In this document: piece by piece, positions 1 through 64,000 of the stretch | Layout: the number at the start of each line of letters is the position of its first letter | Numbering within the stretch: the first letter of the stretch is position 1 | IMG/VR virus record: IMGVR_UViG_3300045303_000152 | Span: 32,001-96,000 of that record | DNA length: 64,000 bases | Reading direction: 5' to 3' (one strand) | Source: a virus | The notes under the pieces: generated by a model | Seen by the model: the letters and a program-made list of their open reading frames with translations, nothing else | Told to the model about the DNA's origin: nothing | Database searches by the model: none | Translations under genes and position numbers: made by a program

Positions 1-645
1 ATGAGGATTGGCAACAGCATTGTCGATGGCGTCGTGAGCAGCACTAGCAGCATCGGCGCCATCAGGGCTATCTGTACCATCACCATTGTCGGCCCCCTCT
101 TCTGCATTAGGGTCAGTGTTATCGGCCCCGCCCGCGTCGGCATTTAACTCGTCTGCCATCTGAGCCGCTGGGTCTGTCCCATCAGGTGCCGGGTTCGAGC
201 CGTCATCCTGCAGCGGGTTCGGCATGTCGCCAGGGTGGCTATCCGGATACGCGATATGCCATGCATCGCGCAAGCGATTGAGCACGTCGTCGATGGCGTC
301 GGTCGGAATGTGGTACTTCTGGGGCTTCACAGCGCCGCCGTTAGTGCCATCAACCGTCGAGGCTGCGTTGACGTTATCGCCAAATGCATCGATGGCCTTA
401 TCCAGTCGAGCCTTCGAAATGTCGCCACCGGGCTCTTCGGTCAGCAACAACTTCCAGGTCTTGGTGTCCTTTGGGTCACCAACGTAGGCGAAATCCTCAG
501 CCGGGTAGTCAAAGCGACCAACACTCTTCGTGATCGACTTGCGTTTCATGATCGCCATGACGGCTCCTTGCTGAGCTGGGACGTCAACAGTTGAGATTTC
601 GCTGAGGCGAAACCTACGCATGATGTTCTTTTTAGGCGCAGCCAC
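1..645 (-). CDS. Putative scaffold/head-assembly protein (runs off window; not in the ORF track)
   Basis: Hand translation from GTG at 645 (GGGAGAG upstream): MAAPKKNIMRRFRLSEISTVDVPAQQGAVMAIMKRKSITK..., open to position 1, with an acidic D/G/N/P-rich tract. Directly follows the protease gene. Confidence 0.7.
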   Translation of the reverse strand, partial: MAAPKKNIMRRFRLSEISTVDVPAQQGAVMAIMKRKSITKSVGRFDYPAEDFAYVGDPKDTKTWKLLLTEEPGGDISKARLDKAIDAFGDNVNAASTVDGTNGGAVKPQKYHIPTDAIDDVLNRLRDAWHIAYPDSHPGDMPNPLQDDGSNPAPDGTDPAAQMADELNADAGGADNTDPNAEEGADNGDGTDSPDGADAASAAHDAIDNAVANPH

Positions 646-655
646 CTAACTCTCC

Positions 656-1705
656 CTACTCGACTTCTTCATCAACTAGGCGATGACCGCCAATGCTGAA
701 GCCGGTAAGGGTACCGTCTTCAAAGTCCTTCAACACCTTCTTGTCGGTCGGCTTCACGCCAACCATCAAGCCTGTCGTGCCAGACTTCAACCCCATCGCC
801 TTAGCGATCTCGGTTGTCATCGGCCATGCAAACACAACCTCGCCGGCCTGCTTGCCCTTGTGCATGACCTTCATGACACGGTGCTCTTCCATAAACTTGG
901 TAGCAGCTTCGAGCATCGCGTCTTCTGGTATGTGGTCGCCCTGCAAATCGTAGTATTCTTCACCGCCGACCTTGCTGACGATAGCCCAACCAAACACCAA
1001 ACCTAGGTTCTTCAGGAATTTGAATACGCCTAGGTTTGGCTCGGCGGCGCCCTTCTCTGTAATGCTGTCGGCCCAACTACCATCGTCAACCTCTTCGAAA
1101 ATTTCAGGACCCAGCTCGATTGGCCCCGTGTAGGGTTCAACCTTACTAAGATCCATGCTGCCAACATCGTAGCTAATGCTAACATGAGGACTATAGTCAG
1201 GATAATCCCAACTACAACCATGAACTTTACAAAGCTCATTGAAGCGCCGATCAAGACTGGGACTTGCGAACTTGAGTACTACTGCCCCCTTGTCCCCCAA
1301 AGGCTCGACTACTCGGCCACGCTGGCTCTTGATGACAACGCTGTCATCATCCTGCACAGGCCAGTCCACAGCATCGGAACTATGTGCGACCGTAACATGC
1401 ATGTCGTGCGGCTGTAGGGTTTTCTCGAACCCCTGCGACTTGGCCCACTTGATGATGTCAGCTGCATTCTCGACATTGCGTCGGCCGTACAGGGTAGCAT
1501 TCTTGACCTTGTGTATCCAGCGCGTGCCACCACTTGGCTTCTTGTACTGCTGGCTGACCGCCGACCAAGCCGAACGAAAGGCAATCTCCTCCGACTTTCC
1601 ACCTTGTAGCTGGGCGTTGACCACCCTGCGAAACAGGGTTTGCGCCGCCACAGGTAGCGGGTTCTTCACACTTGTCGGAAGATCTTGGTTTCTGGCATAC
1701 GGCAC
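656..1705 (-). CDS. Fusion of ChaB domain, Acb1-like 2H phosphoesterase and XkdF-like prohead serine protease
   Basis: N-term PYARNQDLPTSVK...AFRSAWSAV (ChaB); HVT and HVS 2H motifs in DMHVTVAHS and YSPHVSISY; C-term VFGWA...DLQGD...MH...GFSIGG. Probable GTG start at 1705. Confidence 0.8.
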   Translation of the reverse strand: MPYARNQDLPTSVKNPLPVAAQTLFRRVVNAQLQGGKSEEIAFRSAWSAVSQQYKKPSGGTRWIHKVKNATLYGRRNVENAADIIKWAKSQGFEKTLQPHDMHVTVAHSSDAVDWPVQDDDSVVIKSQRGRVVEPLGDKGAVVLKFASPSLDRRFNELCKVHGCSWDYPDYSPHVSISYDVGSMDLSKVEPYTGPIELGPEIFEEVDDGSWADSITEKGAAEPNLGVFKFLKNLGLVFGWAIVSKVGGEEYYDLQGDHIPEDAMLEAATKFMEEHRVMKVMHKGKQAGEVVFAWPMTTEIAKAMGLKSGTTGLMVGVKPTDKKVLKDFEDGTLTGFSIGGHRLVDEEVE

Positions 1706-1830
1706 TGTGGTTACATCCCTCGGCCCCAAGCGTTCTATTTAGAAAATGCCTCGTGCGCTTATAAGGCAAGAGCAAAGCAAATGCAACACGGAGGCACCAA
1801 CAATTTTAGTGCTATCCTTGAGTTATACAA

Positions 1831-2478
1831 CTACCATCTAAAGAAATAATCGTGACCGTTTTGCACGCCAGTACACGTCATGCCAAGGTCCGTGAGAAAG
1901 CCAATCGCCCGCTTCATCTTGTCGAGCTTCTCTTCAACGATCACAAAAGGCTTGCAGCGCATGATTGTTTCGCGCGCACCAAGCAGGCCCGCGTACTCAT
2001 GCCCTTCCAAATCCAGCTTCAGTAAATCGAGCTGGTCGAGCTTGAGGCTATCGACCGCCATGCATGGAAAGTGCTTAGGCTCGCCCCGCGACTTGGTGTG
2101 TGGGTGAGCTGCCCATCCAACTGCCCGTGGCGTCATGGCAAGCTGACCGGCCTTATCACTAAGCGCCAACCTGTACAGATCGAGGGCTCGATCAGACCCG
2201 CGCTCAGGGCCGTACACCTCAGTATTCTTTTCCAGGCAGGCAAAAATGTGCGGTATTGGTTCGAAGGCAATTACCCGCTTGAAGTAGCGGGCCAGATGAA
2301 TAGTCCAAATGCCGACGCATGCCCCGCCATCTATTGCAACGTTCAGCCGACTACCGCAAGCCTGCACGACTTGCTGGATATCATCGTATTGGTAGCTGGG
2401 CAGCCCATTGATAAATGGGCCTTCGAGCCAACGAGTCTTAATCTCATCAGGACTCCACACACCGTTTACGTGCTTCAT
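1831..2478 (-). CDS. FkbM-family SAM methyltransferase
   Basis: AIDGGACVG, VIAFEP, LLKLDLEGHE and GARETI motifs. Confidence 0.9.
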   Translation of the reverse strand: MKHVNGVWSPDEIKTRWLEGPFINGLPSYQYDDIQQVVQACGSRLNVAIDGGACVGIWTIHLARYFKRVIAFEPIPHIFACLEKNTEVYGPERGSDRALDLYRLALSDKAGQLAMTPRAVGWAAHPHTKSRGEPKHFPCMAVDSLKLDQLDLLKLDLEGHEYAGLLGARETIMRCKPFVIVEEKLDKMKRAIGFLTDLGMTCTGVQNGHDYFFRW

Positions 2479-2481
2479 TTA

Positions 2482-2856
2482 TCATTCTTCCGGTGCAACG
2501 TACTTAGGAACATCGGGTAACGGTACGTTCTGACCCGAAAGTGCGTGTGTGCTATCCTCACAAAACTTAATAATTCCATTGTGGATGAAATAGTGACACA
2601 CTATCGACTTGCCGCACATCTGGTAATCTATCTTTATTGATGGACCAAAGGTCGGTTGTAGCATGTTGCCATCAAATGTCCACTTAGCGCCGTTAGTAAA
2701 CGGATGTTCTACTGCGATTGCATGCATCTCCTCACAGCCAGGGCACCAATGCATCCAGCCTGCATCGGCATGCTCGGCACCCTCAGTATTAACACAGCCA
2801 TCCTTACCTACCTTCGTACAGTAGGTATAGCGCCGGAGTTTTATAGCTTTTGCCAT
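2482..2856 (-). CDS. DUF6527-like Cys/His protein
   Basis: HWCPGC..H, WTFDGN..PTFGPSI, CHYFI..G.I.FC.DSTH. Confidence 0.7.
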   Translation of the reverse strand: MAKAIKLRRYTYCTKVGKDGCVNTEGAEHADAGWMHWCPGCEEMHAIAVEHPFTNGAKWTFDGNMLQPTFGPSIKIDYQMCGKSIVCHYFIHNGIIKFCEDSTHALSGQNVPLPDVPKYVAPEE

Positions 2857-3438
2857 TTAGATACCGTCGTTGTAGTCGAACTCGTCGTTGGTGACGCTCT
2901 GGGTCTTCCTATCCGTCGTCACGCCGGCACCAAAGGCTTGCCCGATAACTGCTGCTGTAGCGCCGCACATATACTTGCCGACCAGTTCCTGCACAGGTAT
3001 CGGGAAGCGAGCATTCTGATCGTAGTAGTTCTCGAGCCCCGGCCGAAAGTAGGTCAAGCTCACCGAACCCGCCTTGATTATCTGCAACCCTTGGCCGTTA
3101 GGCGTTGTCGTGCTCTGCACGTTGCTGCCAGCCATCAACAGATTGGCAAGCTCGATGCAGCCATCGACAATATCGGTAGGCACGACATTGTCCTCTACAC
3201 CGTCTATACCTGTATCAGTGCGCGGCCACTGCAATGCTTGGCCGCTAGTCATAGTCTTCTCACCTACCCAGCACTGCCTATCCATCGTGCGGGTAGCCGT
3301 AATCAATGCTTGTGCCTTCTGAGTTTCAGTCGCCGCTGCCCATGCCGTGGCGCTGAGCATGCCAGCAAGATACATATCAGCATCGCCAACACTTGCGTAA
3401 ACGTCGTACAGAGTGGAGTCAATCGCAACTACAGTCAT
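2857..3438 (-). CDS. Head-tail adaptor (DnaT-like family)
   Basis: YASVGDADMY, ALITATR, QALQWPR, ELA, KAGSVSLTY; adjacent to the portal gene. Confidence 0.75.
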   Translation of the reverse strand: MTVVAIDSTLYDVYASVGDADMYLAGMLSATAWAAATETQKAQALITATRTMDRQCWVGEKTMTSGQALQWPRTDTGIDGVEDNVVPTDIVDGCIELANLLMAGSNVQSTTTPNGQGLQIIKAGSVSLTYFRPGLENYYDQNARFPIPVQELVGKYMCGATAAVIGQAFGAGVTTDRKTQSVTNDEFDYNDGI

Positions 3439-3450
3439 GCGTACCCCCGA

Positions 3451-4992
3451 TTATTTGCTAGCCGCTGTGTTACGCGGCAGCCGTTGCATTTCTGGACTTT
3501 GCTTTGGATTACCCTGCGCATCTACCTCACCTGTACCGGGCGTGTGTGGATCAACGCTGTTAGCTGGTGGCAACACCTTGGGCAATGGTGCCGGCGGCTG
3601 GTTTGGGTCGTTAGGATCAGCCGTCAACACCTCTTGCTCGGGTTGAAACTTGGTACGGCTGACGCCGAGCATGTCGCGCACGTCATTGACGACGGGATCA
3701 TCCGGCGCGAGCGTTGCACCACTCTGGCTCAAGCGGGCAAGCGTCGTGGCAACCTCGACAACGTCCTTCGGGGCTATGTTCTCAGCTACGAGGTGAGGCC
3801 TAAGCCTATCATCAAAGCCGTTAAGCGCCCACAATGGAGTAATGATATCATGTTGCATAGCAGCTACGATGGTACGGAGCACGCTGTTGGCAATCAGATA
3901 GACATTTTGCGACTTATCTGAAGCCACGGCCTTTGCACCGCCAGCCGTACCGCCCCCGAGCATGAGATGCTCGATGCCCATGATGCGCGCCATTTCACGT
4001 TGGATGCGATCAATCGCAGCGCTGATCTCGCTCAGGCCCAAGGCTGGGCCGCTCAGCAGGTCCAAACTCCACTGCTTTTCGCTAGAAACTACCGGGCCGC
4101 CAGCCGTGATGGTCGTAAAAGTCTGGCTATCCAACAGCAGGCCGGTATCCGACTGCTTGACCTGGGTTTGGACCATATCGACCATACCCTGGACCAACCG
4201 TGCGCCTTCCTCAGCCGTCATGTTGCCGGCCTTAACCGCCTGATTGATGGCCGACAACGGCGCCCGACCTACGGGAATACCACGCAAATCCCGCTCATAG
4301 GCCCGCACCTCAAGCTCAAGAAAGCGTCGCAGCCGCGAGTATGGCTCGACCAAATGCCGAAAGACCCCCAAACCCTCGGGGCTATCGGTGAGGTTATCTT
4401 CCTTCATATAAACCAGCTTGCTTCTAGGCAAGCCTAGCAATGCATTGTTCTGTGGATTGCGCTGAAAGCAGCCCAGCACGTGGCCAACCTCATCCACCGC
4501 CCATTGCTCGATGGTATGCTGTGGCCGCACCTCAATGTCAGAAATGCCGATCAGCCCGTCGATTGACCGATGCTCGGCAGTCCACTCTTGAACGCTAAAG
4601 CCATGAAAGCGAAACATGCCGGCCTGTCGCACGATGTTAGGCCAGGGAGTATGCGTATTGGCCAGCACATCGTTCACGAAGTCAGCCATATCCTTCGCTT
4701 CACTACTAGCGTCGGCAGGCTGGGCCGTCCATTTGGGGTTTGAAATCAGGTTGAGGAAATAGTGAACGCCGGCCGCTACCACGCTGGCGTTTACGGCTAG
4801 CTCGCTCGAGAGTATCCAGCGCTGCCGGCCATGCCACTGTGACGAGGCATCCTTATTCTGAATGTAGCCGCCCCAAGTGGCAGTACCAGTAGAACCCTGA
4901 GTTTGGTAAGGCGTTGGTAGAGGAAGTTGCGGTGCGCCCCAGAGGCTTCGACCCCACTTCCTGAGTTGATCTATGCTTAGTGGATTTGCCAT
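3451..4992 (-). CDS. Portal protein (DUF935 / Mu gp29-like)
   Basis: ~510 aa next to TerL; GFSVQEW, SPEGLG, ERDLRGIP, LWALNG motifs. Confidence 0.85.
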   Translation of the reverse strand: MANPLSIDQLRKWGRSLWGAPQLPLPTPYQTQGSTGTATWGGYIQNKDASSQWHGRQRWILSSELAVNASVVAAGVHYFLNLISNPKWTAQPADASSEAKDMADFVNDVLANTHTPWPNIVRQAGMFRFHGFSVQEWTAEHRSIDGLIGISDIEVRPQHTIEQWAVDEVGHVLGCFQRNPQNNALLGLPRSKLVYMKEDNLTDSPEGLGVFRHLVEPYSRLRRFLELEVRAYERDLRGIPVGRAPLSAINQAVKAGNMTAEEGARLVQGMVDMVQTQVKQSDTGLLLDSQTFTTITAGGPVVSSEKQWSLDLLSGPALGLSEISAAIDRIQREMARIMGIEHLMLGGGTAGGAKAVASDKSQNVYLIANSVLRTIVAAMQHDIITPLWALNGFDDRLRPHLVAENIAPKDVVEVATTLARLSQSGATLAPDDPVVNDVRDMLGVSRTKFQPEQEVLTADPNDPNQPPAPLPKVLPPANSVDPHTPGTGEVDAQGNPKQSPEMQRLPRNTAASK

Positions 4993-5071
4993 CCGTCCGT
5001 GACCCCTCAAGAGCGCCCAAAGTTTATTTTGTGCGCCAGACTAGCATAAAGCTGTCTCGCGAACAACCTGC

Positions 5072-6916
5072 CTAAGCCCTGATAATCATTGGAGCAACAA
5101 ACGTGGAATTAGAAGCCATCATATCGGTTGGCACTGGCCAGCTCGCTATGACCACGGCTTCTGCAAGGTTAGGTGACTGTCGATCATGCTCGGCCTTTAC
5201 AATCATGAGCTTCATCTTGGCCGATTTAGCCGTCGTCGCCTGCACTTGGCACAGCTCGTCACGCAGCTTGTGAAGCAAACCAATCTCAATGCTCTTAGTC
5301 TCAATGCAAATCATCTCCTTAACGTCAAACTTCTCACCGTTGACCACCGCGCGCCACGTATTATAGAATAGCCTGCCTACGTGGGTCCACGCCTGCGCCT
5401 TCATGTTCGCGTAGTAGTCCTTATTCATCATGGACTTTTCGTCGTTAGGCACAATCCGCCCAAAGGGATTAAGTGGGGTAGCACCTGCATTCCATGGCAC
5501 AAGAGTGAGCGAAGCTGGAAACAGATTGTCGTCGGCTAGCCTGAAACACTCGGCCTTGACGCCGGCGCCGACGCCTAGACAATCGTAGTTCAACGTGCAA
5601 GGCAAAAACGACTGGCACAAGCCAACGGCCATTCTTGCAGTTATGGCAGTGTCGCGAACGGCCCACGTGTTCAACGCCTTTACGGTCTGAGCCATCTTGA
5701 TCGCGCAGGCGTTGGCAGCTTCGCCACCATCGGCAACGTCTAGCCCGCCGTAAGTGTCGCCATCATCCATCGTGATGCCTAATTTCTCATTGGCATTGCA
5801 GGCGGCCTCAAACCACTCCTGCTTGATGATGGCGCCTTGGGTCACGGCAGCGTAATCGCGACCGATCTCGCGCGCGTACACGTGGCCGAGCCCTTTATCC
5901 TCAAACATTTTCTTGCGCTTGGCCGCCCACTCGGCGTTCTTTTCAGGGTGATCGCGCCAGTCGAGCAAAAACACATTGGCGCGCTCGGTCTGTATCTTTT
6001 TGCCGGGCGCCCACTCTATCCCAGCCTGCCGAGTTCGATGGAAAACAGTACCAGGAGCACTAACGCTGCTAATGTCAATGCGCACACGAGTATTTTCACT
6101 GAGCGAGCCTTCCACTGCATCGGGGCGCTCCAAGTAGGCTGCCTCGTCAACGAAGTACACCCTGGTTCTACCACCTCGCCCGATGTTGTCGCCAATCTCA
6201 CCGACAATCGACGAGCCGTTGTCGGGGTTGACGACCCGCTTGAACATCAGGTTCTCGTCTTTGAACTTCTTGGGCTTGAATATCGGCGGCATGCCGCGAA
6301 TGACCATACGCACTTTCTCAAAAATGCTGCTGGCATCGCCAAGCCGGTCGAGCTTCTCGCTGTTTGCCGAGCCCCACCCGATGGCCGAGCCCGGTATGAA
6401 CTTCCACATCCAAACCGAGTAGCCCACGCCGCACCACGTCGCGCCCATATCACGCGACTTTTCTACAAGCCCGGTGCCTTCCTCGACCACGCAGGCATGA
6501 AAAAACTGTATCAGCTCCTCTTGCCGCTTGAACAGCACGAAGGGAAATCGCGTCGGCAGGCCCCGGCCGGCGTTGCGGGGCTCATAAATATCTACCCAAT
6601 GGCACACAAACCTGACGGGATCATTGATGTACAAGCTTTCGATCATACTTGGATCGTCGTTAAACTTGCTCATCATCCGATGGCGCCAACGCTGCACCAT
6701 CACGTAATCGCGTGTGGGCCATTCCTCATGCGTCAAGGCATGAGGCTCAGGCGGATCGACCTGATTTGGTATTTTGCCGTCACGAAAGTTCATCTCATCT
6801 CTAATTTCGGCCAGCACGGCCTCCAGCAACACAGGATCAGCCTTGCCCAAAAAGTCGTCTTCGACTTGGGCGGTGTTATCTACTGTATTGCCCTTTAGCT
6901 TCTTACGTGCCATCAC
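5072..6916 (-). CDS. terL: Terminase large subunit
   Basis: Walker A variant EKSRDMGATW, Walker B YFVDEAA, nuclease motifs GLDVADGG, YDCLGVGAG and SPNLAEA. Confidence 0.95.
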   Translation of the reverse strand: MMARKKLKGNTVDNTAQVEDDFLGKADPVLLEAVLAEIRDEMNFRDGKIPNQVDPPEPHALTHEEWPTRDYVMVQRWRHRMMSKFNDDPSMIESLYINDPVRFVCHWVDIYEPRNAGRGLPTRFPFVLFKRQEELIQFFHACVVEEGTGLVEKSRDMGATWCGVGYSVWMWKFIPGSAIGWGSANSEKLDRLGDASSIFEKVRMVIRGMPPIFKPKKFKDENLMFKRVVNPDNGSSIVGEIGDNIGRGGRTRVYFVDEAAYLERPDAVEGSLSENTRVRIDISSVSAPGTVFHRTRQAGIEWAPGKKIQTERANVFLLDWRDHPEKNAEWAAKRKKMFEDKGLGHVYAREIGRDYAAVTQGAIIKQEWFEAACNANEKLGITMDDGDTYGGLDVADGGEAANACAIKMAQTVKALNTWAVRDTAITARMAVGLCQSFLPCTLNYDCLGVGAGVKAECFRLADDNLFPASLTLVPWNAGATPLNPFGRIVPNDEKSMMNKDYYANMKAQAWTHVGRLFYNTWRAVVNGEKFDVKEMICIETKSIEIGLLHKLRDELCQVQATTAKSAKMKLMIVKAEHDRQSPNLAEAVVIASWPVPTDMMASNSTFVAPMIIRA

Positions 6917-7667
6917 TTTCCTCGGGCTGCTTTACCAACTCAATCTCTTCAGCCTCGACCGCGTCCAACCTTCTCAAGCTTTGGTTAGGCGTTAAGGCTG
7001 CCTGCAATACCTGCATCAGCTTGCGGAGTTGATCGGTACTCATACCGCGAATATCGCTGATGTTGATTTGGCCGGGAACATTAGGGTTCTTAGCGGAGTC
7101 AGGATCACGCCCCCATAGCTCGGGATTGCGGTTAATCATCCAGAACTTAGCTGCGTTGAAGTTGCGTGGTACTTGCTCCTTATACCTGATGATCTTATGC
7201 CCCTCACCCTCCTGATTAAATATCTTGACTGCGGGTATCTCATAACCGACAGCCATCTCGTACATGCTGCGCATGACGTTGGCATCGACAAGGCTGGCCT
7301 GCCGACTTATGACGAGAGCTTGAGCAAACTCGGGGTAGCAGGTCTTCCACATGCGCAATACGGGCAACGTGGTTTTGAAGTACGTCACCAATTCCTTTTC
7401 CGTCGCGCCGTTGAGTACCTGAGCAGCAGCTTGCTGAGGATAATCCTCCTGATACTCGTGAAACAGCCGATTAAAACGACCGTTGCCGAAGTTCTGACGA
7501 ATGGCGCCTTCAGGTTTCGGCTTGGCAATGCGCTTGCCTACCTGCTCGATAGGAATTTCCTCAGGCTCGACTAATCGCTCGAAGCTGTCGTGAGCTCCGT
7601 TAAGTTTGGCCGGTAACAGACGCTTGCGCGGTAGCGGCTTTGCCTTGGGCTTTTTCTCTCGCGGCAT
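6903..7667 (-). CDS. terS: Terminase small subunit
   Basis: Overlaps the TerL start; HTH-like GATEKEL..WK..YPEF, A.GY and AAKFWMINR.P..W. Confidence 0.8.
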   Translation of the reverse strand: MPREKKPKAKPLPRKRLLPAKLNGAHDSFERLVEPEEIPIEQVGKRIAKPKPEGAIRQNFGNGRFNRLFHEYQEDYPQQAAAQVLNGATEKELVTYFKTTLPVLRMWKTCYPEFAQALVISRQASLVDANVMRSMYEMAVGYEIPAVKIFNQEGEGHKIIRYKEQVPRNFNAAKFWMINRNPELWGRDPDSAKNPNVPGQINISDIRGMSTDQLRKLMQVLQAALTPNQSLRRLDAVEAEEIELVKQPEESDGT

Positions 7668-8619
7668 TAAACATTCTCCTCGCACGTTCTACTGAAGCCA
7701 AACCCCCACTACCCGGCCGGCAAACCACCGTGCTCATGTATGGGCTAGGTTTCCACCTCCGCTGCCCCTCAAGCTTGGTGTGCGGAAACCTACTGTAATC
7801 GAAATACCCCCTATGCTTCTTGTACCATCGCTTGACTAGAATAAATGTTTCCAACGGGCACCAAGGCAATGTACCTAATGCCTTGCGGTTGCCGCTGACT
7901 ATGAAAAAGAAGTCGTTGATATGAAACTTCTCCTCTGTACCCCTGTACATCGTGTAGAGCACGATGTTTTGCGCCGTACCGTACTGTGGCAACGGCAGCG
8001 GTACGACCTTCTTGCTCTGTTTGCACAATTCGAGCCATTTGGGATGTATCGTTATCTCAAACGAGGCGTAGGGGGTCTTCGCGTGGTGCTTGCTTATGTT
8101 AGGTGTCAGCTTCAGTTGTGCAATAGGGGGCGGCAAATCTAGGTCTGGCCACGTCACGGCGAGCTGCTGCCACAGCCTTATCCCGTCCCACAACGCCTTA
8201 TGGTAGACAACATGGGTTACGTTCATTTGCTTGAAGATGTTACGGTACATCTCCGCGTAGGTGCGAAAGCGAACCGGGTTGCCGTAGTAAGTAGCCTCTC
8301 TAATCAAGCCAAACAGAATGGTCATGTCCATGCCGGTCGGTATGCGCGGCTCGATGCGAATTCTGGGTGGCTTACCAGCACCGAGTAGGTCAGGGCACTT
8401 AGGCATCCAATGCATGATGACCTCTTTCTTCCAGTTGCTGGGCTCAACGCCCGCACTGCCTGGAAGTGTCACCTCGTACTTGGCTCCGGGCTTTTTACCG
8501 TATCGCCAAGTCCTTTCAACACGGCAATCCCGAGCCAGCGGTTGCGCCATTAGCTGACGAAACAGATGTACTCGGTTTTTCTTGTCACCATTCTTGAGGT
8601 TGTACTTGGGTTTGTCCAT
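7600..8619 (-). CDS. Hypothetical basic protein
   Basis: 339-aa ORF co-oriented with the packaging genes; no recognised motif. Confidence 0.55.
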   Translation of the reverse strand: MDKPKYNLKNGDKKNRVHLFRQLMAQPLARDCRVERTWRYGKKPGAKYEVTLPGSAGVEPSNWKKEVIMHWMPKCPDLLGAGKPPRIRIEPRIPTGMDMTILFGLIREATYYGNPVRFRTYAEMYRNIFKQMNVTHVVYHKALWDGIRLWQQLAVTWPDLDLPPPIAQLKLTPNISKHHAKTPYASFEITIHPKWLELCKQSKKVVPLPLPQYGTAQNIVLYTMYRGTEEKFHINDFFFIVSGNRKALGTLPWCPLETFILVKRWYKKHRGYFDYSRFPHTKLEGQRRWKPSPYMSTVVCRPGSGGLASVERARRMFNAAREKAQGKAATAQASVTGQT

Positions 8620-8623
8620 TGGC

Positions 8624-9001
8624 TCACACGACTAGCTGCATGAAGGCGACAACGTTGATAGGTCTCGACCCCCGACTGTATGCAACCAACCCCTGCCAGT
8701 ATCTAAACCTTGCCCCAAGTTGCTTCTGCGCGATCTTGCGCATGCTATAGCCCGTATTCCACACATCATCCACAACCAGCACTGTATTGGCTTTGGGCGT
8801 GATGTGTGGCTTGAGTAATTCTGCCAGGATTAACCCGCCCTTTGGCACACCGATCACCTTGCCAAAGGGTTGCAGCTTGGGAAGGCACGCCTCGACTATA
8901 ACCTTCCACTCAGGCGCGAGCATGTAATCACACTCGATCTTGAAGGGTACGGGAAAACCCGCTGCCCCAATGAACTCGCCCGGCACAAGCAACATCGGCA
9001 C
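8624..9001 (-). CDS. Type I phosphoribosyltransferase-like protein
   Basis: GVPKGG and PRPP-binding VLVVDDVWNTGYS. Confidence 0.8.
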   Translation of the reverse strand: MPMLLVPGEFIGAAGFPVPFKIECDYMLAPEWKVIVEACLPKLQPFGKVIGVPKGGLILAELLKPHITPKANTVLVVDDVWNTGYSMRKIAQKQLGARFRYWQGLVAYSRGSRPINVVAFMQLVV

Positions 9002-9199
9002 TCTCCACCCTTCCTATACGTTGACGTAGTCTATACCACCAAACGATAACTTTAGGCAAGTTAACCCAAGTCAAGTCGGTCAACGGAAATTAGAAGGTCT
9101 GTGATAGTTCACCACAATGAGTTGACTAATTGCCCCTAACTTGCAATACCTCAATACGATTTAGTCACGTCATTTAGTTTTAGGAGGCTCTGGGGCATC

Positions 9200-9769
9200 A
9201 TGAGAACTAGACGTGCAAGCCAATCAGCCGAAATTGAAACTATGACCTCCATCGAAGTACGAGGCATTGCATTACGCGAGTACTTAGAGCATATAATAGA
9301 GGAACGAGATAGACTCTACCATACACGGTTCGAAGCTTCCGCTATCGCTGTCAATGCCGCGCTGGCTGCACAAGAGAAGGCTGTAGCCGCAGCATTCTTA
9401 GCTTCAGAAAGAGCTATTAGCAAAGCTGAAGAAGCTCAGAAAGATTATAATGTGCGATCTAATGAATTTCGTGGACAACTTGATGATCAAGCTAAGGGAC
9501 TAATGCCTCGTATTGAGACTATGGGCATGTTCAAATCAATGGATGAGAAGCTTGAGGCTATGCGACGATTTTTTGAGAGCCGGCTCGAAAGCCAACGACT
9601 TTCATTTGAGAAAAGCACTGAGACTCAAGCAAAAGAGATAGCAAGCCTGCGTGAGTCTCGAAGCGAAATACAAGGTATCCGAATTAGTAGTCGTGAGACC
9701 TTAAGCTACGCGTTTGCTCTTATAGGTGTAGCTATAGCTGGAGTTACGTTATTATTGAAGTTCCACTAA
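9200..9769 (+). CDS. Coiled-coil protein with C-terminal transmembrane helix
   Basis: GGAGG RBS; hydrophobic C-terminus. Confidence 0.65.
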   Translation: MRTRRASQSAEIETMTSIEVRGIALREYLEHIIEERDRLYHTRFEASAIAVNAALAAQEKAVAAAFLASERAISKAEEAQKDYNVRSNEFRGQLDDQAKGLMPRIETMGMFKSMDEKLEAMRRFFESRLESQRLSFEKSTETQAKEIASLRESRSEIQGIRISSRETLSYAFALIGVAIAGVTLLLKFH

Positions 9770-9770
9770 A

Positions 9771-9784
9771 GTTCAATTTTGAAC
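9771..9784. promoter_or_regulatory. Palindrome GTTCAA-NN-TTGAAC, copy 1
   Basis: aaaGTTCAATTTTGAACttt just after a stop codon. Confidence 0.7.
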
Positions 9785-9889
9785 TTTAGGTCCAGCCAAA
9801 CGTTGGTATGTTCAAGGGCACAAACCCCCGACAACATACCACTTGCACTCGGCAAGCTGCCGGGCGTGCTGGTATAGAAGAGATGTGAG

Positions 9890-10198
9890 ATGACAAAACT
9901 CTATAAGTGGCAATCGACTATCATGGATGAACAAGGCTTGCCGTTGAAAGGCGTTATTGTTCAAATTCGCCACGAGATGCCAGATTTACACTACCCCTTA
10001 GCTTGTCTCTATGCTGACCAAGCCGGCAACCACCTGCTCGGCAATCCAATTATCTCAGGCGACAAGGGTGAGGTCTCTTTCTTCGTAGTAAGGGGCGCGT
10101 ATCGAGTAGTTGCGACTATCGGCACCCGGATCCAACGAATATGGCGTTACGTCGGCATCGGTTTGATAACCGAACTAACCAAGGACAACGGAGAGTGA
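9890..10198 (+). CDS. Small beta-sandwich protein resembling tail-fibre N-terminal modules
   Basis: DEQG.PL.GV.V, LYAD..G...LGNP, G.Y.V. Confidence 0.5.
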   Translation: MTKLYKWQSTIMDEQGLPLKGVIVQIRHEMPDLHYPLACLYADQAGNHLLGNPIISGDKGEVSFFVVRGAYRVVATIGTRIQRIWRYVGIGLITELTKDNGE

Positions 10199-10596
10199 CC
10201 ATGTTTACCAGAAGCCAAGCCAATGAAACAGCAAGTGCAATCATGTCGAGAAATACTACCTTCAAGGTGCTCGCTATCGTAGCGGTCAGCTGGACTCTCG
10301 GGCATCTATGGTCGAGCGTTAACCTGCTGGATAGGCGCGTAGCAACACTAGAAGCCGCCACCTCGACGTTGCAGCAATTGCAATTAGAACGGCAAAGGCA
10401 AAGCGATGCGCGTTAGAACCTACCGCAAGCAACAAAAGCGTAAGCGAGTAGTGCAAACTCGCTTGCTGCACTATTGGTGGATTATTGAAGATCCGGCTAT
10501 AATAGGCTCAGGTACGACTTGCATCAGATGTGGAGAAGTGCGTACGCTCGATAATATTCTATCAATATGCCCCGGCGAACGGTTGGAGAGTTAGCT

Positions 10597-10914
10597 ATGC
10601 ACACCATTCGAGCAGAAGCTACGGAAGCAATCAGCGACTTCGCTAAGCGCATGGTTGTCGAGGCGTACACGCGCAACGACATGGTCTTTGGACTATTCAA
10701 CGAGCACACGTTGATGGCCAAGCCGGGCACCAAGGCTGAGGAAGTTGTGAGCATGTGGGATAGGCTACAATTGCGCGCTGCTATCAAGAACCAGCTAAAA
10801 CAGATGAATGCCCAGCGTCGCGGTCGTGGCATTACGTGGACTACAATGAGCGCCGATTGGTATCAAGAGTATGCTAGGCTGGAAGCACAACTAGCCAAGC
10901 TATCGAAAGGGTGA
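10597..10914 (+). CDS. Hypothetical protein
   Basis: GGAGAG RBS before ATG 10597; in a coupled gene run. Confidence 0.55.
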   Translation: MHTIRAEATEAISDFAKRMVVEAYTRNDMVFGLFNEHTLMAKPGTKAEEVVSMWDRLQLRAAIKNQLKQMNAQRRGRGITWTTMSADWYQEYARLEAQLAKLSKG

Positions 10915-11144
10915 CAGAAATGGCCGATGTACCAAAAGAGCACGCAACTCGTATCAGCAAGTGGTGGAGTAGCTTAACTGAAGCCCAGCGAGCCGATGTA
11001 TTAAAGATGATAGATGCTCATAACGCAAGCGAGCGTCGGTGGGAGGTAGCGACTAAGATTCTGCGATTTGTAATGCTGTGGCTGGTGCTCATGGCCGTGG
11101 TTGTGCCTATCACGCTGGTAATCGTCCGGCGGCTGTTCGAATGA
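10911..11144 (+). CDS. Small membrane protein
   Basis: C-terminal hydrophobic helix; GTGA overlap with the upstream gene. Confidence 0.55.
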   Translation: MTEMADVPKEHATRISKWWSSLTEAQRADVLKMIDAHNASERRWEVATKILRFVMLWLVLMAVVVPITLVIVRRLFE

Positions 11145-11400
11145 CTTGCTGAGCAAAACCAATGGACTAGCCCTCGCATGAGTACAAGTCGCAATTGAGT
11201 TTCAGCCGAATTTGCAACCTTTCGCCAGCGCAGGCGTTACTATGGCGTGAGGCTCAGGCGAGCCGAATGGGTGAAAGGATCAAATCACCATGGGCAATCC
11301 GATCGCAGTGATGTGGTTATTGGGAAATATAGCCCTCACAATTGGAGGCTGCATGGTACTGCGCTACTACCTGATGAACCACGACAAGAGGTAACATGCA

Positions 11401-11649
11401 ATGGGCATAGAAGCCATCGTGATGGGGCTCATCTATCTCTGCCTCATCGTCATAGCCATTTACCTAGTGATCTGGGTACTTGGCCAGCTCGGCATCAGCA
11501 TTCCAGACAACATCATGAAGGTGCTCTGGGTGATCGTGGTGCTGATCGCAGTGCTGGTGCTCGTTCGCACCGTGTTACCCGGCATGGGTATCAGATTAGG
11601 CGCCGTACATCACGGCGCGGTGCAGTACGTCATGGCAGCCATAACGTAG
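11401..11649 (+). CDS. Two-helix membrane protein (Thivi_2564-like)
   Basis: Two hydrophobic helices joined by GISIPDNI.K. Confidence 0.6.
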   Translation: MGIEAIVMGLIYLCLIVIAIYLVIWVLGQLGISIPDNIMKVLWVIVVLIAVLVLVRTVLPGMGIRLGAVHHGAVQYVMAAIT

Positions 11650-11684
11650 AACTCTAACCCCTGAAGTAACTGGCGCAAACTGAG

Positions 11685-11718
11685 GAGGCCCTAGGCTAAA
11701 CCCCTAGGGCCTCTTTTT
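11685..11718 (+). terminator. Intrinsic terminator between convergent genes
   Basis: gaggccctagg-ctaaac-ccctagggcctc followed by TTTTT. Confidence 0.85.
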
Positions 11719-11736
11719 CATGTCAGCAAGGTAGAT

Positions 11737-12180
11737 TTAGCTGACGGTCGGCGTGATGGCGATAGATGATAGCACTTGAGGCTCGGGCACCACTTCGACA
11801 TCTAGTGTCGCGGTGAACAAAACCCCACCAACGGTCACTTTGACATTGATGGTATCTACCCCCGCTGCGACAGGTACGGCACTAGCTGAAAGCCCATCTG
11901 CCGAACTGGTCAGCGTTTCGACCCCGGCATCCATGTTTTGCCACACCGGCACGTCATCTGGCACCACGGGTGAAAGCATGGGGTTGCCGTGCTGGTCTAG
12001 AAACGAAATGGCCGCTGTGAGGCTATGGCCAAGCGACAGTTTCACGTTCATGTAAACTTCTCCTTCGAAGGCTAAACCGCTACTGATGATTTCATCACCT
12101 AGCATCAAGAGCATGTACGTCGGGTGTTGCTTGTGCTTGTGATGCTTTCGGTGATGTTTGCGACGTATGTGCTTGAACAT
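11737..12180 (-). CDS. Hypothetical protein (His/Lys-rich N-term, beta-rich C-term)
   Basis: 147-aa ORF with GAGG RBS, ending at the terminator. Confidence 0.55.
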   Translation of the reverse strand: MFKHIRRKHHRKHHKHKQHPTYMLLMLGDEIISSGLAFEGEVYMNVKLSLGHSLTAAISFLDQHGNPMLSPVVPDDVPVWQNMDAGVETLTSSADGLSASAVPVAAGVDTINVKVTVGGVLFTATLDVEVVPEPQVLSSIAITPTVS

Positions 12181-12276
12181 TCTTAGTACCTCGTCATGGC
12201 TCGTACCCCTTTTCGCTCTGAGCTAAAACTTGCTACCTGCGCCCCTTGCATACGCGCAAAGTGTGACGGCAGCAAG

Positions 12277-12771
12277 TCAGCTAAAGCGGGCGAACTCGCC
12301 GTGGAATTTTCAGGCAGCTTTGCGGTAGGCGAGCCATGCTTTGAATGGAGTGTTGAAGGTACCGAGCCGGTGTACTTTACGGTTTTTAGTGATTGTAGCT
12401 TTGTACTGATGTGGACTCACACAATGAACGCCTTTGTAGTCGCTAGATTTGGTCATTCGCTTTTTGTTGGCCATGTTTTGTGAGAACGTAGCTAGTCGTA
12501 AGTTGGTCCAACGATCATTAGCAGGCATGACGTCTCTGTGTTCTATTTGATAGCCGTGTGGGGGCCATTCACCTTTTACGATCACCCAAATTAGATGCGA
12601 TGCTTGGTATCGACCGTAGTCTAACCACACTTGCCTGTGCCCGTCGCTTACGATGGTGCCGGCAATGCTTCCAGCTCTTACACGTTGTCGGCTTTTGCGC
12701 CATGTGAGCACGCCCGTTTTTGGATCGTACTTCAATATGCTGCGAACTCGTTTTATGGAAGGTTTGCTCAT
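12277..12771 (-). CDS. HNH-AP2 endonuclease with an in-frame TGA near the C-terminus
   Basis: YDPKTG, IEH.D...ND.W.NLRLAT..QN..N, YKGV, LGTF. TGA at 12310-12312 is followed in frame by KFHGEFARFS*. Confidence 0.8.
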
Positions 12772-12834
12772 TTGGGCCTGACGTTGGGGGTTGCGTAGCA
12801 TTAACATACGTTGTGCGATTTAGCTAGAACTCGG

Positions 12835-12848
12835 GTTCAAAATTGCAC
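12835..12848. promoter_or_regulatory. Palindrome copy 2 (one mismatch)
   Basis: tagaac-tcgg-GTTCAAAATTGCAC. Confidence 0.55.
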
Positions 12849-13624
12849 TGATGTTCTAATACCCCAATTTTGCCGTAAAAATTGGCGGATGTAAAATTTG
12901 CGAAAGGGCTTTTGACCCCTGGCTACTTAGATCTTTTACCGGATTTACCTTAGAAAATTATATCTACAGAATTTTGGGGCTGCCCCGCAAAGTTGTATCC
13001 GCATCTGTTGCTGGAAATCAACACAGTGAAAATTTCGAACAACCAGTCTGAGCCAGCGCTTGACATCCGTTGTATTTACATCCGAACGTCAATGCATAAA
13101 GCCTTTGATTTACTTGTCAATATGGCTCTTTTGCAACACGTTGCATTCTGCGATTGACGTGTCTTTTTGGCAACGATTTGTATTGCATCTACACTTCCGC
13201 TTCGGGCTGGCGTTGCCCAATTGTAAATAAAAGGCGACCTGTGATCCCCCGACAACACTTCAATTGAAAACCCGACATCGCACACAACTGCCATTGACTA
13301 TGGCAATCGCAACACTGATTTGCAATGCACCTACATCCCCAGCAGGTTCGCGACCGTAACTCCCTCGCAACACTGGCTCGCACAATCGCACAAACGCACG
13401 GCATTGCAACATCGAATGACTATTGACACGCACGAATCACTTCCAGGCTAGGGTACTAGCTAAAGGCTCGTTTGCTTGTCAGCGGCCACGCTAGGCGCAT
13501 TGGCTGCGTTGAGCCTTACAACTCTGTCATTGGCACAAGGTTTGCACTCGCGCACACATGCGCATGCCTGAGCAATGAGCGACCGATCACCCTGGCAAAC
13601 TCTAGTTGCAACAGCACCGCAACG

Positions 13625-13640
13625 TTAACGCTTTTTTAAC
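13625..13640 (+). promoter_or_regulatory. CtrA-box consensus match
   Basis: TTAA-cgctttt-TTAAC in non-coding DNA upstream of the early genes. Confidence 0.55.
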
Positions 13641-14115
13641 TGATTGCGCCTTATACCTTGGGCGTCGTCGGGTTGACGGCATGGGTACCTAGCGCCGTGA
13701 TGGCGTCAGTTGCCCCCCTATGAAACCCGATGCCCCAACCGGCGCCCATTCACTCGGCTTTTGCGCGCTGCTGCTGCGGGGTTTGCTACCAGCATCGCCA
13801 GTGCCCATCGTGGCCGCGTGCGAGGCATGGTCGGCCGCTAGTGCGGTCGGGCAATAGCACTCACGAGCTAGAGCACCAACGTCGCCCCATTGCTTACCGT
13901 CACACGCGCGCACCGTCGCTGCACCGTGACGCGGGCATGGCTACCGGCGCCCGTAACCCCTAGCACCAACAAACCCCAAACTTGCGAAACCCATGTTTCG
14001 CCTTCAATGCTCGGCACGCGCGCACCGTCGCCACAGCACGAGCATTGCGGCCGATACCATCGGGCATGATTGAACTAATCAGCATGCAAACCAACATCGA
14101 CGGGGGTTTTACACT

Positions 14116-14367
14116 ATGACGCGAATTGATCGGTACAAGCACAATCGCAACGTTGCCGAGCAATCGGCAACACTCACGGTCGGCTCAATTGTGCGCATCA
14201 CTAGCGAGCACAATTTTTACAACGGTCGGCTTGCAGTCATCATCGGGCACGTTCAATTCGCAATGAGCGAGCTTGATTGCTATTGGGTGCGTATCACTGA
14301 TACGCAAGTCACTTGCCTTGAACGGGCAAACGAACTGCGCTTGATTGATCGTCAGCACTCAAACTAA
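14116..14367 (+). CDS. Early hypothetical protein (SH3/KOW-like)
   Basis: GGGGG RBS; VGSIVRI...NGRLAVI. Confidence 0.6.
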   Translation: MTRIDRYKHNRNVAEQSATLTVGSIVRITSEHNFYNGRLAVIIGHVQFAMSELDCYWVRITDTQVTCLERANELRLIDRQHSN

Positions 14368-14380
14368 GGGGTTTACACTG

Positions 14381-14800
14381 ATGGTTAAACGCCCATTCGA
14401 CGGCATCAACGTTGATGCCTTGCAAGCTTGGCTCGATAACTTCGAGCGAGCGCACCCGACGACTAGCGTTAAGCCGGCCTTGCCCACTAAGGCGCAAACG
14501 TTTGCCGAGCTTGATCGACTCGCAACACCAACAACCCTTGCGACCGTGAGCATTCGCACGCGCAAGGGTTATCGACCGCTGAAGGGTTACAGCTACCCAT
14601 TCGACAGTACACCGAATGATAGCGTCGTGCATACGCTGGTGCATTGTTGGTTCATTGATTACGTCGGCCCCGACAAGCCCGCGCGCTATGGCAATGTCGA
14701 AATTTCGGCCGACGAAACGGCGACTTTGCTTGCATGGGTAGCCGAGTGGCGCATTGCGCGTCGTCGCCCCATCAAACGCGTGGCTAACTGCTATCGCTAA
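14381..14800 (+). CDS. Early hypothetical protein
   Basis: GGGG RBS 9 nt before ATG 14381. Confidence 0.6.
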   Translation: MVKRPFDGINVDALQAWLDNFERAHPTTSVKPALPTKAQTFAELDRLATPTTLATVSIRTRKGYRPLKGYSYPFDSTPNDSVVHTLVHCWFIDYVGPDKPARYGNVEISADETATLLAWVAEWRIARRRPIKRVANCYR

Positions 14801-14920
14801 CCTTGCCTCGCCTCACTTGCCTGCGATCACTCGCGGGCTTGTGGGCCGATGCAATCGCATCGGTTGCCGTTTCGGCTTAGGCCCACGGCGAAAACACTGC
14901 ACACTGAGGGGTTTACGATC

Positions 14921-15271
14921 ATGGCTCGTTCGATCAAGCATGCCAAGGCCAAGGGCGCGACCGTCACCAAGGCCAATGGCAAGGCCAAGTCGGCCAAGTC
15001 GCGCAAGGGCGCCAAGTCGCGCAAGGGCGCCAAGTCGCGCGTTGTCGCTCGCGAGTACCAGCCCAAGCCCGGTACCGGGCTCGAGTTCACCGACGACACG
15101 CGCATCACTGTGCTAGTGCGCGAAAACCCGAAGCGTGGCAAATCGGCCAAGCGCTTCGCAGGGTACCTCACCAAAAAGCCGAAAACCGTCGCGGCCGCGA
15201 TTGCCGCCGGCCTCACCCGCGCCGACATTCGCTGGGATGCCGGCAAGGGTTTCATCAAGCTGGGCAAGTAA
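14921..15271 (+). CDS. Lys/Ala-rich histone-like protein with C-terminal NPKR domain
   Basis: AKSRKG repeats; ITVL..NPKR...TV..A..AG.T..D..WD...FIK shared with 46512-47147. Confidence 0.8.
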   Translation: MARSIKHAKAKGATVTKANGKAKSAKSRKGAKSRKGAKSRVVAREYQPKPGTGLEFTDDTRITVLVRENPKRGKSAKRFAGYLTKKPKTVAAAIAAGLTRADIRWDAGKGFIKLGK

Positions 15272-15327
15272 GCTCGGCTAGTCGCGTGGTAGCGTAGCGC
15301 GTCAAACATCAGCCCACAAACTGCAAC

Positions 15328-15379
15328 GCCCACGCGCACACGGTTGCCAAGCTGGCGATTGTGTGGCGTGGGCTTTTTT
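15328..15379 (+). terminator. Long-stem intrinsic terminator
   Basis: gcccacgc...gcgtgggc followed by TTTTTT. Confidence 0.65.
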
Positions 15380-15506
15380 GTTTGTACACTACCAATCATC
15401 ATGGGGGTTCACATGCTCGACAAGCTTTGCGCGTGGGCATACCGGCTGCCGTTTCGTTTGTGCGAGCCGGCTTACCTGCGAGCCGACTACTGGCGCGAGG
15501 TGCATC

Positions 15507-15701
15507 ATGCATCGCGGCATACATAAGCTAATTCACCAATGGGTTGCTCGGCACAACGTTTGGGCAATCATAGCGTTTTGTGTACTGATGATTTACGCAC
15601 CTCGCGTGCTGCAAGTCGCGTGGCCGTTCATTGGCCAGCTAGCTTGCGCGACAATCGTAGCCTGCGCGGTCGCGGCAATCGTCGCACGCTTCACACGTTG
15701 A
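15507..15701 (+). CDS. Early small membrane protein
   Basis: GAGGT RBS; two hydrophobic segments. Confidence 0.5.
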   Translation: MHRGIHKLIHQWVARHNVWAIIAFCVLMIYAPRVLQVAWPFIGQLACATIVACAVAAIVARFTR

Positions 15702-15916
15702 ACGTTTCGCCTCACGGGCTCGCACGATGCGAGCTTGTGGGCCGACACGTGGCGCAATCATGTGTCGGGCTTGTTGCCGCGCGCCAAGTACGGCGCAACG
15801 CCTGATGAGGTTAGCCGGGTTCAACCCGTTACCCGCTAAACCTCATTGGCCGTTGCACTGAGCGGCGGGCGCGCTGGCGATTGTCAGCGTGCAAACTAAA
15901 CTCAATGGGGGTTCAT

Positions 15917-16099
15917 GTGCGATACGCAATTGTTGACTTGCGCACCGGGGAAACCATGCGCGTTTGCGTCAGCATGCTCGCAGCGTTGCGTGAGGTGCGG
16001 CGCTTCAATGACCACGCGGCACAATGGCACGGCGCCTTGTCGCGCTACGCGATTGTGCCGACTTATGACGCGGCGAACCTTTGCGGGTTCGAACTGTGA
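15917..16099 (+). CDS. Early hypothetical protein
   Basis: GGGGG RBS before GTG 15917. Confidence 0.55.
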   Translation: MRYAIVDLRTGETMRVCVSMLAALREVRRFNDHAAQWHGALSRYAIVPTYDAANLCGFEL

Positions 16100-16198
16100 C
16101 GCCTGACAAGCTGCGAGCCTCGCACGTTCGCAGCTTGTCGGCCGCTACAGGCTAGCGGCGCCTCGCAATCGTGCGAGGTGCAATCGACGGGGGTTCAC

Positions 16199-16426
16199 AT
16201 GATGCAATCGCATAGCGTCACTCAGTTGCGCCACGCCATGACTCACGGCCACTATCGCCGCATGCGCGCGGGTGACCTGTTGACGGGCTTGGTGCTCGGC
16301 ATGGCACTCGGCATGGCACTCGGCACAATCATCACGCTCGCATGCCTGCGACTTGATGAACTGACGCACAGCAGCGCCCGCGCGGTCGTGAGCGAGCGCA
16401 CGTGCATCGAGGCGATGTTACGCTAA
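16199..16426 (+). CDS. Early small membrane protein
   Basis: GGGGG RBS; LGMALGMALG helix. Confidence 0.55.
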   Translation: MMQSHSVTQLRHAMTHGHYRRMRAGDLLTGLVLGMALGMALGTIITLACLRLDELTHSSARAVVSERTCIEAMLR

Positions 16427-16881
16427 CCCGCTGCTGCCTGCTGCTACCCTCGCGAGGGTAGCAGTGGCCAGCAACGGCAGTTGTATCCGCAACACCGTTG
16501 CTTGTCGCACGCAAGCCGAGTTGTATATCAAAGTAGTTCATGTTGGAATTGCAACTTGTTGGTGTGTCAGCGGTCGCGGTCGCGAGGCTCGCGAGGGTAG
16601 CTGGCCACGGGCTTGCGAGGCGCGATGCCGCATATGGTCACAATGGGGCCTAGCGCGGTCGCTGGCTCGCATCGTGCGAGGTGCGGCACTGCCCTAGCCG
16701 CGCGCGGTCGCTGGCCACGGGCGACGCTGCTAGGGGGCTTGCGTGCGTTGCGTGACGTGCGGTCGCTGGCCAGCTCGGCAGCTTGCCCAGCTCGGGGCCG
16801 ACCGTGGCAGAGTTGTATAGTCAACAGAAGTCGAGTTTCCTCAACCTGAGGTTTCAATGCACATACATCTTCGCCTTGACT

Positions 16882-16962
16882 GTACATCTGAACCGCGTTC
16901 ATCTTGTAGCTACATTCTGAACCGCGTTCATCTTGCATATGCATCTGATCAGCGTTCAGTTG
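16882..16962. repeat. Three ~30-bp imperfect tandem repeats, each with an internal palindrome
   Basis: ctgaaccgcgttcatcttg twice, then ctgatcagcgttcagttg. Confidence 0.75.
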
Positions 16963-18379
16963 CATGTCGAACGCAGGCAGGCAGGCGGCGGCTCCTTGTA
17001 ATCGGCCTCGGTCGCCTCGGTCGCGCCGAAGTCCAGCAAATCTGAGATTTGTCTTGGGAAAATCTTAAATCTGAAGCTCGAAGCTTTTTGCCTCGGTCGC
17101 TTTTTCAACAATTCAATTCGAAACTTTCACAAACGATCCTTATGACGCCGCCCCACGCGCGGGCGCGCGCTGCCATGTTGTTGACGATTTGCTCGGCGAT
17201 GCTGGGCAACTCCTTAGCAACAGATGCAGCTTTTGCTATAAGCTCAACGCTGAGCGATAGCACTAGCCTTGGGCTAGATCTACAGCATTGTTGCAAATCG
17301 TACATCGTATGATCGGCATGCGAGGTTCGAAAAACGGTTTTTCAATTTCGATTTGGATTTTCCAAGTTCAAAATTTCCAAGTGCCAGTGAGGAAGCAACC
17401 AGTGCAACAAGTGAGGAGCGTGCTATGAAAGTGTCAGAAGCAGGCGTGCTGACATTTCAGGGGGTCAGCTTCAATTACACCCTGAGGAAGCCAGAGCACT
17501 ATCGCAGTGCGATGTTTCAATACTGCAATCGCAACGCCTTCAAGGTTGAAGATAGCAGAATATGGGGCATCGAGCTGGAACATGCAATCGAGTGCTTACG
17601 CAAGTACGCGCAACTGAAGCTGCCCGACATCATCGCCGATCAAGAGGCGATGTTTCGAGCTCTCGGCTTCAACGTAACGTGGGGCACTAACAGCAAGGCC
17701 CAACACGTCATCATCATTCACTAAGGAGAAAGGATCATGCCCGCCCCGTTAGGCAAAACGATCAGGCTCGAAACCTACAAGAAGAATGTGTACCGATGCG
17801 TAACGAACATTCGGTATCAAGAAACCCAACTGCATGAGCTAACGATGCAGTTGGCCGGAACTACAAACCTGTACCGTCAGTCGAAGCTGCGCAAGCTTAT
17901 CAAGAATAAGCACTTCACCATCGCACGCTGGCGTGACAAGTTAAAGTTCGAGAATGCTCGCGAGATAGAACCTGAGCCTAGACCAACACGAGTACGCTAA
18001 CCTGCACTGCACAGTCTGACACTCAATGGAGCATGACTATGCCTATCAGCCGAAAGACCAACCTGCCGCCCACCAAGCCCAAGGTAAAGGTAGAAGAAGC
18101 TGCGCCTACCCCAAGCGTCGAGTACAAGCCTTCTACAACCAAATACCTGTTCACGCCCAAGCATCACCGCAAGCTCGCTGAGTTCTGCGCTGCTCATATC
18201 AAGAAGGTTGAGCAGCGTGAGCGTGAGCAAGCATGGCAAATGGCCTATGATATGGGCGAGATGTTACAAGCCGACCATCGCGAGCACTTCAAGCCAACTG
18301 AGTTCTTCGCGCTGGTACATCAGCTAGTAGACCAGAAGTAAACTGCACACACTGCACAACTAACAAATGGAGCACTACT

Positions 18380-18898
18380 ATGCCTAGGTTCGAATACATG
18401 AAGCTCAATCTTAGTCATGAAGATCGTGACGGCGATGATGTGGATAGCTTGAACTACTACGGCGAGCAGGGTTGGCAAGTCATCGCCGTGCAAGTGAACG
18501 GCATGGCATATCTGATGCGGGCTGTAGAAGAAACTACTAGTGCAACCGTCGACACGCCACCTGCAAGCCCGCGTGGTGTGCTGACGCTCGACGTAACATC
18601 CTTCGACCGCAAGGCTGATGAGACAATGTTGCGCGAGCTACACATACTGCGCAAACTGGCTACACAGGAAATAACGAAGTTGTCAGAGTTTGTTGAGGTG
18701 GTTCAATATCTGGAACCGACCGTCGAGTATGCGTCGGTAGTAGCGCTGCTCGACAGGCTCGAGAACGTCGGCGTGGTTACGCGGCCCCAGAAGGGCAAAT
18801 ATACGGCAGGCCCGAATGCACAGCAATATATGCTGCTACTTATTCAAACGCTGACGGAACGGAAAGTAGAAATACCCAATGGGGTTCACAAGAAGTAA
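18380..18898 (+). CDS. Hypothetical protein with DUF4177-like N-terminus
   Basis: FEY...LNYYGEQGWQVIAV; GGAG RBS. Confidence 0.55.
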   Translation: MPRFEYMKLNLSHEDRDGDDVDSLNYYGEQGWQVIAVQVNGMAYLMRAVEETTSATVDTPPASPRGVLTLDVTSFDRKADETMLRELHILRKLATQEITKLSEFVEVVQYLEPTVEYASVVALLDRLENVGVVTRPQKGKYTAGPNAQQYMLLLIQTLTERKVEIPNGVHKK

Positions 18899-19722
18899 GC
18901 AGCGCCTAAACCAAACCAGCTAATGAGGGGGAATATCAAATGCCCGCGACTGACAACGCCTTGATGGCAAAGCCTCGTAATGTGGATGTTACCGATGCAC
19001 GCACCCCGATGTGGATTGTACGCAAGATCGTACATCGCTTGGTGCTCGACTTCGGCAGCATCTACGTGGTTGATCAGATACAAGTGGCGATGGTTGGCAA
19101 GGCGTATGGGTTTATGGTCAGTTTCGAACTGACGCCCCAATCACCAAACGTGGAGTTGATGTTCAACGTGAGAATTGCGTACTTCGACTATGTTGGGGAG
19201 ATCAAGTGGTGTTGCCTTACTACCAGAAATGAGGTAACTGGGAGGTGGCAGTAATGTCAACACAATACGCCGTCATGCGGCGGAGGGAAGTGAATATGTG
19301 GTATGTTGAGATGTGCAATGGCAAACGTCACGGCCCATTCGAAAGCTATGAAGATGCTAACCAAATGGCTAGCGACGACGTAGCCAGAATATACCGGGTT
19401 CACAGCGTATCTCATCTACTGGCCTATGACAGAGCCATGCGCGAGCGGCGTGGCAAGCTGTCGCCCATAACGCTGCCAACGCCAGATCACCCGGCATTGC
19501 GGCGCCTGCTTGACGAGTAGTCGTTCTACCCCAATTACCCCTAGCTATTAATGTAGATCTAGTACCATTAGCTGCCCTAGCTAGCACCCTAGCGCCCAAA
19601 ATTGCTGAACGCTGTATATGCACTAATAGCTACCAGATTTCGACCGTAAATCGCGTATGTTTCGAGTACCGGCCAACGCCGAACCCTACAAACCAACGTC
19701 AACTTATGAAGAGGAACTAACC

Positions 19723-20295
19723 ATGCCTGCATTCATCAATGCCGCGACTGGCAAGCCTGAGAAGAAGCGCATGCGAATGGAAACTACGATGCAAAGCGGC
19801 AATCGCCCATTGTCATTCGAGGATGCGTGCAAAAGGTTCAAGAAGCGCTTCACCCTCGATCACACACCGGGCTGGGCGCGTCACATCGTCGAGCGCACGG
19901 GCAAGTATCCGGCTCCTCGGTACAACAGCGACGTGGAATGGTACCAACGGTCGGAGTTCATCGGTTTCGCTACGACCGGCAGCCGTAAGTACATTCGTGA
20001 GAACGACCCGACATGGCCGGTTGGTCGCTGGCTCGATAAGCCGTTCAAGCGTGAGGAGTTTGGCAAGGTAGCCAAGGCCAAGCAGAAAGCCGAGCGTTAT
20101 GGCACGCAGCGCAAAACGTTGAGTAATCCTACTCCCAAGGCTTTGCAAGAGCTCGATCGGCTGATTACCGCTACCAAGCCCGCTGCACCAACTCAAACGG
20201 TGCCAAAAGGTCGGATCAGCGGTAAGAAGGCCAATCACCGGCCGACCAAAGCTGGCAAGAAGCCGACCAACGGCAACAAGAACGGCAAGAAGTGA
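19723..20295 (+). CDS. Hypothetical protein with Lys-rich tail
   Basis: GAGGA RBS before ATG 19723. Confidence 0.65.
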   Translation: MPAFINAATGKPEKKRMRMETTMQSGNRPLSFEDACKRFKKRFTLDHTPGWARHIVERTGKYPAPRYNSDVEWYQRSEFIGFATTGSRKYIRENDPTWPVGRWLDKPFKREEFGKVAKAKQKAERYGTQRKTLSNPTPKALQELDRLITATKPAAPTQTVPKGRISGKKANHRPTKAGKKPTNGNKNGKK

Positions 20296-20526
20296 ACAAA
20301 CGTCAACTCAAGGAACGTGCGTCATGAGCGAGTCTGAAGCAGTTGCGTGGGTAGCACTGGGCTGGTGCTACTTCTGGGGAGCCATAGTTTCATTTGTACT
20401 GGTCTATATGCTTCGTGCTCCTGATCCAACAATAAATAGGTGGATTGTGCTGGTAACTTTCTCATGGCCAGTAACAATGCCTTGGATGATCGTTGATGCA
20501 CTCGCCAACATGGTGAAGGACAAGAA

Positions 20527-21492
20527 ATGAAAGCGCGCACATTCGACAAGGCCGATGTGTACGAGCGCATAACTGCTCAGATTATTAAGGACGTTGAGGC
20601 TGGGACGATACCCTGGCTGATACCCTGGTCACATTCTAAAGCCACTCAGGCTCGAGATTTGACCTTGCAAGACGTGTGGCCGGCTAACGCAATCACCGGC
20701 CACCTGTACAACGGCGCAAACGTGTTTCAATGCTGGATGCATCAGTCAAGGCTGAAGGCAGAAGGGCCACCGCTGTTCTTAACCTTCAAGCAAGCGAAGG
20801 CAGCCGGCGGCTACGTGCGCAAAGGAGAGCAGAGCATCATCGTCATCGGCTTCAACAGTGGCTTGAAGAAAGTCGAGCAGGACGATGGTACGACCAAAAC
20901 CAAAAAGACTTTCTATGCGTTCGGCCACTTCGTATTTCACATCAGCCAATGTGAGAATGTGAAGCTGCCAAAGCGCAAGCCCATAGAGCGACCCGTGGGC
21001 CTCGACGATGACAAGGCATGGCAGGCGTTCATCAAAGCTACCGGAGCAGACATTCGCCACGGTGGCACGAGTGCTCACTACAAGCCCATCGCAGACTACA
21101 TACAAATGCCGACGGCCAAGGCGTTCAAGACTAAGGATGATTACAAGGCTGTCGAGTTGCACGAGTTGACACACTGGACAAGCCACAAGACTAGGTGCGA
21201 CAGGCCAATCATGCACATGTTCCAAAGCGAGGGCTACGCAAAGGAGGAGCTGATTGCCGAGCTGGGCAGTGCATTTCTATGTGCCAAGCTGGGCGTCGTG
21301 CAAAAGACTGTGCGTCACGCCGACTATGTTGGCGATTGGCTGAAAGTGCTCAAGAACGACAAGCGCGCCATCGTGCGCGCTGCGTCGCAGGCAATGAAGG
21401 CCACAACCTTCATTGAGACGCTGGTAGGTGATGCGTTGAAACCAAAAGTGAAGCGCAAGCGTTTGAAACCATCGAAAGGAAAAAGGCGATGA
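20527..21492 (+). CDS. ardC: ArdC-like anti-restriction / ssDNA-binding protein with zincin domain
   Basis: IT..II...E.G..PW..PW, Y.G.N, FLTFKQA...GGYVRKGE, HELTHWT.H..R..R, YA.EEL.AELGSAFL, HADY...WL. Confidence 0.92.
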   Translation: MKARTFDKADVYERITAQIIKDVEAGTIPWLIPWSHSKATQARDLTLQDVWPANAITGHLYNGANVFQCWMHQSRLKAEGPPLFLTFKQAKAAGGYVRKGEQSIIVIGFNSGLKKVEQDDGTTKTKKTFYAFGHFVFHISQCENVKLPKRKPIERPVGLDDDKAWQAFIKATGADIRHGGTSAHYKPIADYIQMPTAKAFKTKDDYKAVELHELTHWTSHKTRCDRPIMHMFQSEGYAKEELIAELGSAFLCAKLGVVQKTVRHADYVGDWLKVLKNDKRAIVRAASQAMKATTFIETLVGDALKPKVKRKRLKPSKGKRR

Positions 21493-22477
21493 CCCCAAGA
21501 CACGGCGTAGCAGCAGCGACCTTCTTCACAGGCACGAGAAAGAATGGTGACAAGGTATGGATCAACGTGGCTGAAATAACCACGATGATCGACCACACCG
21601 ACAAGAAGAAACCTGACAACAGGTACACCATCATCGCAACGGTGCATGGCGTGAGCCAGCAAGCTATGTTTCTGAACGAAACGCCAGAAACCCTGATCGC
21701 CACGGCGGTAACGATAGTCGGGTAAGCCCATGTCAACTCGAGAAACGCTGCTGGTGCTGGCATTGGGTTGGCTCTATTTCTGGGGCCTGTTCATAACATT
21801 CTGCTTTCAAATGCTGACGGTAGCCTATTTCAAACAGACTAAGGAGATGAACGGCCTGCATTTGGCCTACATCATCTTCTTATGCATATGCTGGCCTGTT
21901 AGCTTACCCAAGGCTGGCGTGCCAGCTATCGGCGACATGCTGTCAACGTTGGCAGCTCACATCAAGCAAAGGAGAAAGAAGTGAGAGTGTTCAGGCGCCT
22001 GTCAGATGATGGGCATGCTTCTGTATTCAAGTCAAGGGTAAGCGCCGGCATGATCGTACTGGAAATTGCCTATGCGCATGGCTTGGCCAGAATGATCACA
22101 ACCTTATCCAAGGAGGAGGCCAAGCGTTACGCAACGTGGTTACTAAGCAAAACGGAGTGAGCTAATGACTGGGGGTCACATGACGTTCATTGAGGAATAC
22201 CTAGGCTGGGAGATATACCTCGATATGCCAGCGAAGATGTACTACGCAATAGATCCTAGTAGCGGCACTCGCTACGGGCCTAGCCGCAGTCGAGCCGACT
22301 TGAAACTCTATATCAACAGAGTAAAAAGTAGCTTTAGCCTGTAACAATTAACATTCAAAGAAAGGAGAACTGACCATGCCGCAACTTGCGAGAGTTACCG
22401 TGCTGATGGGCCTAGTCACGGCATTTGCCATCGTGCTGGCTATCAGCTTGATCGTGATATTCGGGTAGTCTGCAAAA

Positions 22478-22491
22478 GTTCAAAATTGAAC
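22478..22491. promoter_or_regulatory. Palindrome copy 3
   Basis: aaGTTCAAAATTGAACtt just before an RBS. Confidence 0.7.
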
Positions 22492-24997
22492 TTCACCAAG
22501 GAGAGGGAAATATGAGCGAGCATCGAGACGTGCGTAGTGACGCTTATTGGCAGGAGTGGGCCGATAACTACAAGCCGACGCCAAGTGGTCCACAGCCAAC
22601 CGCCACGGGTTATCTGCTGCTGGCGGCGTATGGTAAGGCTAAGCGGGCACTCATTCGGCTGGTGTGCTTTGTGTACCAGCACGACATCGAGACTGAAGAG
22701 TGGGATGAAGTCAACTACAAGATCGAAAACATACCCTGGCACTGCCGGCGTTGCGGTGCTGGCGGCATAACCCGCTAAGGCTAAGCTTCAACACAATCAG
22801 GCAGTATGTAAACTCTAAGGAAGAGAGGGATCGAGCTATGGCTAAAACAACCCAAGTCTGCATCAATGAGAACTGCGTGTTCGTGTTTCAGACCAATCAC
22901 GGCTCGCTAGTAGTGAGGTTCGAGAAGGTAGGCACCCGTGATACTATTTACAGCGTCGTGACCTATCAGGACAAAAACAATACAATCATCGGGCCGAACA
23001 TCGGCTACGCGTTCAAGCCGAGAAACAGCAACGAGGCGTGAGCATATGTGGATACACAAAGTAGAACGAATATTAAAGGAGGGAACTATGGATGTGCAAA
23101 TCGAGGCGATGCGTTGTCAAGTATCGAACGTGTTCTACCCTCATTGGGCACTCAGAAGGGTAGCGCTTGATACTAGCAAGGACACCGGCAAGAGCATCAT
23201 CGTGCATGAGCCGTTGGCTCGAATGACAGCAACGGCTGTAAGGAACAATAGCCTAGAAGCTTTTGTGAAGCTGGTACGACTGTCGCAAACACTAAAAGAC
23301 ATAAAGGAGTGAGTAGCATGGGGAAGAACAGACGTAAGCCAATCGAGCGCAAGCGGCTAGGCCCAGTCGGTGGGCGATACTCGACGCCGTTCTTGAACTA
23401 TGGCGCGGGCGTTATGAAGGTAACGCCACGACCCATCGACATCAAGATACCTCGCCGCTTGCTGCTTGCCTTGCAAGTACGTGAGGATAGCAAAAAAGAA
23501 TGGGGTAACCTGCGCGCGCATTCGATCAACCAGTACACACCCGAAAGCCAGAAAAACAAGCTAAGAAAGGAACTCGAGTACTTGCGTGAGGGTTGGATGG
23601 TGAATGCCTACTTCGGTAGCAATGCATCATTCAGAATTCACGAGGTTTACACCCGGCCCGAGGCAGCCACCTACTAAGGAACATGAATATCATGACAAAG
23701 AAAGCAAAGAAAAAGCTCAACGGCGTTCACGTGCAAGTCGCAGCGGAGCCAATCGAAGCACCTCAATACCTGGGGCACAAGCCGCGCATGGGTAAAGGCA
23801 ATAAGATCGCCTTGGCCCGAGCAATAGCAGCAGCACGCAACGCCGCTCGCAAGAGCAACTTGTTCGACGGCATCAGGGGGCACGGCATCGTGATACTCAT
23901 AGATGCTGCATTGCAGGATGCATTCTTACCCAAGGGCAAGATCGAGGTGCGCCGCGAGGGGGATCGCTTACAACAAGCATTGAAGCTAGTGAGAGACAGC
24001 CAGCGCATGCAGCAGGCACCGCCAGGATTGCTAACCTAATGGAGCCAGAAATGAAACACAAGCTAAAGCCCAAGGCTAAACCTAAGCTTGAGGAGTACAT
24101 ATACGCAATCGCAAATCCAGTCACCGGCATGGAGTTGGTGCGCTCGACCTGGGCGTACTCACTGCAGGAAGCTACTCGCCAAACTGAGAATATTGCTCGG
24201 TGCTTTGGCAAGTCAACAGAAGTTGTTCATGTTGAGAGGGCCTGATGATTAGAATAACACTGCCCCCTTATCCAGAAGTGATCCACATCATGGGCACGCA
24301 CGGCCTACAATCGCTGACCACTGATAGATTTGCATACCTAGAGAGGGAGTACAAGCAACATCTAGCCTTGCTGGTCAGCATGCAATACCACGGCAAGTTC
24401 ACCGCAGATCAAATAACGGGCATGGTCTTTATCATAGGACTAATGCTGCAAGCACCCGATGGAGGTAACTGATGGCAACGTACAAACAATTCCCACACTG
24501 TCACGCATTCGCAGCCGGGCATGCTGCTGAGAACAGCATACCGCACGACGCCTTTCATCGCCTAAGGGACTGTGAGGTGTTGCAGACTGAAATCAACCTT
24601 TGGAATAGGACTGAAACCGTACTCGCTGCGCTGAAGCTAGATACTCCTGGTGGCAAAATTTCAGAGCGGCAAGCTGCACTGTTTCAGCTCGGCTATACCC
24701 AAGCAATGGGTACGGATGAAATTGCCGATGCCGCTGACGATACCGAGCGCGACAAGCTTGAGAAGGAGTACGACCAAAAGCTGGGCCTCGACGACCCGAC
24801 TATCAGAGAGTTTGTGATTTCGCTGTACTGAAAGCAAACTCAACCCTAAGGAGACTTACTATGGAACCCAAGTTGGAATTCGCATTGACTTCGTGGTGCG
24901 TGATCTGCCGTAAGTTCGTGCTCGTGCCTTGCGAGCGTGGTGAGTTCGCCAGTAGTAAGAAACCAAGCTAAGCAAGCGCAAGCTAAGGAGATTTGTA

Positions 24998-26905
24998 ATG
25001 GCCGCTACTCGCAAGGTTAAAGAGCCAACAACTGCCAGACGTAAGGCAGCCGCCAAGAAAAATGAAAAGGTGGTGAAGGAGTATATAAGAAAAAAGCTGC
25101 CGAAGCCTTCGGCGAAGAAGTTCACGCCGAAGGCAATGATCGTCACGAGCAAAACGATCAAAAACACACCGGGCATGCCGCTCACGGCCAAGGCGTATTT
25201 GAAGAAGCCTACCAAGCCCACCGCAAAGGCAAAGAAGCCAGCCAAGGCTAAGGAGACTGTTAAGCGTTGGATACCAGCGCTCAGTGAACCCCAAGCCGAG
25301 CGAATGGCTAAGAAGCTAACCGAACAAATGGCTGCGGAGCTAACAGTTGAGTGGAAACCCAAGTACGAGCTTATTCTGCCCAAGGGCAACGTACCGGCCT
25401 CGCCGCAACAGTCTATATTATTTGATTGGATCATCGTGGGTTCCGGCAACGCGTTCGTGGAAGCTGTCGCCGGCAGCGGTAAGACGACATCGCTGACGCA
25501 AGGCTGCCGGTTCATGAGTGGCAGCGTGATGTTGACTTGCTTCAATAAGAAGATAGCGGTCGACATCAGCACCAAGCTGGAACAGTTGAAGCTGGCCAAC
25601 GTGAGTTCCAGCACGTTCCACTCGGTTGGTTGGAAAGCATGCATCAGAGCTTACAAAGGCGTCAAGCTCGACGCCCGTGGTAAGCGCGATGCCATGTTCG
25701 AGTATTTGCGGGTAGAGGCTACCTTGATGGAGTTTCCCGTCAAGCTGCGCAGCATCGTCGGCAACCTCGTATCACTGGCAAAGCAGAAGGGCGTGTTCAA
25801 GTTTCACGAGCCTGATGATCGGGAGTTTTGGCATGACATCATCGAGCATCACAACCTCGATGATGAGATCGAAGACCCCGCAATGGTCGAGCAGGCAATC
25901 GAGTTCGCCATCAGCGGCATCAAATGGTCGAAGGAGATTGCACCAAAGCTGATGGACTTCGACGATCAGATTTGGATGCCCATCATCACCAACATGCAGG
26001 TGCCTAAGTTCGACTGGGTGCTGGTAGATGAAGCGCAGGATACGAATGCAGCACGCCGGGCATTGGCACACAAGATGATGCACGAGCGCAGCCGCATTGT
26101 ATTCGTCGGTGATCGCAACCAAGCCATCTACGGCTTTTGCGGTGCCGACAGCGATGCCATCGACATTTTGATGAAGGACTTCAACTGTATCGCCCTGCCG
26201 TTGAATGTCACCTATCGCTGCCCGCAAGCCGTGGTGCGTGAGGCTCAGAAATACGTGAGCCACATCGTAGCGTGGGATCAGGCAGCCATCGGCTCAGTGG
26301 CCAGCGTCAACGCCACCGAGTTTTGGGATAACGAAGTGGCGAAGCTTTATCCCGAATGCGCCATACTGTGCCGCAACACCAAGCCGCTCGTTGCATTGGC
26401 GTTTCAGTTGATCCGTCGCAACGTGGCTTGCCATGTCGAGGGTCGCGACATTGGCCAAGGTTTGCTCAAGCTGACCCAACGATGGAAAGTCACTGAGATA
26501 GGTGAGCTGCACGACAAGCTCGAAGAGTATCTCGAGCGTGAGCGGGCCAAGCTCGACCTTGCTCGTAAGGAGGCTCAGTCGGCCGCCCTGCAAGATAGGG
26601 TCGAAACCCTGTACATTTTGATGGAGGGCTGCACGACCGTATCGCAGCTTGCCGCCAAGATAGACAACCTGTTCAAGGATACCGAGGGTAGCCAAAAGCG
26701 AACCGTCACCCTGAGCACCGTACACAAAGCCAAGGGTCGAGAGTGGGACTACGTGTACATTCTCGGCTTCGACAAGTACATGCCGAGCAAGTGGGCCAAG
26801 CAATCGTGGGAGAAGGAGCAAGAGACTAATATCATTTACGTCGCGATCACCCGAGCCATCAAACAACTCACGTTCACCGAGCACTTGGAGGATAAGAAAG
26901 CATGA
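24998..26905 (+). CDS. UvrD/Rep-like SF1 helicase with Lys-rich N-terminal extension
   Basis: AVAGSGKT, TFHS, VDEAQD, VGD.NQAIYGF.GAD, TYRCP, STVHKAKGREW, YVAITRA. Confidence 0.93.
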   Translation: MAATRKVKEPTTARRKAAAKKNEKVVKEYIRKKLPKPSAKKFTPKAMIVTSKTIKNTPGMPLTAKAYLKKPTKPTAKAKKPAKAKETVKRWIPALSEPQAERMAKKLTEQMAAELTVEWKPKYELILPKGNVPASPQQSILFDWIIVGSGNAFVEAVAGSGKTTSLTQGCRFMSGSVMLTCFNKKIAVDISTKLEQLKLANVSSSTFHSVGWKACIRAYKGVKLDARGKRDAMFEYLRVEATLMEFPVKLRSIVGNLVSLAKQKGVFKFHEPDDREFWHDIIEHHNLDDEIEDPAMVEQAIEFAISGIKWSKEIAPKLMDFDDQIWMPIITNMQVPKFDWVLVDEAQDTNAARRALAHKMMHERSRIVFVGDRNQAIYGFCGADSDAIDILMKDFNCIALPLNVTYRCPQAVVREAQKYVSHIVAWDQAAIGSVASVNATEFWDNEVAKLYPECAILCRNTKPLVALAFQLIRRNVACHVEGRDIGQGLLKLTQRWKVTEIGELHDKLEEYLERERAKLDLARKEAQSAALQDRVETLYILMEGCTTVSQLAAKIDNLFKDTEGSQKRTVTLSTVHKAKGREWDYVYILGFDKYMPSKWAKQSWEKEQETNIIYVAITRAIKQLTFTEHLEDKKA

Positions 26906-28713
26906 GACGGCTTTTGAAATGGTGGCGTAGGGAGAATTTGCGTGCAGCGGTCTACGGCGAGCAAATGCGATTTTTCTACCTCACACACCCCGACGACGTA
27001 TCGGCTGAAGAGCTAGCAAAACATCGTGCGGATTGGGCTCGCCGTTTGCAACTTGCTGATGCTGAGTACAGGCTGGAGGAGAAGAAGTCATGAACTACTA
27101 CTGGGTTTGGTTTCGTACCTCTAAGTACGAGTCACTGGAAATAGCCAAGTTCGATAGTCAGGAGGGTGTGACGACCTTTCTAAACGCTTACGCCGGCAAT
27201 AGTGAACTCGAGTTTACCGTCGTGTTTGGATCAGAGATCAAGTTCAGAGCTGTCACTGTCATCACCAAGTACGAGCGGGATGATACCGGCGAAAACCAAG
27301 GGGAGAAGAAAGCGTGACGGACCAGTACTGTAGCAAGTGTAGAAGTAGAATGGACATGATTATCACTGACTGCTCACAAATAGGTAGGTGGGTGGGCAGT
27401 GATGGGCTAACCGCAAATCGCCAGTTTAGAAAGGACACTGGTGAAGAGATTATGGTGCGTATGTGGGTGTGCCCCAACTTCAATAAGAGAACCAACAACA
27501 ATTGGTTTCAAGTAAACGTGCTAGGGCATGCCAAGTACGAGCAGCATGACAAGCAAGCAGAGTTTGTAAACCATGACAACCCGCACGCTGTAATCCTATA
27601 GCGCGCAACCCCAACCAAGGAGAACTACCCAATGTTACAAGATAAGCTCATACCCCTACTGCTGGGCGCTGCTGTTTGCACCCTGGCCGGCGCGCTGGTA
27701 TTTGGCGTTTCCACCATACCACGTGACCCGCCGCTGGCGCCGATCAAGCCAATGAGCTTGAACACGGCAATCCAGCATTGCAACGATGCCGCCTACCAGA
27801 AGGCGCCCAACGTCAAGCAGTGGGACATCACCGAATGCCTGTACCATGCGCTGGATGGCAAGTACCCGATCAAGTCTTCCATTTCGAAGAAGCTGCCACA
27901 GTAGGTATGTTATAGGCGAGGCTGCATCAACCCCGAGGGCTCAAATGCGACGCAAACAACTAACCTCACAAAGGCGCAGAATCGCACCGCCGGCGCCTGA
28001 TCGCCCGCCAGTAAAGGAGATGCTGGTCGGGCCAAAGAAAGCTTTCAAGCCATCGCTGCTCGCGCAGTTTCAGCGGTTGCTTGAAAAGACCCCCGGCAAC
28101 TACTGGATAATCGTGTACAGTGGCAAAGGGTATACTGACCTGGATTTGAATACTACCAAAGAATCCACCGTCAGCACCATACGCCACTTCAAGCACTGTT
28201 ACCCAGATGCCAAAGTGATCTACTTGAAAATACCCGACGAAGAGCCTAAAGCTAGCCCCAAACCAGCCAAGCGCAGCTTTGATAAAAAGAAGTACGCGAA
28301 AGCTGCCAGAGCCCGTCAATACTAAACCCAGTGGAGGCGTACCGTGCTTCGCTTAATAGTCAAAGTGTGCCCGAAAGAAAATGGCCGTTTCAACGGTGAT
28401 GACGAAAGCATCAACCTGAAATGCTACAAAGTTTTCGAGGTGGAGCACGAGGACTTGGAGGACTACATCACTGAGCAGCGTGATAATGGCCAGCCAATCA
28501 AGCTGGTGGCAATAGAAGTGTTCGAGCAAGCGCCACTGCCATTGGCAACGCCAGTGTTTCCAGAGTACAAGCCGAGCGATGCAAGCCCCGCCGCGCAAGG
28601 CTCATTGATGGCAGCACTCGCAGCGAAGCACAAGCCGGCTAATGACTTCTGGGGCAGCCTGTTCAAGCGTAAACGCTACGTGCCGCCGCTCAACTTGCCT
28701 AAGTAGAATTGGC

Positions 28714-28727
28714 GTTCAATTTTGAAC
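28714..28727. promoter_or_regulatory. Palindrome copy 4
   Basis: tagaat-tggc-GTTCAATTTTGAAC after a stop codon. Confidence 0.7.
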
Positions 28728-28886
28728 TTGTGGGGTAGAAACAGCTAGGGCGGTCGAGGGTGATGGGATTCCCTGACCGCCCTAACTCGTTGCACCCGCG
28801 CCGTCAACCCCTTGCGCGTCACAGGAGCATCATAACACTAGCGTAAACATACCTAATCGTCAACCTAAACTGAGGGAGAACTAGCT

Positions 28887-29234
28887 ATGAGCCTTAATTG
28901 GGAGAACGACAAATGCCGCAAGTGCAAGCTAGCGCGCACACCTGAAGGGCACGACCCATGCCTAGGTGAACTGCCGGGGGTTTTGTTCGCATGTTGCGGG
29001 CATGGCAACGGTGCGGGGTACATCTACTTCCAAAGCGGGGTGCTTATCAACTTCGGCTTTTGCTCGATTGAGCAAGTACCGCCAGAAAAGCTGGCTCAAA
29101 GCCGAGCATTGAAGCAATCAGAGTTATTCGAGGCTTACAAGCTCAGGCGATTGAACAATACCAGCATTGTTAAGCGAGATTCTGATGCATTAGTAAAGGC
29201 TAGAACATTCAGGTGGAGTAAGCAGTCGGGCTAG
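28887..29234 (+). CDS. Cys/His-rich hypothetical protein
   Basis: C..C...TPEGHDPCLG.LPGV..ACCGHG. Confidence 0.65.
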   Translation: MSLNWENDKCRKCKLARTPEGHDPCLGELPGVLFACCGHGNGAGYIYFQSGVLINFGFCSIEQVPPEKLAQSRALKQSELFEAYKLRRLNNTSIVKRDSDALVKARTFRWSKQSG

Positions 29235-29339
29235 AGGGTTAGGCTGGCAGGCATAGGCTGGGCAACCCCGTTGCCGCCCCTACGAGCCTCGGCACTGGTG
29301 CTAGGGCTGGTACTGGGCATGCAACTAGAGTGCTAACCA

Positions 29340-29780
29340 GCATTGTTGAACCAGAAGAGAGTGAATAGTAGATTGGCGGGGTTCAACACGTTACTGGCTT
29401 GAAGCAGTTTCAGCGACGACCTACAGGCGCTTTTGTTTTGCCAGAGCCTCAACTGGCCGCCCCTACGATCCGCAGGGTTTGGTTTGCATCAGTGGAGCCC
29501 CCACTGATCGAGCTACGCGCTTCCATGAGCGTGTTGCCGTATGCTCGCTGTTCGGTAGCAACCGGCCTTCAAACCGCATTGCTATATCCGGGGTTATGAG
29601 ATTTGTCGCAGTAGGTGCTCGGCAGCACCGTCGCCTTTCATTGGTGGGCGGTGAAGGGTCAAGTTCCGCTGAAGCATCATCAGGCCGTAATCGCTAGGCA
29701 GTAGGCGGCGGAGGTCACGCTTCAACACCACTCCGCTCTTTAACAAGCTCGATCAGCTATTAGCTGGGCTCGCCTAGTGT
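29340..29780 (-). ncRNA. Candidate large structured non-coding RNA
   Basis: No convincing ORF; several long-range complementary segments and at least five hairpins; one G-U pair favours the minus strand. Confidence 0.5.
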
Positions 29781-29877
29781 GTAAGTACAACCATACTGCG
29801 ATTCTTAAATCAAGTTGGTAATCGTATGTTGAAAGTGAGCAAGCAATCGGGCTTCGCTCAAACTCGAAGGTAACATC

Positions 29878-30828
29878 ATGTCACGTATGGAATCCAAAGC
29901 TTTGGAGCGGGCTATTGAAGCGTTCCGCAAGTTTACTGAAACACAAACAACATTGATGGCATTGACCATCGGCCCTGAAGAGCTCATGAAGTTTTTGCAA
30001 TGCAGGGGGAGTTGCATCATAACAGTAACACCCTCGCTCGCTCGCTGGATACTTGATAACATGGGCGGGCGCAATCGCGATATCGTCAAGGCTACGGTAG
30101 ATCGGTACGCCGAAGCCATGAAGAAGCCCAATGGCTGGCGCGTCACTGGTCAAGGGCTAATCTTCAACCGGGCTGGTAAGCTTGACGATGGGCAACACCG
30201 TCTCAGCGCTTGCATACAAGCCGAGGTACCATTCCAAACCTTCGTGGTGTTCGGCATGGAAGAAGACATTTTCAAGTACCTCGATGACAACAAGCCGCGC
30301 CGTGGCTCGGACATTTTCAAAATCAACGGCGTGCCTCTCTATGAGCCTACGGCAAATGCCATGCGTTGGCTTATGGTGCTTCGCAGTGAGGGTAACAACA
30401 AGAAGCGCGTCAGCAACGATGACAAGCTTGATTTCTATATCGAGCATGTTCGCGAGGTTGACAAGGTAGAGTTCATGCGCGAGTGCGCCGAAACCGCCTT
30501 GCAATTGGTGGGTGTTGGTGGGTTTCCAAAGGGGATCTTGGCAGCGCTGCTGTTCGAGGCCGGCGAAAAGCACGGTGAGCCAAAAGCACAAAAGGTCATG
30601 CAGGACCTGAAGCTCAACAAAGGCGAAGCGCGGATCTTCCGCGAAAACTACGGCAAAATGATGACTGGCTTCAGAGACGACAAGTCGTCATTGACTGACA
30701 CTGCCAAGTTGCGAGCCATTGCCGAGGGCGTTACGGCTTGCATCGAGGAACGCCGCGTTTCGGTTAGCGCGCTCATGCGTGCAACTAACGTGAACAAGCC
30801 GGAGGAAACTGAGCCCAGCAACAAGTAA
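29878..30828 (+). CDS. ParB/Srx-like N-terminal domain protein (DGQHRL type)
   Basis: NR.....V..YA..M....W...G..LIF...G.L.DGQHRL.A. Confidence 0.75.
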   Translation: MSRMESKALERAIEAFRKFTETQTTLMALTIGPEELMKFLQCRGSCIITVTPSLARWILDNMGGRNRDIVKATVDRYAEAMKKPNGWRVTGQGLIFNRAGKLDDGQHRLSACIQAEVPFQTFVVFGMEEDIFKYLDDNKPRRGSDIFKINGVPLYEPTANAMRWLMVLRSEGNNKKRVSNDDKLDFYIEHVREVDKVEFMRECAETALQLVGVGGFPKGILAALLFEAGEKHGEPKAQKVMQDLKLNKGEARIFRENYGKMMTGFRDDKSSLTDTAKLRAIAEGVTACIEERRVSVSALMRATNVNKPEETEPSNK

Positions 30829-30900
30829 CATTTGGAAAATGGATGGGGTAGGCTCAGTATGTATAGTACGAGCCTACCCTAACCTTTTGGAGCTTACAAC

Positions 30901-31650
30901 ATGGCCGACTTCAAGGTACAAAATCTACGGGTTGCGAGTATAGGCTTTCCAGTCATTCGCCTTCGCAAGATCAACGATCAAAATGTTGCCGCTTTAGCTT
31001 CTTCCATGAAGCGAATTGGACTTCAACAGCCAATCATCGTTTACCATGCCACGCGCGGGGCGATGGGGTTTGAGTTGGTCGCTGGTAAGCATCGGTTGCT
31101 GGCAGCAAAGAAATTAAAGTGGAAAACCATACCGGGGCGCGTGCTGCCTCACGATCAAGTTAGGCAGGCTACTTTGATTGAGATAGATGAAAACCTTTGC
31201 CGAGCTGAGTTAACACCAGCCGAACGTGTGGCGCACCTTGCCGAGCGTAAGCGCTTATATGAAGAAGATCACCCTGAAACCAAACATGGCAAGGCCTCCA
31301 AAAGTAAAGGCGCAAAGTTTGCGCCTTTATTTAAGGATAAAGCTTTTCATAAAGATACAGCAGATAAAATTGGTAGGTCAGCGCGAGCAGTTCAACTTGA
31401 CGCAGAACGTGGCGCAAAGATAGCGCCAAAAGTGCTTCAACGTATTCAAGGCACAGCTCTTGATAAAGGGGTACATCTCGATACATTGAAAAACTTGAGT
31501 ACTAAGGAACAGCATAAGTACGTGGACGATATGTTTCGTAAACCAAAAGAGCCTAGGTTAAAACCAACAGTCCGGTTGATAACATGCCCACGTTGTAAGA
31601 ATTGCCCTGATTGTCACGGCACTCGAAAGATCGAAGTTGAAATCGACTAA
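30901..31650 (+). CDS. ParB N-terminal domain protein with HTH
   Basis: LA.SM..IGLQQPI.V, LVAGKHRL.A.K.L, EIDENL.R.ELT; AT-richer than its neighbours. Confidence 0.85.
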   Translation: MADFKVQNLRVASIGFPVIRLRKINDQNVAALASSMKRIGLQQPIIVYHATRGAMGFELVAGKHRLLAAKKLKWKTIPGRVLPHDQVRQATLIEIDENLCRAELTPAERVAHLAERKRLYEEDHPETKHGKASKSKGAKFAPLFKDKAFHKDTADKIGRSARAVQLDAERGAKIAPKVLQRIQGTALDKGVHLDTLKNLSTKEQHKYVDDMFRKPKEPRLKPTVRLITCPRCKNCPDCHGTRKIEVEID

Positions 31651-33066
31651 CATCAATGGAGCACGAGAAAATGCGTAAGAATGCCAAAGTAGCTCGCTCA
31701 GACCGCGAGCTTACAAAACTAACTGATCTGGAGAGACTTGCGTGGCGCTTGGTCCGTCACGACGCGCACGCTGCCTTCAGAGAAGGTAGACCTGGATGTA
31801 TTGAACTGAAGCATCTTTACGCTTGGTTAGTAGAGCAGCGAAGCATTAAGCTCGGCCATCCATTACACAAGCTGTTATATCAGGAGTAAGCTTGAGTATA
31901 GCGTAGCCAACGAAACCTCAATGGAGCAGACTACCATGACCAACCGTGATTATGAAGAAACAGAAGCTAACAGGCGTAACCGCGATCATATGGAGCTCTG
32001 GACTGCTAACGCGATAGAAGCCTGTCGTAACGACCCCGAGTTCTTAGCCACGGGGCTTTGCCCAGTGTGTGTTTGCCACACCCCCTGCCTCTGTGACCAA
32101 GCGGCAATCGTCTCTCGCATGAGAGCCTTCTACGAACTGCACCGACCTGGACTCAAAAACGGCTATGCGCCTGCCACTATCAACTCTCACCCGCATAGCT
32201 TGCCGGAGGTGGGTGGCGGCGCACCGCTGCATTTGGGGACAGGTAGGGACCATCTGGACGAACTGCTTACGCGGCTCTACACGATAGTAGAAAAAGGGCT
32301 TGATGCGCGCAAGGCCGGTAAGGAAATCGACCCGCCTGTTACTACGGCCGAACGTATTGCGTGGGGAGAGCCAACCGCCGTGACTGAGCCCCGCCCTGAG
32401 AACCCCCCAGTCTTTGACAGCTTCGACTGGACCGGCGAGGTACGCGAGCCTCTGCTACTTAGGTTCTTCAGATGGCTCGCGCGGCCGCCAGTGATTAAGT
32501 AAGCCTTAGGAGAAAGAAATGTCAGTAGTTTGGAAAGAGACTGAGTGGGGGCGTAAACCCTACGGAAAGTGTGGACAAATAACGTGGCACTGCCCCTACG
32601 AACCTACCGATCCAATGTGCTGTCAGTACGCCGATATTCAAGCTAACAAGGCGCGAGCAGCAAAAAGGGAGTATCTCGAGCACAACAAGGCAGCATTCGA
32701 CGCCGAGTATGGACCTGAGGTAGTATCGCAGGCTGAGTATGACGATGGGCCAGTAGGAGATACCAACGGAGGCTAATATGGATACAGCAACATGGCAATT
32801 CATAGGAGTGCTAGTAGCGATTGGAAGTAACTTGATTACTACCGTGTACTTTCTAGCTCGGCTACAAGCAAAGGTCGAGGCACTTACTGATAGAATTGAT
32901 AGGCTTGAGGCTGATCTAAAACAAGACATTCGCGACCTAAGAAAAGATCTAAATGATGTCATCCGACGCATTGATAAAAGCAGTTACGTGCCTGGAAGTT
33001 AAGTTGAGTATGCCTAGTGAGTATCACTGCACCTGACTACCAAACCCCAATGAATGGAGAACTGCA

Positions 33067-33813
33067 ATGCAGAAGGTCAATGACACCTCAACCGACCGCC
33101 TGATCCGTTTCTCTTATACCGAGGGGGGCGGCTTGGGGCTCTTTATGATCGTGTTCAATGAGCCCGCACATGCGCATCACATTGGCAAGGCGATCAGCGA
33201 CCCCACTGATCGCATTGAGATTATGTGCGAAGGCAGACTGCCAGACGGTTCGTCCTTCTTTCGCATCAGCGTGCTGACTACCGCCAAGAATGGTGGCAAG
33301 GTCAGCTACGAGGCCCGCCCGATGGGCAAGCAGGTTTACGTCTACCGGCGTGCTGCGGTATTTTCCAAACTCTTCAAAAAGCCCGGCTCACGTGGGCAAG
33401 GGCTCGAACGCCCGTTCATGTTCGGTCGTACCGACGCTGTAGAACTTACTACGCTGCAAGTAGCAGAAGCTGGTGTAGATATGAACACGGTGAGTGACGC
33501 TGACTTCTTCATATCTGTTCCCATGGTCAACATGCCAGCGCCAAAGCCACGACCAAAGGAGGTCGCTAGGCAAGGGCGCAAGCGTAAGCCGGAGTCATTA
33601 GAAAACGTCGCTGCCGGCGAGTTCCACATGAACACTGCCGACTTGTTGACGGAGGCAGGCTTCAAATGGCTAGTAGAGCAGCTTAATGCAGCCATGCAGC
33701 ATAATCTAAACTTAGGCATCGCCGGCACCGAGGCCGAGCGAGTGGGTAAGGAAACTATGCTGCGGGGCACCTTGTCAGCGGTGCGCCGGCCTGTCACTTG
33801 GTCCAAATTATAA
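33067..33813 (+). CDS. Hypothetical protein
   Basis: 248-aa ORF with GGAG RBS. Confidence 0.65.
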   Translation: MQKVNDTSTDRLIRFSYTEGGGLGLFMIVFNEPAHAHHIGKAISDPTDRIEIMCEGRLPDGSSFFRISVLTTAKNGGKVSYEARPMGKQVYVYRRAAVFSKLFKKPGSRGQGLERPFMFGRTDAVELTTLQVAEAGVDMNTVSDADFFISVPMVNMPAPKPRPKEVARQGRKRKPESLENVAAGEFHMNTADLLTEAGFKWLVEQLNAAMQHNLNLGIAGTEAERVGKETMLRGTLSAVRRPVTWSKL

Positions 33814-33888
33814 CCTAGAACGCGGGTGTGTTAAGGTGAAAGGCAGTCGAGTACTCACTCGATTACCTTTCAACCTTGGAGAGACTTT

Positions 33889-34434
33889 ATGAAAGCCCCG
33901 CTCGTACTAATCCTAGCCCCCGTACTATTGCTATGGCCAGTCGCAGCCAAAGCGCAAGAACCTGACATGAAGTGGCTTAACCGCAACGTCGATTGTTTCT
34001 TCGGTCATTGCTATCGGGAACCTGCCCGTCGTGTGATTGTCATATATAGAAAGCAGAAGCAGGCTCGCATTTATCGAGATAGGTATAGAGAACGCGATGT
34101 GAACTATGACCGATATGATCGTGATAGGTATGATCGGTATGGCAGGCACGAGCGAGGTAGTGAGGGCGAGCATGGGTGTAAATCTCGAGTAGTGATTGCC
34201 GGCAATCAACATCTTACCGTCGCGGGCGCGAAAAAAGCCGCCGACGATGTCTGGGCCGGCATGGTGCGATTTCGCTATGGAGAAATGTTTATGGATCTCG
34301 ATAACGCGCGGCGGGTTAGCTACACCTGTTCGCGTAGCTCAATTGCTGAGGGTGGTGTTGCTAACCTTGGCCAAACGTTGACCCGCTGCGAGATCGAAGC
34401 CGCGCCCTGCGCTGCTAAAAGAGACAACAAGTAA
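33889..34434 (+). CDS. Secreted Cys-containing protein
   Basis: Signal peptide ending AKA; YDR repeats; six Cys. Confidence 0.65.
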   Translation: MKAPLVLILAPVLLLWPVAAKAQEPDMKWLNRNVDCFFGHCYREPARRVIVIYRKQKQARIYRDRYRERDVNYDRYDRDRYDRYGRHERGSEGEHGCKSRVVIAGNQHLTVAGAKKAADDVWAGMVRFRYGEMFMDLDNARRVSYTCSRSSIAEGGVANLGQTLTRCEIEAAPCAAKRDNK

Positions 34435-34885
34435 AAGGAGCAGTGCGATGTACGATATCATCAACTCGACCGTCAACTTAGGTCACATCCCTCTAACCAG
34501 TTTACTGCCGATAGTTTTGGCTTTCCTATTGTTCTATTGGGCGATGTATCAGGTACGACGGGATATCAAAGCCCTCACTGCACAGCTCAAAGGATTAGAT
34601 ACCATCACTACCGTTGACGCGAAACTGGTTAGTGCCCTCGAATTGATTGAGGACCAGCGCACGCTTATCAAAGAACAGACCAAGCGCATGGACGACATCG
34701 AGCGTGGAATTCGAGAGGTAGCTGTCAATACTGCCGCGGATGTGGCTTTGGCCCTAGAGAAAGCTTTACAAAAGACTCGTGGACGATACCGGCTGGTAGT
34801 CCACAAGCCTACACTCAAACTAGCCGAAGCCTTGAAGTCCGTCGAAGTAGCAGCATCGTAACTCAGGCGTGTAAGTAGAACTTGG

Positions 34886-34899
34886 GTTCAAATTTGAAC
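34886..34899. promoter_or_regulatory. Palindrome copy 5
   Basis: tagaac-ttgg-GTTCAAATTTGAACcc, intergenic before an RBS. Confidence 0.7.
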
Positions 34900-34921
34900 C
34901 CTAGACCAAGGAGAACTAGCC

Positions 34922-35491
34922 GTGCAGAACCGCGACTGTTTGGAAGCCCTCGCTATCTTGCTCGAGACCCATGACTTCAAGCCCGGCAAGTTCCACCTCC
35001 ACAGCTTCATGAGCTCTTACGCCTATCTCCATGACACTTACATGAGCTCTTACGCCTATCTCCATGCCACTTATGGGATAGGGGATGACCCGATATACCC
35101 CATAATCAAGAAGCTAGCCTCGCGGCACAATGGCATGGCGCCAATTGTTAAGGATGGGCAGCTTATTGACTGCCGCACCGTTGGCTGCGCGATTGGCTGG
35201 GGCATTGTTCTACTTCCGATTTTTAAGGAGCGAGGGCTGACGTTTAGCCAGCCGTGTAGAAGCGGCGGCTACGACGTTTTGGGTATTGAGTATAGACCCC
35301 CAAACCCCCGAGAGCACAACGTCGGCATGTATGCTGTAGAGAGGTTCTTTGACCTGTCTACAACAGTGGCACACTGGCTATTCGTGGCGCATGAGTATAG
35401 CGTGCCCGAGCGGTCGAACCCGAAAGCAGTTGCCAGCCGCATTCGTGAGGTGTTAGCAAACCCAGAGCTAGCTAAACCCTCGTACACCTAA
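34922..35491 (+). CDS. Hypothetical protein with an internal 11-aa duplication
   Basis: AGGAG RBS; C.TVGCAIGW motif. Confidence 0.65.
   Translation: MQNRDCLEALAILLETHDFKPGKFHLHSFMSSYAYLHDTYMSSYAYLHATYGIGDDPIYPIIKKLASRHNGMAPIVKDGQLIDCRTVGCAIGWGIVLLPIFKERGLTFSQPCRSGGYDVLGIEYRPPNPREHNVGMYAVERFFDLSTTVAHWLFVAHEYSVPERSNPKAVASRIREVLANPELAKPSYT
35008..35073 (+). repeat. 33-bp tandem duplication
   Basis: catgagctcttacgcctatctccatg(a/c)cactta twice. Confidence 0.9.
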
Positions 35492-36335
35492 AAGTTTGCA
35501 ACGTTGGTAAAAGGAGAATTACGCATGAAGCCTAGAAAACCCCAAAAACCCCAACCGCTCCCCGCTGTGCGACTGCCGCCACTAGCTGCGCCCTACTGCG
35601 AGACCTACCAGTACCGCATAGACACTAACCATGTCATCACCTTGTGGGGCAAGCAGGGTGACACGTTTCATGTCGGCATGGCAATGCACCTCAATCTGCT
35701 GCGCAACCTGTACGAAAGGGTGATGACATCTGCAGCTGAAATGTCGCAGAGACAGCAGCAGGCAAACGCGACCGCTCAAAAGGCCGCGGTCAATGGCAAG
35801 GATGAGCCAAAGCTGGTAGAACCCGAGCCTGCAAAATCCGAGCTGGTAGAAACTAAACCTGAGGAGAAGCAACCATGATACAGGCTACCGCCACAGCCGA
35901 ACTCCGCTGGGTACTGCGCCCAGTAATCACCGGCGCCGCAGCTACGCTGGAACAGCCCCCCGCCGTGCCTATTCTGCAGCGCCGGTTCCATGCCGTCGAG
36001 AACCCCGGCGGCCACAACGAGCGCAGTTACTTCCTTTGGCTCGACGTTCCTACTATTGCCGAGCCCGAGGCTGACAGGTTGGCCAGAGTAAAGGCTGAGA
36101 ATGCTATGGCAGCCAGCCAGCTGACGTTGCAATGGCCGAGCGTCAAGTTGTTCGGTTAAGTGCGTAGATAGTGCTTGCGTCAAACGATAAAGGAACGTCA
36201 CTATGACAGGTCAAGACGTACTCGTGATCGCAGGCAGCCTAGGCTTCTTCGCCTACTCGTACTTCCTTTATAAATGGGGGTACGGGATGGGCCTAGCCGA
36301 CGGTACCGCAACAGCCTACACATGCGATGTAGAGG

Positions 36336-36932
36336 CTAGGCAGTCGGTGGAGCGCTTTCAATCCGAGCGCGCTTCGCCAAAAAAGCTTCACTGAGTTTGA
36401 AGACTAGCCTCCGGGCCTTTTCACTTTCGTTTGGAATTTGCATCACAGTGACAAACCCGGAGGCTAGCATTCGTTCCTCGCCCTCAGTACGGCGCCTGAT
36501 GTCGGTAACGACCAAGCCATTATCCGTCAGACAGCGTCGGGCGAGATCCGTGTAGGCTTAGATATTATAGTGATGCCCCCATGAGCGGAAGGATACTATC
36601 AAGTCGACGGGTGGGATCACTAGGTTCGGGTCTGCGATGTGCCAATAGCATTCGACGTGCGGCAGCCGAGCTACGAAGTTGTTGTAGCCATCTCTAACGT
36701 CTGACCATGCCTCTGGCACCTTTTCGGTATAGCCGCCGTTGTTACCTGTGTCCTTACAGCTGCCGCCAGTACCATCCATTAAGTGAACTCGACCAATCTT
36801 GTAGTGCTCGGCAATCAGCAAACTTTTGACGGCGCGGCCTGAGCCGATGTCTAACATGGACTGTGGCTTGATATCGGGCAATGCCTCGACAAAGCCTGCG
36901 AAGGTCTTTTGAGCCCTGTACAAACCCGACAT
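36336..36932 (-). pseudogene. Class I SAM methyltransferase paralog interrupted by an in-frame TAA
   Basis: LDIGSG, HLMDG.G, SWGHHY. After TAA (36558-36560) the frame continues AYTDLARRCLTDNGLVVTDIRRRTEG..GF..IP..S.K, aligning with the C-terminus of 38128-38763. Confidence 0.8.
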
Positions 36933-37767
36933 GGTTTTCCCTCTACTTAACCCCAACCGTATGTGATTATAGCAAACCCTCAACCAGTGAGCAAGGAGTG
37001 ACTATGATCTTCCCAATCGAAAGCAGGCTGTACATGGAGAATGACAGGTTTATGCTGCAATGGCGCGGCCATCAGTACGTCGGAAGTGGAGCTGGCGGCG
37101 GCGGAGCCGGCAGTGGCGGCGGTGGTCCGGCGAACACTAGCGAGTGCGGTGGAACGGTCGACTTAACCTCACACATCGAAGGGATAATTCGCCACGTACT
37201 GGACTCGTACTTCACGGGCAAAAGGCCAACCTGACATAAGCAAGGAGTTACCTCAATGCGTCTAATTCTACCCATCGTGCTGCTAGTGACGAAAGTGTAC
37301 GAGATCTATGAAGCCTGCAAGCTCAGATGCCTCAAGCTGAGGAGGGGACGATGAAAACTCGTGTTATATGGGAGGTAATGATTGCATGGAAACATCCATG
37401 CAAAGGTGTTGAGTACGAAGTGTATTACATAACCAGCCAATGGGAGTTAGTGGTACTTATAGATAAATGCACCGATCCTTTCTATTTATCAATGCAAATA
37501 GCCTAATATTAGGGTTGTCTAAGCAAGGGGCAATATGCTAGGTCTTACCCGACCATCGAGGGTTTAGTAGGAGGGACTAAGATGAGCAGCAAGGTACTCG
37601 ATCTCTATAACGCAGCTTCGCCGTACTTGGCCAAAGCTTGGGCTTGGCTGGAGCAGGCTGCCGCGCAAGTATTCATCTGGGCAAAAACCTACACCCATGC
37701 CACCATGTTCATCATTGGGTTCTTCTTAGGCTTGCTCGCTAGTCGCTTCATCTAAGGAAAGTAATAA

Positions 37768-38121
37768 ATGTGGAAGTCGCTCAGGGCGTGCTTGATTGCT
37801 TTGCTTGTCGGCGGGCATGGCTGGTACCCTCATGAGTGTTGCAGCGGGTTGGATTGCGCCGAGGTAACGCAATTTTCCCACCCGATTGGGGAACAACTCG
37901 AGGCGTTGATTGTACCGGGCACACCAACCCCACCCATGATCGGTGACATCGGGCCACTGGCCGTAACGACCAAATATGGAACTGTCGTCGTGCCTGATAA
38001 ATTCCCTCGACGGCGCTCAGAAGATAGTAACTGGCACGCATGCATTCGCATAGTCATGAAGAATAACGTGGTGCTGCTGCGTCGCCTGCTGTGCTTGTTC
38101 GAACCCGATCCAACATTGTAG
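37768..38121 (+). CDS. Secreted Cys-rich protein
   Basis: Signal peptide, H.WYP.ECCSG.DC, S.D..WHACI, LCLF.P. Confidence 0.7.
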   Translation: MWKSLRACLIALLVGGHGWYPHECCSGLDCAEVTQFSHPIGEQLEALIVPGTPTPPMIGDIGPLAVTTKYGTVVVPDKFPRRRSEDSNWHACIRIVMKNNVVLLRRLLCLFEPDPTL

Positions 38122-38127
38122 AGTGCT

Positions 38128-38763
38128 ATGCAAATTATCGAAGGCATACACTTCCCTCAGCCGGTGCTGGATCACTTGAATGCAATTGCGCCCACGTGGG
38201 CGCAAACATTGATTGACCGAGCGTGGATGGCTTACATCACTATGGAGAAAGCCCTTAACCACGCAGTCGAGCGGAATGAAGTCAAAACCCTGCTCGACAT
38301 AGGTGCTGACGCCGGCATGATTGATATTCTGCTGGGCGCCACCTCACAATTCCCCCAACTGACCGACATTTATTTGCTTGACGGCGATGGCACAAGCACG
38401 CGCCTCACTGAGAAGTACAGCGCAGAGCAGGTAGCCTGGAACAACGTGCATATGGGCGTCGAGCTGGTGAAGGCTAACGTTAGCTCCACCATTGCCGTGC
38501 ATGCCGTGAAGCCAGACCCGAGCTTGATACTGCCTCAAGCCATGGATGTTATAATCAGCCTCAAGTCGTGGGGGCATCACTATCCCGTCGAGGTGTATCT
38601 CGAGTTCGTGAAGCATAACTTGGCTGCAACCGGCGTCGTGCTGCTCGACATCCGCGAAAATACTAACGGCCGCCAAGTGTTAGAGGCTAACGGCTTCAAG
38701 GTAGTCGAGTTGATACCTGATAGATCCTCAAAGTGCCAACGTATGTTACTAAGGCGGAACTGA
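38128..38763 (+). CDS. Class I SAM methyltransferase
   Basis: LLDIGADAG, YLLDGDG, DVIISLKSWGHHYP, LLDIR. Confidence 0.8.
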   Translation: MQIIEGIHFPQPVLDHLNAIAPTWAQTLIDRAWMAYITMEKALNHAVERNEVKTLLDIGADAGMIDILLGATSQFPQLTDIYLLDGDGTSTRLTEKYSAEQVAWNNVHMGVELVKANVSSTIAVHAVKPDPSLILPQAMDVIISLKSWGHHYPVEVYLEFVKHNLAATGVVLLDIRENTNGRQVLEANGFKVVELIPDRSSKCQRMLLRRN

Positions 38764-39003
38764 AGGGGTAAATCAAATGTCAAGATACCTTTACCCTCGT
38801 GAAGAGCGAGGCACTAACGTCGAGCTACCAGCTACTCTCGCTCAATGGAGGGCTAATGTCGCCTATCGCTGCAAGCTGTGTGACACGGTAGTATGGACCA
38901 ACACGAAGATCGAGCCGGTCGACGTACCCATCACGCGGGTTGAGCTGTTCAATTTCAAGATCGTGAAGCCTGCAGAACCTACTAATTCATGGAGCTTGCA
39001 GCG

Positions 39004-39639
39004 ATGCGTATCAACTGGACTGAAAAGTCAGTAGAGTATTTGAACCGGCACAATAAGCAGGGCGACGATAACTTTGCCCTGTTCGCTAAGCAGCAGATCA
39101 GAGCTCAGAAGCGCCTCGACGACATAGCACGGGTTGTCGATGAGTGGAGGCCAACTCGCTCGCTCGACATCGGGTGCGGGCTGGGCGTGATTGATATCCT
39201 ACTTGCCGATCGCTATGATCTGGCTCACATTCACTTGCTCGACGGCGACGGCAGCAGCCCTATTCAGCACGACTATCAGTCTGACATGCAGCCGTGGAAT
39301 GACGTGTTTGCGGCAGCCGAGCTTGTGCAGAAAAACGTGGGTAAGGAAGTATCGGTCTACCCTCATTTGGTAGTGTCAGCGGGTGAGTCCATGGCTTCGA
39401 TGGCCAAGGAGATTGGCTGGCTCGACATGGTGTGTAGCTTCAAGTCGTGGGGCGTCCACTATCCCGTCAGCACCTACCTGCAATTCGTGCACGAGGTTTT
39501 GCGCCCTGGGGGTTTGCTGGTCATCGACATTCGCGAGGAGCGTGGCGATGGTGACAAGAACAACCAAGTCGAGCAGGCTGGCTTTCGGCTCGTGAAGCAG
39601 TTGGACGCGCGAGTTCGCACGTTCAGGAGAGGCATATGA
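39004..39639 (+). CDS. Class I SAM methyltransferase
   Basis: LDIGCGLG, HLLDGDG, SFKSWGVHYP, LRPGG, IDIR. Confidence 0.88.
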   Translation: MRINWTEKSVEYLNRHNKQGDDNFALFAKQQIRAQKRLDDIARVVDEWRPTRSLDIGCGLGVIDILLADRYDLAHIHLLDGDGSSPIQHDYQSDMQPWNDVFAAAELVQKNVGKEVSVYPHLVVSAGESMASMAKEIGWLDMVCSFKSWGVHYPVSTYLQFVHEVLRPGGLLVIDIREERGDGDKNNQVEQAGFRLVKQLDARVRTFRRGI

Positions 39640-40526
39640 AAGTCGGCTTCTTTTGCTCAAAGCGCCCTCGCTGCATTGAGTTCGCAGAGCTGTTTCGATT
39701 TGGCGTGCAGCGGTGCGGCGACGAGTTAGCTATCAGACCGGTGCTGAAAGCTCATGGCGATCCTCATGAGGTTGATGGGGAAATAGTACCTGATGTGGAT
39801 GTAGCGATCATCAATGCAATCCTGCACCGCAAAGCTTTCAAGACCATGTACGATGCCGGCATTCCAGTTGTGTACATCGACAAGGCTTATAATCGGAATT
39901 GGGACTGGCGGCGTGTCAGCATTGGCGCGCACCAGCCAACGCACTACCTAGGCTTTAGAGGCAAGCGTGATGGACGCCGAGTACAGTTCGGGTGGGAACC
40001 TGCAACGTGGCGCCGCAAAGGTTCGCACGTGTTGCTAGCGTGGTCAGATAACCGCGATCATGAGTGGCGCGGCTGGCCCCCGCCGGAAGTTCATGTCAGA
40101 CCTGTCATTATCGGCTTGCAGCATTTCACCGACCGCAAACTCTACTATGGCGCCAAGCCGAACTATCATCCAAGTGCTTCAATCACTAGCCTACTCGACA
40201 TTCGCAATCTAACCCCTGATGCACAAATCTCTGATTACTTTACGGGTTGTCATGCGTTGGTAACTCCCGGTACCAGTGTGTGCTTGCAGGCTATGTTGGT
40301 AGGTATTCCTACCATCGTGCTCGCTGATGCCATAGTGCGCAGCATATCCTCTACATGCATTTGCCAGATCGAAAGCCCGTACCTAGCAACCCAACATGAG
40401 CGCATTCAGCTACTCAATGATCTTGCTTACTGTCAGTGGCATAAGGGGGAGTTTGCCGATGGCACAGCTTGGTTCGATATTCGTGACCAGTTAGAGGAAG
40501 GGGTAGGAGTCAATGTCAAATCGTAG
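39636..40526 (+). CDS. Glycosyltransferase-like protein (GT-B, capsule-synthesis-like)
   Basis: IDKAY, RVS, ALVT..TSV...AM..GIP, C-terminal LAYCQW...E...G.AW; paralog of 41996-42868. Confidence 0.6.
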   Translation: MKVGFFCSKRPRCIEFAELFRFGVQRCGDELAIRPVLKAHGDPHEVDGEIVPDVDVAIINAILHRKAFKTMYDAGIPVVYIDKAYNRNWDWRRVSIGAHQPTHYLGFRGKRDGRRVQFGWEPATWRRKGSHVLLAWSDNRDHEWRGWPPPEVHVRPVIIGLQHFTDRKLYYGAKPNYHPSASITSLLDIRNLTPDAQISDYFTGCHALVTPGTSVCLQAMLVGIPTIVLADAIVRSISSTCICQIESPYLATQHERIQLLNDLAYCQWHKGEFADGTAWFDIRDQLEEGVGVNVKS

Positions 40527-41303
40527 CGGCGCCTACTTGCTGTCAGAAACCTATAACTTGCAAGCTGCAAGCGAGGGTATGTTGGTAGTGCCGAAGCTCA
40601 GGCGACGGCAGCCTAAGCAGACGATGCTGCCTAAAGATCCGCCATTGGTTAGGCAGTTTCGCTGGACTACCCCCGAAAGCGTGCTGGCTCGTATCAAGGA
40701 ACTCGCGAGCCAGCCGCTCCGTACAGCACCAACTGGGTTTGCGCTCAACTACAAAAGGCGCGACCAATGCCAAAGGGTGATCCCATGAAGTACATTCTGA
40801 TTTGGTATATCTTACAAGCGAGTGGGTCAGCTATCGCATCAGGTGGCATGACTTCTGGCTCAGCCGAGTTCAACGATCAAAAGAGCTGCGAGCTTGCGGC
40901 CGAGCAAATCAAGTCGTGGAATGACAAGGCCAAAACTGCGTGCATGGAAAAGGGTGAGTAAGGAGTGGGGTGATGAATACCAAGTTTGTGAAGCATCTGA
41001 AAGTAGGGGATCGCGTTCGGGTACAAGACCCTGAAGGCGTAGGCAAGGTGACATACGTTGGACGTTCTATAATGTTCACGGCGTCGGGCGGGTGCTTTAG
41101 AATAGATGCTGACTTGGTAGCCGGCCCAAATGCCGGCAAATCGGTGTGGGATCAGCACCTGCCCGGCGATGCTGAAATCGAAGTCTACCCAGTTCACTAG
41201 GAGTAACGAACATGATGACGTATGCGCAAGGTTGGATCATCATCGGTGAGCTTGCCTTTGTCATCTTTCTAATCATTTACAACATTGGTATCGGAGGCCC
41301 ACA

Positions 41304-41999
41304 ATGATTACGGTAACGCAAACCGAGCTCTATGCTCATGTGTGCAGTGGGGTTCATGGGGCGAAGTTGTCGACCTACCCATTCACGCACATCAGCATGA
41401 GGAACTTCCTGCCGCAGTTTCTGTACGGGCGGCTTATCAATTCACTGCCGGCGCCTGAGCTCTATACCCCGTTGAGCGATACTCGCGCGCAATTCGTATT
41501 CACGCCCGAGAACCAAGCGAAGCTGCCGGCCGATACGGTCGGAGTTTGGATGGACCTGCTCAAAGTGTTCAATGAGATTGGGTTCAAACAGACCATGTTC
41601 AACAAGCTGGCCAGCGGGTTGAAGCATCGCTTTGGCGATAAGACCCTCGACGACATCGACTGCGACATGGATATCAGGTTGATGCGTGACACGGCTGGCT
41701 ATGGCATTCTGCCTCACTGCGATACCATGAAGAAGATAATCACGATGCAAATCTACCTGCCGGCCACCGATCGCTATATGGATAGCGGTACGGTCATGTA
41801 CAAGAAAGACGTAGTCGCTGATGGTGAGGAATACGTTGAGGTAGTGCGCTTTCCCTTCATACCGAATTTCAGCTATGCATTCGTCGTCAACAATAAGGAG
41901 CCTCACCAAAGCTGGCACGGGGTAGAAACTCTGCCACCTGATTTCCCCGGCGCGCGCAACAGTCTGCTTGTGATGTTCAATGCTGTAGGTGGTAAATGA
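41304..41999 (+). CDS. 2OG-Fe(II) oxygenase
   Basis: PF.H....NFLP, HxD in PHCD, IYLP, GT, distal SWHGV, RNSL. Confidence 0.88.
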   Translation: MITVTQTELYAHVCSGVHGAKLSTYPFTHISMRNFLPQFLYGRLINSLPAPELYTPLSDTRAQFVFTPENQAKLPADTVGVWMDLLKVFNEIGFKQTMFNKLASGLKHRFGDKTLDDIDCDMDIRLMRDTAGYGILPHCDTMKKIITMQIYLPATDRYMDSGTVMYKKDVVADGEEYVEVVRFPFIPNFSYAFVVNNKEPHQSWHGVETLPPDFPGARNSLLVMFNAVGGK

Positions 42000-42868
42000 A
42001 ATTCGCCTATCATCTGCGAGGCGAACGCCCTCGACAGAAGCAACTGTGTACTGCATTGCAAGCCGGCGCTGCCAAGCATGGGGATGAGGTAATCCCCATC
42101 GTTGGCTACCTAGGCCCAGAACCTAACGTCGATGGCGTGATACTGCTAGGCGTCAGCGGCCTTCACCACAGAATAAGCAACCGCATGGTGTACGATGCTT
42201 ATCTCGCCAAGGGTAAGCGAACGATGCTGTTCGACAAGGGCTATGTGCGGAAGGACAGTAGCGACCGCGACTACTTGCGGGTGTGCGTCGATGGGTTCCA
42301 GCCACTCAGCTACTTCATGAACACAACCAGACCCAATGACAGATTTAAGCAGTTGGGTATCAAGCTAAGGCCCTACGCCACCAAAGGCGACTACTTCTTG
42401 CTGGATGGTGTCAGTCAGAAGTACTGCGCTTGGCATGGCATCGACAGTCACCTTGCCTGGGGCTTGAGCGTAATTGAGAAGATCAGGGCACACAGCAACC
42501 GCCCCATCGTTTACCGGCTTAAGAAGTCAGCGGCGAACTACAAGGCTCTGCGCGACATGCTGCGTACGACCATATCGAAGCGTGATCTGGCTGACGATAT
42601 GAAACGCGCCATGATCGTCATCAGCCACGGCGGCAATCTGGGTTGGGATGCCATGATGAATGGTCGCGCTCACTTTGCTATCGGCCCGAGCATTGCTAGA
42701 AGGGTAAGCGAAACCGACTGGGATAAAATTCACACGCCGTATGTACCTAGTGAGGCAGAGCGCTATCAGTTGATGTGCAATGTTGCGTACTGTCAATGGA
42801 CCGTGGCCGAGCTAGCGAGCGGTGAGGGATGGGCAGTCATCAACCAGCAGTTAGAGGAAACCAAATGA
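41996..42868 (+). CDS. Glycosyltransferase-like protein (GT-B, capsule-synthesis-like)
   Basis: FDKGY, RV...G.QP, DRF..LGI, RPIVYR, VAYCQWT..EL..G.GW. Confidence 0.6.
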   Translation: MKFAYHLRGERPRQKQLCTALQAGAAKHGDEVIPIVGYLGPEPNVDGVILLGVSGLHHRISNRMVYDAYLAKGKRTMLFDKGYVRKDSSDRDYLRVCVDGFQPLSYFMNTTRPNDRFKQLGIKLRPYATKGDYFLLDGVSQKYCAWHGIDSHLAWGLSVIEKIRAHSNRPIVYRLKKSAANYKALRDMLRTTISKRDLADDMKRAMIVISHGGNLGWDAMMNGRAHFAIGPSIARRVSETDWDKIHTPYVPSEAERYQLMCNVAYCQWTVAELASGEGWAVINQQLEETK

Positions 42869-43146
42869 GAGTAGAACTGTGGCGGGGCATTTATAAGTTG
42901 CAGGAAGAAATGGGTGACCTACAGCAGCTACTAGGCAAGCTTGGGGCATTTCCAAGCGAGCACCCTAGCGGTGAGGATACTGTAACTAAGGTATGGGAAG
43001 AGGTTGCTGATGTTCAGGCAGCCCTTGTTTACTTTAGGCGGCACAATGCCCCGCCCACTCAAGAAACCTATATTGTGAAACGGATGACACATAAGCTTGA
43101 GTTGTTCGAAACGTGGAACTTGAGCGGGGTAAAACCAAATGAGTGA
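42865..43146 (+). CDS. MazG-like nucleotide pyrophosphohydrolase
   Basis: KLQEEMGDL.Q..GK and EEVADV motifs. Confidence 0.7.
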   Translation: MRVELWRGIYKLQEEMGDLQQLLGKLGAFPSEHPSGEDTVTKVWEEVADVQAALVYFRRHNAPPTQETYIVKRMTHKLELFETWNLSGVKPNE

Positions 43147-43361
43147 CGCAGAAGGACCAACGTGGTTTTACTGGCTCACCTATGAAGGCACGGGTAATCC
43201 ACGTAGGCCCGATTATTTTGGTGGAGTATATTCGGCATTACAGCTAGCACAAGCGGCTGTGACTGATATCCACACTCATGTAGCAATTGCTAGGATCTAT
43301 AAAATTGCCTTAGATCACCCGTGGTCGCCCGAATTAGTTTGGCAAGAGCGCGAGTAGTTCA

Positions 43362-44348
43362 ATGCCCGTATTCGATTGGCAGAAGTTTCTCGAGCATCAT
43401 CGCATCGAGTACACTGATCGAGGCCGTAACGTCAGCAAGAACAACCTCGCGCTGAAATGCCCGTGGTGCGGCTCGGCTGATCCCAGCCAGCACATGAACG
43501 TGAGCCTTAAAGGCTACGGCTATTTCTGCTGGCGTGATGCCACGCATCGGGGTACCAACAATGCCAAGTTGGTGCAGAAGCTACTCAACTCGACTTGGGC
43601 AGAAGCAATTGAGGTAACTGGTGGCGCCGTCGAGGTGTTGCCAGATGAAGACTTTGGTACCAGAATTAACCACTTGCTGCATGGTGAGGCTGAGCCGGTT
43701 CGCAAACTGCCCATGCCAAAGGATTGGAAGCGCCTCGACCAGCCGTCAGGCAACCTACAGCGTAATCTCATCATCGAGTACATGAAGCGGCGAGGCTATG
43801 GGCTCGGTAGTGTGATGCGGCTGGCCAAGCGGTATGACATCCATTACGCAATGAAGGATAATTGGGATCGTCGGGTTATTTGGCCGCTGCATGATCGGCA
43901 TGGCGACTTGGTGAACTACACCGGCCGCGCCATCAGCAGCACTCAAAAGATCAGATACAAAACCCTGTCGGGCGACTTGGCCCGCATGCGCATGAGCGAG
44001 TGTCTGTTCGACCTGGGCACGCTTATCAAAGTGCGGGCAGAAGCTTTGGTACTGACTGAAGGCCCGTTCGATGCCATGCGCATGGGTTGGATAGGTGAGC
44101 CGTTAGGCATCTACTCGACGTGCGTGTTCACTCAGAATGTCAGCGAAACGCAGGCCGCATTGCTAAGCCAGCTTGCTTACAGATTTGAACGTGTGTTCGT
44201 GCTATTCGACCAGGGCGCCGACTTGCAATCATTTAGAGCTGCAAGCTCGCTGGGCTTCGAGCGCATCAAACTTCCCAACGGTGTTAAAGATCCTGATGCT
44301 TTGTCGACTGCGCAGGCGTTTTCGATGTGCCACAGCCTGCTAGCGTGA
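43362..44348 (+). CDS. DNA primase (Zn finger + TOPRIM)
   Basis: CPWC...H...CW...H; YTGR; EGPFD; FD; KDPD. Confidence 0.85.
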   Translation: MPVFDWQKFLEHHRIEYTDRGRNVSKNNLALKCPWCGSADPSQHMNVSLKGYGYFCWRDATHRGTNNAKLVQKLLNSTWAEAIEVTGGAVEVLPDEDFGTRINHLLHGEAEPVRKLPMPKDWKRLDQPSGNLQRNLIIEYMKRRGYGLGSVMRLAKRYDIHYAMKDNWDRRVIWPLHDRHGDLVNYTGRAISSTQKIRYKTLSGDLARMRMSECLFDLGTLIKVRAEALVLTEGPFDAMRMGWIGEPLGIYSTCVFTQNVSETQAALLSQLAYRFERVFVLFDQGADLQSFRAASSLGFERIKLPNGVKDPDALSTAQAFSMCHSLLA

Positions 44349-44476
44349 TGGGTTGTAACAGCAACCTAAGTTGCCAACATGGTAAATTTTATTAACCCGG
44401 ATCTCGATTGTTTGGGCTATACTTAGGGCAGGCTAAACCGATGGGGTTTGGCCGAGCCTGAAATGGGGTTAGTCAC

Positions 44477-45286
44477 ATGGCAACGAAGACCAAGGAAAAG
44501 CCGAAAGTCAAGAACCTGCCAAAGTCCAGCTCGATGGTGCTGGTCAAGGTAGGCACCAAGAACACTGCCAAGTACTGGGCTGCACAGATTAATACCATTT
44601 GGCGTAAAACGGCCATCAGCTACATCGAGATGGGCAAGCTGCTGGTCGAGGCCAAGAGTGTGCTGAAGCAATCAGAATGGAAACTGCTGCTCGACAACGA
44701 ACTCGACTTCGATGAGAGCAAGGCCAAAAAGTTGATACTGATCGCGCAGCACCAAACTCTGACCAAAAGTTCAAATTTGAACTTGCTTCCACCCAGCTAC
44801 ACCACGCTCTACACGTTGACCAAGTTGGATGACAAGGCGGTCAGCACTGCCATCAAGCGGGGCGATATCCACCCCAACATGGATGGTAGTGACGCCGACG
44901 AGCTGGTTCAGATGGTCAACCCAAAGAAGCCAAAGCCCGAGCTTTCGCGTGAGGCCGACGACGCCGAGGTGATCGAGCATGAGGACGATGAGCAAGAGGA
45001 AGATGATGAAGGCGAAGGCGAGGGTGCCGACGCTGGTGATGGAGATGACAATGATGACGATGATGCGCCGGCGCCCAAGGGCATTCGAAAGACCGAGGAG
45101 GCAAAAGCGACGCCGTATGACACTGCCGTAGACAACTTCGACGGCGGCATCGACAGCATGCTTTACTACTGTGAGAACCTCGAAGCCGCCATGGAAAAGA
45201 AAGGAGTCGATAAGCTCGATAAGGATTTGAAAGTCAAGCTGAAGCAACTGCATGCCGTCACTGCACGGCTGCTGAAAACCTACTGA
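44477..45286 (+). CDS. DUF3102-like DNA-binding protein with acidic linker
   Basis: I.MG..L.EAK..L....W..L...L.F....A.K...IA, LPPS..TLY.L; palindrome copy 6 at 44769-44782. Confidence 0.65.
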   Translation: MATKTKEKPKVKNLPKSSSMVLVKVGTKNTAKYWAAQINTIWRKTAISYIEMGKLLVEAKSVLKQSEWKLLLDNELDFDESKAKKLILIAQHQTLTKSSNLNLLPPSYTTLYTLTKLDDKAVSTAIKRGDIHPNMDGSDADELVQMVNPKKPKPELSREADDAEVIEHEDDEQEEDDEGEGEGADAGDGDDNDDDDAPAPKGIRKTEEAKATPYDTAVDNFDGGIDSMLYYCENLEAAMEKKGVDKLDKDLKVKLKQLHAVTARLLKTY

Positions 45287-45518
45287 GGGGTTAGAGAGGG
45301 GAGCATTAGCTATGGCATCGCATGACCAGTCAACAATCGAAAAAGCATGGCTAATTTTTCTACTAATGGTGGGCATAACCAGCATTGTTGTGCTTGCCTT
45401 TCTACTGACGAATTGATATAACTGTAGGTGGCGTAGGACGGAGCTTGGCTCAACTGCCCGAGCACCTTCACGGGCTCTGCCCTACGCCTTCACACAATCA
45501 GTTTGTCGGGGGTATCTC

Positions 45519-46130
45519 GTGACCTATACGCCATATCTCGACCAAGGACTAGAACGATGGCTGTTCACGACCGCTCGCCGTAATCTTTGGCGGGTGCCTC
45601 AATGGTACAGCGTGGATGACTTAGTGCAGGATGGCTACGCCAGCTTCTACAAATGTGCCAAGCACTATGGCCGGCTGGCTCGCAAGCGCAAGCCTAAGAA
45701 GGATGATCGGCGCAACTTCATGGCGCTGGTCAAGCGCACGTTCGAAAACCATATCCATGACCTGTCGACCAAGTCTACCATTCAGCGGGTCGAAAAGCCG
45801 GTGTCGCAACTGCATCGGCCAGAAATATCGGCTGACGATTGGCTCGAACGTCACGCCAGCGTAGTAGAAGAAAGTATGGCTGACATAACTATCGTCCTTC
45901 AGCAAGCACCGCGAGAAATCAAGCAGGCGATTGCCATACTGGTCGGCGATGTTGTGGACGTCAAATACCTACGCACTAGCAAGAAAAATACGAAGCTCGT
46001 TAATAGGGAGACAACCAATGAGTACCTGTGCCGGCGTCTGATCGCGTTTGGGCACAATTTCGATCCGAAAAAGGTTGACATGATCGAACAGGTTAGGCAC
46101 TATTTCGGAGTGCAAGCTACCGCAACGTGA
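45519..46130 (+). CDS. Sigma-70 region-2-like transcription factor
   Basis: DDLVQDG...F.KC...Y, F...VKR.F.N.I.DL. Confidence 0.55.
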   Translation: MTYTPYLDQGLERWLFTTARRNLWRVPQWYSVDDLVQDGYASFYKCAKHYGRLARKRKPKKDDRRNFMALVKRTFENHIHDLSTKSTIQRVEKPVSQLHRPEISADDWLERHASVVEESMADITIVLQQAPREIKQAIAILVGDVVDVKYLRTSKKNTKLVNRETTNEYLCRRLIAFGHNFDPKKVDMIEQVRHYFGVQATAT

Positions 46131-46511
46131 GTAAGGAGTGATAGCAAATGAGCTTTCACGTCGAGTTTGTGTCAGCTTCAGTAGAGGAGGCTGCGCACAT
46201 CATCAATGAAGACTGCCCTACCTTGCCAGCCAGCGTCAAGAGCTTTCTCATCGAAGCGCTCGAAGGCTGCAAGGGCGCGGCGGTTTCAATCGCTGCACAT
46301 GGGTACCTCTACGCACCGGGCGCCAAGTACGATAACTCCACCGTCAACATCGTGGTGAAACGGCTGGCGATGCGCACTGCGGCGCCCCCGCCGAAAGTGA
46401 AAGTAAAAGGGCCGAAACCCCCCAAAGGTTAGAGCTGGACTCTAAAACGTATGTAGTGTGTAGGCCCTGAGTTCGGCCTAACCGATACCGTTACAACAAG
46501 GAGACTTAACG

Positions 46512-47147
46512 ATGAACGTTTATGACGAACTGACTGGCGCCGTGAAACTCAGTCAGAAGAAGGGCGAAGCCGATCAGGCGCACTTGAGGAAACTGGTCGA
46601 AAAGGCTAGCGAGCTATCTGACAAAGCGTGGGAAGGCTTGTCGGGCAAGGCTCAGACTTGGGTGAACTCGGCAGTCGATGCCGTGCAGGCCCAAGAGGAC
46701 ATTCCCGAACCGGCCGGCTTTGGCCAGCCCGACGATGACGACGAGGCCGAAGAGGAGCAAGAGACTGTTGAAGCTGCCGACGATGACGAAGACGCACCCC
46801 CAAGCAAAGGAGCTAAGACTGTGAAAGCCAAGGAAGCGAAGAAGGCCAAGGGCAAGCCGGCGAAGGCTGCCAAGGCTGCCAAGGGCAATGGCAAGGCAAA
46901 GGTTGCTGCCAAGAAGAAAGAGGGTGGCGCCAAGCGTGGCCGGGCAGCTCGGCTGTTCAAAGATGATCAGCGCATCACCGTGCTCAGCAAGAAGAACCCC
47001 AAGCGCGAGGGCAGCGGCGGCTACGAGCGTTTCGAGCTCTACTCCACCGGCAAGAAGGGCATGACTGTCAAGCAAGCGCTCGATGCCGGCGTCACCAGTG
47101 GCGACCTGAAGTGGGACAGCGAGCACAAGTTCATCAAGATCGACTGA
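46512..47147 (+). CDS. Acidic and Lys/Ala-rich protein with C-terminal NPKR domain
   Basis: Paralog of 14921-15271; AGGAG RBS. Confidence 0.8.
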   Translation: MNVYDELTGAVKLSQKKGEADQAHLRKLVEKASELSDKAWEGLSGKAQTWVNSAVDAVQAQEDIPEPAGFGQPDDDDEAEEEQETVEAADDDEDAPPSKGAKTVKAKEAKKAKGKPAKAAKAAKGNGKAKVAAKKKEGGAKRGRAARLFKDDQRITVLSKKNPKREGSGGYERFELYSTGKKGMTVKQALDAGVTSGDLKWDSEHKFIKID

Positions 47148-47222
47148 GCCTACACAGCTAGCTCTGCCTACACATGGTGGCTTCATCTCCGGGTGAAGCC
47201 ATCACTGTATGAAGGACACAAG

Positions 47223-48080
47223 ATGATAGAACTGCCCCCAAAAAACGTTGCAGCCCTATGCAAGTTCGTGATCGAGCGGCAGCGTATCTACACTCGTCGG
47301 CTTGCCGGCAAGTCGAAGCCTTGGACCGACGACCCGATATTGCGGCAATATAGGTTCTGCAACATTTACCGTGAGCAGGATAAGGTCACTAAGTGGATCG
47401 CCTACAACTGGCGCAATCCGAACAACATGCACACAGACTTGTGGTTTGCCATGTTGGTCGCCCGCTACATCAACGAGCCCGGTACACTCAAGTTGCTACC
47501 GTTTCCCTTGCCTTGGAACCGGCTCAACTTTCACGATGCCGTGAGTGCTCGCAAGAAGGCTGGGCTGACGGTATACAATGCGGCTTACATCATTTCGACG
47601 GGCGGGCAATCTGTACCCAAGCACGAGTACCTGGGCAACTTCTTTGATAAGTTTTGGTGGATGCGAAAGCAAATTCGCCCACGCGAAGGCGATACCCTGG
47701 CCAATTTCAGCGAGCGGCTGGTGGCGGTGCAGGGCATGGGCAAGTTCTTTAGCGGGCAGATCATCGCTGACGTAAAGTATGCTGAAGGCAGTACCTTGCG
47801 CAAAGCCGACGATTGGTGGACATTTGCTGTGTCAGGCCCCGGCTCGAGACGCGGCCTCAATCGGGTTTGCAACAACCCCGTCGATCAGGGTTGGAATGAG
47901 GGAGATTGGCATGCGCACCTCAGTACGCTACGTCGTGCGGTCAATAAGGAGATCACAACGAAGGGTTTGGAGAAGCTGCATGCACAGGATCTACAAAATT
48001 CGCTATGTGAGTTTGACAAGTATCTGCGAGTCCAAAAAGGTGAAGGCCGCCCTAAGCAAAAGTACGATGGTATGGCGTAG
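47223..48080 (+). CDS. aGPT-Pplase1-type (5-hmdU-kinase-associated helical) DNA hypermodification protein
   Basis: ERQ.IY..R..G...PWTDDPIL..YRFCNIYRE.D, G.G.F..GQI..D, GPGS.RGL, QNSLCEFDKY.R. Confidence 0.85.
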   Translation: MIELPPKNVAALCKFVIERQRIYTRRLAGKSKPWTDDPILRQYRFCNIYREQDKVTKWIAYNWRNPNNMHTDLWFAMLVARYINEPGTLKLLPFPLPWNRLNFHDAVSARKKAGLTVYNAAYIISTGGQSVPKHEYLGNFFDKFWWMRKQIRPREGDTLANFSERLVAVQGMGKFFSGQIIADVKYAEGSTLRKADDWWTFAVSGPGSRRGLNRVCNNPVDQGWNEGDWHAHLSTLRRAVNKEITTKGLEKLHAQDLQNSLCEFDKYLRVQKGEGRPKQKYDGMA

Positions 48081-48169
48081 CTTTTCGATTGAGGATCGGA
48101 CATGCGCCATCGGCGCGGTGTTCTGGCTGTGGTGTTCGATCGGCTACTTGGCTGGTCAAGTGGGGTAGA

Positions 48170-49030
48170 ATGGACCTGATCGTAATACCTACTTGGGGGC
48201 GGGCGAAGCGGCAGCAAACTTTGGCTGCCCTCGAGAAAACAGATGTTGTGTATACCCACAAAGTAGTTCTACTTGTGCGGCCTGAGGAAGTGGCAAAGTA
48301 CCGTCACCCAAGCTATAAAGGCAAACGCATTAAGTCAGCGACTATGAAAGAGATTGACGTGGTGGCAGTGCCAGAAAACTGCGAAGGTATAAGTAAGAAG
48401 CGAGCCTATGCCTTGACCACGCTGGCAAAGCAGTACGACGCCAAGTATCTAATGATGCTCGATGATGACCTGTCATTCTGTCATCGGCCTGATTTGCGTA
48501 AGGCAGATATGCCCTATATCAACGCTGACTCTTACGGCATGCACTGGATGATCGAAACTATCACCGAGCAATTAGAAAAAGGGTATGCTCATGTCGGGTT
48601 GATTTCTAGGCAGGCCAACCGCAAGCTAGGTGTTAGGTGGCAGAAACCCGGTCGATTGATGAATGCCTATGCCTACAATGTGCCAATAATTTCTCAGCTA
48701 ATACGCAAGCACAAATTAGTGCTAGGTCGCTTGCAGTTCATGGAAGACTTTGATTTGACGTTACAGCTATTGCGCCTTGGTTATCCCAATCGCATCAGTT
48801 GCCAATTCGCCTGGACCACAACATCGAACCTAAATGGAGGTTGTAGCAGCTATCGTACCGCAGAAGCACAAGCTGAAGCCGCGCGCAAGCTGGCCAAGCT
48901 GCACAAGCCTTTTGTGCAAACGGTAGAAAAGCAGGCCAAGACCTGGAAGAATTCGTTGACTACCCGCGTCGATGTGCGGGTAGCGTGGAAGAAAGCCTAT
49001 GAGGCTAGTAAGGGAGGTAAACGTGGCTGA
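48170..49030 (+). CDS. GT-A glycosyltransferase, TET-associated / base-J glucosyltransferase-like
   Basis: IPT.GR, MLDDDL, EDFD.TLQLL..GY.N, GGCS. Confidence 0.8.
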   Translation: MDLIVIPTWGRAKRQQTLAALEKTDVVYTHKVVLLVRPEEVAKYRHPSYKGKRIKSATMKEIDVVAVPENCEGISKKRAYALTTLAKQYDAKYLMMLDDDLSFCHRPDLRKADMPYINADSYGMHWMIETITEQLEKGYAHVGLISRQANRKLGVRWQKPGRLMNAYAYNVPIISQLIRKHKLVLGRLQFMEDFDLTLQLLRLGYPNRISCQFAWTTTSNLNGGCSSYRTAEAQAEAARKLAKLHKPFVQTVEKQAKTWKNSLTTRVDVRVAWKKAYEASKGGKRG

Positions 49031-49668
49031 TACTTCTAAGGAACCCACCCTAAAGGACTTCACCTTGGGGGAGCTGATGGTACTGCACAACCAACAGCTA
49101 ATTGCGCTGGCGCTGGCTAAGCTTTTGGCAGATCAAAACTTATTAGGAACGGCAGGTGCGCTTAGAGCTGGAATACAAACTGCACCAAGCAAGTAGGGTA
49201 TAAACCAATGGCAGATACAAAGGACTTTTCGCCGGCTGAGCAGGCGATACTACACAATCAGCAACTTCTCATGCTAGGAGTGGCTAGGCTTTTGGTAGAG
49301 GTGGACTGCAACTTACTGGCAGCTAAAATCCAAAGAGAGTTCATAACCGCGCCAGATTTTGTGGCGCTGGACGATACAGCTCGAGAGTTCGCGTTAAAGG
49401 GAGACTAGCAATGAGCTTGAAGGATGATCTCATAAAACTGCGCGACCAGCTAGCCACAGATTATCATCATTGTACCGGCTTGCGCACTATAGCTGCTGAT
49501 GATCTCGTGCAAACATTAGGTGAGGTGGCGGCAGATATGCTGCCCGAGTTTGCTGCACTCGATGAAGCAGCGCAAGAGTTCGCATTGAATGAGGCGTGTC
49601 CAGAAGGCACCATTATAAGTTGTAGCCCCGTTCGCCTAGTAGAGTAACCAGTAACCGGAGTACCCCAA

Positions 49669-50328
49669 ATGAAGCACGCTGATATCTATGGAAATGCTAG
49701 GTTAGCCGGCAGCGTTAAGAGATACCACGCCCAACCCTATTTGACGACGCAAACCGTGGGCGAGCACACGTGGCAAATCTTTCGCATTTACACAACCATT
49801 TGGGGTGAAATTCCGCCCCATGTGACGACGGCGATTATCTGGCACGATGCCGGCGAGCTGTTCGCGGGCGATACTCCCTACCCAGCCAAAAAGGCTTCGC
49901 CGGGGTTGCGTGGGTTGCTCAAAACTTTGGAAATTGATGGCATCGAGCAAATGGGTGGGCCGTGGAACCCCGACGGCAAGCTCACGACCCTTGAGCAAAT
50001 CAAGATCAAGATTTGCGATAACCTCGACATGCTTGAGCACGGCTTGGTCGAAATGGCGATGGGCAATCGCCTTATGGAGCCTGTCACCAACGTGACTTAT
50101 GCGTGGCTCATTGAAACCCTCGACTGGGATAATGATGCGATACCTCACCTCGATAAAGACTATGCCATTCGTTACCTGCTCAAAGTCCGTAAAGCGGCGC
50201 GAACGTATGGTATACCCAACGAGGTTTTCATCATCGAGAAAAATATACCCCTCGCTGCTCAGTTGACCAAGCTGGCCGCAGTAACCCAACCGCCAGGAAC
50301 CCCCGTAGTTTTACCAGTCAACATCTAG
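49669..50328 (+). CDS. HD-domain 5'-deoxynucleotidase (YfbR-like)
   Basis: VKRYH, TVGEH, HD..E...GD.PYP.K, K.CD.LD. Confidence 0.85.
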   Translation: MKHADIYGNARLAGSVKRYHAQPYLTTQTVGEHTWQIFRIYTTIWGEIPPHVTTAIIWHDAGELFAGDTPYPAKKASPGLRGLLKTLEIDGIEQMGGPWNPDGKLTTLEQIKIKICDNLDMLEHGLVEMAMGNRLMEPVTNVTYAWLIETLDWDNDAIPHLDKDYAIRYLLKVRKAARTYGIPNEVFIIEKNIPLAAQLTKLAAVTQPPGTPVVLPVNI

Positions 50329-50360
50329 CACGCATCAACCCATTCAATGGAGCATAGACA

Positions 50361-50864
50361 GTGGATATCATCAAGGCAACGGGTGGCCACCCAAATCAAT
50401 GGACGTATAGAGACGCACCCGGCTTGATATGGATAAACACGGTCGCTCTTAAATACGAGGGCAATGCTTGTCTTAAATGGCCGTACAGCATGGTTAAGGG
50501 AGGGTACGGGCAGCTAACTGTGAATGGTAAGTGTTGGAAAGCTAATAGATTTTTATGCATCTTAGCCTATGGAGAACCCCCGACTAACAAACATCAAGCA
50601 GCGCATACGTGCAAAACCAAGGGATGTATGACCAAGAAACATTTAGGTTGGAAAACTCCAGCCCAAAACCAGCGTGATCGAATTAAAGATGGTACTGATA
50701 GTAAGGGAGTACGCAATGGTAGAGCCAAACTAACTTTGCGCAACGTAAAGGAGATTAGACAAGCTAAGGGCAAAGTATCGCAAAATCGGCTTGCGGTACT
50801 TTTTGGCATTCACCAGACGACAGTAAGTAAAATACAGCGCAACCAACTTTGGCAAGGAGGGTAG
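50361..50864 (+). CDS. HNH (His-Cys type) endonuclease
   Basis: C..WP, GYG, AAHTC...GC....HL.W.T...N..D, AKLT, C-terminal HTH; AT-rich. Confidence 0.85.
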   Translation: MDIIKATGGHPNQWTYRDAPGLIWINTVALKYEGNACLKWPYSMVKGGYGQLTVNGKCWKANRFLCILAYGEPPTNKHQAAHTCKTKGCMTKKHLGWKTPAQNQRDRIKDGTDSKGVRNGRAKLTLRNVKEIRQAKGKVSQNRLAVLFGIHQTTVSKIQRNQLWQGG

Positions 50865-50869
50865 TACCT

Positions 50870-52000
50870 ATGGATGTAATAAGAAGTACCAATGTTAATG
50901 AGGCGTATCTCAAAGGGTTGCACCTAATTGCAACCAAAGGCGTGCTCGAGAAATCGCGCGCCGGCGACGTACTGGTAGTCCCCAATCCGGTCGTCACGCA
51001 ATACAATTACCCAATGGAGCGGGTGCTGTTCGACGTGACCCGTGATGCTAACCCCTGGTTTCATTTGATGGAAGCATTGTGGATGTTGATGGGCCGCAAC
51101 GATGCCACATGGCTGGACCGCTTCGTCAAGGACTACTCGAAGCGGTTCGCTGAGGATGATGGTACCCAGTGGGGTGCCTATGGCCAGCGGTGGCGCAGTC
51201 ACTTTCTTTCGACCAGCATGGAGTCATATGAGGAAGGCCCTATTGACCCGCTATTTGACCAACTGTCGGAGGTGGTCAGGTTATTGCACAAGAACCCCAA
51301 CGACCGGCGCGTGGTGCTACAGATGTGGGACCCCGAGTACGACCTGGGCAAAAACACGAAGGATGTACCGTGCAACCTTTGCGTGCTGCCGCGCGTGGTG
51401 AACAAAAAGCTCGACATCACCGTCTTCTGTCGCAGCAACGATGCCATCTGGGGTGCGTACGGCAGCAACGCCGTTCACTTCAGCATTTTGCAGGAATATC
51501 TTGCCGCGCGGTTGGGTGTAGGAATAGGCACGTATTACCAGATTAGCAACAACTTTCACGCTTATAAGAACGTGTTCGAGGCTAAGACCAAGCACCTGAT
51601 TATCGACCCTGCTGGACCAACCGGGCCGGCGCCCACGCCGATAGGTAAGAGTGAGTTCGTGGTGGCGCCTGCTTGGTACAGGCCAGCTGATACGTTGCAA
51701 TGCCCCTACTACTTCCACACGGCGAAGCCAACGCCCATCGTGACTGCCGGCGACACGTTCGACGATGACTTGATCCAGTTCTTCAGCGGCGATCACCCGC
51801 CGATCAAGTACTATCACAACAGCTTTTTCTCTGAGATCGCCATACCGATGTACTACAGCTTCAAGGCGTGGCGAGATAAGGATTTGACTGGCGCCTTGCA
51901 GTGGCTTACGCGCATGCCTGAGCCAAATGGCGATTGGCGCCTTGCATGTCAACAGTGGTATGATCGGCGCCGTTATGCTGGAACTAAGGTTCAAAGTTGA
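50870..52000 (+). CDS. Thymidylate-synthase homolog, probable dUMP hydroxymethylase
   Basis: RDANPWFH..E.LWML.G.ND, GAYG.R.R, DRR.V, catalytic PCN, RSND..WGAYG.N..HF, N.H.Y. Asn at the dUMP-specificity position. Confidence 0.88.
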   Translation: MDVIRSTNVNEAYLKGLHLIATKGVLEKSRAGDVLVVPNPVVTQYNYPMERVLFDVTRDANPWFHLMEALWMLMGRNDATWLDRFVKDYSKRFAEDDGTQWGAYGQRWRSHFLSTSMESYEEGPIDPLFDQLSEVVRLLHKNPNDRRVVLQMWDPEYDLGKNTKDVPCNLCVLPRVVNKKLDITVFCRSNDAIWGAYGSNAVHFSILQEYLAARLGVGIGTYYQISNNFHAYKNVFEAKTKHLIIDPAGPTGPAPTPIGKSEFVVAPAWYRPADTLQCPYYFHTAKPTPIVTAGDTFDDDLIQFFSGDHPPIKYYHNSFFSEIAIPMYYSFKAWRDKDLTGALQWLTRMPEPNGDWRLACQQWYDRRRYAGTKVQS

Positions 52001-52002
52001 AC
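51989..52002. promoter_or_regulatory. Palindrome copy 7
   Basis: gaac-taag-GTTCAAAGTTGAAC overlapping the stop codon of the synthase gene. Confidence 0.65.
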
Positions 52003-52313
52003 CGGGGCTCTAACTCAGGAGACAGGGTGATGACCCGAAATAATACTATCTTACTGTGCCTAGCGATCAACGTTGTAGTGAGCCTAATAGTGCTAGGCGG
52101 TTGCGATCCTCGACTGTGGCCTGATCCTACCAAGGAGAAGCAAGAGAAGCAGGCGCAAGTAGTTGCCGGCCGTGACAACGAGGGCTTGAAGATACGGGTG
52201 GACGACCTTGACCATCGGGCTAGGGATGAGGCAACGGCGGTTGACAAACGCTTTAGGGAACTAGAGCGTCGCATCGAGCGATTGGAACAGGGCCTGCCCG
52301 CAGTGCGTCAATA

Positions 52314-52327
52314 GTTCAAAATTGAAC
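52314..52327. promoter_or_regulatory. Palindrome copy 8
   Basis: GTTCAAAATTGAAC-gagg-gttcta. Confidence 0.7.
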
Positions 52328-52671
52328 GAGGGTTCTAGTTATGATAACCAGAAGAAAGCTGCTTTACTGGCTCGGCCTAGCGCCGGCTGCTTCAGTTCTG
52401 CCAGTCGACAAGTTCGGCTCGGCTAACGTGCTGTTCGATGGACCAACTGAGAATATTGGCAAAACTATCCAATACGTTCAATACGTCGACCCTACTAAGT
52501 GGACTATACCTGAGGATTGGAATAAGGTTTACATTGAGTGCGTAGGTTACGGGGGTGGAAATGGTGGCGGTGGGGGTAATGCAACGAGAATGGAAATACG
52601 GCGTGGGTCAGGCGAAAGCACCACGACTGGTATTGGCGGTGCAGGTAGAAAGTTAGCTAAGGGAGAACCCG

Positions 52672-53145
52672 ATGTCAGCGAATGATAGGCAGGTAGGTGG
52701 GAGCCACTACAAAGGCAGTTACGAGCATTGGGATTTTGTGACCAACGTTGGTATGTCTTATTTACCAGCGCAAGTTTGCAAGTACCTGAAGCGCTGGCGT
52801 GACAAGAACGGCCGTGAGGACGTCGAAAAGGCTGGGCACTTCCTCGACAAAATGATTGAGGTGGCACCTATTCTAATTTTGCAAAGGCCAAATATTCCCG
52901 CTGACTACATCAATAGTGAGGTTGATAGCTACTTGCACGCCAATGGCATTAAAGGTGAAGAAGCGGCCATCACTTCTATACTTGCGCATTGGTCTACCAA
53001 AAGCCATCTGCAAATGGCCAAGTGCTACATCGAGACCTTGGTAATGAAGATACCCCAAGGGCACGCTACCATTAAGCTTGGTGGAGGCGGCGGCCACGCT
53101 TCACGGCCCGACAGCGATGAGAGCGTACATGGAAATAGATCGTGA
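52672..53145 (+). CDS. DUF3310 (T7 gp1.7-like nucleotide kinase) protein
   Basis: QVGGSHY, KY..RW..KNG.ED..KA.HF. Confidence 0.85.
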   Translation: MSANDRQVGGSHYKGSYEHWDFVTNVGMSYLPAQVCKYLKRWRDKNGREDVEKAGHFLDKMIEVAPILILQRPNIPADYINSEVDSYLHANGIKGEEAAITSILAHWSTKSHLQMAKCYIETLVMKIPQGHATIKLGGGGGHASRPDSDESVHGNRS

Positions 53146-53623
53146 GGCATTGCTGGCGGCAATGACCTACAACAAAAAGTCTGGTATTTGCCGCTGGCGA
53201 ACCACTCGTAAAGGAGTGGAGAAAGTTAATCAAGTGGCTGGCTATGTCGATAAGCAAGGTAAGCGCTGGATACGATTTAGCAATGGTAGGTATAGATCTA
53301 CTCATCTTATTTGGTTTTACGTGACTGGTACTTGGCCTCCAGTACTTGTCGATCATGAGGATCTAAACGTGTCAAACGATAAATGGAGAAACTTACGTTT
53401 AGCAACCCATGCGCAAAACCATTGTAACCTAAGAAAGAGTAAGCGTAACACCTCGGGTTACAAAGGGGTATCCTTTTGTAAGAAGAAAAATAAGTTTGAG
53501 GTACGTATCAATTTTGAGGGGAAATGCCACCGCCTGGGTTATTACAAAACTGCTAGGCTAGGTCACGCCGTTTACAAGAAAGCTTCGCAACGTTATCATG
53601 GTGCGTATGGGAGGATAAGCTAA
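53129..53623 (+). CDS. HNH-AP2 endonuclease
   Basis: VDH.D....ND.W.NLRLAT..QN..N, NTSGYKGV, LGYY, HG.Y; AT-rich. Confidence 0.88.
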   Translation: MEIDREALLAAMTYNKKSGICRWRTTRKGVEKVNQVAGYVDKQGKRWIRFSNGRYRSTHLIWFYVTGTWPPVLVDHEDLNVSNDKWRNLRLATHAQNHCNLRKSKRNTSGYKGVSFCKKKNKFEVRINFEGKCHRLGYYKTARLGHAVYKKASQRYHGAYGRIS

Positions 53624-54717
53624 TGGATATTGATAGAGAACAACTATTGATTGCGGTACGCGCCGCTAGCAATGTGATGGCGACCAATCATTCGGTTCCC
53701 ATCTTCAGTAAAATTTGGTTGATGGAAAACCACGTGCTGGCGTTCAACAATACCAGCATGGTGATCCATATTCCAATCGACATGCCGGCACTGGGCGGCG
53801 TCGATGGCAAGCTGTTGGCCCAGTTGCTCGACCGCTCGGGTGAGGAAACAGTCAGTATAGAAGTCATCGATGGCAACAAGGCTCGGGTGGAAATCGGGCG
53901 CAGCAAGGCAACTCTAGCCGTGATGGACCCTACCGACTACGTGCATCAGTTGGCCAAGATACCCAAGATTAACGGTGAGGCGCCTATTGAGATACTCTGC
54001 GAGCAATTGGGCGAAGAGATCGACCTGGGGGCTTTGCTCAACGTTGGTACCTTGAAGCATGAACAGGATATTGCATTCAGCTCGCTCACCCTCAACGGCA
54101 AGGATGGCAAGCTGACCATGTACGCCAGCGACCGCATTAGTATCAATCGCAGCATCCTCAGCCTCGACAACATCGAAGAGCCGATAACCCGGCTGGTGCC
54201 GATGGATTTCATGCGCACCCTCAAAAAGCTGTGGGACTTGTTTGGTGAGGGCACGCTGGTCATCGGCCCTAAGCACGTGATGGTCAGTGTTGAGGATGGA
54301 CCTACTTTCTATACTACGACCAGCACGTCAGAAAAGCCAATCGACTTCAGGGCAGCGATAGGCCGGCTGTGGCCGAGCGGTAAGATTGATACCAAAACGC
54401 TCGTGCCAATACCTGACGACTTTTGGGATATCATCAAGCGCGCCAAGCTGTTCGCCAAAAGTGATCCTAACCTCGTCACTTTGGTTGCTAGGCAAAATGA
54501 GCTTGAGGTTACGGCCGCAAGTGCCGAAGGTAACTTCAATGAGGTGTTGGAGTTCGAGCACCCGTCGCAAAAGATATCAGTCAGTTGCGATGACTTGCTT
54601 GATGCAGCCTCGCACGTTGATCGTATCTACCTATCTGCTAGTGGTGTGGCCATGTTTGGCCCACGCAAGTTCAGCCGGTTTGTAGCTGGCAGAACAACCT
54701 ACAACCCAGGAAGCTAA
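53623..54717 (+). CDS. DNA polymerase III beta-like sliding clamp
   Basis: 364 aa; IDRE.LL..V, PI.S.I, ASDR; upstream of the polymerase and clamp loader. Confidence 0.7.
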   Translation: MDIDREQLLIAVRAASNVMATNHSVPIFSKIWLMENHVLAFNNTSMVIHIPIDMPALGGVDGKLLAQLLDRSGEETVSIEVIDGNKARVEIGRSKATLAVMDPTDYVHQLAKIPKINGEAPIEILCEQLGEEIDLGALLNVGTLKHEQDIAFSSLTLNGKDGKLTMYASDRISINRSILSLDNIEEPITRLVPMDFMRTLKKLWDLFGEGTLVIGPKHVMVSVEDGPTFYTTTSTSEKPIDFRAAIGRLWPSGKIDTKTLVPIPDDFWDIIKRAKLFAKSDPNLVTLVARQNELEVTAASAEGNFNEVLEFEHPSQKISVSCDDLLDAASHVDRIYLSASGVAMFGPRKFSRFVAGRTTYNPGS

Positions 54718-55766
54718 AAATGATGAGCCCCGATGATGTAGCACGCGCATGTTCCCATGCTCGCAGCCTTATACTCGCTCGCTACCCCACAGCTCGGGCA
54801 CAGTCGGGGCTTATTATGACGTCTCACGTTCTTTGGATGCTCGATCAAATAGCCGAGTTCATGAGCGTAACGCCACCTCGCCGTGAGAAAGCTATGCGCT
54901 GGCTCGGGTTTGTGCAGGGCTATCTTTGGACGGCAACCTACTGCACCATTGAAGACTTGAAGAAGGTCAACCGACCTAGCGATGGAGCTGAGTGATGACC
55001 CCGTTGAGTAGGCTACGAGGTGATGGCTGGATGGTCGCGGTCCATAACGACTACTGGCTTAATGGCAAGTTCATGACGTTCTGGCTATTTACTCATCCAA
55101 CGGGAGTCTTTGTCAAAGGTGAGGCAGAAACAGATGAAGAAGCGCTTCGCGAGTGCGAGCGTAAGGCAACAGCTATCGGAGTTTAACAATGCCCATCAAT
55201 CGACGCGGCGTGCATATCAACTGGCATGGTAAGTACCTCAATGAAGAGGAAATTGCGGCTGACATGATAGCAAAGATCAGAGCCAACCCTGAGGGCGTCA
55301 AGGTTTGGCTTGATCCCATTAGTTGGGAACTGCCTTATAGCGACTATAAGGTACTGCCTCCGCATGCTGGCGCCTTGATGAACGTCGGTATGCAAGTTCG
55401 GAATTACTATGGGCTTTGGCATCCTGAATGCCCGTATACCAAAACCGGCGGGGCTGATTTAGAAGTTAAGGATGGTATCATCACCGACCCAATGTTCCCT
55501 GACAACCTATCAATGCGCATAATTGACCGGGTGCGCAAGGTATTCGCGGATGAGGCCAAGCAATCGAAAGAGTTGCACATTGCCGATAGTCACCCCCAAC
55601 GATCAGGCTTTGCTTGGTGCGGCGAAACATTGCTAGATAGCAGTAAGCGAACCTTTCGCAACGTTGAGGAAGCTGCTCAAATCGGCCGTAGTGGTATGGA
55701 TAGTTTCATTGTTTGCACTCGTTGCCTTGAACGGGTTACAGCAGCGCTACGTCACGGGCACAAGTA

Positions 55767-58448
55767 ATGAGCTTCTTTCCTATACCTGAAAAGGTAAGCA
55801 AACAAACAGCGGCTAAAGCCGACATTAAGATGCTCCATACCCTGGAGTGTCAAGCCTGCCCGTTGTCGCAGATCAAGGGTAACAAACACCCTGACATGCC
55901 GGCAACGGGCGTCAGTAACCCGATGGTATATGCATTGGGCGAGGCCCCCGGCAAGGATGAGGATATACGCGGCCGGCAGTTCGTAGGCAAAAGCGGCCAA
56001 CTGCTTAGAGACTTGCTCATTGACATTATAGGCACCGATTACAAAAACTACTTTCGTTGGAACAACACTGTTCGCACCCGACCGATTGACAATGCCACAC
56101 CAACTTGGCAGAGCATCGAGTGCTGCCGGCCTAGCATCGTAAGGGATATCGAACAAAGCAAGCCGAAGGCTATATTTGGATTTGGCAACATACCGCTATC
56201 GTGGCTCACGGGGTATTCTGGTATCTATGCCTATCGCGGTCGCTGCATGCCCGTTAAAGTAGGCACGCACGTTTGCTGGTACTTCCCCATGCTGCATCCA
56301 GCGGCGATACTGCATGGCGTCAAAGGCTATGACCCCGACGACGATGACGATGGCAGCGATTACAATCAATCCGATCGCGAGTTCATCAATGAGGACCATC
56401 GCATACTCAAGTTCGATCTCATTAAAGCCCTGGCGTTGCTCGACAAGCTCGGGCCACCTATGATCCATTCAGCTGACGATGCCTTGAGCGGCATTGATGT
56501 GATGGATAAGTGTGACGATCAAGCCCTCGATGTCATTGAAGAACAGTTGAAGCTGTACGGCTCAAAGGTAGTAATCGGCATCGACTATGAGACCGACGCA
56601 CTGCGACCGTACAATCCCGACCGGCGAATACTAACCGCCGCCGTCAGCGATGGGCTCGGTGCGATCACCATTCCATTCGATCACCCTGAAGCGAGCTGGA
56701 CCCCCAAGCAGCGTGAACGCCTCGACCGCATTTGGATCAACTTCCTCACCACGGCCACAGCTATCAAAGCGGTACACAACCTGCAATTCGAGCTGGAGTG
56801 GACTGGCCATCGGTTCGCCGGCGACTTGCTCAAAGCCGGTAGGTGGGAATGTACGATGGTTCAAGCGTCGATCATCGACCATCGCTATAAGGGCACCAAG
56901 CCGAGCCCACTGTCGTTAGAGTTTCTGGTGCTGCAACACTTCGGCTTCAACCTGAAGAAGCTCGCAGCCGTCGAGCGGCACAACCTGATAAACACGCCGT
57001 TGCCTCACGTGCTCCAATACAATGGATTGGATGCCAAGTATCATGCGTTGCTGTTCAAGCGTCAGCACTCGATTATAAGGAATGAGAACCTACTCGTTGC
57101 CTACAAGCTCGCCAGCCGCCGCGTGCCCACGTTGGTTATGAGCCAGCTCAAAGGTATTCCTGTATCACAGAAGCAAGTCGAGGTGCTGCACGCCAAGTAC
57201 GCAGATCGTATAGAAACAACCTCAAAGCAGATCGCCGTCAACCGCACCGTCAAGCGGTTCAAGAAAGAGTACAAATTCGACTTCGACCCCGGCAAGCATT
57301 GCGTGAAGCTGTTTCACGACATGCTGCAACGTAAGGAGTGCGAGGTATTCGACAAGAAGAAACGTGATGCCAAAACTTGGTGGGTGGGTGATAAGAAAGT
57401 CAACAAGATAAGCTGCGATGAAGATGTGCTCAAGCAAATTGGCGGCGAGCTGCCAGAGCTAATCATTCGCTTGCGTAAGGCACAAAAGCGCATGGGTACT
57501 TACATTCTACCCATGCGTGAGGGCAGCGGAATACTTTGGCCCGGTAGCTATCTCCATCCGGTTTACAATCATACCTTCACCGATACCGGCCGGCTGAGCG
57601 CTGAAGAGCCCAACGTTCAAAACTACCCCAAGCGTGATGGCGAGGCCAAGGAGGTTCGCAAGGGCATCGTCGCTCGCAAAGGCCGTGTGATTGTCGCCAT
57701 CGACTACGGGCAAATAGAAGCTCGCGTCATCGCCATGTACACGAAGGATAAAACCTTCGTCAAAGCGTTGTGGGAAGACTACGACGTTCATATGGAGTGG
57801 GCCGAGCGCGTAGCCTATGCGATGCCAGGGCTAGTCGGCGGCAAGCAGTACCTTAAAGACAAACCCACGATGAAAAAGTTTCGCACGGGCATCAAAAACG
57901 AATGGACATTCCCACTGTTTTTCGGGGCCACGCTTGAGTCCGTTTGCACCTACCTGACCGAAGGCAACGATCACGACTGCAAGGTAGAGCCCGGTCAACT
58001 CAAAAAGGTTCATGCCGATTTCTGGAAGCAGTTCGGCGGCGTGAAGGAATGGCAGGAGACCCTGCGCGACTTTTATGAGGAGCATGGGTATGTAGAAACC
58101 TTCACCGGCCGGCGCCGTCACGGGCCTATGAGCTTCAACAAGCTAATCAATGCACCCGTGCAAGGGTTCACTGCCGAGCTAGTGATGGACGGTATGTGTA
58201 GGTTAAGCGAAACAAATGACCCGCTGCTGCCCCCTGAAATTCAAATCCACGATGACTTGACGTGGGTAAGCGTGCCCGAAAACAGGGTGGATGAATTGGC
58301 TGACAAGGCGCTAGATGTGCTGCTCAACCCGCCCGCGCCGTTCATCGAGCATGTCAACGTACCGATCACAATGGAGCTTAGCGTAGGCAAGAACTGGCTG
58401 GAAATGACCGACATAGGCGTGTTCAAATCAAACGAGTGGAAGCAATGA
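55767..58448 (+). CDS. Family A DNA polymerase with N-terminal family-4 UDG-like domain (SPO1-type)
   Basis: C..CPL, GEAPG..ED..G..FVG.SG, HPA; exonuclease DYET, HN..F, YN..D; polymerase TGRLS...PN.QN, DYGQIE.R, NAPVQG, IHDD. Confidence 0.95.
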   Translation: MSFFPIPEKVSKQTAAKADIKMLHTLECQACPLSQIKGNKHPDMPATGVSNPMVYALGEAPGKDEDIRGRQFVGKSGQLLRDLLIDIIGTDYKNYFRWNNTVRTRPIDNATPTWQSIECCRPSIVRDIEQSKPKAIFGFGNIPLSWLTGYSGIYAYRGRCMPVKVGTHVCWYFPMLHPAAILHGVKGYDPDDDDDGSDYNQSDREFINEDHRILKFDLIKALALLDKLGPPMIHSADDALSGIDVMDKCDDQALDVIEEQLKLYGSKVVIGIDYETDALRPYNPDRRILTAAVSDGLGAITIPFDHPEASWTPKQRERLDRIWINFLTTATAIKAVHNLQFELEWTGHRFAGDLLKAGRWECTMVQASIIDHRYKGTKPSPLSLEFLVLQHFGFNLKKLAAVERHNLINTPLPHVLQYNGLDAKYHALLFKRQHSIIRNENLLVAYKLASRRVPTLVMSQLKGIPVSQKQVEVLHAKYADRIETTSKQIAVNRTVKRFKKEYKFDFDPGKHCVKLFHDMLQRKECEVFDKKKRDAKTWWVGDKKVNKISCDEDVLKQIGGELPELIIRLRKAQKRMGTYILPMREGSGILWPGSYLHPVYNHTFTDTGRLSAEEPNVQNYPKRDGEAKEVRKGIVARKGRVIVAIDYGQIEARVIAMYTKDKTFVKALWEDYDVHMEWAERVAYAMPGLVGGKQYLKDKPTMKKFRTGIKNEWTFPLFFGATLESVCTYLTEGNDHDCKVEPGQLKKVHADFWKQFGGVKEWQETLRDFYEEHGYVETFTGRRRHGPMSFNKLINAPVQGFTAELVMDGMCRLSETNDPLLPPEIQIHDDLTWVSVPENRVDELADKALDVLLNPPAPFIEHVNVPITMELSVGKNWLEMTDIGVFKSNEWKQ

Positions 58449-59371
58449 CAGCTCTAATAACCAAGTACAGACCCCGCAGATTTGCCGACGTGATCGGGCA
58501 CGCTAGTGCCGTGCGTGCGTTGCAACGCGCGTTGGAAAAGGGTACCAGCAAAACGTTTCTGCTGACTGGGCCGACTGGCGTAGGCAAAACTACGCTTGCC
58601 CGTATCGCTGCAACTGTCGCCGGCTGCAAGTCAGATATCATGGAAGTCGATGCTGCCACGCGCACTGGCATTGATGACATGCGCGAAATTGCTGAAGGCA
58701 TGAACTACGCGCCGCTATCTGGCGATGCCAAGGCGTTCATCATAGATGAAGCTCATGCATTGAGCAAAGCGGCCGTGCAGTCATTGCTCAAAACGTTCGA
58801 GGAGCCGCCAAGCTGGGGCTATTGGTTCATGTGTACGACTGAGCCAACCAAGATCCCCGCCAACCTGCGCAGCCGATGCCTGCACCTCACCTTGAAGCCG
58901 GTTGATACAGAGGATATCAAGGGCTTGCTCGATGACATAAACTCGAAAGAAAAGCTGAAGGTCAAGGGCGATATAGTGACGCTGTGCGCTGAGGAGGCCC
59001 AAGGCTCACCCCGACAAGCCATCACCAACCTAGCCTTGTGCGCCGATGTTAAAAACACAACTGAAGCTGCCGAGCTACTGCAATCGGCCGCTGAGCTACC
59101 CCAAGCAATCGACCTTGCACGCTTTCTATTCGCTGGCGGTTCATGGCGTGATTGCCAAGCCAAGTTGCGTGCGATGAAGGATCAGAACGCCGAAAGCGTG
59201 CGCCAAGTCGTGCGGGCCTACATGACTACGATTGCGCTCTCCATTCCAGGGGGTAACAAGTTGGCCCAAGCTCTGGCCGTGCTCGAAGCCTTCGAAACCC
59301 CTTGTAACTCGCAGGACGGCATATCACCTATCGTGCTGCGTTGCGCTAGTTTGCTGGTCAGCAAAAGATGA
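58445..59371 (+). CDS. Clamp loader AAA+ subunit (DnaX-like)
   Basis: KYRP..F.DVIG, GPTGVGKTT, IIDEAH.LS, LLK..EEPP, SRC. Confidence 0.92.
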   Translation: MTALITKYRPRRFADVIGHASAVRALQRALEKGTSKTFLLTGPTGVGKTTLARIAATVAGCKSDIMEVDAATRTGIDDMREIAEGMNYAPLSGDAKAFIIDEAHALSKAAVQSLLKTFEEPPSWGYWFMCTTEPTKIPANLRSRCLHLTLKPVDTEDIKGLLDDINSKEKLKVKGDIVTLCAEEAQGSPRQAITNLALCADVKNTTEAAELLQSAAELPQAIDLARFLFAGGSWRDCQAKLRAMKDQNAESVRQVVRAYMTTIALSIPGGNKLAQALAVLEAFETPCNSQDGISPIVLRCASLLVSKR

Positions 59372-59421
59372 TCGTATGTAGTTAGTGACCGAACCCCCAA
59401 ACCCTGTCAGAAAGCACCCCC

Positions 59422-59979
59422 ATGCAGCAACGCCCCGATAAGACCCCGAGCAAAAACCCCCAAGCGGCCGACTATCGCGAATTGCTGGTGATCGACCGCG
59501 ACGATCTGGAAGGCTGCCTCACCGACCACTCTGACAACTTTTTCTACATCGCCGACGCCCACGTGCGGGCGGTCGCCAAGCGCGATGCCCTCAAGCTCGA
59601 GATCGAAGAGTTGCATGCCGCCCTCGATAGAAACATCCGTGAACAGGCCGCTAAGAACGAGGAGAAAACAACCGAGGCTGGCATTCAGCAAAAGATCAAA
59701 GACGACCCCGACATGCGCGACCTGAAGCAACAGCTTTTGAACGCCAGCCAGAAGGCCGATGAGTGGGGCGCCCTGAAGGAAGCCTTTTATCAGCGCGGCT
59801 ACATGCTGCGTGAGCTTGTGGCGATAACGCTCAAGAAACTTTCAATGGAAGGAGAGATCAGCTCGACCGAACGTGCAACCAACGAATTGCGAGCGAAGCA
59901 GGGCGACCGCGCCATCGAGCGGGTGAGAACTGCCCGCGAAACGATGCCCATGAAGCGACTTGGCAAAAAGAGCAAGTAG
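59422..59979 (+). CDS. UvsY-like recombination mediator
   Basis: Coiled coil with K.TEA.I; near SSB and RecA. Confidence 0.5.
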   Translation: MQQRPDKTPSKNPQAADYRELLVIDRDDLEGCLTDHSDNFFYIADAHVRAVAKRDALKLEIEELHAALDRNIREQAAKNEEKTTEAGIQQKIKDDPDMRDLKQQLLNASQKADEWGALKEAFYQRGYMLRELVAITLKKLSMEGEISSTERATNELRAKQGDRAIERVRTARETMPMKRLGKKSK

Positions 59980-59986
59980 GTAACTC

Positions 59987-60211
59987 ATGGCCAAAATAAC
60001 TACTCCGCTGCCAACCGGCATACAAAACTTGTGGAAGGGAATGCATGTACGTCACCAGCGTAGCGGCCATAAGTACACTGTGCTGTGTGTTGCCAGGGTT
60101 GAGAAAACGCTTGAGGTAGTAGTCGTCTATCGCAGTGATGATGCCGAGGACGAGATCTGGACCCGCCCTCATGGTGAGTTTTGCGATGGCCGGTTTGCAG
60201 TAATAGGGTGA
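59987..60211 (+). CDS. DUF1653 protein
   Basis: RH..SG..Y.V..VA..E......VVY......WTRP..EF..GRF. Confidence 0.85.
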   Translation: MAKITTPLPTGIQNLWKGMHVRHQRSGHKYTVLCVARVEKTLEVVVVYRSDDAEDEIWTRPHGEFCDGRFAVIG

Positions 60212-60370
60212 GGACAGCGGAGGTGGAAAACATTGCATGGATAGTTGCTATCGTTCTTGTTGCGGTAGTAGTCTTACCGATAGCTAACTATGTAAATGTC
60301 AGGCTCATAAGCCTAGCGTACTACCGCAGCAGATTAGAGTACGTCAGAAACGTTCGTCAACTTGGAGTGG

Positions 60371-61666
60371 ATGATGAAAGCGAGTACCCAGTCAAAGACC
60401 AAGACCAACGGCGGTCGTCGGCATTTCACGTATCGCGGTGAAGACCGCACCGCCGAGGACGTCAGCCGCGCCAGCAAAACCAGCGGCGGCACTTTCGACC
60501 AGTATTTGACCCAAGGTGTGAATTTCTTCAAGCCTCGCGAGGGCGAGAACAACATTCGCATCATGCCCCTTAGCTGGGAGGACACCAAAAAGTGGGGCAA
60601 GGACTGGGCGATACTGATCTACGTGCACCACAGCATCGGCGCCGACAATTCGGCCTACCTTTGCCTCGAGAAAATGAAGGGCGAGGCTTGCCCCATTTGC
60701 GAAGCACGGGCCGACGCCGAGACCGAGGAAGAGCAGCGCGCACTGAGGCCCAACAAGCGGGCGCTGGTGTGGCTGATCGACCGCGACAACGAGAAGGCAG
60801 GGCCGCACGTGTGGTCTATGCCGCTTCAGCTTTACCGTGACCTGCAAACGCGCAGCATCGACAAGAAGACCGGCACGGTGATACTGATCGACCATCCTGA
60901 CGAGGGCTACGACATTAGCTTCGTCAAGGAGGGCACCGGCCTGCATACCAAGTACACGGCCGTCGAGGTTGCTCGGGATGGCTCGGCACTCAGCGAGAAC
61001 GAGAAAAAGCAAACCCGCTGGCTCGACCTGATCGCCGAGCAGCCGTTGCCCGAAATCCTCAACTACTACGATGCCGACTACATCACCAAGGTTCTCGAGG
61101 GCAAGTCGTCGAAGCGCGATGACGACGAGGACGAGGACGATGATGACAAGCCAGCCCGTAAGCGCGTCAAGTTGGAGAACCGGCGCAACAAGGGCAAGGC
61201 CGATGATGACGATGACGAGGCCGAGGAGACTGAGGACGAAGACGAGGACGAGGCTGACGAAAAGGCCATTCGTCGCAACAAGCGAAGCGTCGCCCGTGAC
61301 GAGGACGATGACGATGGTGAGGCTGAAGAGGAGTCTGAAGACAGCGACGATGAGGACGAGGAGGATGCCAAGCCTACTCGCCGCCGCACCTCGAAGGTAG
61401 TCGATGATGACGACGGGGATGAAGAGACTGAGGAAAGCGACGATGACGACGATGACGAGCCCAAGGCCAAAAAGGGTAAGGGCAAGCCGTCAAAGAGACG
61501 TGCGGTTGCCGCTGACGATGACGACGATGACGGAGATGATGAGGAGGCTGACGACGATAGTGATGACGAGGACGAAGAAGACAGTCCGCCTAAGAGTAAA
61601 GCTGGTTCGGCCAGTGCCCGAGCGCGGGCTAAGCTCGAAGCGCTGAAGAAAAAGCGCCGTAAGTAA
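60371..61666 (+). CDS. gp32-like ssDNA-binding protein with very long acidic/basic tail
   Basis: G.N.IRI.P, H....C......CP.C, D...G.D....K.G.G..TKY; ~185-aa D/E tail with K/R blocks. Confidence 0.8.
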   Translation: MMKASTQSKTKTNGGRRHFTYRGEDRTAEDVSRASKTSGGTFDQYLTQGVNFFKPREGENNIRIMPLSWEDTKKWGKDWAILIYVHHSIGADNSAYLCLEKMKGEACPICEARADAETEEEQRALRPNKRALVWLIDRDNEKAGPHVWSMPLQLYRDLQTRSIDKKTGTVILIDHPDEGYDISFVKEGTGLHTKYTAVEVARDGSALSENEKKQTRWLDLIAEQPLPEILNYYDADYITKVLEGKSSKRDDDEDEDDDDKPARKRVKLENRRNKGKADDDDDEAEETEDEDEDEADEKAIRRNKRSVARDEDDDDGEAEEESEDSDDEDEEDAKPTRRRTSKVVDDDDGDEETEESDDDDDDEPKAKKGKGKPSKRRAVAADDDDDDGDDEEADDDSDDEDEEDSPPKSKAGSASARARAKLEALKKKRRK

Positions 61667-61700
61667 GGTTTCCTGGCCTCTCGTGCAGTGTAGGTCAGGA

Positions 61701-61755
61701 GGCGGGTGGCGTAAGGCTTCAGCTCCATTGAGCCTTGCGTCACCCGTCACTTTTT
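61701..61755 (+). terminator. Intrinsic terminator
   Basis: ggcgggtggcgtaaggc...gccttgcgtcacccgtc followed by a T run. Confidence 0.7.
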
Positions 61756-61774
61756 AACGTTAGAAGGTAGGAAA

Positions 61775-62791
61775 ATGCGTAAGCGCCTAGGTGAGAAAGC
61801 TAACGGGGCTGACAATGACTACTTCAAGCCGGCAACCAACATCGAGTTCATCAGAAGCGGCTGCGTGCTGTTCGACTGCATGCTCGGCGGAGGCTGGCCA
61901 CTCGGCAGAATGTCGAACCTCGTTGGCGACAAGTCAACCGGAAAAACCCTTTGCGCCATTGAGGCTGCTGCAAACTTCGCCCGACAATATCCTAACGGTC
62001 ATATCTGGTATCGAGAGGCAGAAGCAGCATTTGATGAAAGCTATGCTGGTGCCCTCGGCCTACCTGTTGACCGGGTTGACTTTGGACCAGAGGGCCTCGA
62101 TAGTGCTTGGGAAACTGTGGAAGATATATTCGAAGACCTTACCGACTGCTGCGAGCGAGCCATCGAAAGCAAAGAACCAGGGCTCTACATAATCGACAGC
62201 CTCGATGCCTTATCAAGCCGCGCCGAGCTGGCACGTAAGATTGATGAAGGCAGCTACGGCATGGAAAAGCAAAAGCAGCTTGGCCAGTTGTTTCGCCGGC
62301 TGACCCGCAAGCTAAAGGAAGCTCGCATCGCTTTGCTGATTATCTCGCAGGTGCGTGACAAGATCGGCATATCATTCGGTGACAAGCACCGGCGTTCTGG
62401 TGGCCGCGCGATGGACTTTTACGCCTCGCTCGTTGTATACCTGAGCCATCTTAAGCAACTCAGTCGCACCATTGGCGGCATCAAGCGGCCGACAGCCATT
62501 CACGTCAGGGCCAAATGCCAAAAGAACAAGATCGCCATGCCGTTTAGAGAGTGTGAGTTCACCTTGCGCTTTGGGTATGGCATCGACGAAATGGATGCCT
62601 GCGTGACCTTTCTCGAAATGGCCAAGGCGACCAAGCTCGTGCCTGAGCTGGACAAGAACTTCATGACACGGGTTGATAAGCTGAACGATGCCGACTATAA
62701 AAAGCAATTGATCGTGCTGCGCAAAGCTACACGCAAAGCATGGCGAGCTATCGAGGTAGATTTTGCCCCCACAAGGAGGAAGTACGTATGA
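61775..62791 (+). CDS. recA: RecA/UvsX-like recombinase
   Basis: SG...D..LGGG.P.GR, GDKSTGKT, IIDS, SQVRDKIG..FG, GG.A..FYAS. Confidence 0.93.
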   Translation: MRKRLGEKANGADNDYFKPATNIEFIRSGCVLFDCMLGGGWPLGRMSNLVGDKSTGKTLCAIEAAANFARQYPNGHIWYREAEAAFDESYAGALGLPVDRVDFGPEGLDSAWETVEDIFEDLTDCCERAIESKEPGLYIIDSLDALSSRAELARKIDEGSYGMEKQKQLGQLFRRLTRKLKEARIALLIISQVRDKIGISFGDKHRRSGGRAMDFYASLVVYLSHLKQLSRTIGGIKRPTAIHVRAKCQKNKIAMPFRECEFTLRFGYGIDEMDACVTFLEMAKATKLVPELDKNFMTRVDKLNDADYKKQLIVLRKATRKAWRAIEVDFAPTRRKYV

Positions 62792-63750
62792 ATGAGGCAC
62801 TTCCTAAATTGCTACGCGCAATCGCTAACGGCACCGCTGCTAAAGAAGCAGGGCACGACGTTGCGCTTAATTTAGCTGCCAATAAGCTAGAAAGGCTGCA
62901 GGATCTTACAGTCACTACTATTGTTGAGGTATGGAATAGTTTCGAAGGTAAGGAGGAGTGGACTGTACGCAAAAACAAGCTTCGTAATGATAGTCGAATT
63001 TATGAAGTCTGCCGTTGTAGGATTGATGAACCAGCAAGTAACGAGACAATTAAAGTGTTAGAAGCATTTTATACAGATGAAGAGGCTTACGTATTTCGCA
63101 AACGAGCAAAAAATGAAGCGCGTGCCAAAGCGGTTCTGGAATTTATAGGAAAGGATCACTAATGAAACCCCAACTTAAACGTAGATTGGTTATCAAGCAA
63201 CCTGAGGCTCCATCTGAGGAAATTGCAGTTTCTATAATAGCCGAAGCTATCGTTGCAATTGCAGATGGCATTACAAACCTTCGCAATGGGCCACTGAATG
63301 ATAAGGCACTACTGCTTTTAATTCAGCATGCAATACCAACAAGGCATCGGCCGACCACACAGCAGATAAGCGCCGTGTTGGAAGGCATTCAAGATCTGAA
63401 GCGACAGTATATCAAACGGTAGGAGACTTACATGAGACCTGCAAAGATAGGCGGTTTCACCAACATCATGCGCAAGCCTGATAAATGGAACCACAAAATA
63501 CCTTGTGAAGATTTATATGTTCGTGCTGTGCGAAGCGCCGATGGCATGCCAACCGTGACTAGCGCTTGGCTACCTAGCAAGGAAGAACTCGAGCAATTGA
63601 ACAATGGCTGCCCGGTGCTGGTTTCCATCATAACAACCCAGCCGCTGCATCCTATGTCAATCAATGTTGGTACAGTTATCGATCTACTACCCGCTGCCGG
63701 CTTGCCGGGTGGTCCGAAGTTAGTCATTCCTAAAAAGGATCATAATTGAT

Positions 63751-64000
63751 ATGCATATATCAGCTAAGGAAATTTGGCGTGCTGTACCTGGATTGCCTTA
63801 CTATTATCAAGTAAGCAACCGTGGACGCATGCGTTCTTTGGCTCGCAAAGATAAACGTGGTTGGAATATAAAAACTCGTTATATGGTTGCTCGTGATAGA
63901 TTCTTAATAACTAATGAAGGAAATAAAATTTGGTGCCCTTTTGCTGCATTAGTACTAAAAGCGTTTGTAGGTCCTCCACCTGATGATTGCTACTTATCTA
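63751..64000 (+). CDS. NUMOD4-HNH endonuclease (partial)
   Basis: Hand translation: EIWRAVPG..YYQVSNRGRMRS...LVLKAFVGPPP. Confidence 0.8.
   Translation, partial: MHISAKEIWRAVPGLPYYYQVSNRGRMRSLARKDKRGWNIKTRYMVARDRFLITNEGNKIWCPFAALVLKAFVGPPPDDCYLS

Follow-up and report, generated by a model that had tools for sequence, protein, structure and literature searches.

An uncultured soil phage carries a block of about 3 kb of small genes that is nearly free of the words TCY and RGA on both strands, and the reading that we favor, with a probability of about one half, is that this island omits the sequence context of the phage's own thymine hypermodification, which would leave its early genes unmodified. 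The window analyzed here is a 64,000-nucleotide stretch of the phage genome (positions 32,001 to 96,000 of record IMGVR_UViG_3300045303_000152), and coordinates are given with respect to its first letter. A nucleotide search with the island and 24 kb of the window gave no match among cultured phages, and a literature search found no paper describing word-purged islands of this kind.

Between positions 13873 and 16485 the words AGA, TCT and TCC do not occur, and GGA occurs twice (15235 and 15949), exactly as an earlier note on this DNA had counted, whereas about 103 RGA/TCY words are expected from the rate in the rest of the genome (Poisson P ~1e-41). The related words TCA (52), TCG (81), TGA (39) and CGA (66) are abundant, as the same note had stated, and the minimal missing word is the 3-nt RGA/TCY. 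The purge holds throughout the bounds first drawn, 13873 to 16485, but the true sparse zone is broader, spanning 13601 to 16809 on both strands, with the word present inside it only at 13870, 15235, 15949, 16486 and 16545; these five words of the 3.2-kb zone compare with about 102 by first-order Markov expectation. Neither AGA nor TCT is found on either strand from 13871 to 16808, a run of 2,938 bp in which about 64 would be expected from the genome's rate, and the longest gap in RGA/TCY elsewhere in the 109.6-kb genome is 210 bp. The G+C content of the island is 0.60 compared to 0.53 for the genome, and CGCG is in 4-fold excess. As in genome-wide avoidance of restriction sites or PAMs, a short word has been removed from both strands; that avoidance is spread and partial, while here it is almost absolute, sharply bounded and confined to 3 kb.

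A divergent non-coding leader of 1.3 kb (12808 to 14115) separates a minus-strand gene for an HNH homing-type endonuclease from the first island gene. The leader is already purged from 13602 onward and presumably holds the island promoter(s); a scan for consensus promoters and terminators gave no more matches than shuffled sequence, and no promoter was identified. Six small genes follow on the plus strand, none of whose proteins matched a phrogs or Pfam family in profile scans. The first (14116 to 14367, 83 aa) is supported as coding by a third-position excess of differences from its relatives. Next to it lies gene P0001 (14381 to 14800, 139 aa), which in the relatives gives way to other, equally word-free DNA; a protein atlas search with P0001 returned only weak leads with a low count of shared features, and neither P0001 nor the terminase found a match in viral contigs when each was searched on its own. 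The product of P0002 (14921 to 15271, 116 aa) is predicted by structural modeling to have a disordered tail rich in Lys and, after it, a small domain of strand-helix-helix-helix-strand arrangement. This C-terminal domain was modeled with confidence and had no significant match in the PDB, the weak rows being winged-helix inserts; a paralog of it with 50% identity is encoded on the plus strand at 46512 to 47147. The remaining genes encode a hydrophobic protein of 64 aa (15507 to 15701), a protein of 60 aa with a GTG start (15917 to 16099), which differs from a relative by 10 synonymous and 2 non-synonymous codon changes, and a protein of 75 aa with a hydrophobic middle (16199 to 16426), where changes from the relatives are mostly synonymous. 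Two intergenic stretches, a hairpin-rich one at 15702 to 15916 on the plus strand that is 94% conserved, above its flanking genes, and one at 16100 to 16198 (92%), probably form an RNA-level element between gene cassettes. The island is closed by a non-coding region rich in repeats and palindromes (16427 to 17352), with a hairpin at 16428 to 16477, tandem 29-mers at 16887 to 16944 and AGTTGTAT motifs at about 16479, 16519 and 16811. Judging from its position and the size of its genes only, the island is likely to be expressed early.

The purge has reshaped codons, ribosome-binding sites and protein sequences. A codon-shuffled control, as the earlier note had proposed, was performed by synonymous resampling with the island's own codon usage while the protein sequences were kept fixed. 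The same proteins re-coded in this way contained 48 RGA/TCY words across codon junctions, and no fewer than 32 in any of 1000 resamplings, compared to 2 in the actual island, indicating that codon usage does not explain the purge; the 1,471 bases of non-coding DNA in the island contain 3. Amino acid pairs that force an RGA (Lys, Glu, Gln, Met or Trp followed by Asp or Glu, and Trp followed by Ile, Met, Thr, Asn or Lys) occur once in the island proteins, against 15.5 expected from the other proteins of the phage or 8.6 from shuffles (P<2e-4). The GGA at 15235 had been attributed to a forcing Trp-Asp pair in P0002, and this pair proved invariant in all seven aligned sequences, which include five homologs and the phage's own paralog. 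The second GGA, at 15949, lies within the 60-aa gene and is conserved. A codon check also bore out the claim that the island writes KKPKT as AAA-AAG-CCG-AAA-ACC while the paralog uses AAG-AAG, the choice found there at five of five Lys-Lys pairs. Regarding ribosome-binding sites, GGGG(G)TTY was found at five island genes, where the earlier note had counted six, and GAGGT at one, the 64-aa gene. At the same position, 18 of 31 other genes have an RGA word, of which 11 are GGAG, and only 2 of the 31 have GGGG. The fuller form of the island site, which replaces GGAG, is GGGG(G)TTYAC.

The island is kept in three close relatives, in which about 12% of aligned sites and also the gene content differ and the purge is retained. 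When the 251 substitutions that separate the window from a relative were placed at random 2000 times, 33 words resulted on average, about 29 of them new, and never fewer than 18. The actual relative has 7 words, 3 to 5 of them new, indicating that selection is ongoing. Two to seven words are tolerated per island. Of the window's words, those at 13601, on the left boundary, and at 16486, inside the island, are conserved in the relatives, and the one at 16809 is not. The leaky sites are sense-strand TCC (about nine independent columns) and no new GGA has appeared, a pattern that fits stricter protection of the template strand. Overall, the strong DNA-level selection that the earlier note had supposed is supported on both strands by the junctions and the dipeptides, and the substitutions show that it continues.

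Three plus-strand genes of the window are directed at thymine, and they are the only kind of DNA-modification gene found in the genome. A 5-hmdU DNA kinase (47193 to 48080; PF18723, E 1.4e-43), directly downstream of the P0002 paralog, is the candidate writer of the context that the island lacks. It adjoins a gene for a TET-associated glycosyltransferase family protein (48089 to 49030; PF20691, E 2e-14), and farther on lies a thymidylate-synthase homolog (50849 to 52000; phrog_5131, E 1e-101; PF00303, E 5e-22) that, by homology, is presumed to be a dUMP hydroxymethylase. The kinase, the synthase homolog and an HD hydrolase stand in the same order as in phage M6; unlike in M6, the kinase, which shares only about 32% identity with its M6 counterpart, is paired with the glycosyltransferase. 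Among the modification families without a match, four that matched in control genomes were taken as informative. The genome has no match to the C5 methylase (PF00145) and Tet_JBP (PF12851) profiles or to N6/N4 methylase family profiles. Other modifications that we considered were rejected: 7-deazaguanine at GA contexts, as in phages 9g and CAjan, for want of a DpdA/TGT gene (PF01702), for which control genomes did match; cytosine hypermodification by methylase and TET enzymes, for which PF00145 and PF12851 would be needed; and DNA methylases of the C5 or N6/N4 type as a source of word avoidance.

Contexts of comparable length have been published for related pathways. In M6, ViI and phiW-14, the sites that resist restriction indicate that the modified T precedes a G or a C (PMC6449724). 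The modification of phage SH-Ab 15599 is at TG and, to a lesser degree, at TC (PMC13458397), and the published marks of 5-hmdU-kinase pathways cover 14-50% of thymines (PMC8989533; PMC6449724; PMC13458397). Among thymines, the TCY context accounts for 8% in our phage, and TCH or TC for 14-29% in the other island-bearing phages described below. Phage thymine dioxygenases read 2-3-nt contexts, 5mYOX97 preferring NTC and 5mYOX176 NTG, and are associated with glycosyltransferases and ParB-like genes (PMC13229309). As at the 5mYOX loci, this genome has a glycosyltransferase and a ParB_N gene (30901 to 31650); in contrast to the 5mYOX phages, no Tet_JBP dioxygenase was detected, and the hydroxymethyluracil presumably comes from the nucleotide pool. 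A literature search found no modification-free island described for M6, ViI, phiW-14 or SH-Ab 15599.

Sharp islands were also found in three phages that share with this one the kinase (46-48% identity) and the synthase homolog alone and are otherwise unrelated to it. In G002 the island spans 1,342 bp and contains TCT, TCC and TCA 0, 0 and 1 times against 29, 27 and 28 expected, in G021 it spans 855 bp (0, 0 and 2 against 22, 22 and 23), and in G013 it spans 989 bp with the TC/GA step seen 9 times against 131 expected. The missing words are thus TCH in G002 and G021 and all TC in G013; TG is not avoided in any of the three, and a T-C core is common to the islands of all four phage lineages. The genes of the G002 island lie on the strand opposite to the rest of its genome, and the purge is again symmetric. 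One protein of the G013 island has no glutamate and only one aspartate in its 166 residues. Homology among the Lys/Ala-rich proteins that the four lineages encode in their islands was not supported. Strong islands are present in only 4 of 28 whole kinase-bearing records, none was found in the first 50 kb of either M6 or RHph_I65, and no TC-type island was found in 18 whole kinase-free genomes (957 kb) or at 80 terminase-related loci (974 kb). Since 4 of 28 against 0 of 18 is not significant alone, the argument for a link to the kinase is the TC core common to the islands and not their frequency. GANTC sites that lack an RGA/TCY flank number 2 of 57 against 27.9 expected, and GA....TC hexamers behave likewise; because kinase-free controls showed a weaker flank bias in the same direction, this test was not counted as evidence.

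The earlier note had offered two alternatives, evasion of a host system and avoidance of the phage's own thymine modification, and the second is the better one, backed by the presence of thymine-directed genes only, by the TC-word islands of other phages and by the published T-G/T-C contexts. Under this explanation, 5-hydroxymethyluracil would enter the DNA in place of thymine by way of the thymidylate-synthase homolog, and the kinase, the glycosyltransferase or both would decorate it only at T-C-pyrimidine on either strand. Lacking TCY on both strands, the leader, the six small genes and their ribosome-binding sites would escape the bulky mark in the DNA of the virion. The likeliest advantage would be that the host's RNA polymerase, still unaltered, and its other proteins could use the island genes on genome entry, with the rest of the genome read later, either from new DNA or by phage-adapted machinery. 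On the other hand, M6, ViI and phiW-14 have heavily modified DNA that is nevertheless transcribed, so the host polymerase is not necessarily blocked by modification. RGA/TCY is also mildly low genome-wide (0.55-0.82 of Markov expectation), a deficit that is not obviously expected if the word carries a protective mark and that counts against that reading.

A second explanation, which we regard as unlikely, is evasion of a host defense whose target is RGA/TCY, or a site containing it, in whichever DNA is first exposed. Only the island would then need to be purged, since it would come into the cell or be exposed ahead of the synthesis of a protective function. Phages are known to keep early DNA locally free of sites: in the first-step-transfer DNA of T5 and BF23 and in the leading region of Autographiviridae, missing restriction sites decide sensitivity (PMC10644984; PMC12455610). 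As in those phages, a delimited block of small early genes lacks a word that is present elsewhere and is followed by a repeat-rich non-coding region, which in T5/BF23 marks the boundary between first- and second-step transfer (PMC10644984). At 4 kb downstream of the island there is a gene with a match to an anti-restriction family, and the G013 island is directly upstream of an ORF that reads as a putative large terminase, the usual neighborhood of genome ends. However, the sites in T5/BF23 and Autographiviridae are defined host sites of 4-13 bp at a mapped, first-injected terminus, whereas the word is 3 nt here and 2 nt in G013, and, unlike in T5/BF23, the purge has altered codon pairing, ribosome-binding sites and the proteins themselves, and the map is circular. 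The two to seven sites tolerated per island could still be cut by a site-specific nuclease, and unrelated phages, whose hosts are not necessarily the same, have this TC core in common, which a phage-borne determinant fits better. We know of no restriction-modification, BREX or other defense that reads a word of 2-3 nt, and this weighs against the host reader of a short motif (restriction-modification or BREX-like) that had been suggested. The idea that the island is the leading end of the genome also found no support. The genome maps as a circle of 109,603 bp, its contig overlapping itself by 149 bp at the ends, and the large terminase most resembles the enzymes of Pam3, Rhizobium phages and the headful packager 9NA, so that a fixed leading end is doubtful. 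The island is also separated from the strand-switch point by about 4.4 kb in which the words occur at normal density.

Improbable, in our view, is avoidance of a TC-specific enzyme, such as a 5'-TC cytosine deaminase or a thymine ADP-ribosyltransferase, acting on single strands exposed in heavily transcribed early DNA. The T-C core in four lineages and the uracil-DNA glycosylase domain carried by the phage DNA polymerase would be in keeping with it, but such glycosylase fusions have been tied instead to hmU metabolism (PMC13229309; also a 2025 preprint). Against it, 40 TNTC remain in the island compared to 76 expected, so that the DarT word is not purged and the DarT-like option of the earlier note was rejected; TCG is kept or enriched, as is TCA in the window's phage; and the islands are richer in G+C than their own genomes, with TT/AA not raised, which rules out deamination decay. 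No such TC-specific anti-phage DNA deaminase is known to us.

Selection at the RNA level, by which messages would avoid RGA/UCY because of an endoribonuclease (RegB-like or a toxin RNase) or to escape words resembling Shine-Dalgarno or anti-Shine-Dalgarno sequences, appears very improbable. T4 RegB cuts GGAG in early messages, the island has GGGG in place of GGAG at its ribosome-binding sites, and in the relatives sense-strand GGA is excluded more strictly than sense-strand TCC; yet the four excluded words are two exact reverse-complement pairs, as expected for double-stranded DNA and not for RNA, the non-coding leader and trailer are purged too, and the purge stays symmetric in G002 despite the opposite strand of its island genes. 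That the island is a functionless by-product of foreign origin, odd composition or mutational bias could draw on its higher G+C, its CGCG excess and the adjoining homing-type endonuclease gene, but is already disfavored and the least probable of all, because composition at 60% G+C predicts about 100 words, the purge is kept in diverged relatives, protein dipeptides are shaped by it and the CG excess follows from the codon choices that the purge forces.

The island is among the strongest cases known to us in which selection at the DNA level overrides codons, ribosome-binding sites and protein sequence. If avoidance of the phage's own modification context is the correct reading, hypermodification has a cost that phages have solved in the sequence itself, the specificity of uncharacterized thymine-modifying enzymes would be predictable from genomes alone, immediate-early modules would become recognizable in uncultured phages, and bulky marks may sort phage genes into temporal classes, as hydroxymethyluracil does for middle transcription in SPO1. 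We further propose, tentatively and at a little short of even odds, that 5-hmdU-kinase phages partition their genome through sequence alone, in that they delete the 2-3-nt context of their own enzymes (TCY here, TCH or TC in the other lineages) and thereby keep an unmodified immediate-early module within a marked chromosome. If so, the specificity of each enzyme could be read directly in the genome from the word that has been purged, and the mark would serve both to shield the DNA and to switch between classes of genes.

To verify that the word RGA/TCY (both strands) is nearly absent from bases 13873-16485, as an earlier note on this DNA had claimed, we recounted the region and found AGA 0, TCT 0, TCC 0 and GGA 2 (15235 and 15949). 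About 103 occurrences are expected there at the rate found elsewhere in the genome (P ~1e-41). TCA (52), TCG (81), TGA (39) and CGA (66) are plentiful, also as claimed. The sparse zone proved larger than described, spanning 13601-16809 with only five occurrences inside and an AGA/TCT-free run of 2,938 bp; the longest RGA/TCY gap in the rest of the genome is 210 bp. Within this island ATA/TAT is 3-fold low, CGCG is 4-fold high, and the G+C content is 0.60 vs 0.53 for the genome.

The codon control asked for by the same note was run by re-coding the island proteins according to codon usage within the island itself. Two words were seen at codon junctions vs 48 upon resampling (minimum 32 in 1000 resamplings), which is not within shuffled expectation, and the 1,471 bases of non-coding island DNA hold 3 words. 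Codon usage and composition do not account for the purge. The island protein sequences are also shaped by the word: the dipeptides [K/E/Q/M/W][D/E] and W[I/M/T/N/K] are uncodable without RGA, and only one was seen, where the phage's remaining proteins predict 15.5 and shuffles 8.6 (P<2e-4). This one is a Trp-Asp pair, invariant in 7 of 7 aligned sequences. Ribosome-binding sites of the GGGG(G)TTYAC type, together with one GAGGT, are real, but the former precede five genes rather than the six proposed; among 31 non-island genes, GGAG was found in 11 and GGGG in 2.

The island genes are preceded by a non-coding leader of 1.3 kb, which comes after two minus-strand genes, one of which, directly upstream of the leader on the opposite strand, encodes an HNH endonuclease (12310-12807, −; phrog_99, E 9e-49). 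Next come six genes on the plus strand, encoding 60-139 aa, five of them with third-position or synonymous change in excess vs relatives and the sixth replaced in relatives; a seventh ORF (37 aa) is doubtful. A non-coding trailer of 0.9 kb, rich in repeats and palindromes, closes the island. Family profile searches returned no match for any island protein. The 116-aa product P0002 (14921-15271, +) combines a disordered Lys-rich tail with a small helical domain, for which there was no PDB match. A paralog of its C-terminal domain (46512-47147, +; 50% identical) lies directly upstream of the 5-hmdU DNA kinase gene (47193-48080, +), an arrangement retained in the distant relatives L016, L018 and L022. 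Two hairpin-rich intergenic elements (15702-15916 and 16100-16198), with the common motifs CGCCTCAC...GCTTGTGGGCCG, are 92-94% identical to relatives, above the conservation of the island genes, and may serve in RNA processing or regulation. A further motif, AGTTGTAT, occurs at the right edge (16479, 16519, 16811) and, in relatives that are more distant (kinase 56% identical), within an intergenic segment of 334-358 bp free of RGA/TCY (L016:6018-6376); it may be a promoter element. About 0.9 kb past the window end, at contig positions 96930-97030, two hairpins whose C-rich loops (CCCCCG) could pair with the GGGGG in the island genes' ribosome-binding sites adjoin the second-longest RGA/TCY gap of the genome (97006-97216); they could be a small RNA shutting off early genes.

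The window corresponds to bases 32001-96000 of an IMG/VR contig of 109,752 bp. The two contig ends, bases 1-149 and 109604-109752, are the same 149-bp sequence apart from one mismatch, giving a closed circular map of 109,603 bp, though the record carries the labels linear and 85% complete; the source run, assembled independently, gives 109,618 bp. The portal is Mu-like, and the large terminase has its nearest matches in Pam3, Rhizobium phages and 9NA (39-46% identity). Late genes run leftward from 8.6 kb of the window and other genes rightward from 9.2 kb, the island starting 4.4 kb past this strand switch. In addition, the family A DNA polymerase (55767-58448, +) has an N-terminal uracil-DNA glycosylase domain, one ORF (656-1729, −) combines a ChaB domain with an anti-CBASS Acb1 domain (PF23474, E 2e-38) and a prohead protease domain of the XkdF type, and a 321-aa protein encoded 4 kb downstream of the island (20527-21492, +) matches phrog_7245 (E 4.5e-70), a family annotated 'anti-restriction protein'.

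The island is present in three metagenomic relatives (L003=L012, L013 and L014; P0002 82-90% identical), where AGA/TCT is likewise missing, both GGA recur and a few additional TCC stand on the sense strand. Conservation includes the left boundary word and the inner TCC at 16486, despite differing gene content inside. When the 251 substitutions separating the window from L012 were placed at random, 33 words resulted on average (never fewer than 18 in 2000 trials), with about 29 being new; the L012 island has 7, of which 3-5 are new, and a flanking control region behaved like random.

We scanned loci and whole records reached via the kinase, testing all strand-symmetric 2-3-nt words, degenerate ones included, for improbable gaps. 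Strong islands (P values 1e-26 to 1e-44) were found in G002 (50 kb; 1,342 bp; TCT/TCC/TCA 0/0/1 vs 29/27/28 expected, TCG retained), G021 (44 kb; 855 bp; 0/0/2 vs 22/22/23) and G013 (60 kb; 989 bp; TC/GA step 9 vs 131), and a weaker case of 399 bp in G015. A T-C core is strikingly common to all strong islands. The first three phages share with the window phage only the kinase (46-48% identity) and a thymidylate-synthase homolog; nothing in them matched its terminase, portal, polymerase or glycosyltransferase. Each strong island has a gene for a protein whose N-terminal tail is rich in Lys and Ala, and comparison did not support homology among these proteins. The one from G013 (28984-29484, −, equivalent to L201:8984-9484; 166 aa) lacks Glu altogether and contains a single Asp, a consequence of the ban on the TC/GA step, and its ribosome-binding site, AAGGGGTACACA, is of the GGGG type, similar to those of the window island. 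No island was seen in 24 further kinase-bearing records, nor in M6 and RHph_I65 (first 50 kb each), and no TC-type island in 18 kinase-free genomes (957 kb) or 80 terminase-related loci (974 kb). The frequency alone (4/28 kinase-bearing vs 0/18 kinase-free) is not significant. We found no paper describing such islands.

Sequence matches identified genes for the 5-hmdU DNA kinase, a TET-associated glycosyltransferase, an HD hydrolase and the thymidylate-synthase homolog (50849-52000, +), and family searches of the genome found no Tet_JBP, C5 methylase, N6/N4 methylase or TGT/DpdA; thus, among the bases of the word pair, the phage has the equipment to modify thymine only. Outside the island, GANTC sites without an RGA or TCY flank number 2 of 57 vs 27.9 expected, and GACGTC, GAATTC and GAGCTC are scarcer than expected; control phages without the kinase are biased in the same way but less strongly, so this was given no weight as evidence. 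Modification at T followed by G or C was inferred for M6, ViI and phiW-14 (PMC6449724), that of SH-Ab 15599 falls mainly at TG and less at TC, matching 14% modified thymines (PMC13458397), and a phage thymine dioxygenase uses an NTC context (PMC13229309), showing that the 5-hmdU-kinase pathway writes in short contexts. TCY covers 8% of thymines in the window phage, and TCH or TC 14-29% in G002, G021 and G013. We infer, as the simplest account of the missing words, that each island would omit the context read by the phage's own enzymes and would stay unmodified.

The earlier note had read the island as the leading end of the genome, which either hides from a host defence system or stays free of the phage's own thymine modification. 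A leading end of the T5 kind has precedents (PMC10644984, PMC12455610), but there is no known 3-nt reader, too many sites are tolerated in the island, and the circular map and 9NA-like terminase fit poorly. Selection at the RNA level leaves both the reverse-complement symmetry and the purged non-coding DNA unexplained. The DarT-like option of the same note is excluded because 40 TNTC are left in the island; the codon/composition control, the substitution-placement test and the island composition contradict explanations by composition, by foreign origin or by decay through deamination. As for omission of the modification context, the sense-strand bias of leaky sites agrees with a template strand that is protected more strictly, which points to the likely benefit: an island kept unmodified would favour transcription from a genome that enters the cell fully modified.

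Follow-up and report, generated by a model that had tools for sequence, protein, structure and literature searches.

An uncultured phage carries a recurrent gene module that may glycosylate 5-hydroxymethyluracil in DNA without a kinase

An uncultured phage, represented by a contig of 109,752 bp that is 85% complete, carries a gene set that most likely replaces thymine by 5-hydroxymethyluracil (5-hmU) and then adds a sugar. The window analysed here is a stretch of 64,000 nucleotides of this contig (IMG/VR record IMGVR_UViG_3300045303_000152), and all genes discussed lie on its plus strand unless stated otherwise. We lean towards a kinase-independent thymidine hypermodification module, in which 5-hmU would be made before replication and then glycosylated with no kinase involved. 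Modules of this type recur among viral loci; gene identities aside, we infer all of the chemistry that is proposed for them below. Of the genes listed in the original prediction, made from the sequence of the window, most exist and are correctly placed, and its interpretation (direct, base-J-like glycosylation of 5-hmU, or further processing of the glycosylated base) holds in part, namely for the gene identities and for the missing P-loop kinase. The gene that opens its range, at 46512-47147, does not encode an aGPT protein: the product is acidic, rich in Lys and Ala and outside all known families, with no Pfam match and a phrog_38529 match (1.4e-6) over residues 3-83 only. Its cluster occurs in 8 of 81 loci with the PF18723 protein described next, less than 6 kb from that protein in six of the eight.

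An aGPT-Pplase1-type gene is indeed present, at 47223-48080. In a Pfam profile search its product matches PF18723 (Pfam name HMUDK_hel, older name aGPT-Pplase clade 1; HEL hereafter) at E 1.4e-43 and 149.7 bits, against a cut-off of 25, and it shares ca. 32% identity with gp55 of phage M6. The predicted structure (pLDDT 94) has as its best VIA match 8z2n (Z 10.6, rmsd 4.1, 222 residues aligned), the solved structure of the 5-PmdU glycinyltransferase PaMx11 gp46. HEL has the fold of the HhH-glycosylase superfamily and is a paralog, encoded on its own, of the amino-acid:DNA transferases (AADTs). Cys262-Glu263 is invariant in alignment A2, as are two cysteines, C46 and C262, among the close homologs; PhiJL001 gp19 has Thr at the Cys46 position. 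The invariant LCEF motif of HEL is similar to LCKW, the motif in which the catalytic Cys247 of the AADT family lies, an equivalence that rests on motif likeness and position because hhalign of HEL against AADT left the Cys motifs unaligned. HEL most likely works on a flipped-out uracil substituted at position 5, at whose C6 it would carry out thiol chemistry.

The predicted GT-A glycosyltransferase follows at 48167-49030. Its open frame extends upstream to a TTG at 48089; homologs begin at the ATG at 48167, the likely start. It is the only TAGT gene in the contig (PF20691, 54.4 bits, cut-off 27.5; phrog_842 at 5e-37), its model (pLDDT 92.6) has the GT-A fold with structural matches to TarS, TarP and GnT-I, and the DD inside its MLDDD motif is invariant across the family. 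From family, fold and gene linkage we regard it as a candidate DNA 5-hmU glycosyltransferase. GT-A enzymes adjoining thymidylate-synthase homologs have been remarked before, and a structural resemblance of phage GT-A DNA glycosyltransferases to T. cruzi JGT has been reported (bioRxiv 10.1101/2023.12.21.572611). The label "base-J-type" in the original prediction is supported only at the level of TAGT-family membership and GT-A fold. The beta-glucosyl-HMC-alpha-glucosyltransferase of T6, also a PF20691 protein, glucosylates a base-attached sugar (PMC13390438), and with such a sugar-on-sugar enzyme in the family, membership alone does not show direct action on 5-hmU.

The 5-hmU would be supplied by the thymidylate-synthase (TS) homolog at 50849-52000. 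Its identity, as predicted, is secured by PF00303 (4.9e-22) and phrog_5131 (1e-101); the contig has no second TS homolog, and this one aligns from the Met at 50870 over the full length of M6 gp58, C-terminal extension included, at 40% identity. The DNA modification of M6 derives from 5-hmdU (PMC8989533). Read by the diagnostic residue rules for TS homologs (PMC13326640), the protein keeps Cys146, Asp169 and Asn177 and has Asp in place of Leu143, the dUMP-hydroxymethylase signature, which is also carried by M6 gp58, PhiJL001 gp24, phiRSL1 ORF230, and 58 of the 59 TS homologs that adjoin HEL in modules of any type. Since these residues support a predicted uracil specificity and hydroxymethylase character, direct base-J-like glycosylation is the most economical reading. 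Between the HD gene and the TS homolog sits an HNH endonuclease gene with a C-terminal HTH (50361-50864; phrog_59 and phrog_1872 at ca. 1e-17), probably a mobile element outside the pathway. The HD-domain (YfbR-like) deoxynucleotide hydrolase itself (49669-50328), correctly foreseen, just exceeds the PF12917 cut-off (26.6 versus 25.9 bits), matches phrog_6047 at 1.6e-27, holds the syntenic position of M6 gp59, and presumably helps to exclude dT nucleotides; its cluster is found in 33 of 81 HEL loci. The DUF3310 assignment (52672-53145) stands on phrog_5839 (2.3e-29), whereas the PF11753 score (23.3 bits) is slightly below the cut-off of 24; its cluster occurs in 37 of 81 HEL loci, and the protein belongs, as a conserved component, to the core formed with HEL, TS and HD. 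Further downstream (55767-58448) lies an 893-aa fusion of a uracil-DNA glycosylase (UDG) domain (PF03167, 4.8e-16) with a family A DNA polymerase (PF01612 and PF00476); such UDG-PolA fusions are known from phages with T-modified genomes (PMC13697223). A MazG-like gene had also been proposed near 42.9 kb, and a possible NTP pyrophosphohydrolase of this kind is encoded at 42829-43146, with phrog_4856 (E 2.8e-4) as its only match and none in Pfam. Counting against the preferred reading, the contig yielded no dCMP deaminase and no dNMP kinase that could be recognised.

The absence of a P-loop kinase, a PLP enzyme and a radical SAM gene, first noted for the window, extends to the whole contig. A six-frame search of the 109,752 bp gave no match at E<=1 to PF18748 (P-loop 5-HMUDK), PF18724 (AADT) or PF12851 (TET/JBP), and none at E<=0.1 to PF04055 (radical SAM) or PF00291 (PALP). 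PF18748 is thus absent also from the remaining sequence, where the original prediction had proposed to look for 5-hmdU kinases, within a contig that is 85% complete and with a profile that a very divergent kinase could evade. The contig has ten Walker-A ORFs: five are the UvrD helicase, the clamp loader, RecA, the DnaB-like helicase and UDG-PolA, and one of 76 aa has no Pfam match; the family scan covered all but those of 614 and 88 aa. Another two of the ten fall within proteins assigned to other families, the TS homolog and the Acb1 fusion. Incompleteness of the contig does not account for the lack of the kinase: PF18748 is also missing from the complete genomes of three cultured phages with HEL, TAGT and TS (PhiJL001, phiRSL1 and LuckyBarnes) and from seven viral records with the same three genes that CheckV rates at least 95% complete.

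Gene linkage points the same way. Among 80 viral loci holding the nearest relatives of the window glycosyltransferase, HEL is present in 77, usually adjacent, and a TS homolog likewise in 77; all three are linked in 75, and the kinase HMM has no match in any of the 80. The genes for HEL and the glycosyltransferase share a strand in every case (median gap -6 nt), at most 2 kb apart in 76 of 77 loci, with HEL upstream in 63 of these 77. Of 50 records that contain a close homolog of HEL, 18 have TAGT, nine have PF18748 and five have AADT, and these sets do not overlap; for TAGT versus kinase the hypergeometric P is ca. 0.011, calculated by hand and ignoring kinship. In 80 loci the core HEL-TS-HD-DUF3310 is conserved, and the slot beside HEL holds a TAGT, a P-loop kinase, a radical SAM/SPASM protein or unknown families. 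That HEL is nearly obligate suggests a pathway exceeding one-step glycosylation. A glycosyltransferase of the TAGT kind can exist without HEL, as MW202897 has TAGT, hydroxymethylase and HD and lacks HEL.

From these elements we propose the following pathway. The TS homolog, judging by its diagnostic residues and homology, would convert dUMP to 5-hydroxymethyl-dUMP, the HD hydrolase, perhaps together with the weak MazG-like protein, would deplete dT nucleotides, and the UDG-fused polymerase would make DNA with 5-hmU replacing T. The TAGT enzyme, as its family, fold and linkage suggest, would then glycosylate the DNA, moving the sugar of an NDP-sugar onto the hydroxymethyl of 5-hmU and yielding a base-J-like O-glycoside for which a phosphorylated intermediate would not be needed. 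HEL, with its AADT fold and an invariant Cys in a similar near-C-terminal motif, would act as the near-obligate partner of this glycosyltransferase subfamily. More speculatively, DUF6716-like candidates, SAM methyltransferases and a 2OG oxygenase encoded 4-10 kb upstream might extend and decorate the sugar.

In kinetoplastids, base J arises when JBP1/2 hydroxylates T and JGT then glucosylates the 5-hmU. The proposed last step is of the same kind, with a GT-A enzyme that O-glycosylates 5-hmU within DNA, whereas the 5-hmU of the window would be made before replication by the TS homolog rather than on DNA by a JBP dioxygenase, and JGT, unlike the window TAGT, has no HEL-type partner. In M6, PaMx11, Salmonella phage ViI and Delftia phage phiW-14, pathways proceed through 5-HMUDK and amino-acid:DNA transferases (PMC5889632, PMC8989533). 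The window shares with M6 the TS homolog, HD hydrolase, DUF3310-like protein and PF18723, in an order as in gp55, gp58, gp59, gp61 and gp62; it differs from these clusters in lacking P-loop kinase, AADT (PF18724), PLP and radical SAM enzymes and in having TAGT in the variable slot. A sugar adduct, not one of an amino acid or polyamine, is the expected product. Hydroxymethylation of a pyrimidine followed by sugar transfer also recalls the T-even and phage TET/5mYOX plus glycosyltransferase systems (PMC8256090), from which the module differs by its uracil base (Asn177, not Asp), the lack of TET and the HEL partner. Further parallels are PhiJL001 (gp19, gp22, gp24), phiRSL1 (ORF230-237) and Brevibacterium phage LuckyBarnes (gp38-gp41), which carry the same HEL, TAGT and TS triad, with HEL and glycosyltransferase only 26-36% identical to those of the window; phiRSL1 has additional NDP-sugar, sulfotransferase and APS-kinase genes, and LuckyBarnes two glycosyltransferases. 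We found no literature report on the DNA chemistry of these three, save that restriction enzymes reportedly digest PhiJL001 DNA as usual (PMC4276943). This counts against our reading, and the modification could accordingly be sparse, limited to certain sequences or conditional.

The place of HEL allows other readings, among them that it acts ahead of the sugar transfer or following it. The sugar could sit on a linker: the HEL Cys would generate an exocyclic methylene at C5 without phosphorylation and add a small non-sugar group, which one or more glycosyltransferases then glycosylate. We consider this unlikely, in spite of the near-constant presence of HEL, mostly upstream of the glycosyltransferase, its AADT fold with the invariant Cys, and the further candidate tailoring enzymes in the contig. 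Precedents are SP-15, YerA41, Carin-5 and the RP13 group, T-modified genomes with sugars borne on a pentyl-type linker and, like our contig, with UDG-fused family A polymerases (PMC13697223, PMC5977210); aGPT-Pplase1 without detectable 5-HMUDK was already reported for RP13, EP_H11 and IME92, of the group with glycosylated-linker thymidines (PMC13697223). However, hydroxyl is a poor leaving group and characterised AADTs require 5-PmdU (PMC8989533), the HEL homolog M6 gp55 is not needed for group transfer in lysates, MW202897 dispenses with HEL altogether, and no candidate enzyme for linker-donor synthesis was found. Distinctly improbable, in our opinion, is that HEL stands outside sugar attachment and processes leftover unmodified 5-hmU, e.g. 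by converting it to thymine. In phiW-14, according to Maltman et al. (1980) as cited in PMC5889632, thymine is made post-replicatively from the 5-hmU-derived precursor of putrescinylthymine. A leftover-processing role would explain why HEL is found with all types of pathway for partial thymidine hypermodification. The constant core with its variable slot, the dispensability of HEL in the M6 transfer reaction and the invariance of C46 and C262 speak for it; the Thr in place of Cys46 in PhiJL001 gp19 speaks against it. We know of no enzyme identified behind the phiW-14 reaction. Such a role is entirely inferential, and it is compatible with the preferred reading of direct glycosylation rather than exclusive of it. 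That the synthase makes ordinary dTMP while glycosyltransferase and HEL target cytosine derivatives, protein or the envelope is highly improbable: PhiJL001 digestibility and the 5-hmC origin of the best-known TAGT members would fit, but Asp for Leu143 and the C-terminal extension common to M6 gp58, the exclusion of dCMP by Asn177, a contig with neither TET/JBP nor a second TS homolog, and the linkage in 75 of 80 loci speak against it.

A set of tailoring candidates at 36.3-42.9 kb was absent from the original prediction. Two DUF6716-like candidate glycosyltransferases, at 39636-40526 and 41996-42868, are paralogs (27% identity, E 9e-28); the former has no direct Pfam or PHROG match, and its family (707 representatives) matches PF20471 in 20 of 33 sampled members, its profile weakly resembling the sugar-nucleotide region of GT-B enzymes. 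The 2OG-Fe(II) oxygenase at 41304-41999 (Atlas feature score 0.97, structural TM 0.90 to 2OG-Fe(II) oxygenase clusters) was rejected as a TET/JBP enzyme, PF12851 being absent from the contig, and is of a prolyl-hydroxylase-like type instead. Two paralogous class I SAM methyltransferases, at 38128-38763 and 38989-39639, are supported by the LDIGxGxG motif seen in alignment A5 and by a weak PF05175 match, and a third, shorter paralog lies on the minus strand at 36558-36983.

To our knowledge, every thymidine hypermodification pathway elucidated to date (those of M6, PaMx11, ViI and phiW-14, and the more recent diaminopropane case of an Acinetobacter phage) begins with the phosphorylation of 5-hmU in DNA. 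In the window module, as in 75 or more related viral loci, a predicted hydroxymethylase core is coupled to a glycosyltransferase and the kinase is absent, which points to a second, kinase-free route for sugars on thymine; we found no report of kinase-free sugar addition to thymine in a phage.

The source contig (IMG/VR; linear; 109,752 bp; 85% complete according to CheckV), of which the window is bases 32001-96000, is without a near-identical counterpart in 50,697 deposited phage genomes, megablast of the region having given no match. All genes in and around positions 46512-53145 lie on the + strand, and the five gene types that the original prediction named there are present. The aGPT-Pplase1-type gene (47223-48080, +) encodes a PF18723 protein (Pfam HMUDK_hel, here HEL) that covers almost the whole profile (positions 6-277 of 281; E 1.4e-43; 149.7 bits, cut-off 25). 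It is followed by the GT-A glycosyltransferase TAGT (48167-49030, +; PF20691, 54.4 bits, cut-off 27.5; phrog_842), whose assignment is also borne out by the GT-A fold of its model. The HD gene (49669-50328, +) is a YfbR-like hydrolase with a marginal match to PF12917 (26.6 bits, cut-off 25.9) over residues 16-94 only. The thymidylate-synthase (TS) homolog (50849-52000, +) matches PF00303 (4.9e-22) and phrog_5131 (1e-101), and the DUF3310 protein (52672-53145, +) falls just below the PF11753 cut-off (23.3 bits against 24) and matches phrog_5839 at 2.3e-29. The module range had been drawn to include a first gene at 46512-47147; the product of this gene is acidic, rich in Lys and Ala and belongs to no family. 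As an aGPT or kinase gene it is ruled out, having neither a P-loop nor a family match. The proposed MazG-like gene (42829-43146) is a weak call with a single weak PHROG match. Two HNH endonuclease genes (50361-50864, +, matching PHROGs at about 1e-17; and 53078-53623, +) flank or interrupt the HD-TS-DUF3310 core, and the first of them overlaps the 5' end of the TS gene; both resemble insertions of homing endonucleases into the nucleotide-metabolism block.

The substrate of the TS homolog can be read from a few diagnostic positions (E. coli ThyA numbering). According to a 2026 study, Asn177 specifies dUMP and Asp at that position dCMP, hydroxymethylases carry an acidic residue in place of Leu143, and 5-hydroxy-dCMP synthases have Asn for Asp169 (PMC13326640). 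Aligned with E. coli ThyA, the window protein conserves Cys146, Asp169 and Asn177, and an Asp occupies the third position ahead of its catalytic Cys (motif K-D-V-P-C). The identical pattern is found in M6 gp58, PhiJL001 gp24, a Rhizobium phage homolog, phiRSL1 ORF230 and the homolog in MW202897, with Cys146 and Asn177 invariant across the alignment. Alignments with PDB entries likewise show Asn at the position that is Asp in MilA, a CMP hydroxymethylase. M6 gp58 is 40% identical to the window protein from end to end, the two also sharing some 100 extra residues at the C-terminus, and the modified base of M6 derives from 5-hmdU (PMC8989533). From these residues, the homology to M6 gp58 and the origin of the M6 base, we infer that the TS homolog is a dUMP hydroxymethylase. 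A 5-hydroxy-dCMP synthase or a dCMP hydroxymethylase is ruled out, as both Asp169 and Asn177 are kept. The D/C/D/N signature recurs in 58 of 59 TS homologs of HEL loci, whatever occupies the variable slot of these loci (see below), the exception having Thr at the first position.

The lack of a P-loop kinase, a PLP enzyme and a radical SAM gene, noted originally for the window, also holds for the whole contig as far as the families searched go. Six-frame searches detected neither the P-loop 5-hmdU DNA kinase (5-HMUDK, PF18748) nor the amino-acid:DNA transferase (AADT, PF18724), both at E ≤ 1, nor TET/JBP (PF12851), nor any radical SAM or PALP-type PLP enzyme; the HMM search of the rest of the contig that had been proposed for 5-hmdU kinases thus yielded no PF18748. 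As family references, M6 gp54 and a Rhizobium phage homolog match PF18748, and M6 gp51 matches PF18724. Ten ORFs in the contig carry a Walker A motif: five are a UvrD helicase, a clamp loader, RecA, a DnaB-like helicase and UDG-PolA, two lie within the TS homolog and the Acb1 fusion, and a 76-aa ORF has no Pfam match, the Pfam scan having covered all but a 614-aa and an 88-aa ORF. The contig has a single TS homolog and a single TAGT, and no dCMP deaminase was found in it. T7 gp1.7 is a non-P-loop nucleotide kinase, and the PHROG 'nucleotide kinase' matches of the window DUF3310 protein are confined to its DUF3310 segment; since BLASTP found no similarity between the two proteins, we do not claim DUF3310 as the missing nucleotide kinase.

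Nor is the lack of the kinase confined to this contig: it characterizes a widespread type of module. The triad of HEL, TAGT and TS occurs in PhiJL001 (gp19, gp22 and gp24, respectively), in phiRSL1 (ORF231 as HEL, three TAGT-like genes, ORF230 as TS) and in LuckyBarnes (operon TS-GT-GT-HEL), and none of these three complete genomes has PF18748. Around the 80 nearest relatives of the window TAGT (33-96% identity), HEL lies within 10 kb in 77 loci, TS is present in 77 and all three genes in 75, and kinase HMM matches were found in none (0/80). HEL and TAGT are always on the same strand, at most 2 kb apart in 76 of 77 loci and with a median gap of -6 nt. HEL is not strictly required, because MW202897 carries TAGT together with a hydroxymethylase and an HD gene, and no HEL. 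Approached from HEL, 50 IMG/VR records with close HEL homologs contain TAGT in 18 cases (seven of these records being at least 95% complete), PF18748 in nine and AADT in five, and TAGT co-occurs with neither of the latter two. The exclusivity of TAGT and kinase has a hypergeometric P of about 0.011, a hand-calculated value that ignores kinship among the records.

Clustering of the genes around 80 HEL homologs (L014-L093) reveals a conserved core of SNF2 helicase, variable slot, HEL, TS, HD and DUF3310, in which the slot is occupied by TAGT, a divergent P-loop kinase, a radical SAM/SPASM enzyme or several families of no known kind. Some loci combine the radical SAM/SPASM enzyme with a 433-aa protein of no known family, and others have slot families of about 320, 220 and 470 aa without a Pfam match; these other contents probably represent further undescribed chemistries of thymidine modification. 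In phiRSL1 (L004; 163104-171498 of the record), the three TAGT-like genes by HEL and TS are accompanied by NDP-sugar pyrophosphorylase-like and nucleotidyltransferase genes, and by a galactose-3-O-sulfotransferase-like gene and an APS kinase, a set that suggests that thymine bears a glycan with sulfate groups.

Profile searches of HEL and TAGT against PDB sequences returned nothing meaningful, and comparison of folds was therefore needed. The TAGT model (22 homologs in the build; pLDDT 92.6) has the GT-A fold and matches TarS, TarP and GnT-I with a Foldseek probability of 1.00. Within the family D99-D100 are invariant, and D101 nearly so, in the motif MLDDD. Membership in TAGT alone leaves the acceptor, base or sugar, undecided: the member of phage T6 adds a second glucose onto glucosyl-5-hmC (PMC13390438). 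Predicted structures of phage GT-A DNA glycosyltransferases reportedly resemble the T. cruzi JGT, and GT-A enzymes associated with TS homologs have been noted before (bioRxiv 10.1101/2023.12.21.572611); going by this literature, the window enzyme may share the resemblance to JGT. Unlike the TAGTs linked to TET/JBP (5mYOX), that of the window has no PF12851 protein beside it in the contig, its partner being the TS homolog.

HEL is about 32% identical to M6 gp55, which as a control scores 189.9 bits against PF18723, and several deposited phages annotate its homologs as aGPT-Pplase clade 1, the earlier name of PF18723. It matches PF18723 alone and not PF18724. Its model (pLDDT 94.4) falls within the superfamily of helix-hairpin-helix DNA glycosylases, as do nearly all of the top structural matches listed. 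The closest is PaMx11 gp46 (8z2n; VIA Z 10.6, rmsd 4.1, 222 residues aligned), a solved 5-PmdU glycinyltransferase, followed by the queuine-salvage enzyme QNG1, Ogg, Mag1 and EndoIII (Z 9-10). In gp46, Cys247 of the C-terminal helix attacks C6 of the flipped-out base (PMC11472151). The corresponding Cys of M6 gp51 is found within Q-E-V-E-T-V-L-C-K-W-K; close HEL homologs have an invariant Q-D-L-Q-N-x-L-C-E-F-D-K with Cys262-Glu263, of which PhiJL001 gp19 retains the portion L-C-E-W-D-K, and Cys262 of HEL and Cys247 of gp46 lie at about equal distances from the end of the structural alignment. The HEL motif is likely, though not proven, to be equivalent to the catalytic Cys motif of the AADTs, since hhalign, run with the HEL alignment and two AADTs, matched no more than 12 columns locally, beyond the GP motif, and left the Cys motifs unaligned. 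HEL is a near-obligate enzyme partner of TAGT that probably uses a catalytic Cys. Complex prediction for HEL and TAGT scored 0.00 and is neutral on binding. In M6, gp55 is dispensable for glycine transfer in lysates (PMC8989533).

The Pfam name HMUDK_hel ('5-hmdU DNA kinase helical domain') implies an association with the kinase that the contig, devoid of PF18748 at E ≤ 1, does not show. The name probably stems from fusions such as SP10 gp186, in which the kinase is joined to a PF18723 domain (PMC5889632). For stand-alone members it is misleading, because PF18748 occurs in only 9 of the 50 close-HEL records and in none of the TAGT-positive ones. In these data PF18723 is tied to the hydroxymethylase core instead of to the kinase. 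We consider it possible, though doubtful, that HEL is no accessory of a kinase but a free-standing thiol-dependent enzyme acting on (glycosyl-)5-hmU DNA with no phosphorylated intermediate, in which case the final base would be an undescribed nucleoside instead of plain base J, or else the missing enzyme that turns leftover 5-hmU to thymine in all partial thymidine hypermodification systems.

Taken together, the most likely mechanism is one in which 5-hmU would first be made pre-replicatively and would then be glycosylated independently of a kinase, the predicted product being a sugar-bearing thymine. PhiJL001 DNA is reportedly digested normally by restriction enzymes (PMC4276943), and for this reason the modification in triad-type modules may be sparse or sequence-specific. 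We found no report on the nucleoside chemistry of any triad carrier, and a full-text literature search for a dUMP hydroxymethylase and a glycosyltransferase together in phages found no paper. The components, the location of GT-A genes near ThyS and the occurrence of aGPT-Pplase1 without a kinase have all been published before, the last for RP13, EP_H11 and IME92, where no 5-HMUDK was detectable (PMC13697223). The tight TAGT-HEL-TS triad and its exclusivity with the kinase/AADT route we did not find stated anywhere and regard as new. As PhiJL001, phiRSL1 and LuckyBarnes are cultured, both the route and the role of HEL are open to direct testing. Sugar-bearing thymines would bear on the resistance of phages to restriction and on the under-representation of such genomes in sequencing.

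Candidate tailoring genes that lie upstream of the module recur in the closest relative contig only. The genes at 39636-40526 and 41996-42868 are paralogs (27% identity) of a family with 707 representatives; neither has a family match of its own (E ≤ 0.01 for 39636-40526), PF20471 (DUF6716, putative glycosyltransferase) is found in 20 of 33 sampled members (best E 6.5e-8), and some homologs are fused to methyltransferases. Between them, 41304-41999 encodes a prolyl-hydroxylase-like 2OG-Fe(II) oxygenase (Atlas features; structure TM 0.90). Paralogous class I SAM methyltransferases are encoded at 38128-38763, 38989-39639 and 36558-36983 (the last on the minus strand), and no gene at 36-43 kb had a match in PHROG scans. 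At the right end of the contig, beyond the window (stretch L010), are an FkbM-family methyltransferase (PF05050, 5e-23; L010 12946-13635, contig 108946-109635) and a 508-aa protein with a Methyltransf_23-like domain (L010 10306-11832, contig 106306-107832), and these two proteins may be part of the same tailoring toolkit.

Downstream of the module, a UDG domain forms part of the polymerase encoded at 55767-58448, a type of fusion that has been described for phages with T-modified genomes (PMC13697223). The product of 30901-31650 (+) begins with a ParB-type domain (ParB N-terminal, PF02195, 1.5e-9); ParB-dependent T-dioxygenases are known in phages (PMC13229309), and the source contig has no TET/JBP. 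At 656-1729 (-), ChaB, anti-CBASS Acb1 (PF23474, 1.9e-38) and XkdF-type prohead protease domains are combined in one protein, and the protein encoded at 20527-21492 (+) joins an MPTase-PolyVal zincin metallopeptidase (PF18818, 7e-49) to an ArdC-like N-terminal domain of the anti-restriction type.
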